Assembly (NCBI GenBank): GCA_965153455.1
Contig: OZ234493.1
Location: 30,122,213 to 30,186,212, forward strand
Direction: 5' to 3'
Origin: Sphagnum compactum
Lineage: Eukaryota
Length of the DNA stretch: 64,000 bases
Part shown: in pieces, positions 1 through 64,000 of the stretch
Layout of the letters: each line of letters opens with the position of its first letter
How positions within the stretch are numbered: the stretch's first letter is position 1
Notes under the pieces: model-generated
What the model saw: the letters and a program-made list of their open reading frames with translations, nothing else
Database searches by the model: none
What the model was told of the DNA's origin: nothing
Made by a program: the position numbers and the translations under genes

Positions 1-248
1 TAATCAAGGTTGTTTGGGACACTTTGCATCCCAGCTTCATGAGCAGCTTAGCAATCTGTTTGGAAGTGCTTCTATAGCAAGGAGATATCATCATGAAGCT
101 ACCAACAACCAGATTGAAATTTCATGTAGTTGTCCTGTGGCTGTTTCTGCACTCAGAAATTCTTCCATGTCAAGCATCTGAATGGAAAAACTCAGAAATT
201 CATCACAAAACATTGGTGGGATATTTGGTGCATTTTTTCAAACTGCAG

Positions 249-3200
249 GAATGTAAGAAGAGGGGTCTAAAGGTGGTTGTTGCGGGTATTCCAAAGACAA
301 TTGATAATGACATTGAAGTAAGTGGCACACACTTTTGCACACTCTAAGACTCAGCACTTAATGATTTTGGCTTTTGAGTTGGCAGAGATCTGTTTTAAGA
401 TTCTAAATCCTGAGTCTTAAACATCATGTGCTTGAATTGTGGGGTATATTCATTTAGATTTGCTGCAGAATAATAAAGGACAGCTAATTTGATTAGGTGA
501 TGGCACGATTTCAAACTGCTGAGAATTTGGAACATATGTCACCATTTCTTCAAGAATAGTAGACTGTTTTATATTGTATTTACAAAGTCCACACTGAATC
601 AAGTGGAGAGATAGGTCAAGCTTGTACATGTTTCTGTGGAGTTTCTGTCTGCAATCACAGTCATCCTTTGAAGTGTGGATGCCAAGCATCTGTATGTGTG
701 CAGGCCTCCATAGACTTTTGTACTGGATAACCCGACAATTCAAGAACATTTCTTGTCTGTGAAGCTCCACTCGTCATTCCTATTTCTCAATTTGGTTTTT
801 GGCATGGGTTGAATGTTACAGATTATAGACAAGTCATTTGGGTTTGACACAGCAGTGGAAGAAGCTCAACGTGCGATCAATGCAGCACACGTTGAAGCAG
901 AGAGCTTCCACAATGGTGTCGGCTTGGTAAAGCTTATGGGACGTTACAGTGGTGGGTGCCTTTCCTTAGTAGGAAATGCTTTTTCCTTGGTGAAAAGTCT
1001 GTGTGGTTTAAATGCTGGCACACTTTTGTAAAATGAACTGTAAGGGATTACTCCCTATTGTATCAATGCTAAGTGGGGAAAGTGTTTGGTGCAGGGTATA
1101 TTGCTATGCATGCCACTCTTGCTAGTCGTGATGTGGTATGTTTCACTCTCTCTCGTATGAATGTGGTTTGACTGTTCTATATCTCTTCTCCTGATTGCAG
1201 TACTGTCAGTTCTAATATTGTCCTACTAGATCTTCAAGCTTCTTTAGGATGATTTCCTCCCTCAGTTGTGCAGTGGACAACATGATTGTCTGGTCCTCCT
1301 AAGTTTTTGTCTATCCTGTCATATCCTCTTTTAGCCTGGATACACATTGGTTCTCTCTCTTTTCCTGTCTTCAAAGATCAATTGTTGCAAATAATGTGCA
1401 TATTGCAAAATAGTGAACACACTTTTCTTCCACCAACCTAGCAGATCTGTTTGGGAAATGGTCTGCCTTACATTCTTACCTTACTTGGGGACTTGGATTC
1501 CACGAGTGCAGGATTTATGCTTGATACCAGAAGTGCCATTTTACTTGGATGGACCTGGTGGGCTAAAAGAGTTTGCAAAGCAAAGGTTGCGTGAAAATGG
1601 ACACATGGTAATTGTGGTCGCAGAAGGTGCTGGCCAAGAGTTGATAGCAGAGACCATGGGTTCTTTGGACAAGCTCAGTGATGCCTCTGGAAATCGCTTG
1701 CTTCTTGATGTTGGTCTTTGGCTCTCCCAAAATCTGAAAGTATGTACACTTGACTGCCCAGTAATTTCTTTGCTAGCAAGTAAACTTTCACATCCATCAG
1801 TCATGGACAAAACAAATATTCATTAAATGCAAATGTAGCCTGTTTCATGCATATATTTACATTATCATTGTTGCAATATCAGGTTTTATCAGTTTTTGAC
1901 TTACTGATTTTGTCTTTTGCTGCAGAATCATTTTGTTAAGGAGTTTAAAGAGCCCCTCAACTTAAAGTACATAGGTAATATGAGCTGCTCAAATCTTCTG
2001 TTCACCAAGTTGCTTGCTAGCTGTAAGCAATAATGTATTAGAGCCTTGCTTGAGGAGTTCTTTGTATGGTGTTACAGATCCAACATACATGATTCGAGCG
2101 ATCCCTAGTAATGCATCAGACAATGTCTACTGCACCCTACTGGCCCACAGTGCCATCCATGGTGCAATGGCAGGGTACTGTGGTTTTACAGTTGGCCCTG
2201 TCAATAACCGTCATTGCTACATTCCTATCACTGTAAGTTCCTTACAAGAATTTCTGTGATGGTTACTATGTGTGTTTAATGCTGTGAAGAAGAGTACTCA
2301 GAGGATCCTGCAGGGTACATCTGTGCATTCAGAGAATTTTTTGGACATCAAGTGGCTCTTACTTGTGTGATGATTTTTGACCACAGATGCACAAATTTTT
2401 AGCAGAGGCTTTACCTTTTGAGATTCCCCTTATGCCTCCTTCCCAACTGATTCTTTACATGGCTTATTTTCCCCATCTGGCAGAGAGTGACAGCAACACA
2501 GCGACAGGTGAATATTGCAGACCGCATGTGGGCTCGTCTCCTATCATCAACAAACCAGCCTAACTTTTTGCGCTATAATAAGTACATGCAGCAACTACGT
2601 AAGCAGAATGCTTTGAAGCAAGCTTTGGAATCAGAGCAACATGTCACTGTTGCAAACTCCAACTCTGCACCATCTTCTCCATTATCCTCAACTGTAAGCA
2701 CCTATCAGCTATTTCCTCAAAGCTTTTTCCAGCATGAAGATAAGTGGTCAAAGACATAGATTGCTGTCCCTGGTCATTTGGCAAAAAGAAACATTAAAAG
2801 GGTTCTCTCCATAAAAAGTTCTGGTTTGCTGCAATGGATTCTGTATTCTACTCTTCACAAGCATCTTGGTGATAACTTCTCTAGAATGTGATGTGGATCC
2901 ACATGTGACTGGATCTAAGTTAATCTGCATCATGTGACTCTCCCAACCTTCTGGCCATATATAATCCATTGGAAAGAGGCTCTTCAAGAGGGATTTGTGG
3001 GTTCAAAACTGATGTCCAGTGTAATACTATTACTAACATGCAATCTTCAGTCAGTCTTAGCTATGTATTGCTTTCCTGGGTTGCAAATGGATGGGATGGT
3101 GCAGTCTAACCCCCAGAAAACACTGCTGGTCACATTCTCATGTGCAATTGTACTCACAGGATGGGAATGGAAATGGAAGTTCTAAGAGAGAAGATGAGGA

Positions 3201-3321
3201 ATCACCACGGATGGAGACAGGTGACAGGCAGTATGTGCCATTGGATAAAGAGGAGGCATCATTATTGACAACACCAGTACCTGGTGACCCGACTCAAATT
3301 CACAACCACACAGCTCCTTGA
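249..3321 (+). CDS. PFK: ATP-dependent 6-phosphofructokinase, 5'-partial (earlier exons lie upstream of the window). Exons 249-317, 822-951, 1095-1135, 1512-1739, 1926-1974, 2078-2232, 2484-2693, 3160-3321; alternative stop at 2759 if the last intron is retained
   Basis: Spliced translation gives plant PFK motifs: [123 protein letters not shown]. All introns are GT-AG with matching phases. The last exon is less certain. Confidence 0.95.
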
Positions 3322-5791
3322 TAACTTCTCTGAGGAAGTTGTACCCTACTGCAATGCCCTCATCAGTGAAGATATACAGAGTGTAATGCAGTTGAAATCA
3401 TGATTGAAGCTCTGGGCACTAGAACCTATAGACTTAAACCCCAGAACAAGAAAAGGGCTCTAGTCTACTCATAGATTCTCTACATTTTAGAACATTATGA
3501 CATTTCCAAGAAGTGCAGGAGGGTGTTCAATCATTGGAGCCTAGAAGAACCAAAACCAAATAGAAAATATCCTCATTGGTTACCTGTGGGATTATACTGG
3601 GCGCATTTTGAATTATGCTTATTAGAAGATAGCAGTTTAGCTAGCTAGTGAAACTTCTTCTTGTGGAGTTACTCTATGTTAGTACATCAGATTTCTAATT
3701 TCCTACTTAGTTCCAGGTATAGTCTTATCTATTGTCATCATTACAGGATCGTAGACCTGCATCTGATGATTCATTGCAGAACAGTAGTTTGGGTAAGAAG
3801 ATGGTAGTTTTGGTAAAAAGATGATTTCGTAGTGCACACCCTTTCTGTGGGGTTTGCTTGTACTAATACTATCTGGTAAATGGAATTAGAGGTTGGTTAA
3901 GAGTTTTGTTGGTGTCCTGAAAGTATTGGATCCTCTTTTATGGGTTTGATTTACTAAAACTAAGTGGTGTAATGATAATGAAGTTGGTTTGATGTTTTGT
4001 GATGTTTGAGGTATTTTGACAGGGCTTTCAAGGGCAAAGGAGGAAGAAGAAGGAAAGAAGAGGAAGTTTTGGAGGGAAAGGCCAGCCATGTGTGTTGCAT
4101 TCCTGCTGGATGCCTTTTGTCCCAGGCTGCATTTATGATTTTCTCAGAAGGCCAGTGGGAATGGTAAGCACTGAACTTCCTCAAAGGATTGTTATATGTG
4201 CTTTGCACCCTGTAAAACCTGACAGTTGAGTTGGGTTTCCAATGCTTTGGACTAACAAATCAGTTGAATGAAGGAATGACTTGCATTAGCAGCCAGCACA
4301 GGAATGGTATATTTTGTTGGTAATGAACACATCACTCGTTGATTAGTGTGCACTCCTAGTGCACTTGTTTAAAATAGCTAGTTCCTCTTGAGCTCTTCCT
4401 CACTAGAAGAGGAGGAAAATGTGAAACTAGACTTTCACATGATCACAGTCACAATAAAATGGCAACTTGTGATCCAATGTCATCCGCTGCTCATGAAACC
4501 CCTTTTGGTAGTAATTTGGGAGAAAATTGGATGTCTCACAGGCATTGATCTTCCTGCATATGGTTTGATGGTGCAAAATGTTTTGCCAAGTTTTGAATAA
4601 TTGGGAAAGGCTTTGACATGGGCTTTGTATATTTGGACACAAACAGCATGTTCTGTGTCTGAAGAAACTGGGCTGGAAGCACTGCAACAAAAGGCTCATC
4701 TTTTGTAACCTTATGGCAAGTTCCAACTTCAAACTAGCAAAGGAAAATGTTCCTTGAAGTTTCAGAAAAAAGAGTTAAACCAGCAAAAGAAAACCTGTTC
4801 CATAAAGTTCCCAAAATTTATCTTCAATTTAGGGCAACACACACCTGATGAACATTCCTCAATATGAAAACTACATTGTTTGGTAGTCTCTCTCCATTAT
4901 GGGAAGAGCTAATAACTGTGCAGGTTCTTGCATTTTGCTGGACTTCAATTTGAGCATAATTCTTAGGTATCTTTTCAATGAGCAGCTGTTGTATTTGTGT
5001 TCTAACTGTGTCCAATTACATTTTGCCCTGCTTCAATTTGAGCACCATTCTTAAGTATCTTTCAATCAGCAGTTTCCTCCATAGCACTGCACCTCTTGGA
5101 ATTAAAAAAAAGCTCCAACTTAATCAGTGGCCAAAAAGTAATTATCTTCAACACGACTATTCAACTCTCTAACTGAGCCCTTCCTGAAATAAGGGACCTA
5201 GGACAAGGTGATAATTATAGACACTAAAGTTACATTCACACATACACGTAAAGGCAATGGTAACATCAATGTAAGTTAAATCTGTTCATATTATATGTTC
5301 GCGAATCAATAAGTAGATTATGCAGCATGATTATCTGGTTCACTAAAAATTTGTGATATTAATTAGTGATAAAGTTTTGCTCCTAATTTCAAAATCTTCA
5401 AAAAGTGAAGATTCCCATGACTAACATCGTTGGCAAGTTATTGTGACCAAAGCATTACTAGTAAGTTCCTAATCTCTAGTGATGGTTATTGGATGCTCTC
5501 CTTCACACTTCGCATAGCACTCTTGTCCAACACCTTTGCACAATACCTTTACATAGAACTTACACAATGTTTTTTTGAAAAATCTTTTGCACAACACCAT
5601 AGAATTTTTGCACTGGCCCTTGCACAGAAATTTTCCATAGCACTTTCGCATGTGTCCCTTCTACAATCACAATAGCAAAGCATAAATTCATCGCATTCAA
5701 TTTGAGTTCAACAAGAAAAGATAGAGGATCAAAAGCTAAAGGTTCGAAAGATGGATCCAATAGCACCAATGCAACTTGTTAACACCGTGAC

Positions 5792-6135
5792 AATTGGGAT
5801 CACAACAAAATCCTCACACTCATCAAGTGCAAACAAGTTCAACATGCTACATAGAAGTAGATTGTGGATCCAAGAGTCCATATGATTTCTATTACATAGC
5901 ATTGGACCAAGATTGCAAACAAACTCCAAAAAGTGATCAATGTTCAAATAACATGGAATGGCAAGATGTGTAATGAAATGGGATGAATTCATAGTACAAG
6001 AAAATAATCAATTACCATAAAAGAACCAACCACAACACAAGTTTTTAGGATCTAATCATTGAAGAATGGGACAAGGTCCATTTGCATCAACAATTCAATC
6101 GAGAGTATTATGGAATGATTGAGGCATTTTAGGGT
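5792..6135 (+). mobile_element. Degenerate Myb/SANT-like (trihelix-type) DNA-binding ORF, probable PIF/Harbinger accessory-gene relic
   Basis: Translation NWDHNKILTLIKCKQ...DPRVHM...HWTKIANKLQK...NGKMCNE.WD...YKKIINYHK shows Trp-spaced trihelix helices, broken by stops and frameshifts and lacking introns. Confidence 0.5.
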
Positions 6136-7506
6136 GAAATAACCAACATGTCATTCGATATCAACAATACCTCTATATGCTTGCAAACGTATATAGGTGG
6201 AAATTACATGGCACCAACATCATAAATTGATATGTAAGAAGAACAAGATTTGGTACGACCATAGCATACTTTCTTCCAAGAGCTTTGAGATGATGATTAT
6301 GTTACAAAAAATCAAGTTGGAAATGAAGGAAATGTACATGTTTGGACGAATGTGATAAACATGGAGGACTTTTCAAAAAGTAATCAACTATCCTTTCATA
6401 AACTTGTTGGATGCTTCCACTCTACCATTAACAAAGTAGCTTCTAACAATGCTAGTTGCACCTAAAAGCATTGGGATCAAAAGAAAATGCACAAATATTT
6501 TATCCTTCATCATTGAAGCCATGGACAAAACAATCAAGTTTGAAGACTATTGCAACAAAGTTCAAGAACAACATCTCTAGTATTTGAAACTTCAAGATAC
6601 ATAAGAAAAGTGAAAATATTATGGTGAACATTCTCTTTAATTTGAGCACTACCATGTGTGGCACCTACATAAATGATGAAAATTTGATACCACACCCATT
6701 GAATTTCAAGTCAATATTGTTGAAAGAAGAATGACTAAATGACAATAAACAAAGGAGAAATTATGTACATAATAGTACAATTCAATTTTGATTCAAGTTT
6801 TAATTTGTAGTAAAACAAAACAATTGATCAAAACAATTTTGTTTTGATTAGATTCAAAAACACCTTTTCAAACCTATTTGAACTTTGAATTTTACAATGT
6901 TAATGTAATCTAATATGAAGCCTATTTGTAATAAATTGTTTTGAAAGGAAACATTGTGTTGTTTTTGAAACTTTGAACCTTATAACTCGGTTTTAATTTC
7001 AATTGCAGAATTCCCCTATTCATTAACTAATGTTTGAACACTAGAATGTGTGTTGTTGCCAATGTTTTTCAATTCCAAATGAATCATTAGATTGCATATG
7101 TCTAAGTCTTTCCATCTAAAACCATGTTGTATGGGATACAACAACAAATCACATCATGCCAGAAAAACACATGTAAAATTTTCATTAGCAATTTTTAAAT
7201 ATTTCCTTTAAATTTTTGAAACAATTTACAATTATGTTTCTACCTTTACAAAAATGTCTATTGAATAAAACTTCCAACATAACATGGCAAATTGTTCCCT
7301 ATTTGTGAGGGATCATTAACGAAGGTAATAATTGATAACCTTTATCACCTATAAGATATGGTTTAATGTCACCTAAGTCACCATAATAAAATTGAAATAG
7401 GTCCCCATGCGAAGTTTTTTAATGCAAAGCTAAATGTGCAAAATCCAAACATCATTCATTAACCTTGGCATTCCAATGAAGACATTTGTAGACTTCTTCT
7501 TATAAT

Positions 7507-7950
7507 TGTCATGGGCATAAGAACCATGAAAATGAACAATGAAAAAAAAAACCTAAATTTAAATCCAAACACATAACATAAAGCCAAAACAAAAAAATTA
7601 TTGTGATCAAACATAAACACAAAAAGAATATAATAAGGCTGTGGAACAAGATCGTACTTTAGATTAATGTTGAATATACTGAAAATAATAAAGGTCATAC
7701 CTCTATTTATACCCCTTTGGGAATCTAGCTCAAAAAGTTTCCATGTGCCCACCAACCAAGTAAACTTCTTAAGAAGCTTCCTAATTAGAATTAAGAGTTA
7801 ATTAGAATTTAAGTAAGAGTGAACTATGAATTAATTGTGAATCAACTATAAATTATTTAATAATGAACTAAAAATTAATCACAAGTCATTTAAGAATGAA
7901 CGAGTTAACTATAAATGTTTTATAAGTTAACTACAAATGGACTATTATAA
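7507..7950 (-). mobile_element. Degenerate copy of AT-rich solo-LTR family A (same family as 30948-32324 and 63881-64000)
   Basis: The reverse complement contains aaaggggtataaatagaggtatgacc and ends ggttcttatgcccatgaca, matching the TATA region and 3' end of the copies at 31-32 kb. The distal boundary is approximate. Confidence 0.6.
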
Positions 7951-10379
7951 AACCCCAATCATATGCATGAAACCCTAACAAAAATCTCAAAGTGTCCAAA
8001 AGAATTGGAGATAAGATGGATTCAAAACTACAACCTACTTGTAGGAACCACCACTACTTATAATAAAGAAACTTGACACTTTCAAAAGCTTGGTAAGATA
8101 AAACTAATAATCAATTTTCTTATAACCCTCATTATACAAATACAAAACATGCTTATTGTTTATGAAGTCATGAAAGGTAGCAGAAACATGAATATAAGAT
8201 AGATACATGCAAATCATGGTACATCCATTCATGAATGGCTTGTGCAAACCCAAAAAAAATGTGATGACAATGTAAATTGCAAAAGTAAAATAAAGGAATT
8301 TCCACATGTCAAAGACCTCATCCCCTTCATGCTTCCCTTTGCCATTATCATCCATTCCATTTATATTTCCAACAAGTTGTCTCTCTAAACCTTCACTGAA
8401 ATGTCTACCAAAACTTCCTCCTCTTATTATAATGACATCAACCATCTTCTAGCAAGTAAGCAAACACATTTTATGAACATTTTGCGTGAAAAAAAATCAT
8501 GGAAATGAAAGGATTTGTCAAATAAACAACCCTAATTCAACAATCATTCCATTTTCTATAAGTTTCGGTCATCCTTGTTAACTCATTCCTTTCTATAAGC
8601 TTTGAGAAGAGTTTCGACTAATTATGTATAATTTCACCCACAAGGCTCAAGAAGTTCAAAGCAAAAAAGGGTTCTACATCCATCCGCACATGTTTCAATA
8701 TTTTTCTTTAAGTGTGGAGGTGGGGTAGATTAGGAAGGGGGGAATGAAAGTGTTGAAACTAATAGTATGTGGTTTTCATGTGTCTCCCCCACCCTACCAA
8801 TTTAGATTGCAAAATTGTCAAGTTGATAGTCATATTATTGGACCCTTTACACGTTTCACTTCAAATTAGTTTCAATTATCAATGTCATTTAAATCAAAAA
8901 TTTAAATAATCATACATATATATATAAACATTCCGTATCCCTTTAAACATAACATTATTTTTTCCTTCTCTCACATGTGTCTTTTCATATCCTTCCTTTA
9001 CAACCTACCCTTCAATTTTTTGAAAGTCAAAAAATCCAAAAAAATTAGTTAATATTTCATTTCTCATTTTTGAAAATGGGTAGTTAAAATGCTTCGAGGC
9101 CAAAGCAAGGTCATGAGTTGTGATCTCCATCAAGTCTCATTCATAATGAATGGGGATTTGAAGTTGAAATCATGTTCAAATCAATAAAATTGAAAGGGCA
9201 TGAATGGGAATATTTTTGATTAAATAGAAAGAATATCATGACATAAAACTTTTTGGGTAAAAAAGTCTAAATGGATAATGATAAGAAGTCATTGATGTCT
9301 TCCATAATGCCTTCAAATGTGTGTAAATTTAGATTTAAACACATTTCATACATAAAAACAATATATATACATTGTTCAACTCAAGAAATTTCAATGGATA
9401 GTGGCATGTTCAATGTGCTTATTGCAACTAAGCATATTACATGATCAACAAGGCTTATTGTCTTATTTCCTTTCACCTTGTGACTATTGGAACCATAAAT
9501 ATGGTACAATGGTCAAAATATATTATTTCAACTTTCATTTTTTCATAATATTTATAAAAAAATTCCATAATAATTAGTTGGTGTTTTAAGAAATGCACTC
9601 CAATACAAAGCATATGATTATATAAATGCATGATTTATGTTTTTATATTGTATTGAAACTAAACTAAATATTGAAAATATGCAATTAGAAAAGTGAAAAT
9701 TGATATATGATATTTGATGTAAGACAAAAAAGTTACTACATGTGACCAAATGAAAAAAAATAAAAATCTAATGTCATTGTGATATTGGTATTTATTTCTT
9801 TAGAAATTAGTTTTTAGTGTATAGTTTTCAAATGCATATTTTCAATATATATTTCATGTATTTTGTTAATTGTGAACTTATGAAAAGATCAGGAAGTTAA
9901 AAAAATTGATCAAAAATATTTTGTTGCATTGTTTGGTGGTTTCAAATAATTCATAAACTAGATGATCCAACAAATAAATACTAACAATGGTTTGTTTAAG
10001 TTTGTTAAATACACTTATTATAACCACTAGGTGAGAAAAAGTCTGGAATTAAAGTTATTATCAATTAAATAACCCATAAATAATTGTTTTCTAATCCTTT
10101 GTATGTAGTTTTGGTTGCATGTTTTTTAATTATTTTTTATTTGATTCACTTTGTATGTTTTTTTGATGAGACATTTATTTTTATTTTTTTTATTCCATTA
10201 TTTTCAGTTGGTCCCTTTACAATTTTTGGTAACAATATTATGTTTTAATAGAAAAAACTCAGTTGCTTGAATATAATTTTCAAAGTTGCACATTTTCAAT
10301 TCAGTTTTTATTGAATTATTTATTTTTCAGATCACTTGTACTTTTAAAAATCTTCATCATTAGATACATACCATCAGCA

Positions 10380-10660
10380 AAAAAAAATTCCAATTTTTTG
10401 AGTTCATATCATTGGCTAGCATTCCAAGAGGGATGTAGCATTAAATAGTTTTTTAAAAAAACCAGTTTAAAAAAATGCTAGCAAACCAAAACCAGACTCC
10501 AAATGTGATGAAATGTTTTACCCCAAAAAAAAAATCTTTCAAAATTTGATAAAATATTTTTCCAAAAAAAAGGGATATTGCAACAAAATATTCCCTTTTT
10601 TCTTTTTCTTTTTTTTTGGGAGGGGGGGGCATAGTCGCAAATTTTCACACAAAAAGAAAA
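10380..10660 (+). repeat. Short interspersed repeat; an inverted copy lies at ~45050-45330
   Basis: Shared blocks (cattggctagcattccaagaggga; ccaaatgtg..aaa; aaattttc.cac.aaaa) are the reverse complement of 45050-45330. Confidence 0.5.
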
Positions 10661-11099
10661 GAAAGGTTGCGAAAATCCATTCCATTTTATTAGTGGTGTT
10701 ACGATTGTTATGTTATTTCGTGCCATGTGTTTTCATACTTTTATTTGCCTTCTACTTCTTGGGGATGGGTTCCCATGCTAGCCTTTTATTTATTTATTTA
10801 TTTTGTTTTTAAAAAAAATTATATCTACTTATATATATATATATATATATGGGGTTTTTCTTCTTTGAAGTGTGGAAAGGAGGAAAAGAAAGGTACATCA
10901 CATCCACAAGCAGGTGGAAGAGAAGAAGGGATAGGTAACATAAAGAGGGCAAGCAGGTGAACTAAACCAAAGAAGTCATCACAATTGAGTTAGCCTTAAC
11001 CCTAATTAAGTCAGGCTGGAGATTTTTTGGAATCTTTAAAAAGCCTCAGTGTAAAGCAGCAGCCCCAAAGTTCCATACAACTGGTTGTTTCCTGTTCTT

Positions 11100-11875
11100 T
11101 TATCCTTTTGTTTTTTTTTTTTTTTTTGGTTTTTGGGATTTTTCTGTTTCGCTCGTTTTTGGTTTTGGGCTTTTTTTTTGTAAAACAATTTGGTTATTTG
11201 GGTTTCTGGGTTATTTTGTTTTGTTGGCTATTGGTGGTTTTGGGCTTTTTTGGGGGGGTTGGTTTCTTTGATTTTTGGGGTGGCTTTTTTTTATTATTTT
11301 TTGGGTTGGTTTTGGATCTTTGGGTGTTAGTTCTGCTAGTTTTTGGGTTAGTTATTGGGGGGTTCTTTTCTTTTTTTTTTGCCCTTGTTGGGTTGGTTTT
11401 TTGGGGTTTTTGCTTTTGTCGGTTTTGGATTTTTGGGGGGTTAGTTCTGCTAGTTTTTGGGTTAGTTATTGGAGGTTTTTTTTTTTTTTTCTGTTTTCCT
11501 CCCCTTTTTGGGTTGGTTTCTTTGGTTTTTTGGGTTTTTGTTTTGGTTGGTTTTGAATTTTTGGGGGTTAGTTCTGTTAGTTTTTGGGTTAGTTTTTGGG
11601 TGTTTTTTTTTGCCCTTTCTGGTTTGGTTTCTTTGGTTTTTTGGGGCTAGTTCTGCTAGTTATTGGGTTTCTTTTTCTTTTTGTGTTGGTTTCTTTGGTT
11701 TTTTGGGGGTTATTTTTTCTTTTTTTTTGGTTTTGGATTTTGGGGGGTTAGTTCTGCTAGTTTTTGGGTTATTGGGGTTTGGGGGGAGGGGGGGTCTCGT
11801 TGGCTGGTTTCTTTTGGGTTATTGGGGTTTTGTTGGGTTTTTGTTTTTGGCTTTTCTTTTGTTTGTTTTTGGCTT
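11100..11875. repeat. T/G-rich degenerate minisatellite / low-complexity tract upstream of the Toc159-family gene
   Basis: The core (t)tagttctg(c/t)tagtt recurs at ~11327, 11441, 11568, 11647 and 11748, with 79-127 bp spacing, within a tract that has very few A or C. Confidence 0.8.
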
Positions 11876-12089
11876 TTCCCTGGAGCTTGGGGATAGAACG
11901 CCTTCAAGTAAGTATTGGGGGATTGTGGTGGGTTTTTCCATACAAGAGAAGAGGGAGATTAGTGTGCGTGGTGGCTGTGGAGGGTTTTTGCGTTCCTTAC
12001 TTTCTGTTGGCGGATGGCAGGAGAGCTTGAGGAAAATCAAAGTTTATAGCAAGCTGGTTGCGGCGGAAGAAGGAAGGAAGGGGGGAGCA

Positions 12090-15000
12090 ATGGATGCTTT
12101 GTGGAATTTCGGAAGTTTGAGGAGGAGTTCCGCGACCCTGGCAGCAGCTGAACAACCTCCTCCTCCTCCTGCTCATCCTGAGTTTGCAGAAAATGCAGTT
12201 ACTACTACTGCTCCCCAGGTTGAGGATCAAGTCTCCGGCAGCCAGGTTCCTGAGTCCATGGAAGGAGTGAATGGTGAGTTGGACGGAAGAGAACCAACAG
12301 AGGATCAGGTGCAGTTGGCTGAGGAAGAGGAGGAAAGGCTTACGCCTATCCGAGCACCGGTTTCCCGTGATGACGACGACGACGACGACGACGACGACGA
12401 GGATGATGATGAAGAAGAAGTAGGGGATGGCGATGTCAGCTTCGGCAGTGGCGAAAGTTTTGATAGTGCTCTAGAGCGAATGGCAGCGTCGTCTACTGGC
12501 AGCTTCGACGCTAGCCCTGCTGGTTCGTTTGTGGGTGCTGCTTCACATCTTGACAACCAGCAGCAGCAGCAGCGGAAAAAGGGTTTGGGAGTGGGACAAC
12601 AGGGCGCTCTGATGCGCCTCAATCAGATGATGAGTGGAGAGTCCACACTTGATACTGCTGTGCTTGAAGATTGCACAGAAGAGGAATTCAAGGATAAGAT
12701 TCAGGAGATTGCAAGGAGTCGGGAGTTGTCGCCTACTGATGCTAGTATTTCCAGCATTCTGGAGGCCCTTCTCCCACTGGTGCGTGCTGGAGGCGGCGCC
12801 CAGGGAACAGCATCGCAAGAGATGGAGAGCAAGGTGGGTGATAATGAAGAAGAAGAAGAGATGACTGGGAATAACGAGGATGAGCTGTTGAGCAAGAACA
12901 ACAGAGCTGTGGAGGGTGAAGGAGGAATTGTCCAGGCCGAGCAGGATCAGGATGTGGCTGATGATGAAGAAGGGATTGTCAACCAGGAAGATGATGAAGC
13001 CAAGGAGGATTTGGATATCTCAGCCAGTGTTATGCCTGTTGCAAAGCTGTCAGCAGACGATGATGAGCTTATTGAAGCAGAGGATGGTATGACATTTTAC
13101 AGCTTCAGTAGCTTTTGCAGCAGGCATCTTGATCATGTTACAAATCCTCAGTTTGTTGTGTTTGAAATCTTCTGGAACCCCAAATCAGATCCTGCTGTTT
13201 GCAAATATTAGGGTTTGATTTGTTGTGATTGATCACATGTCTGTGGGAACTGCAGAAGATATTTGATGTACAAATCCTCAGTTGTTGTGTTTGAAATCTT
13301 CTGGAACCCCAAATTGCATGCTGCTGCTGTTTGCGAATATTAGGGTTTAACTCGTTGCAATTGATCACATGTCTCTGTGGGAAACTGAAGAAGCTATTTG
13401 TTTGTGTAACCCTGGAAGATTGAATGGGTCCTGGAGAAGTTGCAGTCACATTTGTGGGATATGAAGAAACTTGTACTTGGAACTGTAAGAAGAACTGTAC
13501 TAATCAATCAGCAGGGGTTCTTTGTTCTTTCAATCAAGAGCTGCGTACATGAGGGCACTCAGTTCTATTACTTGGTTAGGTCACGGTTTCCATACTTAAT
13601 ACCATTGCAGTGTTAAAAGTTCCAGAGTTGCTGAATCCTTCACACTGTTGGGGGCAAATTTAAGAGGTGCAAATTTGGTGCAGCTGATGGATTTGTAGCC
13701 TTATTAACGGCTTCTTCTTTGTTGTCAAGCACATGGGTTTTCTGTAAAGGAGGAGGAGGAGCCCTGAAATCTATGTTAGGGTTTGGAACCTTTTGCAGTT
13801 GTGGATAGTGAGAGCTACAATCATCATAAGTGAGTATTCCCATTTCTTCTGTAGATTCTACAGAAGCTTGGGACCCAGACTTCTATATAGTGATTTGCCT
13901 GAAATTTTGAGTAGATTTATTACCTACACGCTGTCAGGAGTAATGGCAGGTAGTCACTGCCATTCATGATGAAGGTGATGGTTTGATGACATAACATGAG
14001 TGCCAGTCACAAGGTTATGATTGTTGTTTTTTGAGAACTGACATAATGATTGTCTTCAAAGTGCTTTTGTGCAGTTTCCTCTGCAATCTCATAGATATGC
14101 AGATAATGGGTGCTCTAGTTTTGCAATCATATGTCTCATGGGTTTTCTGGGCCAGATGAATTTTTGGAGTTCCTGTAATTACCCGTCACCGGATTTGCAG
14201 ACAAAAGCCACCTGAGATCTAATTTTTGACAACGTGTGTGGACTAGTAGAAGGAGACATGTGTCAAGTGTCATGTGGAGACACCACTCCCAATGCCCATT
14301 GATCCAGGGAAACCACATTGCTCACATCTGCAGTGTTCTCAGGGTTTACATTTTCTATCGAATAGCTTTAATTTCTCCAATACCTTTTTCTAGGTGAAGG
14401 AGAGATTCTCTCCTTAGTTTTTTCTCCTGCAAATCACAGGGACTTTCACTGTTGCAGCATGTTTTTCACCCATTCATCTGAATCTCTAAGTTCTGGGTGT
14501 GGACTGAAAATTTTCAGCACTACTTCAGAGTATACTTGTCTTGTTTCATGATCTACAATTGGATGATGTGTAAAGAACGAAGTCCCATGAAATTGTGCTA
14601 ATCTACTATATGAGCAGTTGATGTATGGACTTTACATTATGCTACTAAACACTTACAAGGAGATCAATGTTTTGCATGCAGAGTTGAACCAGGGTGAGCA
14701 ATCCAATGATGATGAGTTTGAAGAGGCATATGAGAAAGGAGATGAAGAGGACGATGAAGCAACTTTGGGCTACACCAGTAAGGAAAATGTCAAAGAAACT
14801 TTACCAAGGATCATTGCTCGAGAATCAAAGGATGATGACACTGAGGAAGTACTGACTGCCAACCCAGCCAATAGTGAGGACAAACAAGTGCAGTTTCATG
14901 CAGATGCAGCTTTGCCTGAAGAATTGGGTTCCATCTCCATTGGAAATAAAGAGCCCATACTGCAAGAGGTCACCCAGGAGATAAAAGGAGATGGAGGAGA

Positions 15001-18000
15001 TATTGAGGATAAAACAGAGGTCCCTTCAATCTCTCAGGAAGAGAGAGCAGAGCACAAGGGAACTGATTTGAATTTGGATGCGGTTGCTGATAAAGATGGC
15101 ACTGGTGAGTTATCCATGGAGGAAACTTCACCTTTGGTTTTGTCTGAACCAGGGTTCGCACATCCAAAGGGAGATCGGGATGTGGCTGCAGCGCCTGAAG
15201 AATCCAGCAACAGTGAAGCAATAGAGTTGGAGGAGGAGGCAATTGAACCTTCACCTGCCCTGGAAGACAAGTCTGTGAGTGGGCTCGGAGAAGAAGATGT
15301 CACTCCAACAATACCTGAAGTTTTATCAGAAGAGGCTGATGGATTGCAGGCTGTAGACAACAGACCAGCAAGCGAATCTGCCATCATTTCAGAGGAACCC
15401 AGGAGAGAAGTCAAGATTGACAATGAATCTTCACTATCAGGTGTTCCCCAACAGGTCAGCAGCAACGCAGTTGCAGACTTTGAGAGTGGAGAGACCAATG
15501 CTCCAGTTGACGTGGTGAGTGATGAAGATGTATCTGAGAGGCAAACCCTAGATTTTCCTGTTGCCACCACTGAAGATTTCATCAAGGAGGAGGACAGAGA
15601 CAGCAAAGCAACAGAAGCACCTGTTACTGCTGAGAGTGACACTACTGTAGAGGCCGCTGATGTTGATGTTTCACTTCCAGACACAGTCAAATCAGTGGAA
15701 CCTGTAACTGAGACCAGGGAGCATGCAGAAACGGAGGCAGAGGCTGAGAGTGAACTTGCCACTCAGAGGGAGTCTCAAGCTGGAAATGGCAACTGGGATG
15801 GGGAGGATGATGACGAAGAGGAAGAAAATGATGATGAAGATGATGATGATGATGAGGAGGAGGAGGAGGAGGATGGTACTGGTAACCTAGATGCTGCCAA
15901 AGCCTTGGCTGCATTAGTCAAGTCAGCCAGTAGCAGAACTGGTAAATTCTTCAATGCAACATTCTCTAGGTCAAGATATATTGGAGTAGTTTCAAGTAGG
16001 ATTCCATGGTTTTCCTTGGTCTTAAGGCTTGCATTTGGTTTTAGGGGCTGCAATGGACTTTGTGTTTACCAGTAAGTCAGAAGACAAACTGAGATGACTT
16101 TCCTGGAGTTTTGAACAATAATGTACAGGGATCATCAAGTGGATAGGAAGGCAATCTAATGCAATATCTTGCCTTTTGCAACATTTTGCAGATTCTGCAG
16201 GCAGGAATGCTAACCCCCCATCATTAGGTGCTGCGGGGCCTTCTCTTCCACAACGACCCACGGGACGTACCCGATCTGCCACTGCATTGGAACCAGCTAG
16301 CAGGAATCCACCACGTAGTAATGTGGCTACTGCTTCGCAACTTGCTGCTCCAGCAGAGGACAATTCCTCAAATGGGGATGGAAATGATGGGAATGATGAA
16401 ACTCGTGAGAAACTCCAGAATATAAGAGTCAAGTTCTTACGGCTTGCACACCGCCTTGGCCAATCTCCTCAGAATGTTGTTGTTGCACAAGTACTGTATC
16501 GCCTGGGGTTGGCAGAGCAGCTAAGAGGGGGTGGATCAGCAAGCCGAACAGGTGCCTTCAGCTTTGATCGTGCAAATGCTATTGCGGAGGAGCAGGAAGC
16601 TTCTGGGCAAGAGGAGGAGCTGGACTTTGCCTGCACTGTTTTGCTTCTTGGGAAAACAGGAGTTGGAAAATCAGCCACCATCAACTCAATTTTTGATGAG
16701 CCTCGCACAAGCACTAATGCTTTCCACCCATCAACAAAAAAGGTGCAGGAGATTGTTGGCAATGTTCACGGCATCAAAGTACAACTCTACCCCTATCTGG
16801 ATGTCTTTCATTTGATTATCCCATTGTCAGAAGCAAGCCTCATATTGTGGATGTTTGTATGCATGGTCAAACTACAGATGTTTTCAATTTGACAACCATG
16901 TGAACTACTGATGTTTCAACTCTGAAAAATGTTGCCAAGTCCCATCCTATATTTAGGGATGCCCTTTGGAAGTGTGCACATTATCTTGCTGCATAGGCCT
17001 TACGGAGCCTTTGATACCATCCTCAGTTCTTTTTGTGCTCTAGTCTTGTAGCTTGTCAAAACCATTTCAAGTTGTGAAGCCACAATGCTGTTGCAAGTAA
17101 CACCTTGTGACAGTACATGTTAAGTGCAATTGCTAAATTTTCATGTTAAATCTGATGACAGGTCAGGGTGATAGATACTCCAGGGCTGCTACCTTCTGTC
17201 TTGGACCAGCAGCACAATGAGCGGATCATGGGTTCAGTGAAACAGTTTATCCGAAAGTTGTCTCCAGACATTGTTCTCTACTTTGACCGACTTGACATGC
17301 AAAGCCGGGACTATGGAGACCTGCCTCTTTTGCGCACCATCACAGACCTGTTTGGGGCTGCTGTTTGGTTCAATGCTATCGTTGTTTTAACCCATGCTTC
17401 ATCTGCCCCTCCTGATGGGCCCAATGGTGTTCCACTCAGTTATGAGATGTTTGTAGCCCAAAGATCCCATGTAGTACAGCAAACAATTAGACAAGCAGCT
17501 GGAGATATGAGGCTCATGAACCCCGTCTCCCTAGTGGAGAATCACCCTGCCTGCAGGACTAATCGAGCAGGACAGAGGGTTTTGCCCAATGGCCAAATTT
17601 GGAAGCCTCAGCTGTTACTGCTTTGCTTTGCATCAAAAATCCTGGCTGAGGCTAATTCACTGTTGAAGCTTCAGGATACTGGCACTCCTGGAAGACCCTT
17701 TGGGCAACGTCAACGAGTGCCCCCCCTCCCCTTCCTATTGTCATCCCTTCTGCAGTCCCGTGCACAGCTGAAAGTGCCAGATGAACAAATGGGAGATGAG
17801 GATGATACAGATGAAGATGATGATGATGAAGACTCAGACGGTGATGATTATGATGAGCTTCCTCCTTTCAGGTAGGGCTCATTACACTTACACAAGCAGC
17901 TCTTCAATGTAGTAGCTCCAGTAGGCATTGTGCTGTAATAGATATACCTTATGGTGGGATTTTTTTGTGTACATCAGACCTCTTTCAAAGGAAGAGTTGG

Positions 18001-19129
18001 AGGAGCTAAGTAAAGAGCAAAAACAACAGTATGCAGAGGAGCTGGCCGACCGTGAGAGACTGTTCCAGAAGAAACAGTGGCGTGAAGAACTTCGACGGCG
18101 CAAGGAGATGAAGCAACGTGCTGCAGCCATGTCCAAAGAGGAGCTGGCTGAGGGGGTGGATGAAGATGGTGGAAGGGCTGCAGCTGTCCCGGTTCCAATG
18201 CCCGACATGGCTCTTCCTCCCTCTTTTGACTCTGACAACCCTACTCACAGGTTCTTTTCAACAAGATGGCTCAATTTCATTATGGTGGTTCGATTAAGTG
18301 TCACTGGTTTGAATAGAAGTTGAATAGTAGATTGATCTAGCCCTTACGATTCTTCCATGGCTACTACAGGTACCGTTATTTGGAGACTGCCAATCAATGG
18401 CTGGTACGTCCAGTGCTGGAAACACATGGATGGGACCATGATGCAGGTTATGACGGGTTCAATGTAGAGAAACTCTTTGTGGTTGCAGACAAAATTCCTG
18501 CATCCATTTCAGGTCAGGTTACAAAGGACAAGAAGGAAGGGCAAGTGAACTTTGAAGCTGCAGCTTCATTTAAGCACGGAGAAGGCAAATCAACATTGGC
18601 AGGATTTGACATCCAGACTGTTGGGAAGGACCTTGGTTACACGTTGAGGTCAGAGACACAGTTCGATAACTTCAAAAGGAATAAGACAACTGCAGGGCTA
18701 ACGTTTACTCTCTTGGGTGACACCATAGCAGCAGGATTGAAGCTTGAAGACCGGCTTCTTGTTGGTAAACGGTTTAAGATGATTGTGAATGGTGGAGTTC
18801 TGACAGGGCGGGGGGACAAGGCCTTTGGGGGAAGCTTGGAGGCCACATTGAGGGGAAAAGAGTACCCATTGAGCCACACCCTTTCAACTCTGGGGCTTTC
18901 TGTCATGGATTGGCATGGCGATCTGGCAATTGGTGGGAATTTGCAGTCACAGTTTATGGTAGGGAAGACAATGATGGTGGCAAGGGCTAATTTGAACAAC
19001 CGGGGGGCAGGCCAGATTAGCATTCGGGCAAGTAGCTCTGAGCAGCTCCAAATGGTTTTGATTGGGATTATTCCAATTTTGCGGTCCCTTATCAACTCCC
19101 AGTTTGGTACTGCTCAACCTTCACAATAG
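12090..19129 (+). CDS. TOC159: Translocase of chloroplast 159-family preprotein receptor GTPase (Toc132/Toc120-like G and M domains). Exons 12090-13086, 14682-15941, 16192-16778, 17162-17871, 17978-18250, 18370-19129; 4587 nt = 1528 aa + stop
   Basis: Acidic N-terminal A-domain; DETREKLQNIRVKFLRLAHRLGQSP; P-loop GKTGVGKS; VIDTPGL; PDIVLYFDRLD; IVVLTHA; NPVSLVENHPACRTNR; M-domain VPMPDMALPPSFDSDNPTHRYRYLE, GWDHDAGYDG, SSSEQLQ. All five introns are GT-AG and phase-consistent, and the total length is a multiple of 3. The symbol denotes the family; exact orthology is not determined. Confidence 0.95.
13139..13397 (+). repeat. Tandem duplication of ~130 bp (2 diverged copies) in intron 1 of the Toc159-family gene
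   Basis: tacaaatcctcagtt(t)gttgtgtttgaaatcttctggaaccccaaat...atattagggttt...ttgatcacatgtct..gtggga occurs at ~13140 and ~13269. Confidence 0.85.
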
Positions 19130-21189
19130 GGAAAATTTGCCTTCTCGAATTTCTTGTTGCTGCTTGAACCATGGCACTCTATCCTCCATGGGGCGTGAGA
19201 CAATGATGGAGCAATTTTCATAGCACCTGTAGGCAATACAGGGGAGAGAGAACTAATACTCTTACAGTTATTGAGAGTAGGTTTGAAGGTAGCTGTTTTG
19301 TGTTCAGATCCAGTTTTTTTTTGCTTCAAAAGAGTGACCCACGTGACATTTGTGTTCTGTGACAGCAAACATTTTGGCTCAAGTCTGAGGTTTGATCTAC
19401 CTCCTACCCCTTTGTGGATTTCTTTGATTTCTGATAGTATGAGTTGCTCTTTGGGATGGAGTGTAGTTTGATGGGGGGGGGGGAGACAAGATGCCTTTCT
19501 TTCTTCTGAAATATGTTTTCTATTGTTGATTTGCCTCTGGTGAGTTTGGTTGGGAGAGGTCAAGAGACCACAAATCACCGAACATGTGACAGAATACTGT
19601 GTGCAAGGTATTAAGTATTTGCTTTGTCTCTCCGTTTTCTCTGTATACTGTTCTGCTAACACAGTCATAGAAGTTAATTGCCTCGCAAGGTTAGGAAATA
19701 TGAGGGAAATCCATTTATGTTAGTTTTTTTTCTTGAGGTCACCTTATGAAAGGTAAGTCTATATTTGGTTGAATACTAATTATTTATTATTCTTGTTCTC
19801 TCCTGTGCACAACCTAGTTGGTTTAAAAACTTAAAAGCATTGAGCCCTCTCTATTATTCAACTTGTAACAGCAGAAGTAGAATACTTGAAACTGGACTGC
19901 ACAATCATCTAGTAAGCGAAACAGCAATGCTGGCAGCAAATTCATTTCCACCTATATTGTTCAATCTTTCATTCACCCATTAGCCCATTTGCTAACATGG
20001 ACTCTGGTTGATGAACCACGCATTCAGAACATGTGATGTGACTTGTTCTGGCCTCGTGGTACAGAGCTTGACAGCACAAGGGTGGCACAGTATTCAGTAC
20101 AAAGTGCAAGGAGTTTTGACTGCATTTGCTACTGCTTGAGATCACCTTCACCCACTGTAGTAAGCTGGCTTGTACACACTATTGTGAACTATATTAAGTT
20201 AATGAAGCTAGTGTGGTTGAGAGTTTCCTTCAGATTTTCAGCATGGTAGGTAGGCATTTTTCAGAATTTTTCGCATATGTAAAAAACAGTTAATTAGTGC
20301 CTAATGAGCCTAGGTAGTATGGGACCTGGATGCCAATTTTTTGAGAACTAGGTGGTGCCTAAATTCTCTATTGCACTACTTGGCTTTTTTCTCCTTCACA
20401 TTGATTTGGGTTTGGGAATTGTAAATATGATGTCTTGTATGAGGTAGATGTAGTTAGAGATGAAGAAAAGGATTCTTTACATGGGAATCACAAAAGAGCA
20501 CTATAAAGGCAAAGCTTAACAAGAGACTTCTAAAGGACCAAAAAAAAGGACCCAAAAAATGAAAAAAAAACCAAGAGTTAAACATGTGGGTTTCTCAAAT
20601 GGAATCAACTAAATCCATTGTCAAAGCAAAGATGAAGAGAGTAAATAACCTTGAGTGGAAATTGATAACATTAGAAAAAAAAACTAAAGGATGAACAATG
20701 AGGCAATGAAGAGAGTAGATAACCTTGAGTTGAAATTAATATTAAAAAAAAAACTAAAGGATGAACAGCAAAGCCATGAAGGCATGTTAACACCGAGGGA
20801 GAACAAATTACAAAAATTGGTAAAAACCCAAAAGACTCTTGCTTTAGGCCAATCCACCATTCCAAGCAAAATATCCAACAATTGACAAAGAAGTCTCTAT
20901 CCTCTAATATGGTGGAACATGATCTCTCCCCTATTTTTGCAAAAAGAAAAGTAGTAAAAGAATGTTATGTAAGAGATCTTATTCTTTAGAGGTATAGAGT
21001 GCAATGAACCTATCCAAAAACAGTTGCAAATATTTATTTCCAAAATTTCATAAATATATATTTTTTTTTACTGTCAAAGTGGATTTTGAAAAATAAAATA
21101 ATTATTCAGCACCCCATGAGTACCAAACCTGAAAAGGCACTAGAGTAATTAACATTGTAATTAACATTGTAGAATGTTGGATGTGGTAA

Positions 21190-22072
21190 ACACTACTTGT
21201 AGAGGCCTCAAATAGAGGGATGCTTGTGGAGATGTTATGATGCTAGTAGCTCTTACTAAGATGGGAATCAGTTCCAAGGACCTGCCATGGCTTAGCTGTG
21301 TGTGTACATCTCACTGCCATGAACAAAAAGGACCTGTAAGGACAGCAAAGTGACAAGCTCATCAGAGGCTGTGATGCCAAATAATACAATGTGAAGCGCG
21401 ATGATCTCCACATTAGAAAGCCATGGGACCTTACTGGAGCCAGAATATAATTGAATCATGACACACATTCCCAACAAAAGAGTGCATGTAAGACACATCA
21501 AGGACAGATACAGTTCATACTTTTCAGGAATAGTATGAGGTTGCATATAAAATACTTATATGCTTGGGCTTCACGATGCTGAGCACTACCAGTGAGAATC
21601 GCCCACATAGAAAGGAAGGCAAGAGCAAGGTCGACAACAAGATACAAACAGACAAAAAAAACCCAAAAAACAAAAAGAACGATTTCGAAATGAGATTTTG
21701 TCTGTGATGAATTATAATCCAGAATGACTCTGAAATTGTCACAGTGTACAATCACCAAAATACTCATCTCTCACCTAAACTAGTTCCAATTGAAACATCG
21801 TCACTAGAATTAGTTTCAAGGGACAAACTGCCGACAGAGGAAAGTGTACTTTTGTTAGGCCTTACAAGTGGGATCCTGGAAAGCACTTTGAAAATGCATA
21901 CAAAAATTGTAAGTTGTTGCCAATGGCCATTGCTATTTTTGGTTTGGAGTGTCATGACATTGAAGGAGTTCTTTCCACGTTTGGTACATGTACCTGGCTT
22001 TGCTCATTTTCTCTGGCCAGTCATTTTGGGCAAACCACTCCTTTGAGAGTGATAACAAGTATCCTAAACTTG
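21190..22072 (-). pseudogene. Probable fragment of a degenerate intron-containing gene of unknown identity (exon-like blocks 22072-21994, 21875-21775, 21585-21521)
   Basis: Phase-compatible AG/GT junctions join SLGYLLSLSKEWFAQNDWPEKMSKAR|IPLVRPNKSTLSSVGSLSLETNSSDDVSIGTSL|VLSIVKPKHISILYATSYYS*. The composition is genic and sits amid AT-rich relics. No family was recognised. Confidence 0.35.
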
Positions 22073-25000
22073 CTACAAAGTGTAAATCACATCCATCATC
22101 CAACTAATATGCAAAAGCAACATGAGCATTGAGTAGGTTGAAGTTTACATCTGAAAGGATTTCATGTTAGCCTAGATAGTTGTGAATGCCTTTCTGGGAA
22201 GTCTACAGGCTTACAAAAATCTACCTACGAGAACTTTTTTTGTTGAAAAAAGCTACATGAGAGAGAAATTTTGGTGGTGGACCCTTGATATCATTGTGCA
22301 GCTTTCGTTCCGATTTTCTTGGTATTTTATTCACAGACCCATAGCTCACCAATTATGAGGTGATCATGGATAGGACTCAAGAGGGAATATGGGTGAAAAA
22401 AATGCATCAAGACCTTCAATACCTTGAATGGGTCTCGGCTAGTAGAGTACCTACCTTTTTACAGCTATACACCCTAAAGGTACAACTCAATAATGGTAAT
22501 AGAAAATATACCCCAACCTTGGACAAATTGAACATACAATTCACCCATCCTTATTATTTGGTTTTTCCTTGGGCTTTGAGATTTAATAGGTTACATTTAT
22601 TATTCGGATAATTGTGCAAAGCAAGAAGTAAATAGAGATGAGTATGTTAGACATTACTTAAAGTCTTCGAAAGTTGGTGTAAAAGGTCTTTTGAGTTGGG
22701 CACTTGAAAAAGCTACAAGTACACAAATGACTACAATGTGTGTCCCAACTTCCAATTGCCTTGTTGGCAAATTACAAATGTAGCATGATTATACAATCCA
22801 TATCTTTGCCTCATGGGTGATGGAGTTGCATGCTACAACTTTTTTGCAACTAACTAGGGCATAAAATTGTTGACCAAAACCCTTCACTTAACTCGTGAGC
22901 CGTTTTGAAATTGTCATAGAACTACTTAATTTTGGAGGTAGCAACCATGTTTCAAGAAAATGTTCATATTTCTATTCTAATATTGCAAACCATATGGCAT
23001 CTTAAATTGTTTAAGATATGTAGTTGCAAGATAATCCAATATTCACAAATAGAATTTTCTTGCAATCATTTGGTTTGGAGGTGTGCTTAAAGAATTGGCA
23101 TTGAAATGGAATAATCAATTTATGTCTTCATATTACAAAGCAATGATCGATGAACTCTTACCACAAAGAATTATAAAAATGCCTTTGCACAACATATGAT
23201 GTCATTGTCGAGGGCTAATGTGATTTACATAACAATGTTTCACCTGTGAGTGAATGGAGGTGCATTTAATAAATTTTGCTTCTATTGATCAAATTTATTT
23301 TCAACAATTAGGAATTAGAACATGTGGCACTTTGATTGTTTTACACAAATGATACAATGTGTCTTACTTTTGCTAAACAATCTCATGAAATTGTTTGAAT
23401 AATTTCAGTGATGAGTAATTGGAATTAGTATATGGGGGATTTTTTTGGAATCTTTTGTATAGCCTTCTATTGACCATTTCAAAGACAATTTCAGAAATGA
23501 TTATTCTCATAAATAATGATGAATTATTAAAAATCATATGAAAACATAAGGAAAAAATAAAATAGTTGATTGTCACTAGTATTGTGCAATAATGCAAAGC
23601 TCAAATAAATTTGGTAGAGAAAAAAAAAGCTATGTGAATACCAAGAAAACCAAGCTTGGCACTTATCGAATACATGAAATTATAATTTTTGAGTGAATTG
23701 TTGAGTTTTATGATTTCGTATGTTGGGCTTATCTTTGGACATGTTATGTCTAATGCTTTTTCGTATGCAAGATCTAAAAGCTATGTCAAATAGGGAAAAC
23801 CAAGGTAGTCCAAACATGGATAGTAATGTGACCAAAAGAGAATGGCATGGAAAGCAAGGTGTGGACCAACACATATGTGCAATGTAACTTTAGCCTCACA
23901 AGTTGGTTACAACAATCAAAAACCCATATCACACTTGACATAACAACAGGAAATTGAGTTTTCACATCCATTGTTGTAAACCAAGCACTTAACTAACCAA
24001 ACCTTAAATTAATTATAACAAATTATGTTAACACATAACATAAGCATTACATTTCAAATCATCTTGCATAAAAAAACTTTGAGATGTCTTTTTATTTCAT
24101 ATCTTGCTCAAATAAAATGATGTTTAATTGAACCAAGAGAAAAGAGGTGCCTTTGATGGAGACTTTATTTATTTATTTATTTATATATTTGTGATGTGAT
24201 TTGTAAATTAAAAATTTCCAAAACCAAAAATTGGCAATCTTTACTTTGTTTATAACCAATATGAGTATGACCAACTATTGTGTATAATTGAATGAAAATA
24301 CGATTTGTTTTGTGGAAATTCAATTCTATTCATTATGCCACCATTGTAACTTATCATGGGTTCAAGCCTTGTAATGTGCATTTTCTTTGGTAGTTGATTC
24401 AAAGTATGGGCAAAAGGGCTTTGCACTCCCATGTGACCTCCATGACAGCTTTGTGGTCCCCCCCCCCCCCCCCAAAAGACCTTTGGAGGGTCCCCAAAAT
24501 AGAAGATTTTACTTTCATGAAAAAGATATGGAATGCCTTCCCTTTGGCCCAATTATGTAGGTGAAAAGAGGACAACTTTATGTAAAGCATATTGGATAAA
24601 AGTATGGTGTTATTGGGAACATTTTGGGGATTGTAAAACCCTCCCACATAAAACAACACAATTAAAAAAGCATGCTTGCATGACAAATATGGTTGAAATT
24701 TTGCTTATATTCTATCTTCTCACATATCTTGCACTTATGCCAAGAACAAGAAAACATGCGAAGTTATAATTCTTTTCATAACCATTTCTGAATTATGGGC
24801 TTTCTCAATGACATACAATTTGTTTTTATCACACTTTGCCACATTTGCATCACATACCCAATGTTGGTATAGATTTCAGTTAAATTGAATCCCAAGTTCA
24901 ACAAATTGATAAAACCAATTGCATTTGAATTTGCGGAGGCCAACAGACTCTAGAGATGAAAAGAAGGGTAAGGTGTAACCATTTCAACCACCTTTGCATA

Positions 25001-28000
25001 CTCCTTCATATGACCCTCAACATTCCATCTTGAATTGTCGAGGCAAAGAAACATATGAAGAATCCTTCTATATGCTAGCTTTAAGTTTCTCATTATTAAA
25101 ATTTAAATCATGTTGGCAAAGTTGCAATGCATTTTGAAGGCTTAAATATATTATTGTACATGTAATATTAATGTGAAAAGGATTATTGCATGTGTATTAG
25201 TGGGCCTTTGTGTTGTTGGCCCAAGTGCAATCATCTTCAAGGCTCTAAGGAATACAACTTTCCAAAAGCTCTTTAAGTCTCTAAGAAACATGATTTTTTT
25301 GAAAAACCTAATTGTGTAAAAATCATTTTTGTAAGTTTTTGTATGAAAGTACAAATAAAAATGCTAATATGATAAAAAGAGGCATCTATTGGTTAAAAAA
25401 TTTCAAAGACCATTCTTTATAGTTTTGAATTAATTTTCAATGGGGGAAATCACTTTAAATTCAATAACTTTTTCTTTCTCAATTGAAAAGTGTGAAATGA
25501 CCACCATGCACATCACCTCATGGAGGGCTTTCCAATAGTAACAAGAGCACAATGAGGGACCCTAGGGTTTTGGAAAGGGGAGGGTGGGGGAAGGGGGTAT
25601 GGTGTGGTTGTAAACAAAATAAAACAAACAACCCTCATAATATAGAGATAAACAACTATTTTTTCACAAAATGAATAAAATGACAATTCAAGAAATTATT
25701 CTTGTACACTTCCAATTTTTCATTTCCAGCACAATCACCGTAGGGTACCCATACAGTAGTAGATGATGATACCCTTACCCTTATCATATATTACAACCAA
25801 ATGTCTTTTACCTTGAGGCACTGATTTTTGTGGGGGCAATGATTTATTTGGTGGCAAATTTTTTGCTCTTTTCGAGAATTGTTTTGAGAAAAAAAACTTC
25901 AGAAAACACATTTTTCAGTGTAATTGTCTTTTTCCGAGTGAGAATTTGCCACTTTTGTAAAATTCAAACTTTGAAAAAGAAAAGAAAAAAGGGAAACGTT
26001 GCCATGAGGATTAAATTTCATGAAAATCCGCACACTCCATTTACCTTCAAGAGGTTTATTTTGTTTTAAAAACCTTATGTACTCTTTCTTCTATACAAAT
26101 CATTATAAACAGCTACCTAGTCTCTTCCCTACTAATGTATGTTTTTGCCAACTTGCCAAGTATTTAGGTTTGGCATTCCTTCCTTTGCTTTGAAGCTAAG
26201 TACTTTGGAGTAAAACACCAAAGTTATTTTAATGTGTTGACAAGTGTTAGAAGGTACCCTATTATATACCCTGAGGATAAAAACATACTAAGTGTATATT
26301 AACATACCTTGTCAAATATATATACCCCTACTTTACCCTAATCCAGGGTAGAACAAATGAGGTTACAAAACTCCTTGAAGTATAAGAATGAAAGGGTGTG
26401 TGTGTGTTGTTTGCCCTTTCATTAAAAGGTCATTGCAACATGTGTTTAGAACTCTCCACCCAATGTAGTACCCAATTTCATCCAAGGAAATATATTTGAC
26501 TCTACATTTCTAAAGTTTGCCACAAACTATCTTTGGAGCTATTTGTCAATATGGCATGAGGGTGAATTTCCAATAAACTTATAGGTACATACCCCTTATA
26601 TTCTATAGGGTTTGTTTTGGGTAAAACTATATATATATATATATACCCTTTACCCAGAAGGAAACCCATTTTTAAGAAAATGATTATTACAAGGGTATTT
26701 GTTTTTAATACCCTTATGGGAGGGTATGGCAAAATATTATACCATCCCAACTCTGGTGCTGCTGACATGGGAAATGGCATAAAAGGGCTCTTGAGGTTGT
26801 GTTTTTAAAGCAAATAATGAAAGTGATGACATGACCCCCTTGTCAGTGATGACCATTTCTTTGATGACTAGTGAAAAGCTTCTCAAGAACAGCATCAAAC
26901 CCAGCCCCTGACACTTAAAGTGTAGGGTAATGCCTCAGGAGGGGGGGAGGGGGGTGGCGTTCCCAAGCGTAATGGGAACCGTGAACAGAGAGAAAAGGAA
27001 CCCTCTTTTGGGAACACCTTGCTCCTTGGGCAATACCCTGTCTAAAGCAACAGAAGAACTTGTATGTTCCCCCCCCCCCTCTGATACCCGCCGGATATAT
27101 TTGATAAAAAAGCAAAGAGACAAGGTGTTTCAAAGAATGAAATGGGCTGTTCAGTTGTTTTTTTGGGGCTTTATATGGCCACTAGTAAGAGGCCTCACTT
27201 GAGCAAGATGAAGAAGATACCCACGAGAGTGCCTGTTCACCCTAACTATCAAACAGCCCCTAGGAACTTTGCAAGTCTCAATGCAACAACATCCTACAGC
27301 ATGGTTCTACATTGTGCAAGTTATCTGTAAAGTCTCCTGGTTCGAGGTGATTTCGACCAGTTTCATGAAGATAGGGGACGAGAAAAATAATTTGGGGACG
27401 CAAAAGAACCAAAAGGAAATAATAACTGGGACCCAAACTAGTTTTTCCACCAAAATTGTCTTACTTTACTTTTGTTTAATGTTTCCCCCAACATCACTCA
27501 AACCCTGCAGCAGAACTATGTGAGGGCACCACACAGGTTGTCACATTGACACCCACCAAATTAGTAAGGGTTGTCAAGGTTTCCAAATTACATTGTTCAC
27601 TAAATTAGTACCTAATTGGAAACCCTAAAAAATTCCCAACTCAAATGTATTTGCAATGGATGGTGCATTGGTGAGCGTTGGGTCACGTAATAATCCCCAC
27701 ATAAAGAAAGACACACACTTTTTTTGGTCCTTTGTAACTGGACTCTGGAGGTTCCTTTGTCAGGTATGATATTTGCTAGGCATCTTACATGGTGGAAAAT
27801 TTTCTTTACAAATGTGCTAGGGTTTAGGGTTCCTGCTCTGATTTTCTTTTGTTGCCAGGTTTTCTTTCTAATCTGTTCAGATGAATGAAAAAAAAATTCC
27901 CATTCATTACATCCCTTTCTGACTCTTCCAAGATTTTCTGTCCCATGGCTCAGGCTACTTACTCGCCCTTGTGGTGGGTGGGACCTCAAAACATGGAAGG

Positions 28001-28552
28001 GCCTCTACACATAAAACAAGAACATAACCGTCTGTGTTACCTATGTCGGTGGTGGAACTGAAGTACAAACCAGTGTGGGGTGGGTATTTGATTTTCTTAA
28101 TACCCGCTGGTTCTGGGCATTAAAAACCATCAGATTCAAAGAACCGTCATAATGGAAGAAGGTATTTCAAAAAATTCAAAGTAATGTTGGGGGCGGATGG
28201 GGGGGGGGGGGGTCGGGTATTGGATTTTTCGATAATCACAGTTATATACCAGAACTGAGTATTTTGGAGTGTTTTTTTTTGGTAACTGCGGATATGCTGG
28301 GCATCATTTGTGTTTTTTGATCACCAGGGTTATCAACCTTGATACCCGGTTTGATGCTGGTGCAATTTCTAATACCCCCACCCCTCCTCCTCCCCCAAAA
28401 ACTCTGGTATGAACCCACCAAAGTTCTGGCAGTGACAAGTGTGGCAGCAGCAGCTATGTGGTGGGTCCTGCAAGCAATGCACCATGCGTCATTTTGGGCT
28501 GCTGACACGTTAAAGCTTTTGCCATTATTATGAATGAATGAGGTCAGTCAGA

Positions 28553-28575
28553 TTAGGGTTTAGGGTTTAGGGTTT
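28553..28575. promoter_or_regulatory. Three plant telomere-type repeats (TTTAGGG) / tandem telo-box (AAACCCTA on - strand)
   Basis: ttagggtttagggtttagggttt; a shorter tagggtttagggtt lies at ~27818. Confidence 0.45.
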
Positions 28576-29046
28576 CAGCCACTGAGTACTGAAGCTTGCT
28601 TTCCTGGCTTTCCTTCCTTCCAAGTTTCAGGCTCAAGCAGGTTGGTTTGTTTTGATGGGCAAAAGAAAAAAGGTTGTGATGACACACACACACCCAACCT
28701 TTTTCACCTCCTTTTCTTTGCTGTCCATGCACCAACATTAATTCAAACTGGGTGAAGCCAAGGGGGCACCCCTGCCAGAACTTTTTCCTTTTATTGCTGC
28801 TCTGAGCAGTGTTTTCTTTTCCCTCACTTTTCCACTTTAGCTAAGTTGGCTACATGTTGGCCCCCTCTTTCACAAATCATTGCCACGTGGCCATATTCTA
28901 TTTCTCAGTGCCCAACCACCAGGCAGAGTATGTGAACTTTTGATGATTAGTGGAAAAATTTAGATGGACATGATTTGCTACAAGAGAATTTTTTAAGTCA
29001 GTTTTTAAACTACAAGCTTTCAAAAAAAATTAATTCTTTTGTGAAT

Positions 29047-29657
29047 CATTGATTTTCTCATTCCAACTTTTGGTGACAAAGCTCTATAGGGGAATTGAAC
29101 CCGAACCATTTGATTTTCTCATTCCAACTTTTGGTGACAAAGCTCTATAGGGGAATTGAACCCGACCCATTTGATTTTCTCATTCCAACTTTTGGTGACA
29201 AAGCTCTATAGGGGAATTGAACCCGAACCATTTGATTTTCTCATTCCAACTTTTGGTGACAAAGCTCTATAGGGGAATTGAACCCGACCCATTTGATTTT
29301 CTCATTCCAACTTTTGGTGACAAAGCTCTATAGGGGAATTGAACCCGAACCATTTGATTTTCTCATTCCAACTTTTGGTGACAAAGCTCTATAGGGGAAT
29401 TGAACCCGAACCATTTGATTTTCTCATTCCAACTTTTGGTGACAAAGCTCTATAGGGGAATTGAACCCGACCCATTTGATTTTCTCATTCCAACTTTTGG
29501 TGACAAAGCTCTATAGGGGAATTGAACCCGACCCATTTGATTTTCTCATTCCAACTTTTGGTGACAAAGCTCTATAGGGGAATTGAACCCGACCCATTTG
29601 ATTTTCTCATTCCAACTTTTGGTGACAAAGCTCTATAGGGGAATTGAACCCGACCCA
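29047..29657. repeat. Near-perfect tandem array, 10 x 61 bp (catttgattttctcattccaacttttggtgacaaagctctataggggaattgaacccga[a/c]c)
   Basis: ggggaattgaacccga recurs at 29089, 29150, 29211, 29272, 29333, 29394, 29455, 29516, 29577 and 29638. There is one polymorphic site and no spacers. Confidence 0.98.
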
Positions 29658-30947
29658 AATAGGCCCTGCCCATTGTAGCATAAGGCTTAACCTGCACAAA
29701 AGAAAACTTAGTCGCGCATACTCCATGTAAAAAAAAAGCTTTCATTCCTGATTTTTAAACGCCCAAAAGGGGGTTGGATGAAGATTCATGAATCACCATA
29801 TTCAAACAAGTATGGATCGTGGAAACAAAGTGCAGTTGTAAAATTCAGTAAATCCTCCATCATTCCCCATAGCGAATTTTGTTGTCTTTCCAACTTTGAA
29901 TTGTTGTTCCAATAGGGAAGTTTTCTATGGTGAAATACTTTTGGCTAAACATTCCTATGACTAGCTCCAAATACACAGTCGATTGGTTCCTTAGTTTAGT
30001 TTTCATAAATGTGAGCTTAGAAAAACACCACTCATCCTCTACTAAACCAATAACTCGCACAACAACAAGTTCAAAAAGAAGTTCAACCAACTTAATGTAC
30101 TCAAGGATTTGATGTTCAAAAATCTGCGAGGATGAAAAGAACCTCCAAATTTTGGTAAGTGGGTTGAGATCAAATGATTTTTGCATTGTCAATTTGGCAT
30201 TTTTTTCATGGTAAGGACAAATAAAAATCTATGGAGGTCAAAAGCAATAGCTAAAAACAATGTTGGAACCCATACCTCATTAGGCCCCACCTTCTTAGGC
30301 TGGCAAAAGGCAACTTTTAGAATTGCCAAATGGGCATAAAATCTCACTTTAGGTTTTGGTTGCAATTAATATTGGGTGTACACAACCCCAAATGCATCCA
30401 TCAACTCCTAAGATGGTAATCAACATTGCATCTTTATAATAAGTCGATTCCCAACTTTCGCTCATTGTTGTTTCACGAAGGCTATAATCTTTTCAAACAC
30501 AAGCCTTGTAACATAACTAGATCCTCCCATCCAATCTACAAAATGTGGCCCAAATGTGTTGCCCATCAAATTCAAATGCCAGGTGATTGATTCCAATATT
30601 TAGATTTGTAATTTAGCGAAAACAGATGCTCTCATGAACGAAATTGACCAAAGCCAAAAAGTTAATAAACACGTCACCTTGGAAACAACAATAGCTATCA
30701 CAATACATGTGATACACCTCTCCTCACAAATTTTGATTGAATAAAATCACAAACGAACATGTCACACAACTAAACAAATTTAATCAAAGAATGAATTGTT
30801 TCTAGGAGTGGCATAATGGCATTCAACCCCAACATCTTTACATAAGTCAACAAACATGTAGACTGAGCAGGGGCTATGGTGGGTGCATCCAATGTCATTT
30901 TCATTTAAAGAATGCGGTATTCAAATAACACAAGTTTGATAGGATTG

Positions 30948-32324
30948 TGTCACGAATGCCAATGCCATGGAGTTCATTCATTTGAATGTTCATCCATATA
31001 TGTACCTAATTATTAATTTAGTTTCAATTCACTTTTAGTTAACTTTCAGTAAAGTTTTAATTCACTTTCATTTGATTTATGGTTCACTTCCACTTGATTT
31101 TTAGTTCATTTTATTTAAGTCTTAATTCACTTCTATTTAACTTTTAATTAAAATCTACTTAAATTCGAATTAACTCCCAGTTGGGTTTTGGTTAAGCCCT
31201 AGTTAACTTTCAATTAACTCATAATTGATCCTCAATTATGAAGGTTCTTAATAAGTTTCCTTATTCGATGCACACATTAAAAAATCCTTGAAAGGTTGTT
31301 TGAACTAAGTCCCCAAAGGGGTATAAATAGAAATAAGACCCTTCATGTGACGAATGCGAACATTAGACACCATCTTCCAATGGATGAAATTCATCCATAA
31401 TGTTCATCCATAACTCCTAATTAAGTATTAGTTAATTTTCGGTTAAGTCCCATTAAATCTTAGTTAATTCTCAATTAAGTCCGAGTTAATTCATAGTTAA
31501 CTCCTAGTTAACCCATAGTTAACTTTTAGTTAACTTTTAATTAAGTCCCAGTTAAGCACTAGTTAACTCCTACTTAAATCTTAATTAATTTTTAATAATT
31601 TATTAGTTTAATCTTAACTAACTCTAATTAATTTTTAGTTGACACCTAGTTAAATCCAAGTTAACTTTCAGATAACTCATAGTTGACTCTTAGTTATGAA
31701 GGTTCTCAAAAAGCTTCTTTACTTGATGCACACATAGAAACTTCCTTGGAAATTTTATTGAGTTAAGTCCTCAAAGGGGTATAAATAGGAGTAGGACCCT
31801 TCATTTCCTTTAGTTTGCTCAACACCAATCTTAGGCATGATCTTGCACCATAACCTTGTCATGTTTTTTTCATGTTCATGTTTGCATATGTTAGCATAAT
31901 AAATATTCATTTCCACGTTTGTCTTGCACATCTCGTGTTTTTATTTTTAATTCTTATGTTCTTATTGTTTAATTATGTAATCTTATTTTGTTCCTTGTTT
32001 GAAAATTGGACTTAGACTTTTCTTTTAGCCTTTGTTCTTGTGGTTTTTCATGTCCTTGAAACTTCATTTTCTTAAGTTTGTCCAAAACCAATTTTAAGCA
32101 CGTTCTTGCACCATAACCAAGTGTCATTTTTTTTCATGTTCATGTTTACACATGTTAGCATAATAAAGATTTGTTTTCACATTTGTCTTACACATCTTAT
32201 GTTCTTTTTCTTTGTTTTTGTGTTATTGTTTTTGAATCACATAATCTTGTTTTGTTCCTTGTTTGAAAATTAGATTTAGACCTTTTCTTAGCCTTTGTTC
32301 TTGCGGTTCTTCATGTCCATGACA
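30948..32324 (+). mobile_element. Outer solo LTR (family A, ~656 bp net) inserted in the hAT transposase and containing a nested same-family copy
   Basis: Termini tgtcacg...catgaca; internal TATA gggtataaatag; diverged 5-bp TSD gattg/aactg; removing it restores the transposase reading. Confidence 0.75.
31346..32061 (+). mobile_element. Inner solo LTR (family A, 716 bp) nested in the outer solo LTR
   Basis: Starts tgtgacg and ends ccttgaaa (mutated -gaca). Perfect 5-bp TSD cttca at 31341-31345 and 32062-32066. Collinear with the outer copy. Confidence 0.8.
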
Positions 32325-34150
32325 AACTGGTCATGGACATCCACCTAGTTTTTATGTTTTTCAATATTTTATTACCCTTGGTTTCCATGATCTCTACCAA
32401 TTTTGTAAATTCCATATGTTTCTTAGGGCTGTGGTTGAAAAAAAACATACAAAAACTGCGAAAGACCTTCAATGCGAGACACTAAGGAAAGGTTTGAAAG
32501 GGTTTATATTGCCAAATTTGTCCAGTGAACCATATAATGCACACCCGCCACAAATGGACCATGTTGACATTGGATTTAAACTATAACTCCATATCTAAGG
32601 CCTTGGAAGGTACTAACCCCATCAACACCAAAATAGATTAGCCTTGAAGCAAGCTCCTCTTCCTTAAAACCCCTTGTGTCATCAAAAAGTTAATGATCAA
32701 CAAAGTTAGATTGTTAGCTCCAAACCCAAAAACAACATGTTATACATTCAACAACAAAGGTATGCAACACCAATCCTACACAATATAACTATGTGCACAT
32801 TTGTTAAACTTGCATTATCCATATTGGAAGTGATCTCATCACAAGTTAAAAATACAAACTTGGCATTTTGGATAGCAACTTCAGTGACATTTTTCACCTC
32901 ATGGTCAAAATGTGTTCTACCATTTACCAACTAGCCCCATCAATCAAACCAATGTTTTTTGGGGATAGATAAAAGTTTCAAGAACTAAAACAAAGGCAAG
33001 AAATCCTCATAATTTGTCATGGGCTTACCTTTCTTCAACAAGCTGAAAATAGTGGCAAATTAGACAAGTTTTCGTTTGTCTTCAACTGCCTAACCAAGAT
33101 CTTACTATTAAAAGACGGTTGTTGTAGATAGTTGATCATATGTAATTTCATTTTTTGCATGCCCACATTTTGGATCCATATACCATTTACCATCATGGTT
33201 TTTCTTCTCCCTTGCATGCTTCTTTATCCACTAAAACCTTCTCCTTCCTCTTAATTCAACTGTAAACCCAACATCTAACAAAAGTTATTGAACCAACATC
33301 ATTCAGTATGGGCTCTACCCATGGCATTTTCAAAGCCCAGACCTCCTAAAACTTCTCATTCACATTATAATCTCATATTTCTTTTGTTTCTTAGGATTGG
33401 GTGCATGCCCACCCTTAGTAGTAGCAGAAGTTTCAAGGGGTTCAAAACCTTCAAAGTTTGCATACAAAATCAAAGGTGGACTAGGAGTCTATAATTCAAA
33501 AGAAGGCATGTAAATTATTTTTGCATCCATGCTACTAGATTCAAGTGCATCATAACATTGAAGTTCATCAACTACTAAAACTTCTCCAAGGACTCAAGCA
33601 CTAAAGAAATATTTGAACTTAAAATTGGTCGGAACTTGTGAGCGTGGAGGCATGATTGAATGAACTCCATAAACCTTAATCAAGACATTAAAATTCAAGA
33701 ATCGTTGATGTGAATTGCCGCCATCTTGTTGCAACAATTAGATTTCAAGAATCAAGTTTAACATAATCAATGCACCATTGTGAATTAAGGAACAAACACC
33801 ATCTACAAGTTGGAACTTGGAACTCATAGGTCATGATTCACAGGTTACATTGTTACAACCTCACTACTTCAATGCTTCTAAGTTCTTACTACTATAGCAT
33901 TCCACGTGAAATGGGTTAAAGCGAAGTGATGGAATGGCAAAAATGGGTTAAAAGGAAAGAGTTAAAGTTGTGAAATCAACGGTCACTAAGACAAAAATTT
34001 GACGATCTGGATGTAAAGTGGATTCATTTTTAACAAATGTTAATTTTGCCTCGACAACAAAGAAGCAACTTATGTCTTCCTATTGTTTTTATGATAGCAA
34101 CACTAAATTTTTTTTGATAACTTTCTTGCGATTAAAAGTCGTTTTTTTAA

Positions 34151-34304
34151 CACTACAACAAAAGGTGTCCCTGTATGCCAAGTGATTTCACTGGATTTTG
34201 ACTGAATTCACTGGTTGTAGTGATCGGGGACCAGTGAAGAAACAGTGAATTCACTGGTCTAGTGAATGAAGACTAGTGAACTACACCCACATTTTGTAGT
34301 AGTG
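34151..34304. mobile_element. 154-bp non-autonomous CACTA (En/Spm) element
   Basis: TIRs CACTACAACAAAAGGTG / CACATTTTGTAGTAGTG (15/17 match), 3-bp TSD taa, and internal direct and inverted ttcactgg/(c)agtgaa subterminal repeats. Confidence 0.85.
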
Positions 34305-36479
34305 TAATAAAATAAAATAAAATTTACTCCAAAAAAAAAAGTTTTGATCTATCTTAATTTCCAAATTAAAAGAGTTAAAGGTTGGGCACCAAACTCCAGT
34401 ATAGATCAAATTAAATTTATTTAATACGCCAAAAGCAAGGATGGAAGAAATGTCCACCAATCTTTTGGACATTGGTGGCTTGTGTGCCTTTGCATTTCCA
34501 AGAAATCCTTTGACAAAAATTGTCCTAGGAAAATTACAACGAAAAGTTGCTATGACATGTTTAATGGAAAAGATGTGTTAATTCAATGAACCATCTACCA
34601 TTTGGTTTCATTCTTGTACTTTCAAAAGCAAGATGTATTTGAAGATGTGATCACACTAATCTAACAATCGACCAAAGTGAACCAACACCCATTAGCGCAA
34701 CATGAAGGATGGATGGATGGTAAATGGTTAAAAAACAATGTTTTGTTGGGTTCCAATTGCTTAACTAACCATTATGGTTAATTCAATGTTTTTTTTTTAC
34801 TACCTACCTACTAACAACCCATAAAATCAGCATTTACCTAAGTATAAACCATCTACTCACCTATTATTTACCTATTTTCTTACCAATCTACCTATATATG
34901 AAACGTATTACTTACAGAATTGGTTCCTAAAGTGAAGTCTGATATTAACTTAGTTGAAGTTCATCCACAGCTGAGTATCAATGGATGTGGAGTAATAATG
35001 GACATCCAGTGGATGGTGTGCTAGTGGGTGTTGGTTCATTGTGGCCCATTATTTGTTAGTTTTGGTAAAAGTATTTGGACCACTATTGGTTCAGTATTGA
35101 CATTTGACCTAATTATCAACAAGGGTAGAAAGGCCGAAGCAAGAAATGAAATAATCAACCTACAACTATGGTTCTTTTTTTTCTTGGATCATGTAGGTAG
35201 ATCACTTGTCTAATCTTATGTTTAACTTGGCAATTGTAACGTCAATGCGCCAAACATTAAACAAGAATAATGAATTAAATGTGGCATCACACTTCATGTA
35301 GTTACAAGATAGTGCCCAACAAGAAAATTATTTTTATTTTTATTGTATGTAAACTATTATTAATGCTATAATTATCTTCAACCACTTTTTCAAGGAAAAA
35401 AAAAAGTGATACAATGATTAAAAATCCTACCTTTAGCCCAAAGCTCTAGGGGTTTTTTTCTTTTCAAATTTTCATTTTTTTCATGGATGGATGACTAAAA
35501 AATGTCATAATCGAACAACTTCCTCAAGCTAGTTGCCTGAAAAGAAAAGGGGAGTTGCAACTTCCTTGGGATGTGGGGACTTGGAAGCCCCAACCAAGTT
35601 GCTTGACGCAAGTGTGCAAAAAATGCCTCGGGAAGGTGGGGGAGTTGCAACTTTTCATTCCACTATGGCATCATTTGTTTTCAACATTCATACATTGTAT
35701 AACTTTTCATCCATATTATGCAACATTTTTCTTCAACTTTTCATTGTGAAATGTCACATAATATGGATGAAAAATTGCATGTTGAATGAAAAGTTTGGAA
35801 AAAAGAGAAAAAAATTGTATAACATGGGTGAAAAACATTCATTTGCCCCAAGAACCATGGTTCCCCAAGAAATTGGCCCATTTTCCCCAAGGAACCATGG
35901 TTTCCTCAAAGAAACATGGTTTTATAAGTGAATGAGTCCAAGTTCTCAAGGAAACTTGGTTCCCAAGGCAAGTGAGCCCAAGTTTCCAAGGAAACCATGG
36001 TTTTGCTAAGAACTTCAACACATTTCCTTGGGGACATTATGTTTCACCAAGAATTTAGGTTGCCTGTGAGAACATAGTAGAAGGGGAATTTTCCCTAAGT
36101 TTGACAAACTTTGAAGAAGAAACTTTCTCCTCTATTATAGGAACAATAGGTAGATTTAGTATTAAGTCTTCTTATCATGGCCCACCCACCAATTGGTAAC
36201 TTCATGAATTAATTTTTGTTTTTCTCTTTCTTAGTTTGTGGCTAATTGTGGTGCCCTATTTTGCCTTGGCTAGGTTGTACTTTCAGTTCTTTGCATGTTT
36301 TACAAATGAATGTGTATTTCATTTGTGCCAAAAAAAAAAATTTAATTGTGGTGTGAATTTATTAACGTTATCCATAAAGTTAGGCAATTAGGGGGCGAGA
36401 ACATTTAGTTTCGGCGTAATAAGGCACCAAATGTGTAACTAGAATGAAATTGTACCAAACAAAATAATTGGGGCCCAAA

Positions 36480-38400
36480 TTAGTTTTTCCCACTAATTTT
36501 GGTGGTAAATTGAATTTCATCCCCTCTTTCTTTGTTCCTAAGCACCCCCATTGCTACTACATATATTTTCATTGCTCTTACATGTACATGAACGTAATCT
36601 TGGGTGACAATGGAAAAATTATTGACCGAAACATCACAAAAGACTTTAAAATGTTTACGTTGGTAACCAATCATAGGATCAAAATACATCACGAAGAGAT
36701 GAACTTGAGATATTTTTATAACTACCACAAAATCATAAATGAAAACATCCCTTCCTTGAACAAATTTGATGAAAACATTAAAGATTTCCAACAATGGCAA
36801 CAAACAACACAAGGCTAAACATGTGTGAATATCACAAAAAAGGTCAAGATTCAACCTTGCTTAAACAATTTGAAGGGTTGTCTTGTGACATTTCACAATC
36901 AAAATTTTGTTTCATACCCTGACTTGCTTCAAAAGCTCCAACATTGATATCCATTGAGTCTTGACATTTCTCAAGATCTTAAATCTTGTCATTTCCACAA
37001 TTTTAGCAAGTTTATTGAATTCCAAATGTCATCTAAAGGAGTTTGAAAAGTAAAAATATAATGATTGTAACAAACCTTAATACTTGGGCACCATTGGCAA
37101 ATTAAACAAAACTTGCAGAACAAGCTTTGTTTTATGGGCCATAAAGTGTCGCCCCATCATGTAAGGAACATATTTCTCCTTTAGTTGTGATGTCACTCTA
37201 GTGTGGCAACCCTAGAAAAAAAACTTCCATCTACACCAAAACAAATGAACCTTTCCTCTATTCATTTTTAATGAACCTTCCTTGTTGCATAAGGGATTGG
37301 GTTATAATAGGGTCAAGTTGTTTGCAATCCCACTTTCAACAACATGTTAAAAGAGGAAAAAAGAACATGCATTTTTTTCCATGCTTGTATCGTGCATATA
37401 CATGAACTGATATCCAAAACTAATTATCAATGGTAGTCACTTTATTTGCATTTAAAGAGACAAACTTACCTCCAACCACAAATAAGGGTTTCCAATCAAA
37501 TTTAGTTTATTAGGATTTTGCAAGATTACCAATAGTCTAGAAAGTCCATAATTTATTGAAATGGAAAATTTGATAAACATTGATTTGTCAAAAATGACAT
37601 TACTACCCAACATAACATTTGCCAATTATAAATTTTTAGAAAACGCATGCTTTTGCTTTTAACTTTCCCCTAGTTAATCAAATTGCAACACATGTTATAA
37701 TTTGAAAAGTTGTAATTTTTGGGTTTAGGTATTTTTCTTGCCTCCTACTTTCAAATGGACAATTTTCATCCCCAAAACATCAAATATTCACATTAAAAAT
37801 TATGGAAAAGGAAAACTATGGACTCCGCAAGTGCCACTTTTGGTCCACCTTAGGGTGCATTCACCCTTTTGAGTTTTTTTCAAAACTTGTTTATACATAC
37901 AATCTACCATTTCCCAACCTACCCCATCATATTAATGTTTCATGGGATTGTTGGGAACATTTAATTGCACAAACAATTTCTACATGGTTGTATATTTTGT
38001 CATAAGGTGGCCACAATCGAACAAATGAAAAATCAAAGCAAGTTGAACAAGTTTTTTCTTCCTATCAATCTAGGTTGCATTATGAATGATTTGTTACAAC
38101 ATTATTTCAAGACCTTTGGCTATTTTTCAAAAAATAGTGTTTTCCTTTTTTCACCCTTAACATGGCTACCAAAGTCTTATGATGACTTGCATGTTTCCAT
38201 AGAAAATCTAGTTTGGGAACAAAGAGCTTATTTCTACCCTCAATCTAAATGCAAACCTTGCATGCATTGAACTTGAATGATTTTGCCATTAAAACCTAAA
38301 ACAAACTTTGCCCAAAGTAGTTTTATAGCCCATATATCTTGGAAATGAGTATTCAACTTGTAGGTTTTTTTAATCTTTTTTTGGATTTCAATGTTATCTT
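36480..38400 (-). mobile_element. Second degenerate hAT-superfamily (ZNF862-like) transposase relic
   Basis: HLEFNKLAKIVE...KILRNVKTQWISMLELLKQV and LDLFCDIHTCLALCCLLPLLEIFNVFIKFVQGRDVFIYDFVVVIK, paralleling the 29860-33290 relic. Boundaries are approximate. Confidence 0.65.
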
Positions 38401-38993
38401 TTGCAACAACAAGGTTTAAGATTGTGCAATCAAATTACATAATAGAAGGAACATCCATAGGAATTGCATTAGAATAATCAACAACAAAAACAACATCCAT
38501 GGGGACAAATGCACTAGAAGAAGCAACATCAAATTGGGGGGTTTTGTTCCCAAATAAAAATTTAAACTTAAAGTTCTTAGGGGGTTGAAGTTTTGATGCG
38601 GTTTCATGAGATTAGGGACTTAGGGCATACATAATGTGGAAAAAACTTACAACATACACAACAAAGAACTTAAGGCATACAAAATGTGAAAAAAACTAAT
38701 GGAATACACAATGTGAAAGGAACTAAAGGTTTTGAACATAAATGAATCTTGCTTCATCCATGCCGCATGGTGTGATGATCGATCTTGGTTGCGAGTAACT
38801 ACCTTTTGTTGCACAAAGATCACAAAAGTTTGGTGCCACAAAATTGTGAACAAAAATTAACATTGCCAAGCATTGATGAACACTTTGTAATTGACAATGG
38901 AGTTTTAATGTTTGTTCATAAGTTAAACATCACGAACAAAAAAGTAAAACCAAAAAGAAAATCACAAATTGAATTGCAAAATTGACTTGAGTG

Positions 38994-39120
38994 TGATGAC
39001 ATTTTTTATTGACATAACTTGTTAATGACTATGAGCATGATGATATTTTTTATTGATGTAACTTGTGATTGATTACAAGCATGATGACATTTTCAATCAA
39101 CATATTTGTGAATGACTATG
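38994..39120 (+). repeat. Three diverged tandem copies of a ~43-bp unit
   Basis: tgatgacattttttattgacataacttgttaatgactatgagc-like units at ~38994, 39038 and 39082. Confidence 0.7.
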
Positions 39121-39124
39121 GGAA

Positions 39125-40153
39125 TCTTATATATTAATTCAGTTAGTCTGTGCATGCGTCTGTCTGACACGACAATTCTGCCATAGAAAATGCAGAACCG
39201 GCCTCTGCATTTTCTATGGCAAAACCGGGCAATGCACAGACAGTAACTTACCCGGTACTTTACCGGTTTTCACAGTCATTGCTAACACAAGTACAATTCG
39301 CCTTTTGGTACTTATTACCCTCTTCCTTAATTTACTATTTTTCATCAGCTATTTTTACGTTTATTGTCCAACTTTACTTTTACCGTCCAAACATTTCCTT
39401 CGCAAATTATTGCTTCTCCTTGGTACTTGCTCTCTACGGCTATAGCAAATTGTAATGACATTCTTTAATACAGGGGAAATAGCCAAAATTTTCAATAATT
39501 GTCTACAAAACGAAATGACTCTTAAGATTTCTTTTTCTTTCATATTTTGAATATGGTTGTGGATGATAGCCAAGTGAGCAACGTCAGGAAATTAGGGGGG
39601 GAAAAAAAAAAACATTGTATCAGTCCATTTTCTCTCCAAAATACATTCAGAGTTAATGATTTTCTCCAAAAAGATTTAACCCAAAAATTGGGAAATTTTC
39701 CTATAAATGTGCATATCTAGAGTAACTTCAACTAGTTTTGCTAGATTTTTGGGCGAAAAAACTCCAATTTTTTATTTCCAAAAAGTGGAAAAATAAGTAG
39801 TGTGTCTGTCACAATAAATAAATAAAATAAAATAAAATAAAAGCTGCTTTGCGCCTTTGTGTGTGTCTCTTTTGGTTTAAAGAAACCAGGGGACTTCATA
39901 GTGTCCAAAGGTCACGGGCAATGCATTTTCTATGACAGAATTGGGTCGTGGTGGCGGCGAGACACACGCCAGCCATCGATCGCATCGTCACCACCGACAG
40001 GGGAACGGGGGGGGGGATCAACGGGTTAAAGAATCGAAGTGGAAAATGCGAAGGACGGGGGGGGGTCGACGAGGTAAAGAACCGGAGTGGGCAATGGGAA
40101 GGACTGAGCGGGGGGGAGCTCGACGGGTGCATTATGCACCGGGTTCACACTAG
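39125..40153 (+). mobile_element. Non-autonomous Helitron (1029 bp)
   Basis: 5' end a|TCTTATATATTAA; 3' end has the GC-rich hairpin GGTGCA-tta-TGCACC about 9 nt before CTAG|t; inserted between A and T with no TSD; CpG-rich relative to its flanks. Confidence 0.8.
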
Positions 40154-41938
40154 TTTAAATGTAATTGTCAATCCACTCAAGAATTAGGATCAATCAATTT
40201 CCAAGGCATCTAGGAATCTTGAGAGCAATTTGTGGAATCACAAGTGTAGATGTGAACTATTTGTAGATTTGTCAATTAGGATAATGAGTGACTTGGGAAT
40301 CATGACTTGTGAAGTAGTTGGCTATGAACAAATGTTGACAATCCCATTCAAGATTGATCCTAATGGATTCCGACAATCTAGTGTCAATGCATTTATCAAG
40401 ATCTAGACACATAATCCCAAAAACCACCACCAAACTCCCAAATATCATCAAAATTTATAATCATGATGATCAATTAGACTATTGACACAACACACAAGAA
40501 CCCAAAGGCCAAAACACACACATTTGAAAACCTAATAATAACTTGTCACTCTAAACATAACAAAACAAAGTCATAGACTTGGGTAGGAAGTTGAGTCTTG
40601 GAAGCTAGAACCTTGAAATGTTAAACTTTGAAGGTTCAACAACTAACACCACTCAAACACAAAGATAATGTGATGTTTGGTTTTTGGAAATTACTTTGAC
40701 ATTTATTATTTGGAGGTGATATTGCATGGCAAATTGCAATGTTCAAACTGTTCAACTTTCAAGTTTCAACATCACCGTTGCAAAATTTAGAATTTAGACC
40801 TTCAAAGTACAAGACTCCAAGCTCATCGCTTCAGAATTGGCATTGCACAATGATAGCATGTTGCAACTCCATTACTCCAACTCAATTTGTTGAGGAATTT
40901 GTAAAATCTACATTTTTAATGAATTGCAAGCATTGAATAACATAATGTTTAAACATACAATGATAATATTGGTGAACATTACAAAAATCAAAGCGGCAAA
41001 GGTGGGGACAACAAATTGTGATATGCGAAGACATGAGGTGAACTTTTTTAGGAGTAATAAAATAGTGAGAATAGAGGATGTAGAAAGGCATCGCACTATG
41101 CAATCTTAAGTTTTTGACATGATGATTTAGCCTCTTCACCTTGAGCCATCTACAATTCAACTAATGCCAAGAAATGTACGATGAAACATTAGTGGCAATC
41201 GCCCATCAACAATTCATATGGATTTGGCAAATGATTTCACTTTTTAAAAAAAATCCATGCTTACAATTTGCAGGCCTTTTAATTTATGGGCATTTTGACA
41301 AAATTTCACACAAAAAAAACAATGGCTTGAACTCCAAAAGGTTTGGACCATGTTGATTGGTTATTGGGTTTTCATAACTAACCATTTGTTACTTCTTTTT
41401 TTTTTACCACGCCAAATATCAATTAGTTTTTTTGAACAATCAATTATCAGTTTCATTGTCAAAGAACCATCAATTATACTACCTAGATAGGTTTGTATTT
41501 GTATTTTCATTTCCGTTCTTTTTCCTATCATGAACATGTTTAAGGTTTTAGGATTGGAATTTTTCATTCAAGTGGATCACCCTACCTTGAATGAAATTCC
41601 AATCATATGGGTGGGTCATTAAAATTTGAAAATTCAATACCTGACCCATAAGGGTCTTGTCGGTTCTTGGAATGATATGTACAAAGTGAATAGGTTATCA
41701 ACTTGGTCTTCAAAATAAATCAATAACTGATTGGTAGGTTATCAATAGTTGGGTTGATAGCTAGATTGATAACTGGGCGTTTTCTTGATAACCAGCCAAC
41801 ATTGGTTCGGACTCCACCTCTGGGATAAAATAAAATAGAATGTCCAAAGCAAAAGAAAAACATTGAAATTCCATAAACCTAAAAACCTCTTAGAATTTGT
41901 TTAGTGTATTTGGTGATCACATTACAAAAATTCAATTC

Positions 41939-42877
41939 TGACGCACTCCCAAGTTCCTAGTGGACCCACTTGAGGGTCCAAGTATGTGGCAATGCGGAAG
42001 GAGTTGGAACTTGGAGCACGCTCCCGACTTCTAGCACTAGAGGGGGGTGAGAGGGGTGTGCTAGAAGTCCCTGGATAGACTAGGAAGAGTTGACAAGCTT
42101 TACTCACTCACACGGGCCTGCATGAAACCACACAAAGTGGTTAGAATTCATTCTGGGTCCTTTTGGTGTTGGGACAGCCACGGGTGAACTCGAACTCACT
42201 TTGACACACCACACCCCGGGCTCGGGAGTAAGCCACCACCTTACTCCCTTATAGTATACTCTGTGACTCGTCGCGGGGGTGGCATCCAAATGGCCTTTTT
42301 GTCCCGGGACTCCCGCGTGGGAGTCCCGAAATCGTGCAACTTTGGACTCCCGCGACTTTGAAGCCTCATAACTTTCGGAGCAGACCTCCAATTGAGTTGC
42401 CGTCTAAAGAAAAGTTGTAGGTCTCGTCAAGACCTTTCCAATGGTATGTCGCACGTTTTCTGCAGCCAAGTATTTTGGGTCGATTCCCGACTTTTAGTGG
42501 TCGGGAGTCAAAATTGGCGGACTCCCGGGAGTTCGACTCCCGGGCCTTCTTTTGGCCATAACTTGTGTTTCAGATGTCCAAATGAGCAATGCGAGCCCAT
42601 TTTAGACATCTACACTTCAAGAGCTTTCCATTGATAAAGAGCGCAACAAGCCATTGAGTTTTGACCCCTCAAAACGCTCTCTGAAGTTTCGAGAGTCCTT
42701 TTGGGACTCCACTCTCACCAACTCCCAACATGGGAGTTCACTTGGGAGTGTGAGGGTTCACTCCCTCACACTCTTTGCACTCCCGGGAGCATGTGATATG
42801 ACTCCCGGGTCTACTTATAGGCCCGCACACTTGCGACCCCCTTGCCTTGGTCGCGAGCCAAGGCTAGGGTTGCGACA
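41939..42877. mobile_element. Young solo LTR (family B, 939 bp)
   Basis: TG...CA termini with imperfect inverted ends (tgacgcactccc / gggttgcgaca), perfect 5-bp TSD aattc (41934-41938 and 42878-42882), retained CpGs, and repeated ggagtcccg/gactcccg motifs. Confidence 0.92.
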
Positions 42878-45800
42878 AATTCTATCTCCACCAAGAGACT
42901 ACACTCATTGAAATGCTCACCTCTCTTAATTATTTTGCCCTGGTGGGTATCACAAGGCAAAATAAAACGTACCAGGTTTCGACCATTTTTTAGCTTTGGT
43001 AATGCCCTCAGAACGGGGTGTTCCCAAAGTAAGGTAACATGGGAACTTACTTTGGGATCACACTGCTCCGAGGGTGGTGGGTATTGTACATGTACCCAAT
43101 GGGCCATCAGATGTTTGAGGAAGTTAACTTGACATAGTTGTTTTCAATCCTCTTGGGCTTGTTCCTTCTTCTTCCAAAACTTGAAGTCAGATTAGGTCTT
43201 GCAAGGGTTGGGTCATATATCTAAACTGAGTTTCACCTCGCGCTCTCTCAAACATGCTCAACCATGTTTGAGTTACATAAACAATTGAATGATAACATTT
43301 TTAGAGTTTCATGGTGAAGTTTTGCCTATCTAAAGTGTGCTCAAATGTTAGACCTCATGATTTAAACAAACTTGTCACACAAATGACATGCACCAAGTTC
43401 CAACACAATGAATTAAATTGAATTGAATGGTATTAATACATTGAGGGTTGGTGGGGGAACCGTTGTGCGGTCCAACTGAATAGAGAGGTACCTGATGAAA
43501 GCATGACGCTGGGGATGGGCAAGGGTCATGCTGAGCAAACACATGATGACTACAAATTGACGACTATTGTACCCCTAAAGAACTAAGAAATCTCCTTTGT
43601 TTATGTATTGGACTTTTTAAGCATGTCCACAGGTTCCCTATTTAGGGGGTCCACATCAGTTTTTTACCAAATCAAACATACAGTAGAGTTATCTGGAAAG
43701 TCACCCTCTCTTCATCCTGTCTTTGGGCCTGCTTTCACCCCTTATCCCCTCTTTCAGTGGTATCCACAAAGTAAGGAAAATTTATTAAATCTCCGTATGA
43801 AATGCTGAAACTCAGCATTTACTGCATAAGGTTCGAAACTAATTATAGTAGTCCTACAGGTAGGAGCAGTGAAAAGATATGTAGCAGCAGTGGAGGCGCT
43901 CAGGAAAATGGAAAGACAGGATGAAACTCAATTCACCACCAAAATTGGTAGCAAAACTAATTTGGGTACCAGTTATTTCGTTCTGTAAAATTTTCATTCC
44001 CAGTTATGTGTTTGATGCCCTATTATGCTGAAACTGGCTGTTCTCGCCCCCTAATAGTGCGACTTTACCGATAACTCTAGTGTTAATTATTCCCCTCATC
44101 CTGACCCAATAACATGGATGATACCTAAATGTCACCCCTTGGGCCAAGTCAAAGAGAGTCATTTCCCCTCTTAGAAGGTGGAATCCTGCAAGTTTTTTCA
44201 GTGAAAACTGTTTGAGACACCAACAAAAGTTTTCATTTGAAGGCTTCAACTGGTTTTGGTTTCTAGTGAAATTTCTCCAGTCACAAAATCTTTATAATAT
44301 TAAATGCAAAACTTGTCTTTGATGTTTTTAATCACCCACATTTTAAAATAAACAATAATAAATATCACCACAAGTCTGCATTAGTTTTCAGTAGGTAGCC
44401 AACAATATACAAGGATGGATGATTCATTCTTTTGCTTTCACATCATCATCATGTTTGCAACAAATTTGGATAAATATTTCTTACAGATAGTTGCAACTTT
44501 AACTACATCACAATAAATTAGTAAATAACTAAATAAATGAAAATTCAATTAAAACACTGTTCAAGACTTGTCTAATAAGTTAGAACAGTAGGTATTTTGG
44601 GAGACTACACCCACCAGACTCACAAATGTCAAGGGCCTCACCTCAAAAACCAATTGTACAAGTGCAAGTATATTGTGACTTGGGGAAGTTGGTAAATCAG
44701 CAATGGGTCCTTATTGTCTGCTTCTTTTTTCCGTGACTGCCCAATTGCCCAACCAAGTTGTGTCTGTTGATGGCCAGACACCTCTTGGTGCTGCCCAGAC
44801 ACAAAAAAAATATTGGGTCTTCTTATGCATGCCCAAAGCGTCGATAACAAGACCCAAATTTTGTGTCTGGGCATCATCCATCCATCTATTTGGGAAATAG
44901 TGAGGTCAAGTTTGAACATAGAAACCCTTTCCTTTCACCCATAGATTGACCAAATTAACTGCAGTTGGATAATGGGTTGGATATAACACATGGAAATATG
45001 TACCCTTACCCTTTTAATTACCCTACAATAACCCTACCCCCCACTAGCAGTATTTTTTTGGTGCGAAAATTTTCCAAAATGAAAAAAATTTAATTAAAAG
45101 AGATGGTTCTTTCACAATATTCTCTTTTTTTGAAAAAAAAATTGTCAAATTTTGGAAAACAAAATATTTTTTTTTTGCCACATTTGGATTCTCATTTTAT
45201 TTTAATAGCATTTTTATAACTAGTTTTAGAAATTATTTAGACATGTTCTAGATTCCTATCTCCATTTAATGATAAACCCCTCCTGGGATACTAGCCATTG
45301 ACACAACATCTGAAAATTGAAAAAAATATCACCACCCATTAGTATGCATTTGAGATTTCCTTTTAAGCAAGGCAAGGGAACATAAAGTGTTGGTAATTTT
45401 GGTACACCTATGTTGAATTAATTTTGGCTCTTGGTTAGGTTTAGCACCTTGTCTAAAATATTTTAGGATTTCAGCACTTCCTATTTAAAATTATTTGACA
45501 CCGGCTAATTTCGAGCAACCCAATCCATTGATCCTTTTACCTAGCTCCTTCATTTACTAGGTCAGTAAAGTGCTACCAAAAGTTGTTATATATATTAGAA
45601 ATAATAATTTAAATACAAAATAAGCATATATATTTAGAATATAAGTCCTACATAGTACTCATTACAAACTTCACTAGCAAACACTAAACATGAGCCAAAT
45701 TAAATGTGACATTAGTCTCAAAATAGTTGCAAGACAATGCCTAGTAAAAACAATATTTTCAAAAAAACATTATTGTACGTGAACTATGATTAATCTTTTC

Positions 45801-46239
45801 ATTATATTTCTTACACAATATTTTCAAGGAAAAAAACGATCTAATGGTTAGAATTTCCCGTTCAACCAAAGGGTACATGGTTTGATTTTTTTTCAAGCTT
45901 TTTTTTTCATGGACAAAAAAACATATGGGCAACTTTTTCAAGCTAGATGCCCCAAGGGAAAGGGGACTTTCTTCAAAGAAAAGGAGACAAAATGGTAGTT
46001 GACCATGTTCCTTCACAAACCAACCTTCCTAAGGAGAAGGGGATTACGTTGTTAAGTTGCTCTAGGCAGCAACTTCCCAAATGTTTGAGAAGAAAATATA
46101 GGGGGTAAACTTTTTCCAAATCAAACATTTTTTATACCATTACAAAGCTTTCAATGCATAGATATTGAACATGATTGTGCATTTTGTCCCAAGTCTTATT
46201 GCTCCTCAAGAGGACTTGAAAATTTGACCCCTAATTTTT

Positions 46240-46600
46240 TTATCATAACTTTTAGCTCATAGCCTCAAATCTAAAATGCAATATCACTTTTGATATCTAT
46301 GCTTTGAGAGTTTTCTAATGGTATAAAGAACATTTGATTTGGACAAAGTTTATACTTTATAATTTCTTTTCAAACATTCGGGAACTTGTTTCTTGAGGCA
46401 ATTTAGTCCTTTTCTCCCTCAAGGAAAAGGGAATTTAGAAATTGGACTTTCAACTTTTCTTTACATCATAACTTTTAGTTCATAGCCTAAATTCAAAATG
46501 CAAGATCACTTTTGATATCTACATTTTGAGAGATTTCCAATGGTATTAAAAAAACATTTGATTTGGAAAAAGCTTATCACCTATTTTTTTTTCTCAAACA
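46240..46600 (+). repeat. Two diverged tandem copies (~220 bp period) of an old fragment related to LTR family B
   Basis: atcataacttttag.tcatagcct.aa...aaaatgcaa.atcacttttgatatcta...ttgagag..tt.caatggtat at ~46242 and ~46466; homologous to 42557-42640 of the solo LTR. Confidence 0.6.
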
Positions 46601-47989
46601 TTTTTCAAATCACTAACATCCTAGGCTAAAAGTAAAAGATTAACCCAAAATTAACATAAGCCCCAAATATACAACCATGAAAACATTTGTCAAATTTTGG
46701 AAATTGGATTTTTTTACAATATTTTCAATCGAAAGCAAAATAGGGAGGTAGCATTTATCTTGAACATAATAACTATACATAGAGATCCAAGATTGAGTAT
46801 TGATGATAGTAACTATGTAAACTTGGGTTCCTTACAAAGCATGACAAAGGAATAGGCTTGGATAATATTCTTTGATTCAAGCATAATCTCACAAATGAGA
46901 AAAATTAATCCCAACATTGTTAAATGGATTCCAATTTAGGAATTGGAAATTCATGATGTCCTAAATCAATGGGACAAGGTTTGGTACCCAAAACCTTGTT
47001 CAAATTGAACCCTCTTATTCAAAATTACATTTTGCATAAATTGAAGATATGAGACACAAGTTATGGCCAAAATAGAGGTTAGGATCAAATTGGTAGTTCA
47101 ACCCCAAATCATTAAAAGGTTTGATAGAAGGTCAAAATACCTCCGAGGCCCAAAACATGGTAAAGTGTACACAAAAAGTGATTTTAAAATTTTTATCAAG
47201 TATTGTGCATATATGAAAATGAAAATAAAGTCAAAATGGGTGGAAATACATTTAAAAAATAAATTGGACTTGTGTTGAATTAATGAAAATCTATTTGTAA
47301 AAATTAAAAACAAATGAAACCAAAAAGTAAATCAAAAGTAAATTCCAAAAAAGATGAAAAAAAGGTTTGTTGGTACTTTAATGCAAAATACTCAATTGAA
47401 TATGTATGTGTTTGATTAAAATATACAGATGAGTAAATTCTTGAGGCCCATGTCAAAATTTTGTTTTATTTTTTATTTGTAAACTTCATTCATATTTTAC
47501 TAAAGTCCACATTTGTAATAAAATTTCAAAAAGTACTTGTATTTTGAAAATACTACTTTCAACCTATTTGTATAATGGTAAATTTTTAAGTGAATGCATG
47601 ATAGTGAAAACTATCTTGTCTTTGATCAAATATGTAAAAACATTTGACATATAATAACTTTATGTTATGTTTTGTTGTTATTTTCAATCTAGACTTGCAT
47701 CCAACTTTGACAAGGTAAATTTGGTGTTCACTTTATTATGTTTTCACCTTCAAATTGGACTAATTGGAGCATGTCAAATGGAATTTTAAAACTTTTATCA
47801 TGGGTTCGAACTTTGCTTTGAAGAGCTTTGGAATAAAAGTCCATATGTGGGAATAATGAGCTTACAAAGTAACAAGCTTCACAACTTGATATAATTTGGA
47901 AATTTTTTGGTATTCCCATTTCGGAGTCTTGGGAATTTTTGCCATTTTGATGGAGTCCTTATCAAACACGTGAAACACAAGAATTTCCA

Positions 47990-48365
47990 AAGGATGTGAA
48001 CAAAGCATGACAAAAAAATAGGCCTAATTTTAAGTCCAAATATGGAACACAAAAACCAATGATAAAAACATGAAATGTGCAAAACATAGGTTTAAGGGGA
48101 ATTTTATTATGAAAACATGAAAAAACAAAAACATAATTATGGTGCAAGATTAACCCAAAATTAATGTTGAACAAACTAAAAGTAACATGAGGAGAATTGC
48201 ATTCATTTATTGTTAGAGACCCAATTTAAAGAAAAATATTTTAAAATATTTCAAATTGATTCAAAATATTTCAAGGAATTTTTTTGGGTATGTTTTTAAA
48301 TTCCATTTTAAATGTATAATGGATGAAAGGTGGACATTCATAGATGAATTCCATTCATGATGATT
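47990..48365 (-). mobile_element. Highly degenerate copy of solo-LTR family A
   Basis: The reverse complement contains ttagtttgttcaacattaattttgggttaatcttgcaccataa, matching 31810-31853. Confidence 0.45.
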
Positions 48366-51300
48366 TTGATGATGATGTTGGGGATGTCATCTATGATATT
48401 TTCTACCACCATTTATAAAATATATCATATGGAAGAAAGTGGCAAGTCCTCCAGTTTAGGCTATGATGAATCATGTGAATATGTGTTTCTTTTGATTTCA
48501 TTCATGCATCATTCTAGTTTCACTTTGCACTAACCATCTTCTTTCTTGATTTGTGCAAATTGCTTTCACCTTGAGTTCAACTTTGTGAATTTGTTCTAAT
48601 CCAATCATGGAACTCCCACACCTTTTTTCTTTGTGGGAATTAGGAAGTGAACCTTAGGTTTGCATTCCATCACAAAATCAAAAATTAATAAGGTTAGTTT
48701 ATTCTCAGTATTACTTAACAAATCTAAAAGTGTGTCATCATCACAAATCAATGCCAAAATACTAGTCCTTTAAATAGTCACCTTAATGGGTGCTAAATTC
48801 AATAATGGACATGTTTCAACAATCTTTCACCCCATCTTACAACTATAGTGCAAAGGTATGAAATCCTCACATTAGTTTTATTCTTTTAAGAAGCATAAAA
48901 ATTGATATAGTTTGAATCACCTTTTTTTTAATTTTTTGATCATTAGCACTTTAAACTTGTACCAAAACAAATGGATGATTCATTGAAACAAATGTTGTTT
49001 CATTTTTTACATGAACACATTTCATATCCATGACCTTAATTCTTTCATTTTTCTCAACATGTTTGTCAAAAGAATCACACTTTGGGACCAATAATTTTTG
49101 TTTGCATTTTATTTTAGTAAACATTTTGCATTTGATTATTGAAAGGTTTGGACATTAAAATTGAATATAGCTTCAATCCATGCCATTTTCACTAATCACA
49201 CATTTTGAAACATTCAAATATACATCTACCTTGTACGTTTACCCAAGCTTTTTTTGGTAGGGACAAAAGGAACATAAAAATTTGAAAATCTTCAACATTA
49301 GTGTCATAAAAAAGAAGGGGAGATGATTTTGAGATGAAAATTCCTAACATTTTAAATGCAAGTTCTATAAGATTTACTGGAAATGTTCAAGGAGTAGAAA
49401 GAAGATTACAACAGATATTGTTTCTAAACCTAAATCCTTCCAGCCAAACAAACTTTGTTATTCTAGCTCTAGGGATCAAACCTTTCTTGATTTCCTCTCA
49501 AAGAGCCAACTGGTTGTTGATGAGTGTGGCAATTAATCCTTCAACAATAGAATCCCCACAAATGTTAACCCAACAACATTACATAATTTCTCTCAGAAGT
49601 TGGATAGAGACTAAGAACAGAGTAGGTAGATGTGATCGTCTACACCTCACAGTACTCTCTTGTTCCAAAATCCTTAGCTCCCATTATATCACAGGTACTT
49701 TCTTCTTAGAATATCCACATTACATGTTCACATCGAACCCCCCCAAGAACTAACAAAGATGATGGCTGCAATTACAATCGTTCCTGAAATCCTAGACTTT
49801 TTATCATTTCTTTCGATTTGGTCCCTAAAATGCAAACATTTAGACCTCTTATCTCCTTCCTAACGCTCTTGGCATAGCGGAAAGTTAGGCGCCAAGTTCA
49901 AGAGAAGAAAAAGTCTAAGGGATTCTGTCCCCAACTAATTACTATCAAAGTCCAAACAAACTCCACACTTCATAACTAGCAGAATTGGAACTTAGCTTCT
50001 CCCACTTCCAAAAGAAAAATCCCCCTTTCCTCCTCGTCAGCCCGTTTCATATATTTTTGTTTGTCCACATCCCTCCACTCCTTTGAAAGCTCAACACCAA
50101 TCATCTCCAAGAACCATGACTCACACTCCTCATAAAGATTGTCCATTGAGTAGCCATGATCCTGCTCCATCACCGAAACCAACTCCCCAAAACCACTCCA
50201 CAATAACCTACAAAACAACAAACAAAGTCAAAAATAGAAAACAAGTAATTGGACTTCTGGTGTCTTTGAAACACAACAACTTCAACATCATCTCCCACAC
50301 AATTGAATTAGGGTTCTTGCTTTCATTCACCCACAGAAAATGTTGGACATTGTTTTTAAGTCGCACTAGTCACATCAAGGGTAAAAATGATGTGATCAAT
50401 AGCATTTGGGGTTTTTAGGTCTATGGGGTGTCATAAAACAAAATTCCCCTTGTTCATCATATTCAACCTCATGAAGTAATGGCACAAGTGTAGGTACTAG
50501 AGATGGGATACTTTCTTTTCAAAGAAGTTCTTGAACTTAAAGTTAGGAGGTGGGGTGATTTTGGGTGCCATTTACAACTTAGAAAAATGACAAAGTTCTC
50601 ATACATGACCTAGGTGTAAAAAGAAATGAAAGATACAAGTTTATAACCCCATAATTGTAAGTCTACACACATTTAAACCATCCCACTTCACATGTTTAAA
50701 CATACACACCAAATGCTTACAATAGAAGACAAATTAATGTGCATGCAAATTACAAAATTTTGAAGAAGTTTATGATTCTCATGTTTTGGTTACTTGCACA
50801 AGAACATGAAACTTATTCAGAATGATATCAAGAGGAGGTGTGTAGCATGCACTAACTAATTTTAATTTTGATTAATTTCAATTTGGAATATGCAAAACAC
50901 CAACAACTTGTTGCTTTAGTCTCCATTGCTCCAAGTTCCAACAACTTAAGTCTTTGTGATGTTATTCATCAATTCACAAGTTTGATCACATTTGGGGAAT
51001 CACAAAATGAATGGGGGTCTTCAAAGATTGAACTCACCCCACACCCAAACTTGACCCCCAATTGATGTGCATTGTGCAGCTTGAGCTCAACAATGTTAGG
51101 AGTAGTGACCATCTAATGTTGATGAACATAAAAGCTTCAAGTAGACCCCATTGCCCTTGAACTTGTCAAATGAACCATATATTACACTACAATGATACAC
51201 AATGGCATTGATTTGTAGCTTGGGCAAACCATTGCAAATGCTAGATACTTGATTTGCCAAACATGAAACATGTTCAAGGGGAGTGAAGAAAATGTGGATT

Positions 51301-51987
51301 TCATTCCCTAAAAAAATTTACGAAAGCTTGAACTTACATGCAACAAAATTGATGAACTGAATCTAAAGTTAGGGTAAAAGCTTCATGGTACCAAAGTTGA
51401 TAGAGCACAAGGAACAACTAGTTGTCACTAAAATTCAAAATAATGAAACAAAAAAGGAGGGATGGGCAAGTGGTCTACTTATGAAATGGACAAATGAAAT
51501 GCTCATCATATGGCTCCTCCGTATCAAATCTAGGACATAGATGGCAATTTGTGTCATGTGCAATGGATATGCCATGTGCGATAGGTGGTGGGTGACCCAT
51601 ATCCTCTTGATGGCCAAATTGTAGCATGTTGCATGCCATTATTATGGCAATCTCCCTTTTGTTTTGCCCTTTTTTAAAAAGTGTATTTTTAGTGGACCCC
51701 TCCAACCAATAAAAAAATGGTGAGTTTTTGCTCCAAAAAAAATATTGATTTCCTCTTTCTAAAATTTGGATGTCATGGCCAAAATGGGATAGGAGGTGCA
51801 TACCAAAATTCAGCAAGAAATAATTTTGTTTTTGGAGATCATTTGAAAAAATTCAAATGTGCAAACCAGGGTCACATACCCTCGGTGTCAAACCTAAAAC
51901 TCATGTACTTGAAAGACTAAGCCAGAGTTTACCAGTTTTAGTCCTTGCCACCAAGCAACTAAAATGAATGCTAAACCTATTTACTTA

Positions 51988-52040
51988 CTTACCTACCTAC
52001 CTACCTACCTACCTAACTAACTAACTAACTAACTACCTAC
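51988..52040. repeat. Compound tetranucleotide microsatellite (CCTA)n(ACTA)n
   Basis: Read directly from the sequence. Confidence 0.85.
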
Positions 52041-52189
52041 CTTCCTTCCTTTGGGTGTTTTTATTTACTGATGGGTTGAAAATTTTAAATTAAAAACTCG
52101 AAAATTAAGTGAATTTGGAGGTTATCCGTTGCCAAAAGTGAGGGGGGAAAAAAACCAAAAAATAAAAGATGTCAGATTTTTACATTTGG

Positions 52190-52326
52190 TTTCCAGTGTG
52201 TAGCCAAAAACATAGACGAATGTTCCAAGTTACATATAAGCATTTATAATCAGATTTGGCTAAATCTTCCTAAGGACAATTGCCACTTTTTCTACAGTTT
52301 CCTACAGATGATTGCCATTTTGGCTT
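52190..52326 (+). repeat. Short interspersed repeat with a related copy at ~44385-44510
   Basis: Shared blocks ttcagt..gtagccaa.aa.ata and atttgg.taaat.tt.ct.a..ga.a.ttgc.acttt..ctac. Confidence 0.45.
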
Positions 52327-53424
52327 AAAATTTAAAAAAAAGAAAAAGAAAAAGAAATAAACACTGCTTTCTTGCTTTCTTGCTTCCTTCTTTCCTTCCC
52401 TACCTAGCAAGGAAAAGACATGAAAAGGAAAAATGGCCAAGAAAAGGAAAAGACAGATTGCCCGATCTTCATGCTCCAAAAGCATTAAAACAAAGGAGCC
52501 TCTGGTAGGTAGGTAGGTGGGTACGTACTTATTATGCTTTTGTACCGCATTGAGAATGTTGTGATATGCGCAGCTGTAGCCTATTTAACAACACCAAATT
52601 TATTTACTTGACTGACTGGACCCAGTCAGTCAGGACTGAGGAGTCTTTTTTTATTCCTAATATTGGCTACCACTATTATTTTTGGCCTGGACTAATAGCC
52701 CTTCTTAAGGACCACCCTACCTATTGTGCTTGTGCTGTCCTGATTGTTATGTTCTTTCATGACATGTGTTCTTGTCCTTTTTTTCTCTGTTTTTTTTTTT
52801 TTTTGGCCTTGTATTTCTTCTTCTGGATGGGTTCCAAATTCCTGTCCCTGCTGTTTTTATAAATTGAATTTTCTTTTAGCGTAAATCGGGTGGTGACCGA
52901 ACATTTAAACGTTCAGGGCAGGCCGGAACCAAGGGGAGGGCTCCATTGTTTTTGGTGTCCAAACTAAACTTGAACCTCTCCTCTTGACTCATCTGACACA
53001 GCAACAATCGTCATAACAAACGAATTAAAAATGAGAAAGTTATGGCGACCCAAATTAAAAATGAGAAAGTTATGGCCCCCCAAAGTAGAAGGGGTCAAAA
53101 ACTCAAAAAAAAAAAAAGACAAAAAAAAAACAAATCACCGAACATTACAAAGGTCAGTTCTCGAACACCCTGGTTAAAAAAACGAACAAACACAGGTAAA
53201 CTTAACTAAGCTTGGCTTGGAGGTTGTTTTCGCCAACTGGGGCTAAAAACACAGAACAAGAGCGAACCAGCTGGCGCTGTCTCTGCGCGACGGCGCTTTC
53301 TTCTTTTGCGGTTTACAACGCAGCTGCAGAGACGCCATAGCCGCTCACCACGACCTTGCTGCTCTCGTCGCTGTTGCTGCTGCTTGGTGCCTCCGCTGGG
53401 AAGGTCGTGAAGAAAACCGAGGGA

Positions 53425-56400
53425 ATGTGGAGAAGAAGGCGTACTGACGATCAGGTGATGATCATGTCGACTCTGATGTCGTTAACGGCGCTTGCCTTTT
53501 TCCAAGTTTTGGTGCAGCGGAATTCTCGAGGTTTGTGGCCAATTGCAGAAATTTCTTCTTCTTGTTGCGAAATTTGAGCTTTCGCTTTAGCTAGATGAAA
53601 GAAACGAAACAAACAGTAGGGGAGAAGAGAGAGAGAGAGAGCGAGAGAGAGAGAGAGAGAGAGAGGTTGTGAGCGCTTCTGAAGTGTTTAGAGTCTTTCT
53701 GCACTGTTTTGTTTTTGTTTTTTTGACGAGTTACGTTCTGAAGAGGAGATCTGCCGTCGTTTCCAGTTTTGGTGTGGCCATTTGTAGTTTTGCTTCCAGA
53801 ATTTTACGCAGATATGATTGACATTGCTGTCATAGTGAGGCTTGATCCAAGTCGCAGCAGCCGAGCGTTGCGTACAATGCCTCGACTTTCTGGTGGAAGT
53901 GTTGTCAATCTCGCTCATTTTCACTGTTTTGTTAGCCGTCTACACCTCCTCGTCTTCAGTTTCCAACAACGTGTCCTCCGGCTGTTGAATGCAGGCAAGA
54001 ACAACTCCGAGCATTGCTTGCAATTGTCGTAACTCCGGAGTGTTGCATAGCACCCGGGCTTTCTACAACCGCTTTCGCTCCATTACCTTTTGTCGACTGT
54101 TCCAACTTCCTCAAGCCAGCAGAGCATTGTTTTCTTCCCACCGGCAAATCGGGAGAAGTACGGTAGACATGTGTGGCCTCTATCCCTTCTTATCTACTCG
54201 GAGGCTCTTCAGACTCGCCTAATTTAGCAGCTCTTGTGGCAGTACATTCTGTTTTGCTGTAGGGAGGAGGAACTGACAGCTTGCATTTTTTACGACACGC
54301 AAACCGATCTCCATGTCACCTCTTTTCTGAGACTCCTGGCAGCAGATTACGATCCCGTTTGCTCCTTCGTCCGTCCTTCTCTTGCGCCGGATGCGCATAA
54401 TTCCAATACGTCTTCATTGCGCCTTCCGATCGACAGGCATTGGCCCGTGTCGGACTCTCTAATGGAAACTGGTAGCACAACCATCTGTCTGGCAGATTAT
54501 GCGTCCGGTCGTGTCAAAATTGTGCCGCTAAAAGCTGGAGCGGGTGCAGTTGCTAGAGAGAATGGCCCAGAAGACGGCAGCTATTCAGTCGAGGATATCC
54601 CCAAACTTTTAAGCACACAGGTTACGGACAGTCGAGAGTTTGCATCGCTCTCCGACACGTTACAAAACGGCGATCCACGCCTGTGCGAAGCGGTTCTGCG
54701 CTCTGTGTTTGCTCCAAGAGCGCCCGGAGAAAGTCTGGACGACTGCGTACAAAATGCAGAGATTGTGAAGCGGGCCTTCACTCTCCACGACACTGTCTAC
54801 TCTAAGGCCGAGAGCCGTGCTCTCAAAGTGGCGCAGTACCGAAGAGCTGGTATGTACATGTTACACTCCAAGTCATTCATACAATCCCTGTGATTTCTTG
54901 GTGCTTTTCAGTCTTCAGAAAGGGACTCGTTACTGCTGCACCCCCACCTCCCCCCATGAGCATCTTAGCTTTTTGTAAACGAATTTTGAAGTCCTGCTCT
55001 GAGATTTTTCAAATGTTGCAAACAGAGACTAGTCTTGTGTGTTTCCCTTTGGTTAAGAAGAAGAAACTCCTGACCCAACCCTTTTTTTTCCTTTGGATGC
55101 AGAGGTTCAGATGAAGTTGGAAGCATTAAAGAGAGATGATGACATGCTGGTGCCCCCAACACAATTTGCAGATCCTGTTGTATACCAAAGCTGGAAAGTG
55201 GAAGAGCTGCAGAACCTCTCAAACCTAGTCAATCTGTTTGGCAATCTGCCTTCATTTTCAGGTGGTGTGCAGGTGGAGATTCTGTCTGGAGAAGATCTGA
55301 AGCCTATGAATGCATCCTCCTGTATCTTGCCAGCCTTCAGCAAGAAGCCTGCTGAAATATCAGTCTACTGTTCTGTTTCCATCTTGCCAGCAAGGGCAGG
55401 CACAACTCCCTCTCCTCCTGAATCTGAAGATGGACTTGAGAGGACCCCAGTGTTCTTCAGTGAAGTTGTAGTCTGCAATGGAAATGCTGAATGGCAGACA
55501 AGATCATCATGGATACCTATTGGCAGGTGCATGTTCATTCACTCAGAAGCTCCTTCCTCAACAGTGCGCATACCCAGCAATTTGCAAATTGTTAAAGAAT
55601 GTTAGTCCTTGAAGTTGCAACAAAGGTTACAAAAGCCTCTCATGGCATGTTACTCATATCATGAAGTTTCAAAGTGTGGATACACTATACAAAGGTAAAA
55701 CTGACTAGTCCATCAAGATGGGATTGTTGGAATCAGATTAACTAAGCAGGGGAAAATGTTTGTCCTGACAGTTCACAGGACCGAATTCTGATTGAAGTCT
55801 GGGAGAAGGTTGAAGCAGTTAAGGCTGCAGATCCTGATCCAGAAACAACAGGTGAAACGCCAGGTGGAATCAGCAACTTTCGACAATTTGTAAGAAGACA
55901 AAGCTCCAAAAGAAAGAAGAAGGTGAGAACTGACTAATTGACTTTTAAACATGACGTTTGCAGGATTTGGTGTGCATTATGAACAAGCTTTTCCCACTAA
56001 AAGCCTCTTTGGCAGTTTCCACTCAAAGAAGGGTTTCTTTCAGACCCAATATTTGGCAGCAACAAAATTTTCAGTCTGCAATATTGTTGAGCGTGAATTC
56101 AGATAAGTTGAGTAGCATTGACATTGATGCCACTTAGGAAGAATCATTAGGATACCAAATTTAGAGTATAGTATACCAGGGTCCAAGTTAATGACACTAC
56201 TGCATTGATACTCTTGTATACAGCTAAATCTGGCTGTCACTGACATCATATATTTTCTATTGTTTAGTCAAGTCTGCACAGAAAATATAGATGTTATTCT
56301 TATGTGGAGCTAGAATCTTATGCAGGTAGCTCCATGGAGTAGTGATACTTTTCTAGGGCAGGTGATAGTATCATTCAGCCATATTGAGTCACAAGCTCTG

Positions 56401-59358
56401 GCCCAAGGAGGCGTACAAGGCCAGTCACCAGCTACATCCTACATGCTTGCGGATGAGAGAGGAAAACAGAGTATGAGCACCATCCAGTTGCAGTTTAGCT
56501 GCTCCTGTGAACGCTTTTACAGGTACTTGATTTTAACCATGGCCCTATGCATCTCCATTGATCTTGGTTTTGTGATTCAGTTTTCAATGTTATTAAGAAT
56601 CCGTGTTCTGGAAAATAGAGATCGGAGGAGACTTTGAATCTTTTGATGTTGGATTGTGTTCATTTAGGATATCCAAAGTAGTACAGGGGTGTGATAATCC
56701 CTCTGTTTGCCTGTTTGTTGCAGGGATGCTCCACCCAATAAGCTGCTTCTCATGCCTCCAATTGAGGAAATAGAAACAGCTTTTGACAACCTAGTGCGTC
56801 TTGCCTTCCATGCCGAGAAGGGAGGTAGTTGCTTTTTTACTCCTACTACTGCAAATCATTCACAGAGTCAAGTGATAGGGTCTCCTTTTTCGTGAACATT
56901 ATATCTATTGCACTCATGTTCAACAACACCTGAGATGCTCACTTCAGATTCTTTGAACACTGGCTCATACATAATAAAGAGGAATAACCAAATTTTGTGC
57001 CTGTGGGCAGGTGTACTCACCTTATTCCTGACATCCTCATGCACACATTCTTCGGTTTCCAGTTTATGTGGATTAAAGAAAACTAGCCCTAAACATGTAT
57101 CTGTGGGCATTGTCATTTCAGTAACACAAGATGGACTTCGCCTTTCTTTGCAGGGGGCTGGCAGCTTGGACAACAATGGAGGCAATTAGTGTATGGTTTT
57201 GGAGCACACTATCGGATTCGGGAAGAGAGGTGTGTGTTGGGTTTGGTGAACATAATGGCTGGGCTATTTCAACAAGATGCTCGATATTGTGAAGGAATTG
57301 TCCAAGAATGGTTACCTGCTTGCCATGCAGCCAAAGATGGAAGATTAACACGAAATGAGCTTGCACTACATTGCAATATTGTTGTCTGTATGGACCTCTT
57401 TCTTCATTACCTCAGCCTTCTCTACTGTTTCCTTCTGCATTGCTTGTTTCTCTGTCTGAGCAGTTCATTCTGTCATTTGACACTGCTGGTTCTTCTTCTC
57501 TAGGAAGCCTGCATTGTTATATGAGTATCTATGGATTCAATGATTTCAGTGCCTGGTGGAAATTCTTCTCTATTGTTCTATTTGTTGGGGCTCTGAGTTT
57601 TGAACTGTTGATCATCCTTCCTGTGATAACGGGACTTCATGGATATGTTTCATGGACTTTTTCACATGCCATTGTGAGCAATGGACTGTGTGCCAATTAA
57701 TGGAATCCATGTTCACAACACAGAACTTGGTGCTCTCATGTTTACCCTTTGTAACCTAGCCATAATGTATGTTGAATTTATTCCCCATTGGATCAGCCCT
57801 TGTGTTATGTACAGATAAAACACTTGTGTAGTGTAAAACAGTGGCTGTTGGTTTGCTGTTTTATTGATTGAGTGTGGATTTCTCCAAGCTTCCCAGTGGA
57901 AAGATCAGGTTTCCCCTTGTGCAACTTGAGCCCTCAGTCACAGTCAATTGCTCAGTCACATCAACCTATATGCTCTTTTTGTTTTCAGTAAAGGTCTGGA
58001 AAGTGAATCATGGGTTTTGTTGTTGGTGGTGGGGTAGCTCTGATGAAGCCAGCACTCAACTCCATTGAAAATTTCCATTCTACTTTCCCAGAAAACAAGC
58101 CAGCTGGAGTAATTCCAAAATTGATAGAGCTTTTGGGTCTCATCCTCCGGTGGGATCCAGACCCATCTGAAATTGTTGTTCCATTGCGGACCTGGATTCA
58201 GGTGGGCTTCTCACAGATGAGTCTGTACAAATAATTGTAGTTTATTCAAATGTGCAAGCCAGAACAGTGGATGATCATCACCACTGACCTTTCACATTCA
58301 GCTGTTGCAGAACTGCATTTTTCTATTGTTATTTTGTGCTTTGGATTCATCTTTTGTTCCTACAAACAGGATATGAAGATGGACTCAGAAAGTTTGCAGT
58401 AGTTTTACTCATTTGTGATGCTTGGGGATTCCATTATGAGTATGCAGAGTGGCTGTGAGCACCGTTTAAATGAGCAAGTGCTTGGAGAAACTGATGGTGG
58501 CAGCATGAGGGAGATGAGTGCACAGTCACTAGTCCAGGGAGTCCGAATGATCCGCGCTGACCTTATTGAGTATAAGACAACATTCAAGAGTGCTTTTCCA
58601 GATAATTTTGATCTTCCTCAAGTCACAGCTTCAGTGTACTATAGGCTGGTAATCAACCGGAAAACTGGATTTTTTCTCAATTTATGAATCATGGATATAG
58701 CATACATCAGCATTAATGTGGGCCACAAGTATTACTACATGTATGTGATATTTGAAATTGGAGGGTGACCCCAGCAATCTGCATGGACAGACCAGAATGT
58801 TGTCCCAAATCTGTGCAGCAGAGTTGTTATAATAGTGTTTGCACAGGAGAAGTATCTAATGGTTCTTCTGGCTACAGATTTCTCATTATGTTGTCACCTT
58901 CATTGGAGCTGCTTCACTGAAGACCTCTACAAAAGAACTGGAGGTACAGGCATCTCTCTTCATCTATTTTGTCCCACCTTTTCCAGCACTGTAACTGAAA
59001 ATTTGGAAATCTCAAACCTGCAATTGTTCATGCTCAATCTTCATTGGCATGGCACAGCTTCTTCTATCAAGGCAGTGGTTGACTGTAATATGGGCTAGTT
59101 AAGTAACAGGCATAGGGTTTGCATAGATGTCTCCACAAAGCACAAATGGTGTTTGGGTTAAGGGTGTGGGTTTACAACAGTAGGTTTTGAAATGTGTCCA
59201 ACAGCACTAACATCAAAATCTTGCAGGATCTGGTGGTTGAGTTATCTTTGCTGCATGAAGACCTTGAGAAATCTGGGGCCCAGTTCAAGCTCCTTGATCT
59301 CAGGAGCCTTCTCAATGGGCACGATAGCTCATCTCAAAAGAATGGAAAGTGTGTATAG
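53425..59358 (+). CDS. C2-domain + MUN (Munc13 homology) protein, Munc13-4/BAIAP3-like. Well-supported exons 54343-54849, 55103-55526, 55772-55922, 56326-56522, 56724-56824, 57154-57387, 58038-58201, 58448-58648, 58878-58943, 59227-59358; 5' exons (53425-53454, ~53995-54157) uncertain; 3' end probably frameshifted/truncated
   Basis: Ten consecutive exons join in frame through GT-AG introns. C2 strands DRILIEVWEK...SDTFLGQVIVSF...YMLADERGKQSMSTIQLQFS are followed by helical MUN-like motifs WRQLVYGFGAHYRI, SIENFHSTFPENKPAGVIPKLIELL and FKSAFPDNFDLPQVTASVYYRL. The family assignment comes from remembered motif similarity, not a search. Confidence 0.75.
53627..53664. repeat. (GA)n microsatellite in the probable first intron of the C2-MUN gene
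   Basis: Read directly from the sequence. Confidence 0.9.
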
Positions 59359-59720
59359 GTTGAAAGTGATGTCACCTTCTTGGTTCACCCCAAAAACAGT
59401 TCTTTTCCTGTTCATTGCTCACTTCTTGCTCAGAATTTGGTTGTAAATGCAGACTCGAAAAGCCAATATATAGCACCAAAGGTTTTGTGCTACATGAGCT
59501 CAGGAGGTAACAATTCATTAATGTATTCCCCAACTATTAAAATGGAGTAATCATTTTGTGGTTGCAGCTTTACTTTGGGAACAGTTTTGTTTAAATCCTC
59601 CTGTGTTTTGAGCAGACAAATTGCAGCTACACCAATGCAAACACCATTCTGTTGCTCAATCACAATATGAGCGAAACAGATACATTTGCAAAAACCAGAT
59701 CAAGTATGTATATCCATCCT
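59227..59720 (+). pseudogene. Apparently disrupted 3' exons of the C2-MUN gene (59227-59358, 59453-59506, possible relic ~59570-59705)
   Basis: The entry frame stops at TAG 59356-59358. A shifted frame (AHLKRMESVYR) splices in phase to LEKPIYSTKGFVLH, and a further 1-nt shift would give HSSG, resembling the MUN HSSS motif. Confidence 0.45.
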
Positions 59721-60139
59721 GCAACTCTCTTTAATTAGACAACACTTGTACGCACTGGATGGGTGGATTGAACTGCAGTGTTCATCATGTTTCAATTTGG
59801 GAGTTTTTTTTATCAAGTTTTGCTGCCAAGGTTTTGGGTGTGTTTTTCTGTACTCTACTTAGCCAGTCCAGCAGGGGGCATTACACCCTGAACTGGAGTG
59901 GAGCTCAAGTTCTGGGTTTTGGGAGGTCTGGGGTTTGGGTTCAGCAGGGCATTATACCTGAATTGAGAGTGGAGCCCAAAGTCCAGGGTCTACTCTTGGT
60001 TCACATGGTGTAATTGACACGCCCTTTTACTCCAAGCTCCTCCGGGCTTGTCCAAGTCCTGGGCAGGCTTCTAATCTTAACCTAGCTACACATGCCCAAA
60101 CATATGCCCACATTAGGTTACACCCACTCAACTCACATC

Positions 60140-60770
60140 CAAGGTGAGACACCACCTAGCACTAGACGAATCTAATACTAGATTGTTACAAACTTCCACT
60201 CATGTTCACAGCCTTAAATCACCCAAAACCTCTGTGGCTTTGTCATGTTGTCAAACCTTACAAGAGGACTCTCATGAGCAAGTGGAGGCAAGTGTTACGC
60301 TTCTTTGTGAGACACTCTTAGTTTTGGCACCATTGATGGCAAGCCCTTGCCTTGTAGTGTCTTGCCACTTTGCACTTTCATGCACTTGGGTCCTACATCG
60401 GGAGTCATGTGAAGGAGTTGAGTGTCGTGCTTCTTTCTGAGACATTCCTAGCCCTTGCCTTGTGGCATCTTGTCACTTTGCATCTTCCTAACACTTGGAC
60501 ACCAAGCTCCATGAAACATTCAACTTCGTTGCCGAATGTAAATTCACCACACTTCTTTGTGCCCTCATCAAATGGTCCTGGGGTGGATCCCCACACAAGG
60601 GGCATGTCAACCACCCCCATTGTAAGAATGTGAGTGGTGAGGGCCATGAGGACTTTAAGAGGACGAAACCAATGAAGACATTCTTGGTTATTTCCTTTGT
60701 GCCAACTTCTCTTGTCTTTCAACATGAAAGAAATCAAGGGCAAGTTCTATACATTGCATCATCTTTATGA
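60140..60770. mobile_element. Degenerate LTR-like repeat
   Basis: CpG-depleted, moderately GC-rich block with recurring gcccttgccttg motifs like the terminus of LTR family B. Termini were not resolved. Confidence 0.3.
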
Positions 60771-62699
60771 TGACTTCTACACCTCTTCCAAGGCAACTTC
60801 AAAATGACTTCCTTAAGGCTATTCACACAGCAACTCCATATCAAAGTTTCCCAAACAAAGGTGGGCTTGCTTTTTGCAAAGGATGCAAATGTATCAACAA
60901 ATAATGCTAAATTGGGCTTTTTAGTCCAAATCTTTTTCACCATTTTGGTACATGGGTTGTGAATCCATGCATGGGGTTGGACCCCCATTTGGAGACATGT
61001 TCATGTTACAATAGCATGAACGTTACCCCATTCTTGCCCAAGTGAGCCCAAACTTGAAGGAGGTTATTGTTTACAAGTTAACCAACTAAGTTCCATTCGT
61101 ATTGGTTACCGTTACCCCATTTCATTCATCAATTTTGTCCATTTAACTTTTTGCACATAAGATAGACTGCAGTTATGATGCAATTAGGTACATACATAAG
61201 GGTTTTGTGCATATCATCTTCACTTTTGAAAATTGATGTTCACATCAACACCTTTTTGTGTCAAGGGTCATCTGTTTCTCATAGGTTTTCTTGACCCCAA
61301 GTTCATGGCCTCTTTCAACTTCAAATTTCACCACCATGTCCTAACTGGTCCAAGTGAGATGGTTTCACCGATCTTGATTCCTGTAAATGACACCCTTCCC
61401 AATTCACCATATATTGTTTACCATAATGGGAAATATGTTTAGCATGCATAATGCCTTCAACTTGTCCAACAAATCTTTGTTCAATAATGTTGAATTCAAG
61501 TTGTATGACTCCTTAGGTATTTATTGGAAGATAATTAATTTCTTTAATTTGCCATGTGTGCTTGGAACCATGTGTAGTGTGAACAAGGTTCCAGTTGTTT
61601 GTGTTTATCCCCACATTGTGGCTTTGAAGTCTCATCTTTCGTGTTTTGAAATTGCATAACACACAAGAGAAACAAGCTTTGTTTGTTCATGCTTTGAACT
61701 TGGATTCTTGCAATTTATAGGTGAGTTTTCTTGAAACACAAAAGATCAAACTAATTGTTTTGTGCTACAACTAAACTAGTTGGTTTTTTGCACAAGGATT
61801 ACTTGTTTGGGAACTTTGTTTAGATGTCGTGTGGTGTGTTGGTTGTGTTTTTGTTTGTGGAATTACAACTAATAAAAGTTGCAACTAAAGAGCATTTCTT
61901 GGTGTACTCTTTGAGTTGGAAAAATCATTTGGAGATTTTTGTGATTTCATGATTGTTTTTATTTAAAACTCCATGAGGAGTTGAACCTCAAGCAAGGCCT
62001 AATACCTTGGAATTGTGAAAAAACATCAAAATCAAAACAAGAGGAGGCCCCTATTTTTATCACAAAAGCCCTTTTCATTTTTTTCTTTTGTTCTTTACAT
62101 CTCACTTTTTCCCTCTCTCACTCTCACATTCTCCTAATCAATAATAACACCAACAATAGGCACCAACAAAGGTAGTAGATTGTAGGCAATTGCCACCACC
62201 TATCATCAATCGTCATTAGCTATAGGGCGAAGTGAGGCATTGTTAGGGTCATCATTGATAAGCAAGCAATGCACGGTTGCAACAAGTGGTAAGGAATAAA
62301 AGAAAAAGAGAAGGAGGAAAGGAAAAAAAGGGGAAACAAAACAGGTGGTGGTGGAGAATGATGGGTTTTTTTGCCATTGCTAAGAGCTTGAAGCTCCTCC
62401 TTGAACCTCCAAGGTTTGGGCTCCGTTAAAGGCTCGGACACCTCAACAAAAGTTCAAAATAAAGGGGTTAATGGGGTCCAACCTAGGCCTCCTTTTTTAT
62501 TTTTTGGTTTTTTCAAAATTCCCGAACTTGGTGGGACCCCTTTGGAACCATTGGAACAATTTTTTCAAGTTTTGGAATTGGATTATGGGGGCATTAGTGG
62601 GGATCAAATACAAAAGATCCAAGATGTCCAAAAGGAAAAGGATGATACACCATACACAAGATTGGCATGGTTTACTAAGGAAAACAATGACATTTTCAT

Positions 62700-63440
62700 G
62701 GAATAACAATTGGTGCAATTGTACTTGTCCAAGTAGGACAAAAATGTGCAAAGGATGGTCAAACCTCAATTCATCATTACTCATGAAGATCGTGCCACAT
62801 TAGAAGAGGCATTCCACGTTGTGGAAAAACTTGATTGAGGATTTTGTGTGGTGAAGATGGTGAGCTTGTTGCAATCACCATGACCACCCCAAAGGATTCC
62901 AAGAAGGAGGAATCAATGGCTACTCTCGATGGGAAGGCCAAAGGAGGCCAAAAAGGGGATCAATTTGGGCCTTTTCCATCTTTTTTAGCAGAATAAGGCT
63001 AAAGTATTATGTGTTCGACTTGTGGAGGTCCTAACATGAGAAGGAATGCCCCAACAAGGCCAAAGCATCTACATCCAAATCCACATCTTTTAGTGATGAG
63101 GAATGTGAACAATGTGATGTTCATAATCATGACATTTACCATTGTTACTCATTGCATCCAAAATTTTGTTCCAATAAACCCATTGACAACAAGGATGGTA
63201 AAGGCAAAGGGGGACGTGGGGGAGGCAATGGTTCTCAAACCAAGGGCAAAACCACAAGTAAAGCTTCAAATAAAACCAATGAACAAGGTCGACGTGGTGG
63301 CATGGCCATTACTGAATACCAACTTGTTTGGTTGGAGGAATTGATCATTAATATGGTAGCACAAAAGTTGGAGGAGAAGGCGACAAAATTAAATTCCACA
63401 AGTGTGCCTATATATTTAGGATTAGATCTTTCTTCATGAT
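62700..63440 (+). mobile_element. Degenerate LTR-retrotransposon gag relic with zinc knuckle(s)
   Basis: Intact CX2CX4HX4C knuckle CEQCDVHNHDIYHC-YSLHP at 63104-63145, followed by the Gly/Lys-rich KGKGGRGGGNG. A frameshifted second knuckle CSTCGGP..HEKEC lies at ~63012. Flanking stops. Confidence 0.65.
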
Positions 63441-63880
63441 TCTTTTGTGGAGTAGGATTTGTTGATTCCATGGATGTCCCCATGATGTTTATATTTTGGG
63501 GGTGAAACATCATGTTACATTTTATGATCCATGTGAAGTGGATTCATTAATTCATGCAATTCCACGATCTAATTCACATTCCAAAATCGTGTGGGGTAGA
63601 TGAGGGTCTTGACCTTCAAACAAAGGAAGCTTGGCACTAGATAGGTATTCCTTAATCATTTATGTTGGTCAAAATTGTCCCAATTAAAACATCCACATCC
63701 CCAAACATGGGGCATGTTCACACAAGACCAACAAGTAGACGATTTTCCTAACAACATAATCAGAAAAGGACATCCCTCCTTTATGGCAAGTTGCAAATGC
63801 CAAGTTGTTTAACCTTCCAATTCGGCCTGCCATTGATCGAACATTAATGACACCAAGAATGGTGTTGATGTTTAACAAGG

Positions 63881-64000
63881 TGTGACAAATGCAAACATTA
63901 GATGCCATCTTCCAATAGATGGAATTCATCCATAGTGTTCATCCATAACTCTTAATTAATCTTAATTTAGTTAAATTTCCATTAACTTTTGATTAACTCC
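63881..64000 (+). mobile_element. 5' end of another family-A LTR, cut by the window edge
   Basis: tgtgacaaatgcaaacattagatgccatcttccaatagatggaattcatccatagtgttcatccataactc closely matches the sequence from 31346 onward. Confidence 0.8.

Follow-up and report, generated by a model that had tools for sequence, protein, structure and literature searches.

Munc13-1 (UNC13A) features the domain order C1–C2B–MUN–C2C (PDB 5ue8, 7t7c, 4y21 and 6nyc). The C-terminal part of MUN, which comprises MHD1/MHD2, is described in PMC3849599 as acting on SNAREs in Munc13 and in CAPS. Munc13-4 (UNC13D) and BAIAP3 have the shorter layout C2A–MUN–C2B (PDB 9la9): an N-terminal segment, a C2 domain and the MUN rod, without C1. 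The Rab27a-binding surface of Munc13-4 is assigned to residues 651-778 in bioRxiv 10.1101/2025.03.22.644518. Fungal Git1/Ync13-type C2-MUN proteins and CAPS follow the same logic—a membrane-binding domain, then a MUN rod—but carry other accessory domains than the family treated here, namely a third TPR-like domain in Git1 and a PH domain in CAPS. PATROL1 (DUF810) likewise stands for plant proteins with MUN homology, and PMC3731666 gives MUN as the sole known domain of PATROL1-type proteins.

The gene in the Sphagnum compactum window—the whole 64-kb stretch of DNA analyzed—is genuine, nuclear and expressed. Its coding part consists of 10 exons on the plus strand (54462-59358), downstream of a non-coding leader exon (Table 1). 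The introns are GT-AG throughout, and a single open frame of 685 codons runs from the ATG at 54462 to the TAG at 59356-59358. All nine coding introns are found as GT..AG joints in RNA contigs, each in at least two of three metatranscriptome runs; eight are supported by all three, and intron 2 is absent from X1. The contigs are blind to rare isoforms, so that a minor stop-skipping splice form could exist. Raw poly-A reads of run X24 show six of the nine introns as well, at a very low depth of 35 mapped reads; the first mate lies on the minus strand in every read, which fits plus-strand RNA in a stranded library. Sampled words of the queried stretch are present in the RNA runs at about 0.35-0.42, the exon share of that stretch being 0.41, and transcription is detected in runs from several studies. 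The product is identical to four annotated Sphagnum proteins at 672-675 of 685 residues (98%).

The RNA contigs start at 53315 (X1) and 53465 (X4 and X6), immediately after adapter letters. The leader joint 53528->53993 (GT..AG, cut +2; the exon ends at 53530 and resumes at 53995) occurs in X1, X4 and X6, and a minor alternative acceptor near 53958 (joint 53528->53958) in X1 only. The sequence-only reading had placed the coding start at 53425; this ATG sits in the leader exon and opens a 47-codon upstream ORF. Because an in-frame stop (54225-54227) precedes the ATG at 54462, the latter is the coding start, in agreement with the annotated Sphagnum protein P0001. Exon 1 ends at the RNA joint 54848->55102. 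At the other end, poly-A reads extend no further than the 59239-59605 bin, and metatranscriptome contigs continue unspliced to about 61.2 kb. Together with the several upstream ATGs, this long downstream stretch would be compatible, too, with a transcript that is decaying or translated poorly.

Table 1. Features of the Sphagnum compactum gene (positions in the window)
Feature	Position	Strand	Remarks
Leader exon, non-coding	53315..53530	+	5' end between about 53315 and 53465
Leader intron	53531..53994	+	(GA)n run at about 53616-53676
Second exon	53995..54849	+	Remainder of the leader; coding exon 1 begins at ATG 54462 and covers aa 1-129 and one further base
Pre-C2 helical region, aa 67-176	54660..55242	+	One intron inside; conserved CEAVLRSVFAP...RALKVAQYRRAE block
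Coding exon 2	55103..55526	+	Exon model, RNA joints
C2 domain, aa 181-385	55255..56517	+	Two introns inside; VIA fold matches
Coding exon 3	55772..55922	+	Exon model, RNA joints
Long C2 loop, aa 283-327	55806..56343	+	One intron inside; ends in polybasic run RRQSSKRKKK
Coding exon 4	56326..56522	+	Exon model, RNA joints
Coding exon 5	56724..56824	+	Exon model, RNA joints
Helical rod, aa 403-672	56770..59316	+	Five introns inside; N-terminal MUN part (subdomains A-B)
Coding exon 6	57154..57387	+	Exon model, RNA joints
Coding exon 7	58038..58201	+	Exon model, RNA joints
Coding exon 8	58448..58648	+	Exon model, RNA joints; contains FP...YY block aligned to Munc13-1
Coding exon 9	58878..58943	+	Exon model, RNA joints
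Coding exon 10	59227..59358	+	Stop codon 59356-59358
3' untranslated or read-through transcribed region	59359..61209	+	RNA contigs

The structure was predicted by AlphaFold on P0001, which differs from the window's protein at 13 positions, with an alignment limited to 15 sequences. The model (pLDDT 78.6, pTM 0.70, 291 residues at pLDDT 90 or more) features helices at 72-176, a β-sandwich at 181-385 and helices at 403-672. This confirms the order of pre-C2 helices, C2 domain and all-helical region first read from ten exons, and the peptides quoted in that reading are all present in the spliced product: LCEAVLRSVF (aa 74-83), the basic insert (aa 302-321), SDTFLGQ (aa 327-333) and NFHSTFPENKPAGVIPKLIELL (aa 510-531). 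The pre-C2 helices have a pLDDT of mostly 78-95 and carry residues invariant in nine streptophyte proteins (E76, A77, L79, R80, R119, A120, R127 and A129). The C2 domain is of the Munc13 C2B type and, as judged by sequence alignment, lacks the usual calcium-binding aspartates. Protist members of the family keep the motifs SDPY and WD.D/DDF; the green lineage has ISVY and VWEK as well as large loop inserts. The long C2 loop is predicted to be disordered (aa 287-324, pLDDT under 50), and the family profile places it where Munc13-1 C2B has its insert IKSRVKQRFKRESDDFLGQ; the basic insertion noted earlier sits in this same C2 loop. The FP...YY block of exon 8 gives a weak Sec6 (CATCHR) match below the cut-off (E 0.011). 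The final 11 codons of exon 10 (59323-59355, DSSSQKNGKCV) encode a tail without a counterpart in full-length relatives. This tail is conserved in four group-1 Sphagnum proteins, seven group-2 proteins have a related one, and the motif DSS[ST]Q..GK is common to both paralogue groups.

Profile and fold both support a C2 domain followed by MUN helices of the Munc13 type, as the sequence-only reading had expected. Searched against the PDB, the family profile A1 matches Munc13-1 over C2B and MUN (E 2e-45) and Munc13-4 (E 5e-28), and also the C2 domains of Munc13-1, synaptotagmin, rabphilin and PKC. The streptophyte-only profile A2 matches the Munc13-1 MUN domain (E 1.8e-10) in an alignment that begins at about aa 585. 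The sequence-only reading had likened NFHSTFPENKPAGVIPKLIELL to a Munc13 'FP' motif, but it is a later stretch, SAFPDNFDLPQVTASVYYRL of exon 8, that is aligned by sequence to NQFPQELNVGKISAEV of Munc13-1. The best four Foldseek matches of the P0001 model are three chains of Munc13-1 and Munc13-4 (E 3e-12 to 3e-8). By VIA, the best fold match is Munc13-1 C1C2BMUN (5ue8_B; Z 18.6, 425 residues, model 67..673 to Munc13-1 542..1161), followed by Munc13-1 C2B (6nyc; Z 16.4, rmsd 2.0 Å, 117/117 residues, 22% identity) and Munc13-4 (9la9_A; Z 15.2, 440 residues, model 68..677 to Munc13-4 49..595); dozens of further C2 domains reach Z 14-16. The pre-C2 helices fall within both of the long alignments. 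Like Munc13-1, the Sphagnum protein has its C2 domain directly ahead of the MUN rod; it differs in having no C1 domain and in stopping at about Munc13-1 residue 1161, so that MUN subdomains C-D and C2C are missing. In the ESM Atlas, C2 and C2+MUN clusters lie nearest (0.94, 187 features). Git1/Ync13-type proteins and CAPS are among the nearest clusters with C2 and MUN at 0.81-0.84, a likeness below 0.9 that is a language-model lead only.

The gene belongs to a wider family of C2-MUN-GRAM proteins. A phmmer search with P0001 of 1.84 billion representatives gave 49 matches at E<=1e-3, and the source was looked up for 20 of these. Long matches of 1053-1917 aa come from Selaginella, Riccia, Chara, Adiantum, Myrmecia, Tetraselmis, Soliformovum and Gefionella; the full-length relatives of 1150-1450 aa occur in Physcomitrium, Ceratodon, Selaginella, Riccia, Chara, Adiantum, green algae and two protists. 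Of 10 long relatives scanned, 7 have Pfam GRAM above the cut-off; in the three Bryopsida-type mosses it is weaker and stays below. Pfam MUN or TPR_PATROL1 is above the cut-off in P0007, P0008, P0009, P0010, P0044, P0049 and P0056. The uncharacterized "MHD1/MHD2 domain-containing proteins" P0006, P0007 and P0009-P0011 (Physcomitrium, Ceratodon, Selaginella, Riccia and Chara) are true orthologues: they are colinear over aa 1-674 with an identity of 59-60% in mosses down to 29-43%, and their tree follows the species tree. The Sphagnum pair is sister to the other mosses (support 100/99 and 99/99), with branches (stem 0.19, tips 0.10 and 0.18) that do not exceed those of the full-length mosses in length. 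The family is ancient, has been inherited vertically and has so far gone undescribed. Its occurrence in non-seed plants and algae agrees with the earlier expectation; among the 20 of 49 phmmer matches looked up, no seed-plant relative, no animal protein—Munc13-4 and BAIAP3 included—and no DUF810 protein was found. It is also distinct from PATROL1/DUF810, as proposed: C2 and GRAM domains accompany MUN, in contrast to the MUN domain alone given for PATROL1-type proteins in PMC3731666. A specific likeness to Munc13-4/BAIAP3 does not hold, since the full-length relatives finish in GRAM rather than in the C-terminal C2B of these proteins—or the C2C of Munc13-1—and the profiles score Munc13-1 higher.

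The Sphagnum protein ends at the boundary of MUN subdomains B and C and is devoid of the MHD1/MHD2 region and GRAM. The orthologues, at 1228-1448 aa, add MUN subdomains C-D and one or two GRAM domains, whereas the Sphagnum proteins end at 685-756 aa. Homology stops at aa 674, at about profile position 735, and the MUN C-terminal module 3swh matches from profile position 731. TPR_PATROL1, which matches the C-terminal half of full-length relatives, begins in P0007 at residue 731, exactly where Sphagnum ends. The protein accordingly lacks the region of Pfam TPR_PATROL1/MUN and the solved MUN-CD module, which contradicts the proposal of a complete priming factor, and an ancestral factor was not simply retained in Sphagnum, as only a truncated form was kept. 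RNA contigs are unspliced from 59225 through the stop, with no joint out of the last exon. Of the named Sphagnum proteins listed, which come from five species, all 11 (four in group 1, seven in group 2) are 685-756 aa long, and the two paralogue groups share only about 78% identity. It is an old truncation, dating from before the Sphagnum paralogues separated, and has become fixed in the five species.

The protein breaks off precisely at a module boundary, at which the separately crystallized MUN C-terminal module begins; a rod of helical bundles could be split at such a point. The MHD1/MHD2-GRAM half might be encoded elsewhere in the Sphagnum genome, the two products forming a two-piece C2-MUN-GRAM tether. 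This split is unlikely. The C-terminal half leaves no trace in the 64-kb window, including 59359..61209 and the 4.6 kb downstream, by tblastn or by HMM with filters off, and no NCBI Sphagnum protein matches it among 15 shorter and three near-length matches. The database of these protein searches includes five annotated Sphagnum proteomes; their sensitivity is limited, as matching needs 5-residue words in common and this half diverges quickly (51% between Ceratodon and Physcomitrium). Unnamed C-terminal fragments resemble Ceratodon more than Physcomitrium (e.g. 68% versus 52%); because Sphagnum is equidistant from both, they come from Bryopsida-type mosses, not from Sphagnum.

Just as improbable is a transcribed relic without protein function on its way to a pseudogene. 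Half of the ancestral protein is gone, including the part described in PMC3849599 as SNARE-acting in Munc13/CAPS; in exon 1, the least conserved part of the protein, four of seven listed differences from a related Sphagnum are non-synonymous. The leader contains several upstream ATGs, and transcription may reach about 1.8 kb beyond the stop. Such features often reduce translation or stability. However, intact frames of the same length persist in all of these named Sphagnum proteins of both paralogue groups, family-invariant residues are retained and tree branches are short. Splicing is clean, expression recurs across studies, and the fold is confidently predicted.

A complete Munc13-4/BAIAP3-like C2-MUN vesicle-priming factor kept in a non-seed plant is very improbable: the C2 and MUN homology is real, Munc13-4 is a top structural match with the pre-C2 region aligned from its residue 49, and unc-13 homologue D-like clusters occur in the ESM Atlas listing, but the alignments cover only Munc13-4 49-595 and Munc13-1 542-1161—therefore leaving out MHD1/MHD2 and the Rab27a surface as delimited in the preprint—the second C2 domain is missing, with GRAM in its place in the relatives, sequence profiles favor Munc13-1, and the truncation already contradicts it.

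The Sphagnum gene is thus best explained as a fixed, expressed and truncated C2-MUN derivative that would serve as a calcium-independent membrane adaptor, regulator or competitor. Its C2 domain and basic loop would bind acidic membranes without calcium. Because the SNARE-acting half is missing, the membrane-bound protein would not prime vesicles by itself; it would instead be an adaptor, or would regulate a trafficking step or compete in it. What Sphagnum has kept of this ancient family is probably a membrane-binding module rather than a complete vesicle-priming factor.

The gene read between 54.2 and 59.4 kb on the plus strand forms a single open frame of 685 codons, ends in TAG, and is assembled from ten GT–AG coding exons. 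RNA from three metatranscriptome runs (three studies) and one poly-A run of raw reads was aligned to window positions 53000–64000. GT..AG joints were recovered for all nine coding introns—eight of them in all three contig runs and intron 2 in two—and six of the nine are also visible in the raw poly-A reads. The first mate lies on the minus strand in all raw reads, which fits plus-strand RNA and a stranded library. The share of sampled words of 54400–59400 present in the RNA runs is 0.35–0.42, and the exon share of that stretch is 0.41. The one open frame and the RNA joints thus confirm the ten in-phase exons of the sequence-only reading. Its start at 53425 had to be given up: this position lies inside an extra leader exon, which ends at 53530 and is joined by splicing to 53995, and opens a 47-codon upstream ORF, with an in-frame stop at 54225–54227 upstream of the main ATG. 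The spliced leader (53425–54461, plus strand) contains at least six upstream ATGs, including that of the 47-codon ORF, and these may serve translational control. A (GA)n microsatellite at 53616–53676, within the leader intron, and a poly-A run at 53097–53138 were both skipped as repeats in the read alignment. In one contig of metatranscriptome run X1, position 56792 is linked to 57158 across 36 additional letters and with the non-canonical ends AG..GG; this joint probably stems from the paralogue or another Sphagnum species and not from an isoform. Elsewhere in the window, 11466–19129 (plus strand) holds a gene for a chloroplast import receptor of the TOC159/TOC132 type, whose product combines an extended acidic N-terminus with an AIG1-type GTPase (E 1.6e-9) and the membrane anchor domain of TOC159 (E 2e-112).

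Coding exons of the Sphagnum compactum gene (window positions)
Feature	Position	Strand
Coding exon 1	54462–54849	+
Coding exon 2	55103–55526	+
Coding exon 3	55772–55922	+
Coding exon 4	56326–56522	+
Coding exon 5	56724–56824	+
Coding exon 6	57154–57387	+
Coding exon 7	58038–58201	+
Coding exon 8	58448–58648	+
Coding exon 9	58878–58943	+
Coding exon 10	59227–59358	+

Exon 2 matches P0001, an "unnamed protein product" of 685 aa from Sphagnum troendelagicum (98%), and P0003, a Sphagnum balticum protein of 753 aa (74%), as well as proteins of 1228–1270 aa from Physcomitrium, Ceratodon, and one more moss. Aligned gap-free with P0001, the spliced product shows 13 substitutions in 685 positions, and it is 98.2–98.5% identical to three further Sphagnum proteins. 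The named Sphagnum proteins in the cluster listings fall into four of 685–689 aa (group 1) and seven of 749–756 aa (group 2), from S. troendelagicum, S. jensenii, S. balticum, S. magellanicum, and S. compactum; none of these 11 has the full-length form.

A phmmer search of 1.84 billion representatives, with P0001 as query, returned only 49 matches at E<=1e-3, and the names of 20 of them were checked. Streptophyte matches comprise Selaginella (1320 aa), Riccia (1448 aa), Chara (1381 aa), Adiantum (1152 aa), and a second Physcomitrium protein, with E-values of 5e-168 to 8e-88 for the first four genera. Farther afield are Myrmecia (1867 aa), Tetraselmis (1388 aa), the amoebozoan Soliformovum (1158 aa), and the malawimonad Gefionella (1256 aa); the remaining matches looked up are metagenome or run fragments. 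No seed plant or animal occurs among the 20 names of this single-sequence search, whose query corresponds to the N-terminal half of the family. By Pfam, a C-terminal GRAM domain is found in Selaginella P0009 (1.5e-12), Chara P0011 (3.4e-9), and Riccia P0010 (2.3e-5) and also in chlorophyte and protist members; in the three Bryopsida-type mosses the match is weaker and falls below the Pfam cut-off. Pfam MUN or TPR_PATROL1 matches the C-terminal half of most members, and Pfam C2 matches only four distant ones (P0026, P0044, P0049, and P0056), with PF00168 found in none of the nine streptophyte proteins. From these results across the members, the ancestral architecture is therefore C2-MUN-GRAM. 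Selaginella P0009, Riccia P0010, and Chara P0011 carry a tandem second GRAM-like domain, and the Bryopsida-type mosses P0006–P0008 have one GRAM. The Adiantum model P0012 stops before a complete GRAM domain. In Chara braunii P0011, a segment of approximately 110 residues (DPVVLRCPVSDVEK to LHTSIAA) is present twice, probably by an assembly or annotation duplication, and disturbs the alignment of the C2 region. The protein of the window bears the hallmarks of the family—the conserved pre-C2 motif, a C2 domain with loop inserts, and a colinear MUN A–B region—and an alignment of the nine streptophyte proteins holds 48 invariant columns within aa 76–675. The tree of the shared region matches the species tree, with Sphagnum and the other mosses as sisters and the streptophytes forming one group, followed by the chlorophytes and, outside these, the protists. 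Two Streptophyta clusters of the ESM Atlas (959 aa, 58 members, 0.89; 928 aa, 53 members, 0.86) may belong to this family or stand for a divergent relative in seed plants.

The relation to Munc13 is one visible by profiles or folds, since Pfam on the ten exon translations gives just a sub-threshold Sec6 match and phmmer of P0001 or the moss protein P0007 against PDB sequences gives nothing meaningful. A profile of 15 family members (A1) matches Munc13-1 at E 2e-45, where C2B and MUN are aligned separately, and Munc13-4 at 5e-28; it also matches many C2 domains at 1e-9 to 1e-3. When built from only the nine streptophyte proteins, the profile (A2) matches no C2 domain at E<=1 and finds the Munc13-1 MUN domain at E 1.8e-10. 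It further matches 4y21 at E 2.3e-10 over profile positions 645–1046, so that the full-length relatives have a complete MUN domain (MHD1 and MHD2). The AlphaFold2 model, run on the 98% identical stand-in P0001 with a 15-sequence alignment, has a mean pLDDT of 78.6 and a pTM of 0.70 and features helices at 72–176, a β sandwich at 181–385, and helices at 403–672. The top four Foldseek hits are Munc13-1 C1-C2B-MUN(-C2C) chains and the Munc13-4–Rab27a complex (E 3e-12 to 3e-8), with the three Munc13-1 chains ranked above the complex (9la9) and isolated C2 domains next. In VIA-align, model residues 67–673 align with Munc13-1 542–1161 (5ue8_B; Z 18.6, 425 residues) and 68–677 with Munc13-4 residues 49–595 (9la9; Z 15.2). 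The long alignments have an rmsd of 16–22 Å with the rods bent differently, and their support lies in the same module order, not in rigid superposition. The β sandwich alone (aa 181–385) fits Munc13-1 C2B with Z 16.4 and an rmsd of 2.0 Å over 117 of 117 residues at 22% identity. The feature of the Munc13/Unc13 superfamily, a C2 domain directly N-terminal to the MUN rod, is thus present, as judged by this fit and by the A1 alignment of the region to C2B. The nearest ESM Atlas neighbors are C2 and C2+MUN clusters. Profiles, model, Foldseek, and VIA-align hence bear out the proposed homology of the C2 and all-helical MUN regions to Munc13. In Munc13-1, an Asn/Phe pair in the middle of MUN is needed for syntaxin opening; the Munc13-1 stretch "YMNLHF" lies opposite "eledlla" of the family consensus, so that the pair would not be conserved, at a point where the alignment is weak.

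Between its VWEK strand and SDTFLGQ, the C2 domain features a loop (aa 283–327) that is predicted to be disordered and ends in RRQSSKRKKK. In the A1 alignment it occupies the same position as a shorter basic insert of Munc13-1 C2B, and the Munc13-type basic insertion proposed beforehand is upheld by this placement. Loop 1 of the green-lineage C2 has a further insert. The calcium-site aspartates are without a match, as judged by sequence alignment alone: "SDPY" and "WDEDDD" of Munc13-1 align to "ISVY" and "WEKVEA". Protist relatives keep the calcium-site motifs (SDPY; WD.D...DDF), and all green-lineage members have ISVY and VWEK. The C2 domain would accordingly be expected to bind acidic lipids in a calcium-independent manner.

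Among the nine streptophyte proteins, Sphagnum is colinear with its relatives up to aa 674 and then ends in a tail of 11 residues (group 1) or 18 residues (group 2); the other streptophyte proteins run 480–750 residues beyond this end. The end corresponds to approximately HMMER profile position 735, and the match to the MUN C-terminal module (3swh) starts at 731, so that the protein of the window stops approximately four profile positions past the start of that match. TPR_PATROL1 (Pfam) starts at residue 731 of P0007. In the subdomain nomenclature of Munc13-1 (A–D), the Sphagnum protein thus retains MUN subdomains A–B without C–D. The tail motif DSS[ST]Q..GK is common to both paralogue groups, which points to one truncation, older than the duplication that gave rise to them. 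Upstream of the start ATG, the frame at window 54336–54461 (plus strand) is open, lacks an ATG, and resembles the longer N-terminus of group 2 (SSLRL.ID...); group 1 also seems to have lost approximately 65 N-terminal residues.

A split into two genes would account for the missing half by placing it elsewhere in the genome. Within the window no trace of it came up: tblastn with five relatives found nothing past exon 10, and a search of all six frames with a C-terminal-half HMM, filters off, had its best hit at E 0.23 at an unrelated place. The C-terminal half of P0007, compared with shorter and near-length proteins, retrieved just Bryopsida-type fragments and the three full-length moss proteins. 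For the region of the MHD1 start, a three-sequence alignment gave 108 pattern matches in metagenomes, none of them confirmed; in genomic DNA the patterns are probably interrupted by an intron. No joint leaving exon 10 was found in the RNA, whose contigs run unspliced from 59225 through the stop to 59810 and then at lower depth to approximately 61.2 kb; poly-A reads end within 59239–59605. The segment 59896–61209 (plus strand) is transcribed in the metatranscriptomes at a depth of approximately 22 versus 76 for the gene and contains no ORF assigned to a Pfam family; candidate explanations are read-through, an extended 3' UTR, and a non-coding RNA of its own. There is no evidence for a transposon origin of the truncation, Pfam on ten downstream ORFs (59.7–63.5 kb) giving no credible family. 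The loss of half of the ancestral protein would also fit a decaying relic, but the Sphagnum branches in the family tree are not lengthened, and the frame is open and spliced throughout. The complete priming factor of the sequence-only reading has the C2 and MUN homology in its favor and fails on completeness, as a whole MUN domain (MHD1 and MHD2, subdomains A–D) is not found, the protein aligns only to Munc13-1 542–1161, and MUN C–D and the C-terminal GRAM are absent from the product, the window, and all 11 named Sphagnum proteins listed.

The closer assignment to Munc13-4/BAIAP3 made from the sequence is not supported. Those proteins have a C2B after MUN, whereas the protein of the window ends inside MUN and its relatives end in GRAM, and both the A1 profile and the Foldseek order place Munc13-1 closer to the family than Munc13-4. 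The Rab27a surface of Munc13-4 comprises residues 651–778 according to part of a preprint (bioRxiv 10.1101/2025.03.22.644518) and has no counterpart in the Sphagnum protein, whose model aligned to 9la9 over 49–595 only. Older work on Munc13-4 would, by analogy, suggest Rab binding by the retained half; this idea was considered and rejected as unsupported because the surface lies beyond the retained part. PATROL1/DUF810 proteins consist of MUN without C2, whereas the protein of the window has a C2 domain, and no TPR_PATROL1 match (Pfam) was found in P0001, P0003, or any exon. The passages of the literature searched mention AT4G24610/AT5G65440 in gene lists only.

As described in parts of one paper (PMC3849599), the SNARE-binding activity of CAPS/Munc13 resides in the MHD1 region and beyond. 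This region and the Munc13-4 Rab27a surface are both past the retained Sphagnum part, which is the membrane-facing end in Munc13-1 and consists of C2 plus the beginning of the rod. The Sphagnum product would thus be a peripheral membrane protein that could not prime SNAREs by the canonical route and might serve as an adaptor or modulate a trafficking step. A more far-reaching reading, with somewhat less than an even chance, is one in which C2-MUN-GRAM is a third ancient branch of Munc13/CAPS-type tethers (in protists, green algae, and every lineage of non-seed land plants sampled), lost before or within seed plants, and in which the N-terminal C2-MUN(A–B) of Sphagnum is a stand-alone protein with its own function and two paralogues across the genus. 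Of the earlier proposal of an ancestral factor retained in non-seed plants and lost or diverged in angiosperms, the distribution stands, with no seed plant among the 20 of 49 phmmer matches named, and retention does not hold for Sphagnum, which keeps a truncated form only. A still bolder suggestion, on weaker ground, is that the full-length protein might take part in trafficking linked to flagellate cells or swimming sperm, as one or the other occurs in every taxon found to retain the family.

Passages of the PATROL1 paper (PMC3731666) describe plant MUN-domain proteins as having no known domain besides MUN, and animal and fungal ones as carrying C2. The main texts searched—a scope outside which the MUN/MHD surveys of Pei et al. 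2009 and Koch et al. 2000 fall—contain no C2-MUN-GRAM protein and no plant MUN protein with C2, and papers naming both "Munc13" and "GRAM domain" include none on such a protein by title and abstract. There is now a plant family with a Munc13-type C2 domain plus a GRAM domain, and the C2-MUN-GRAM branch, if true, would overturn the published view of plant MUN proteins without another domain. Its presence in Physcomitrium, a tractable model moss, makes it possible to study the role of a C2-MUN tether in walled, non-neuronal cells and that of a GRAM domain standing in for a C-terminal C2; Sphagnum, as a natural experiment, lets one ask what a Munc13-like front half can do by itself.
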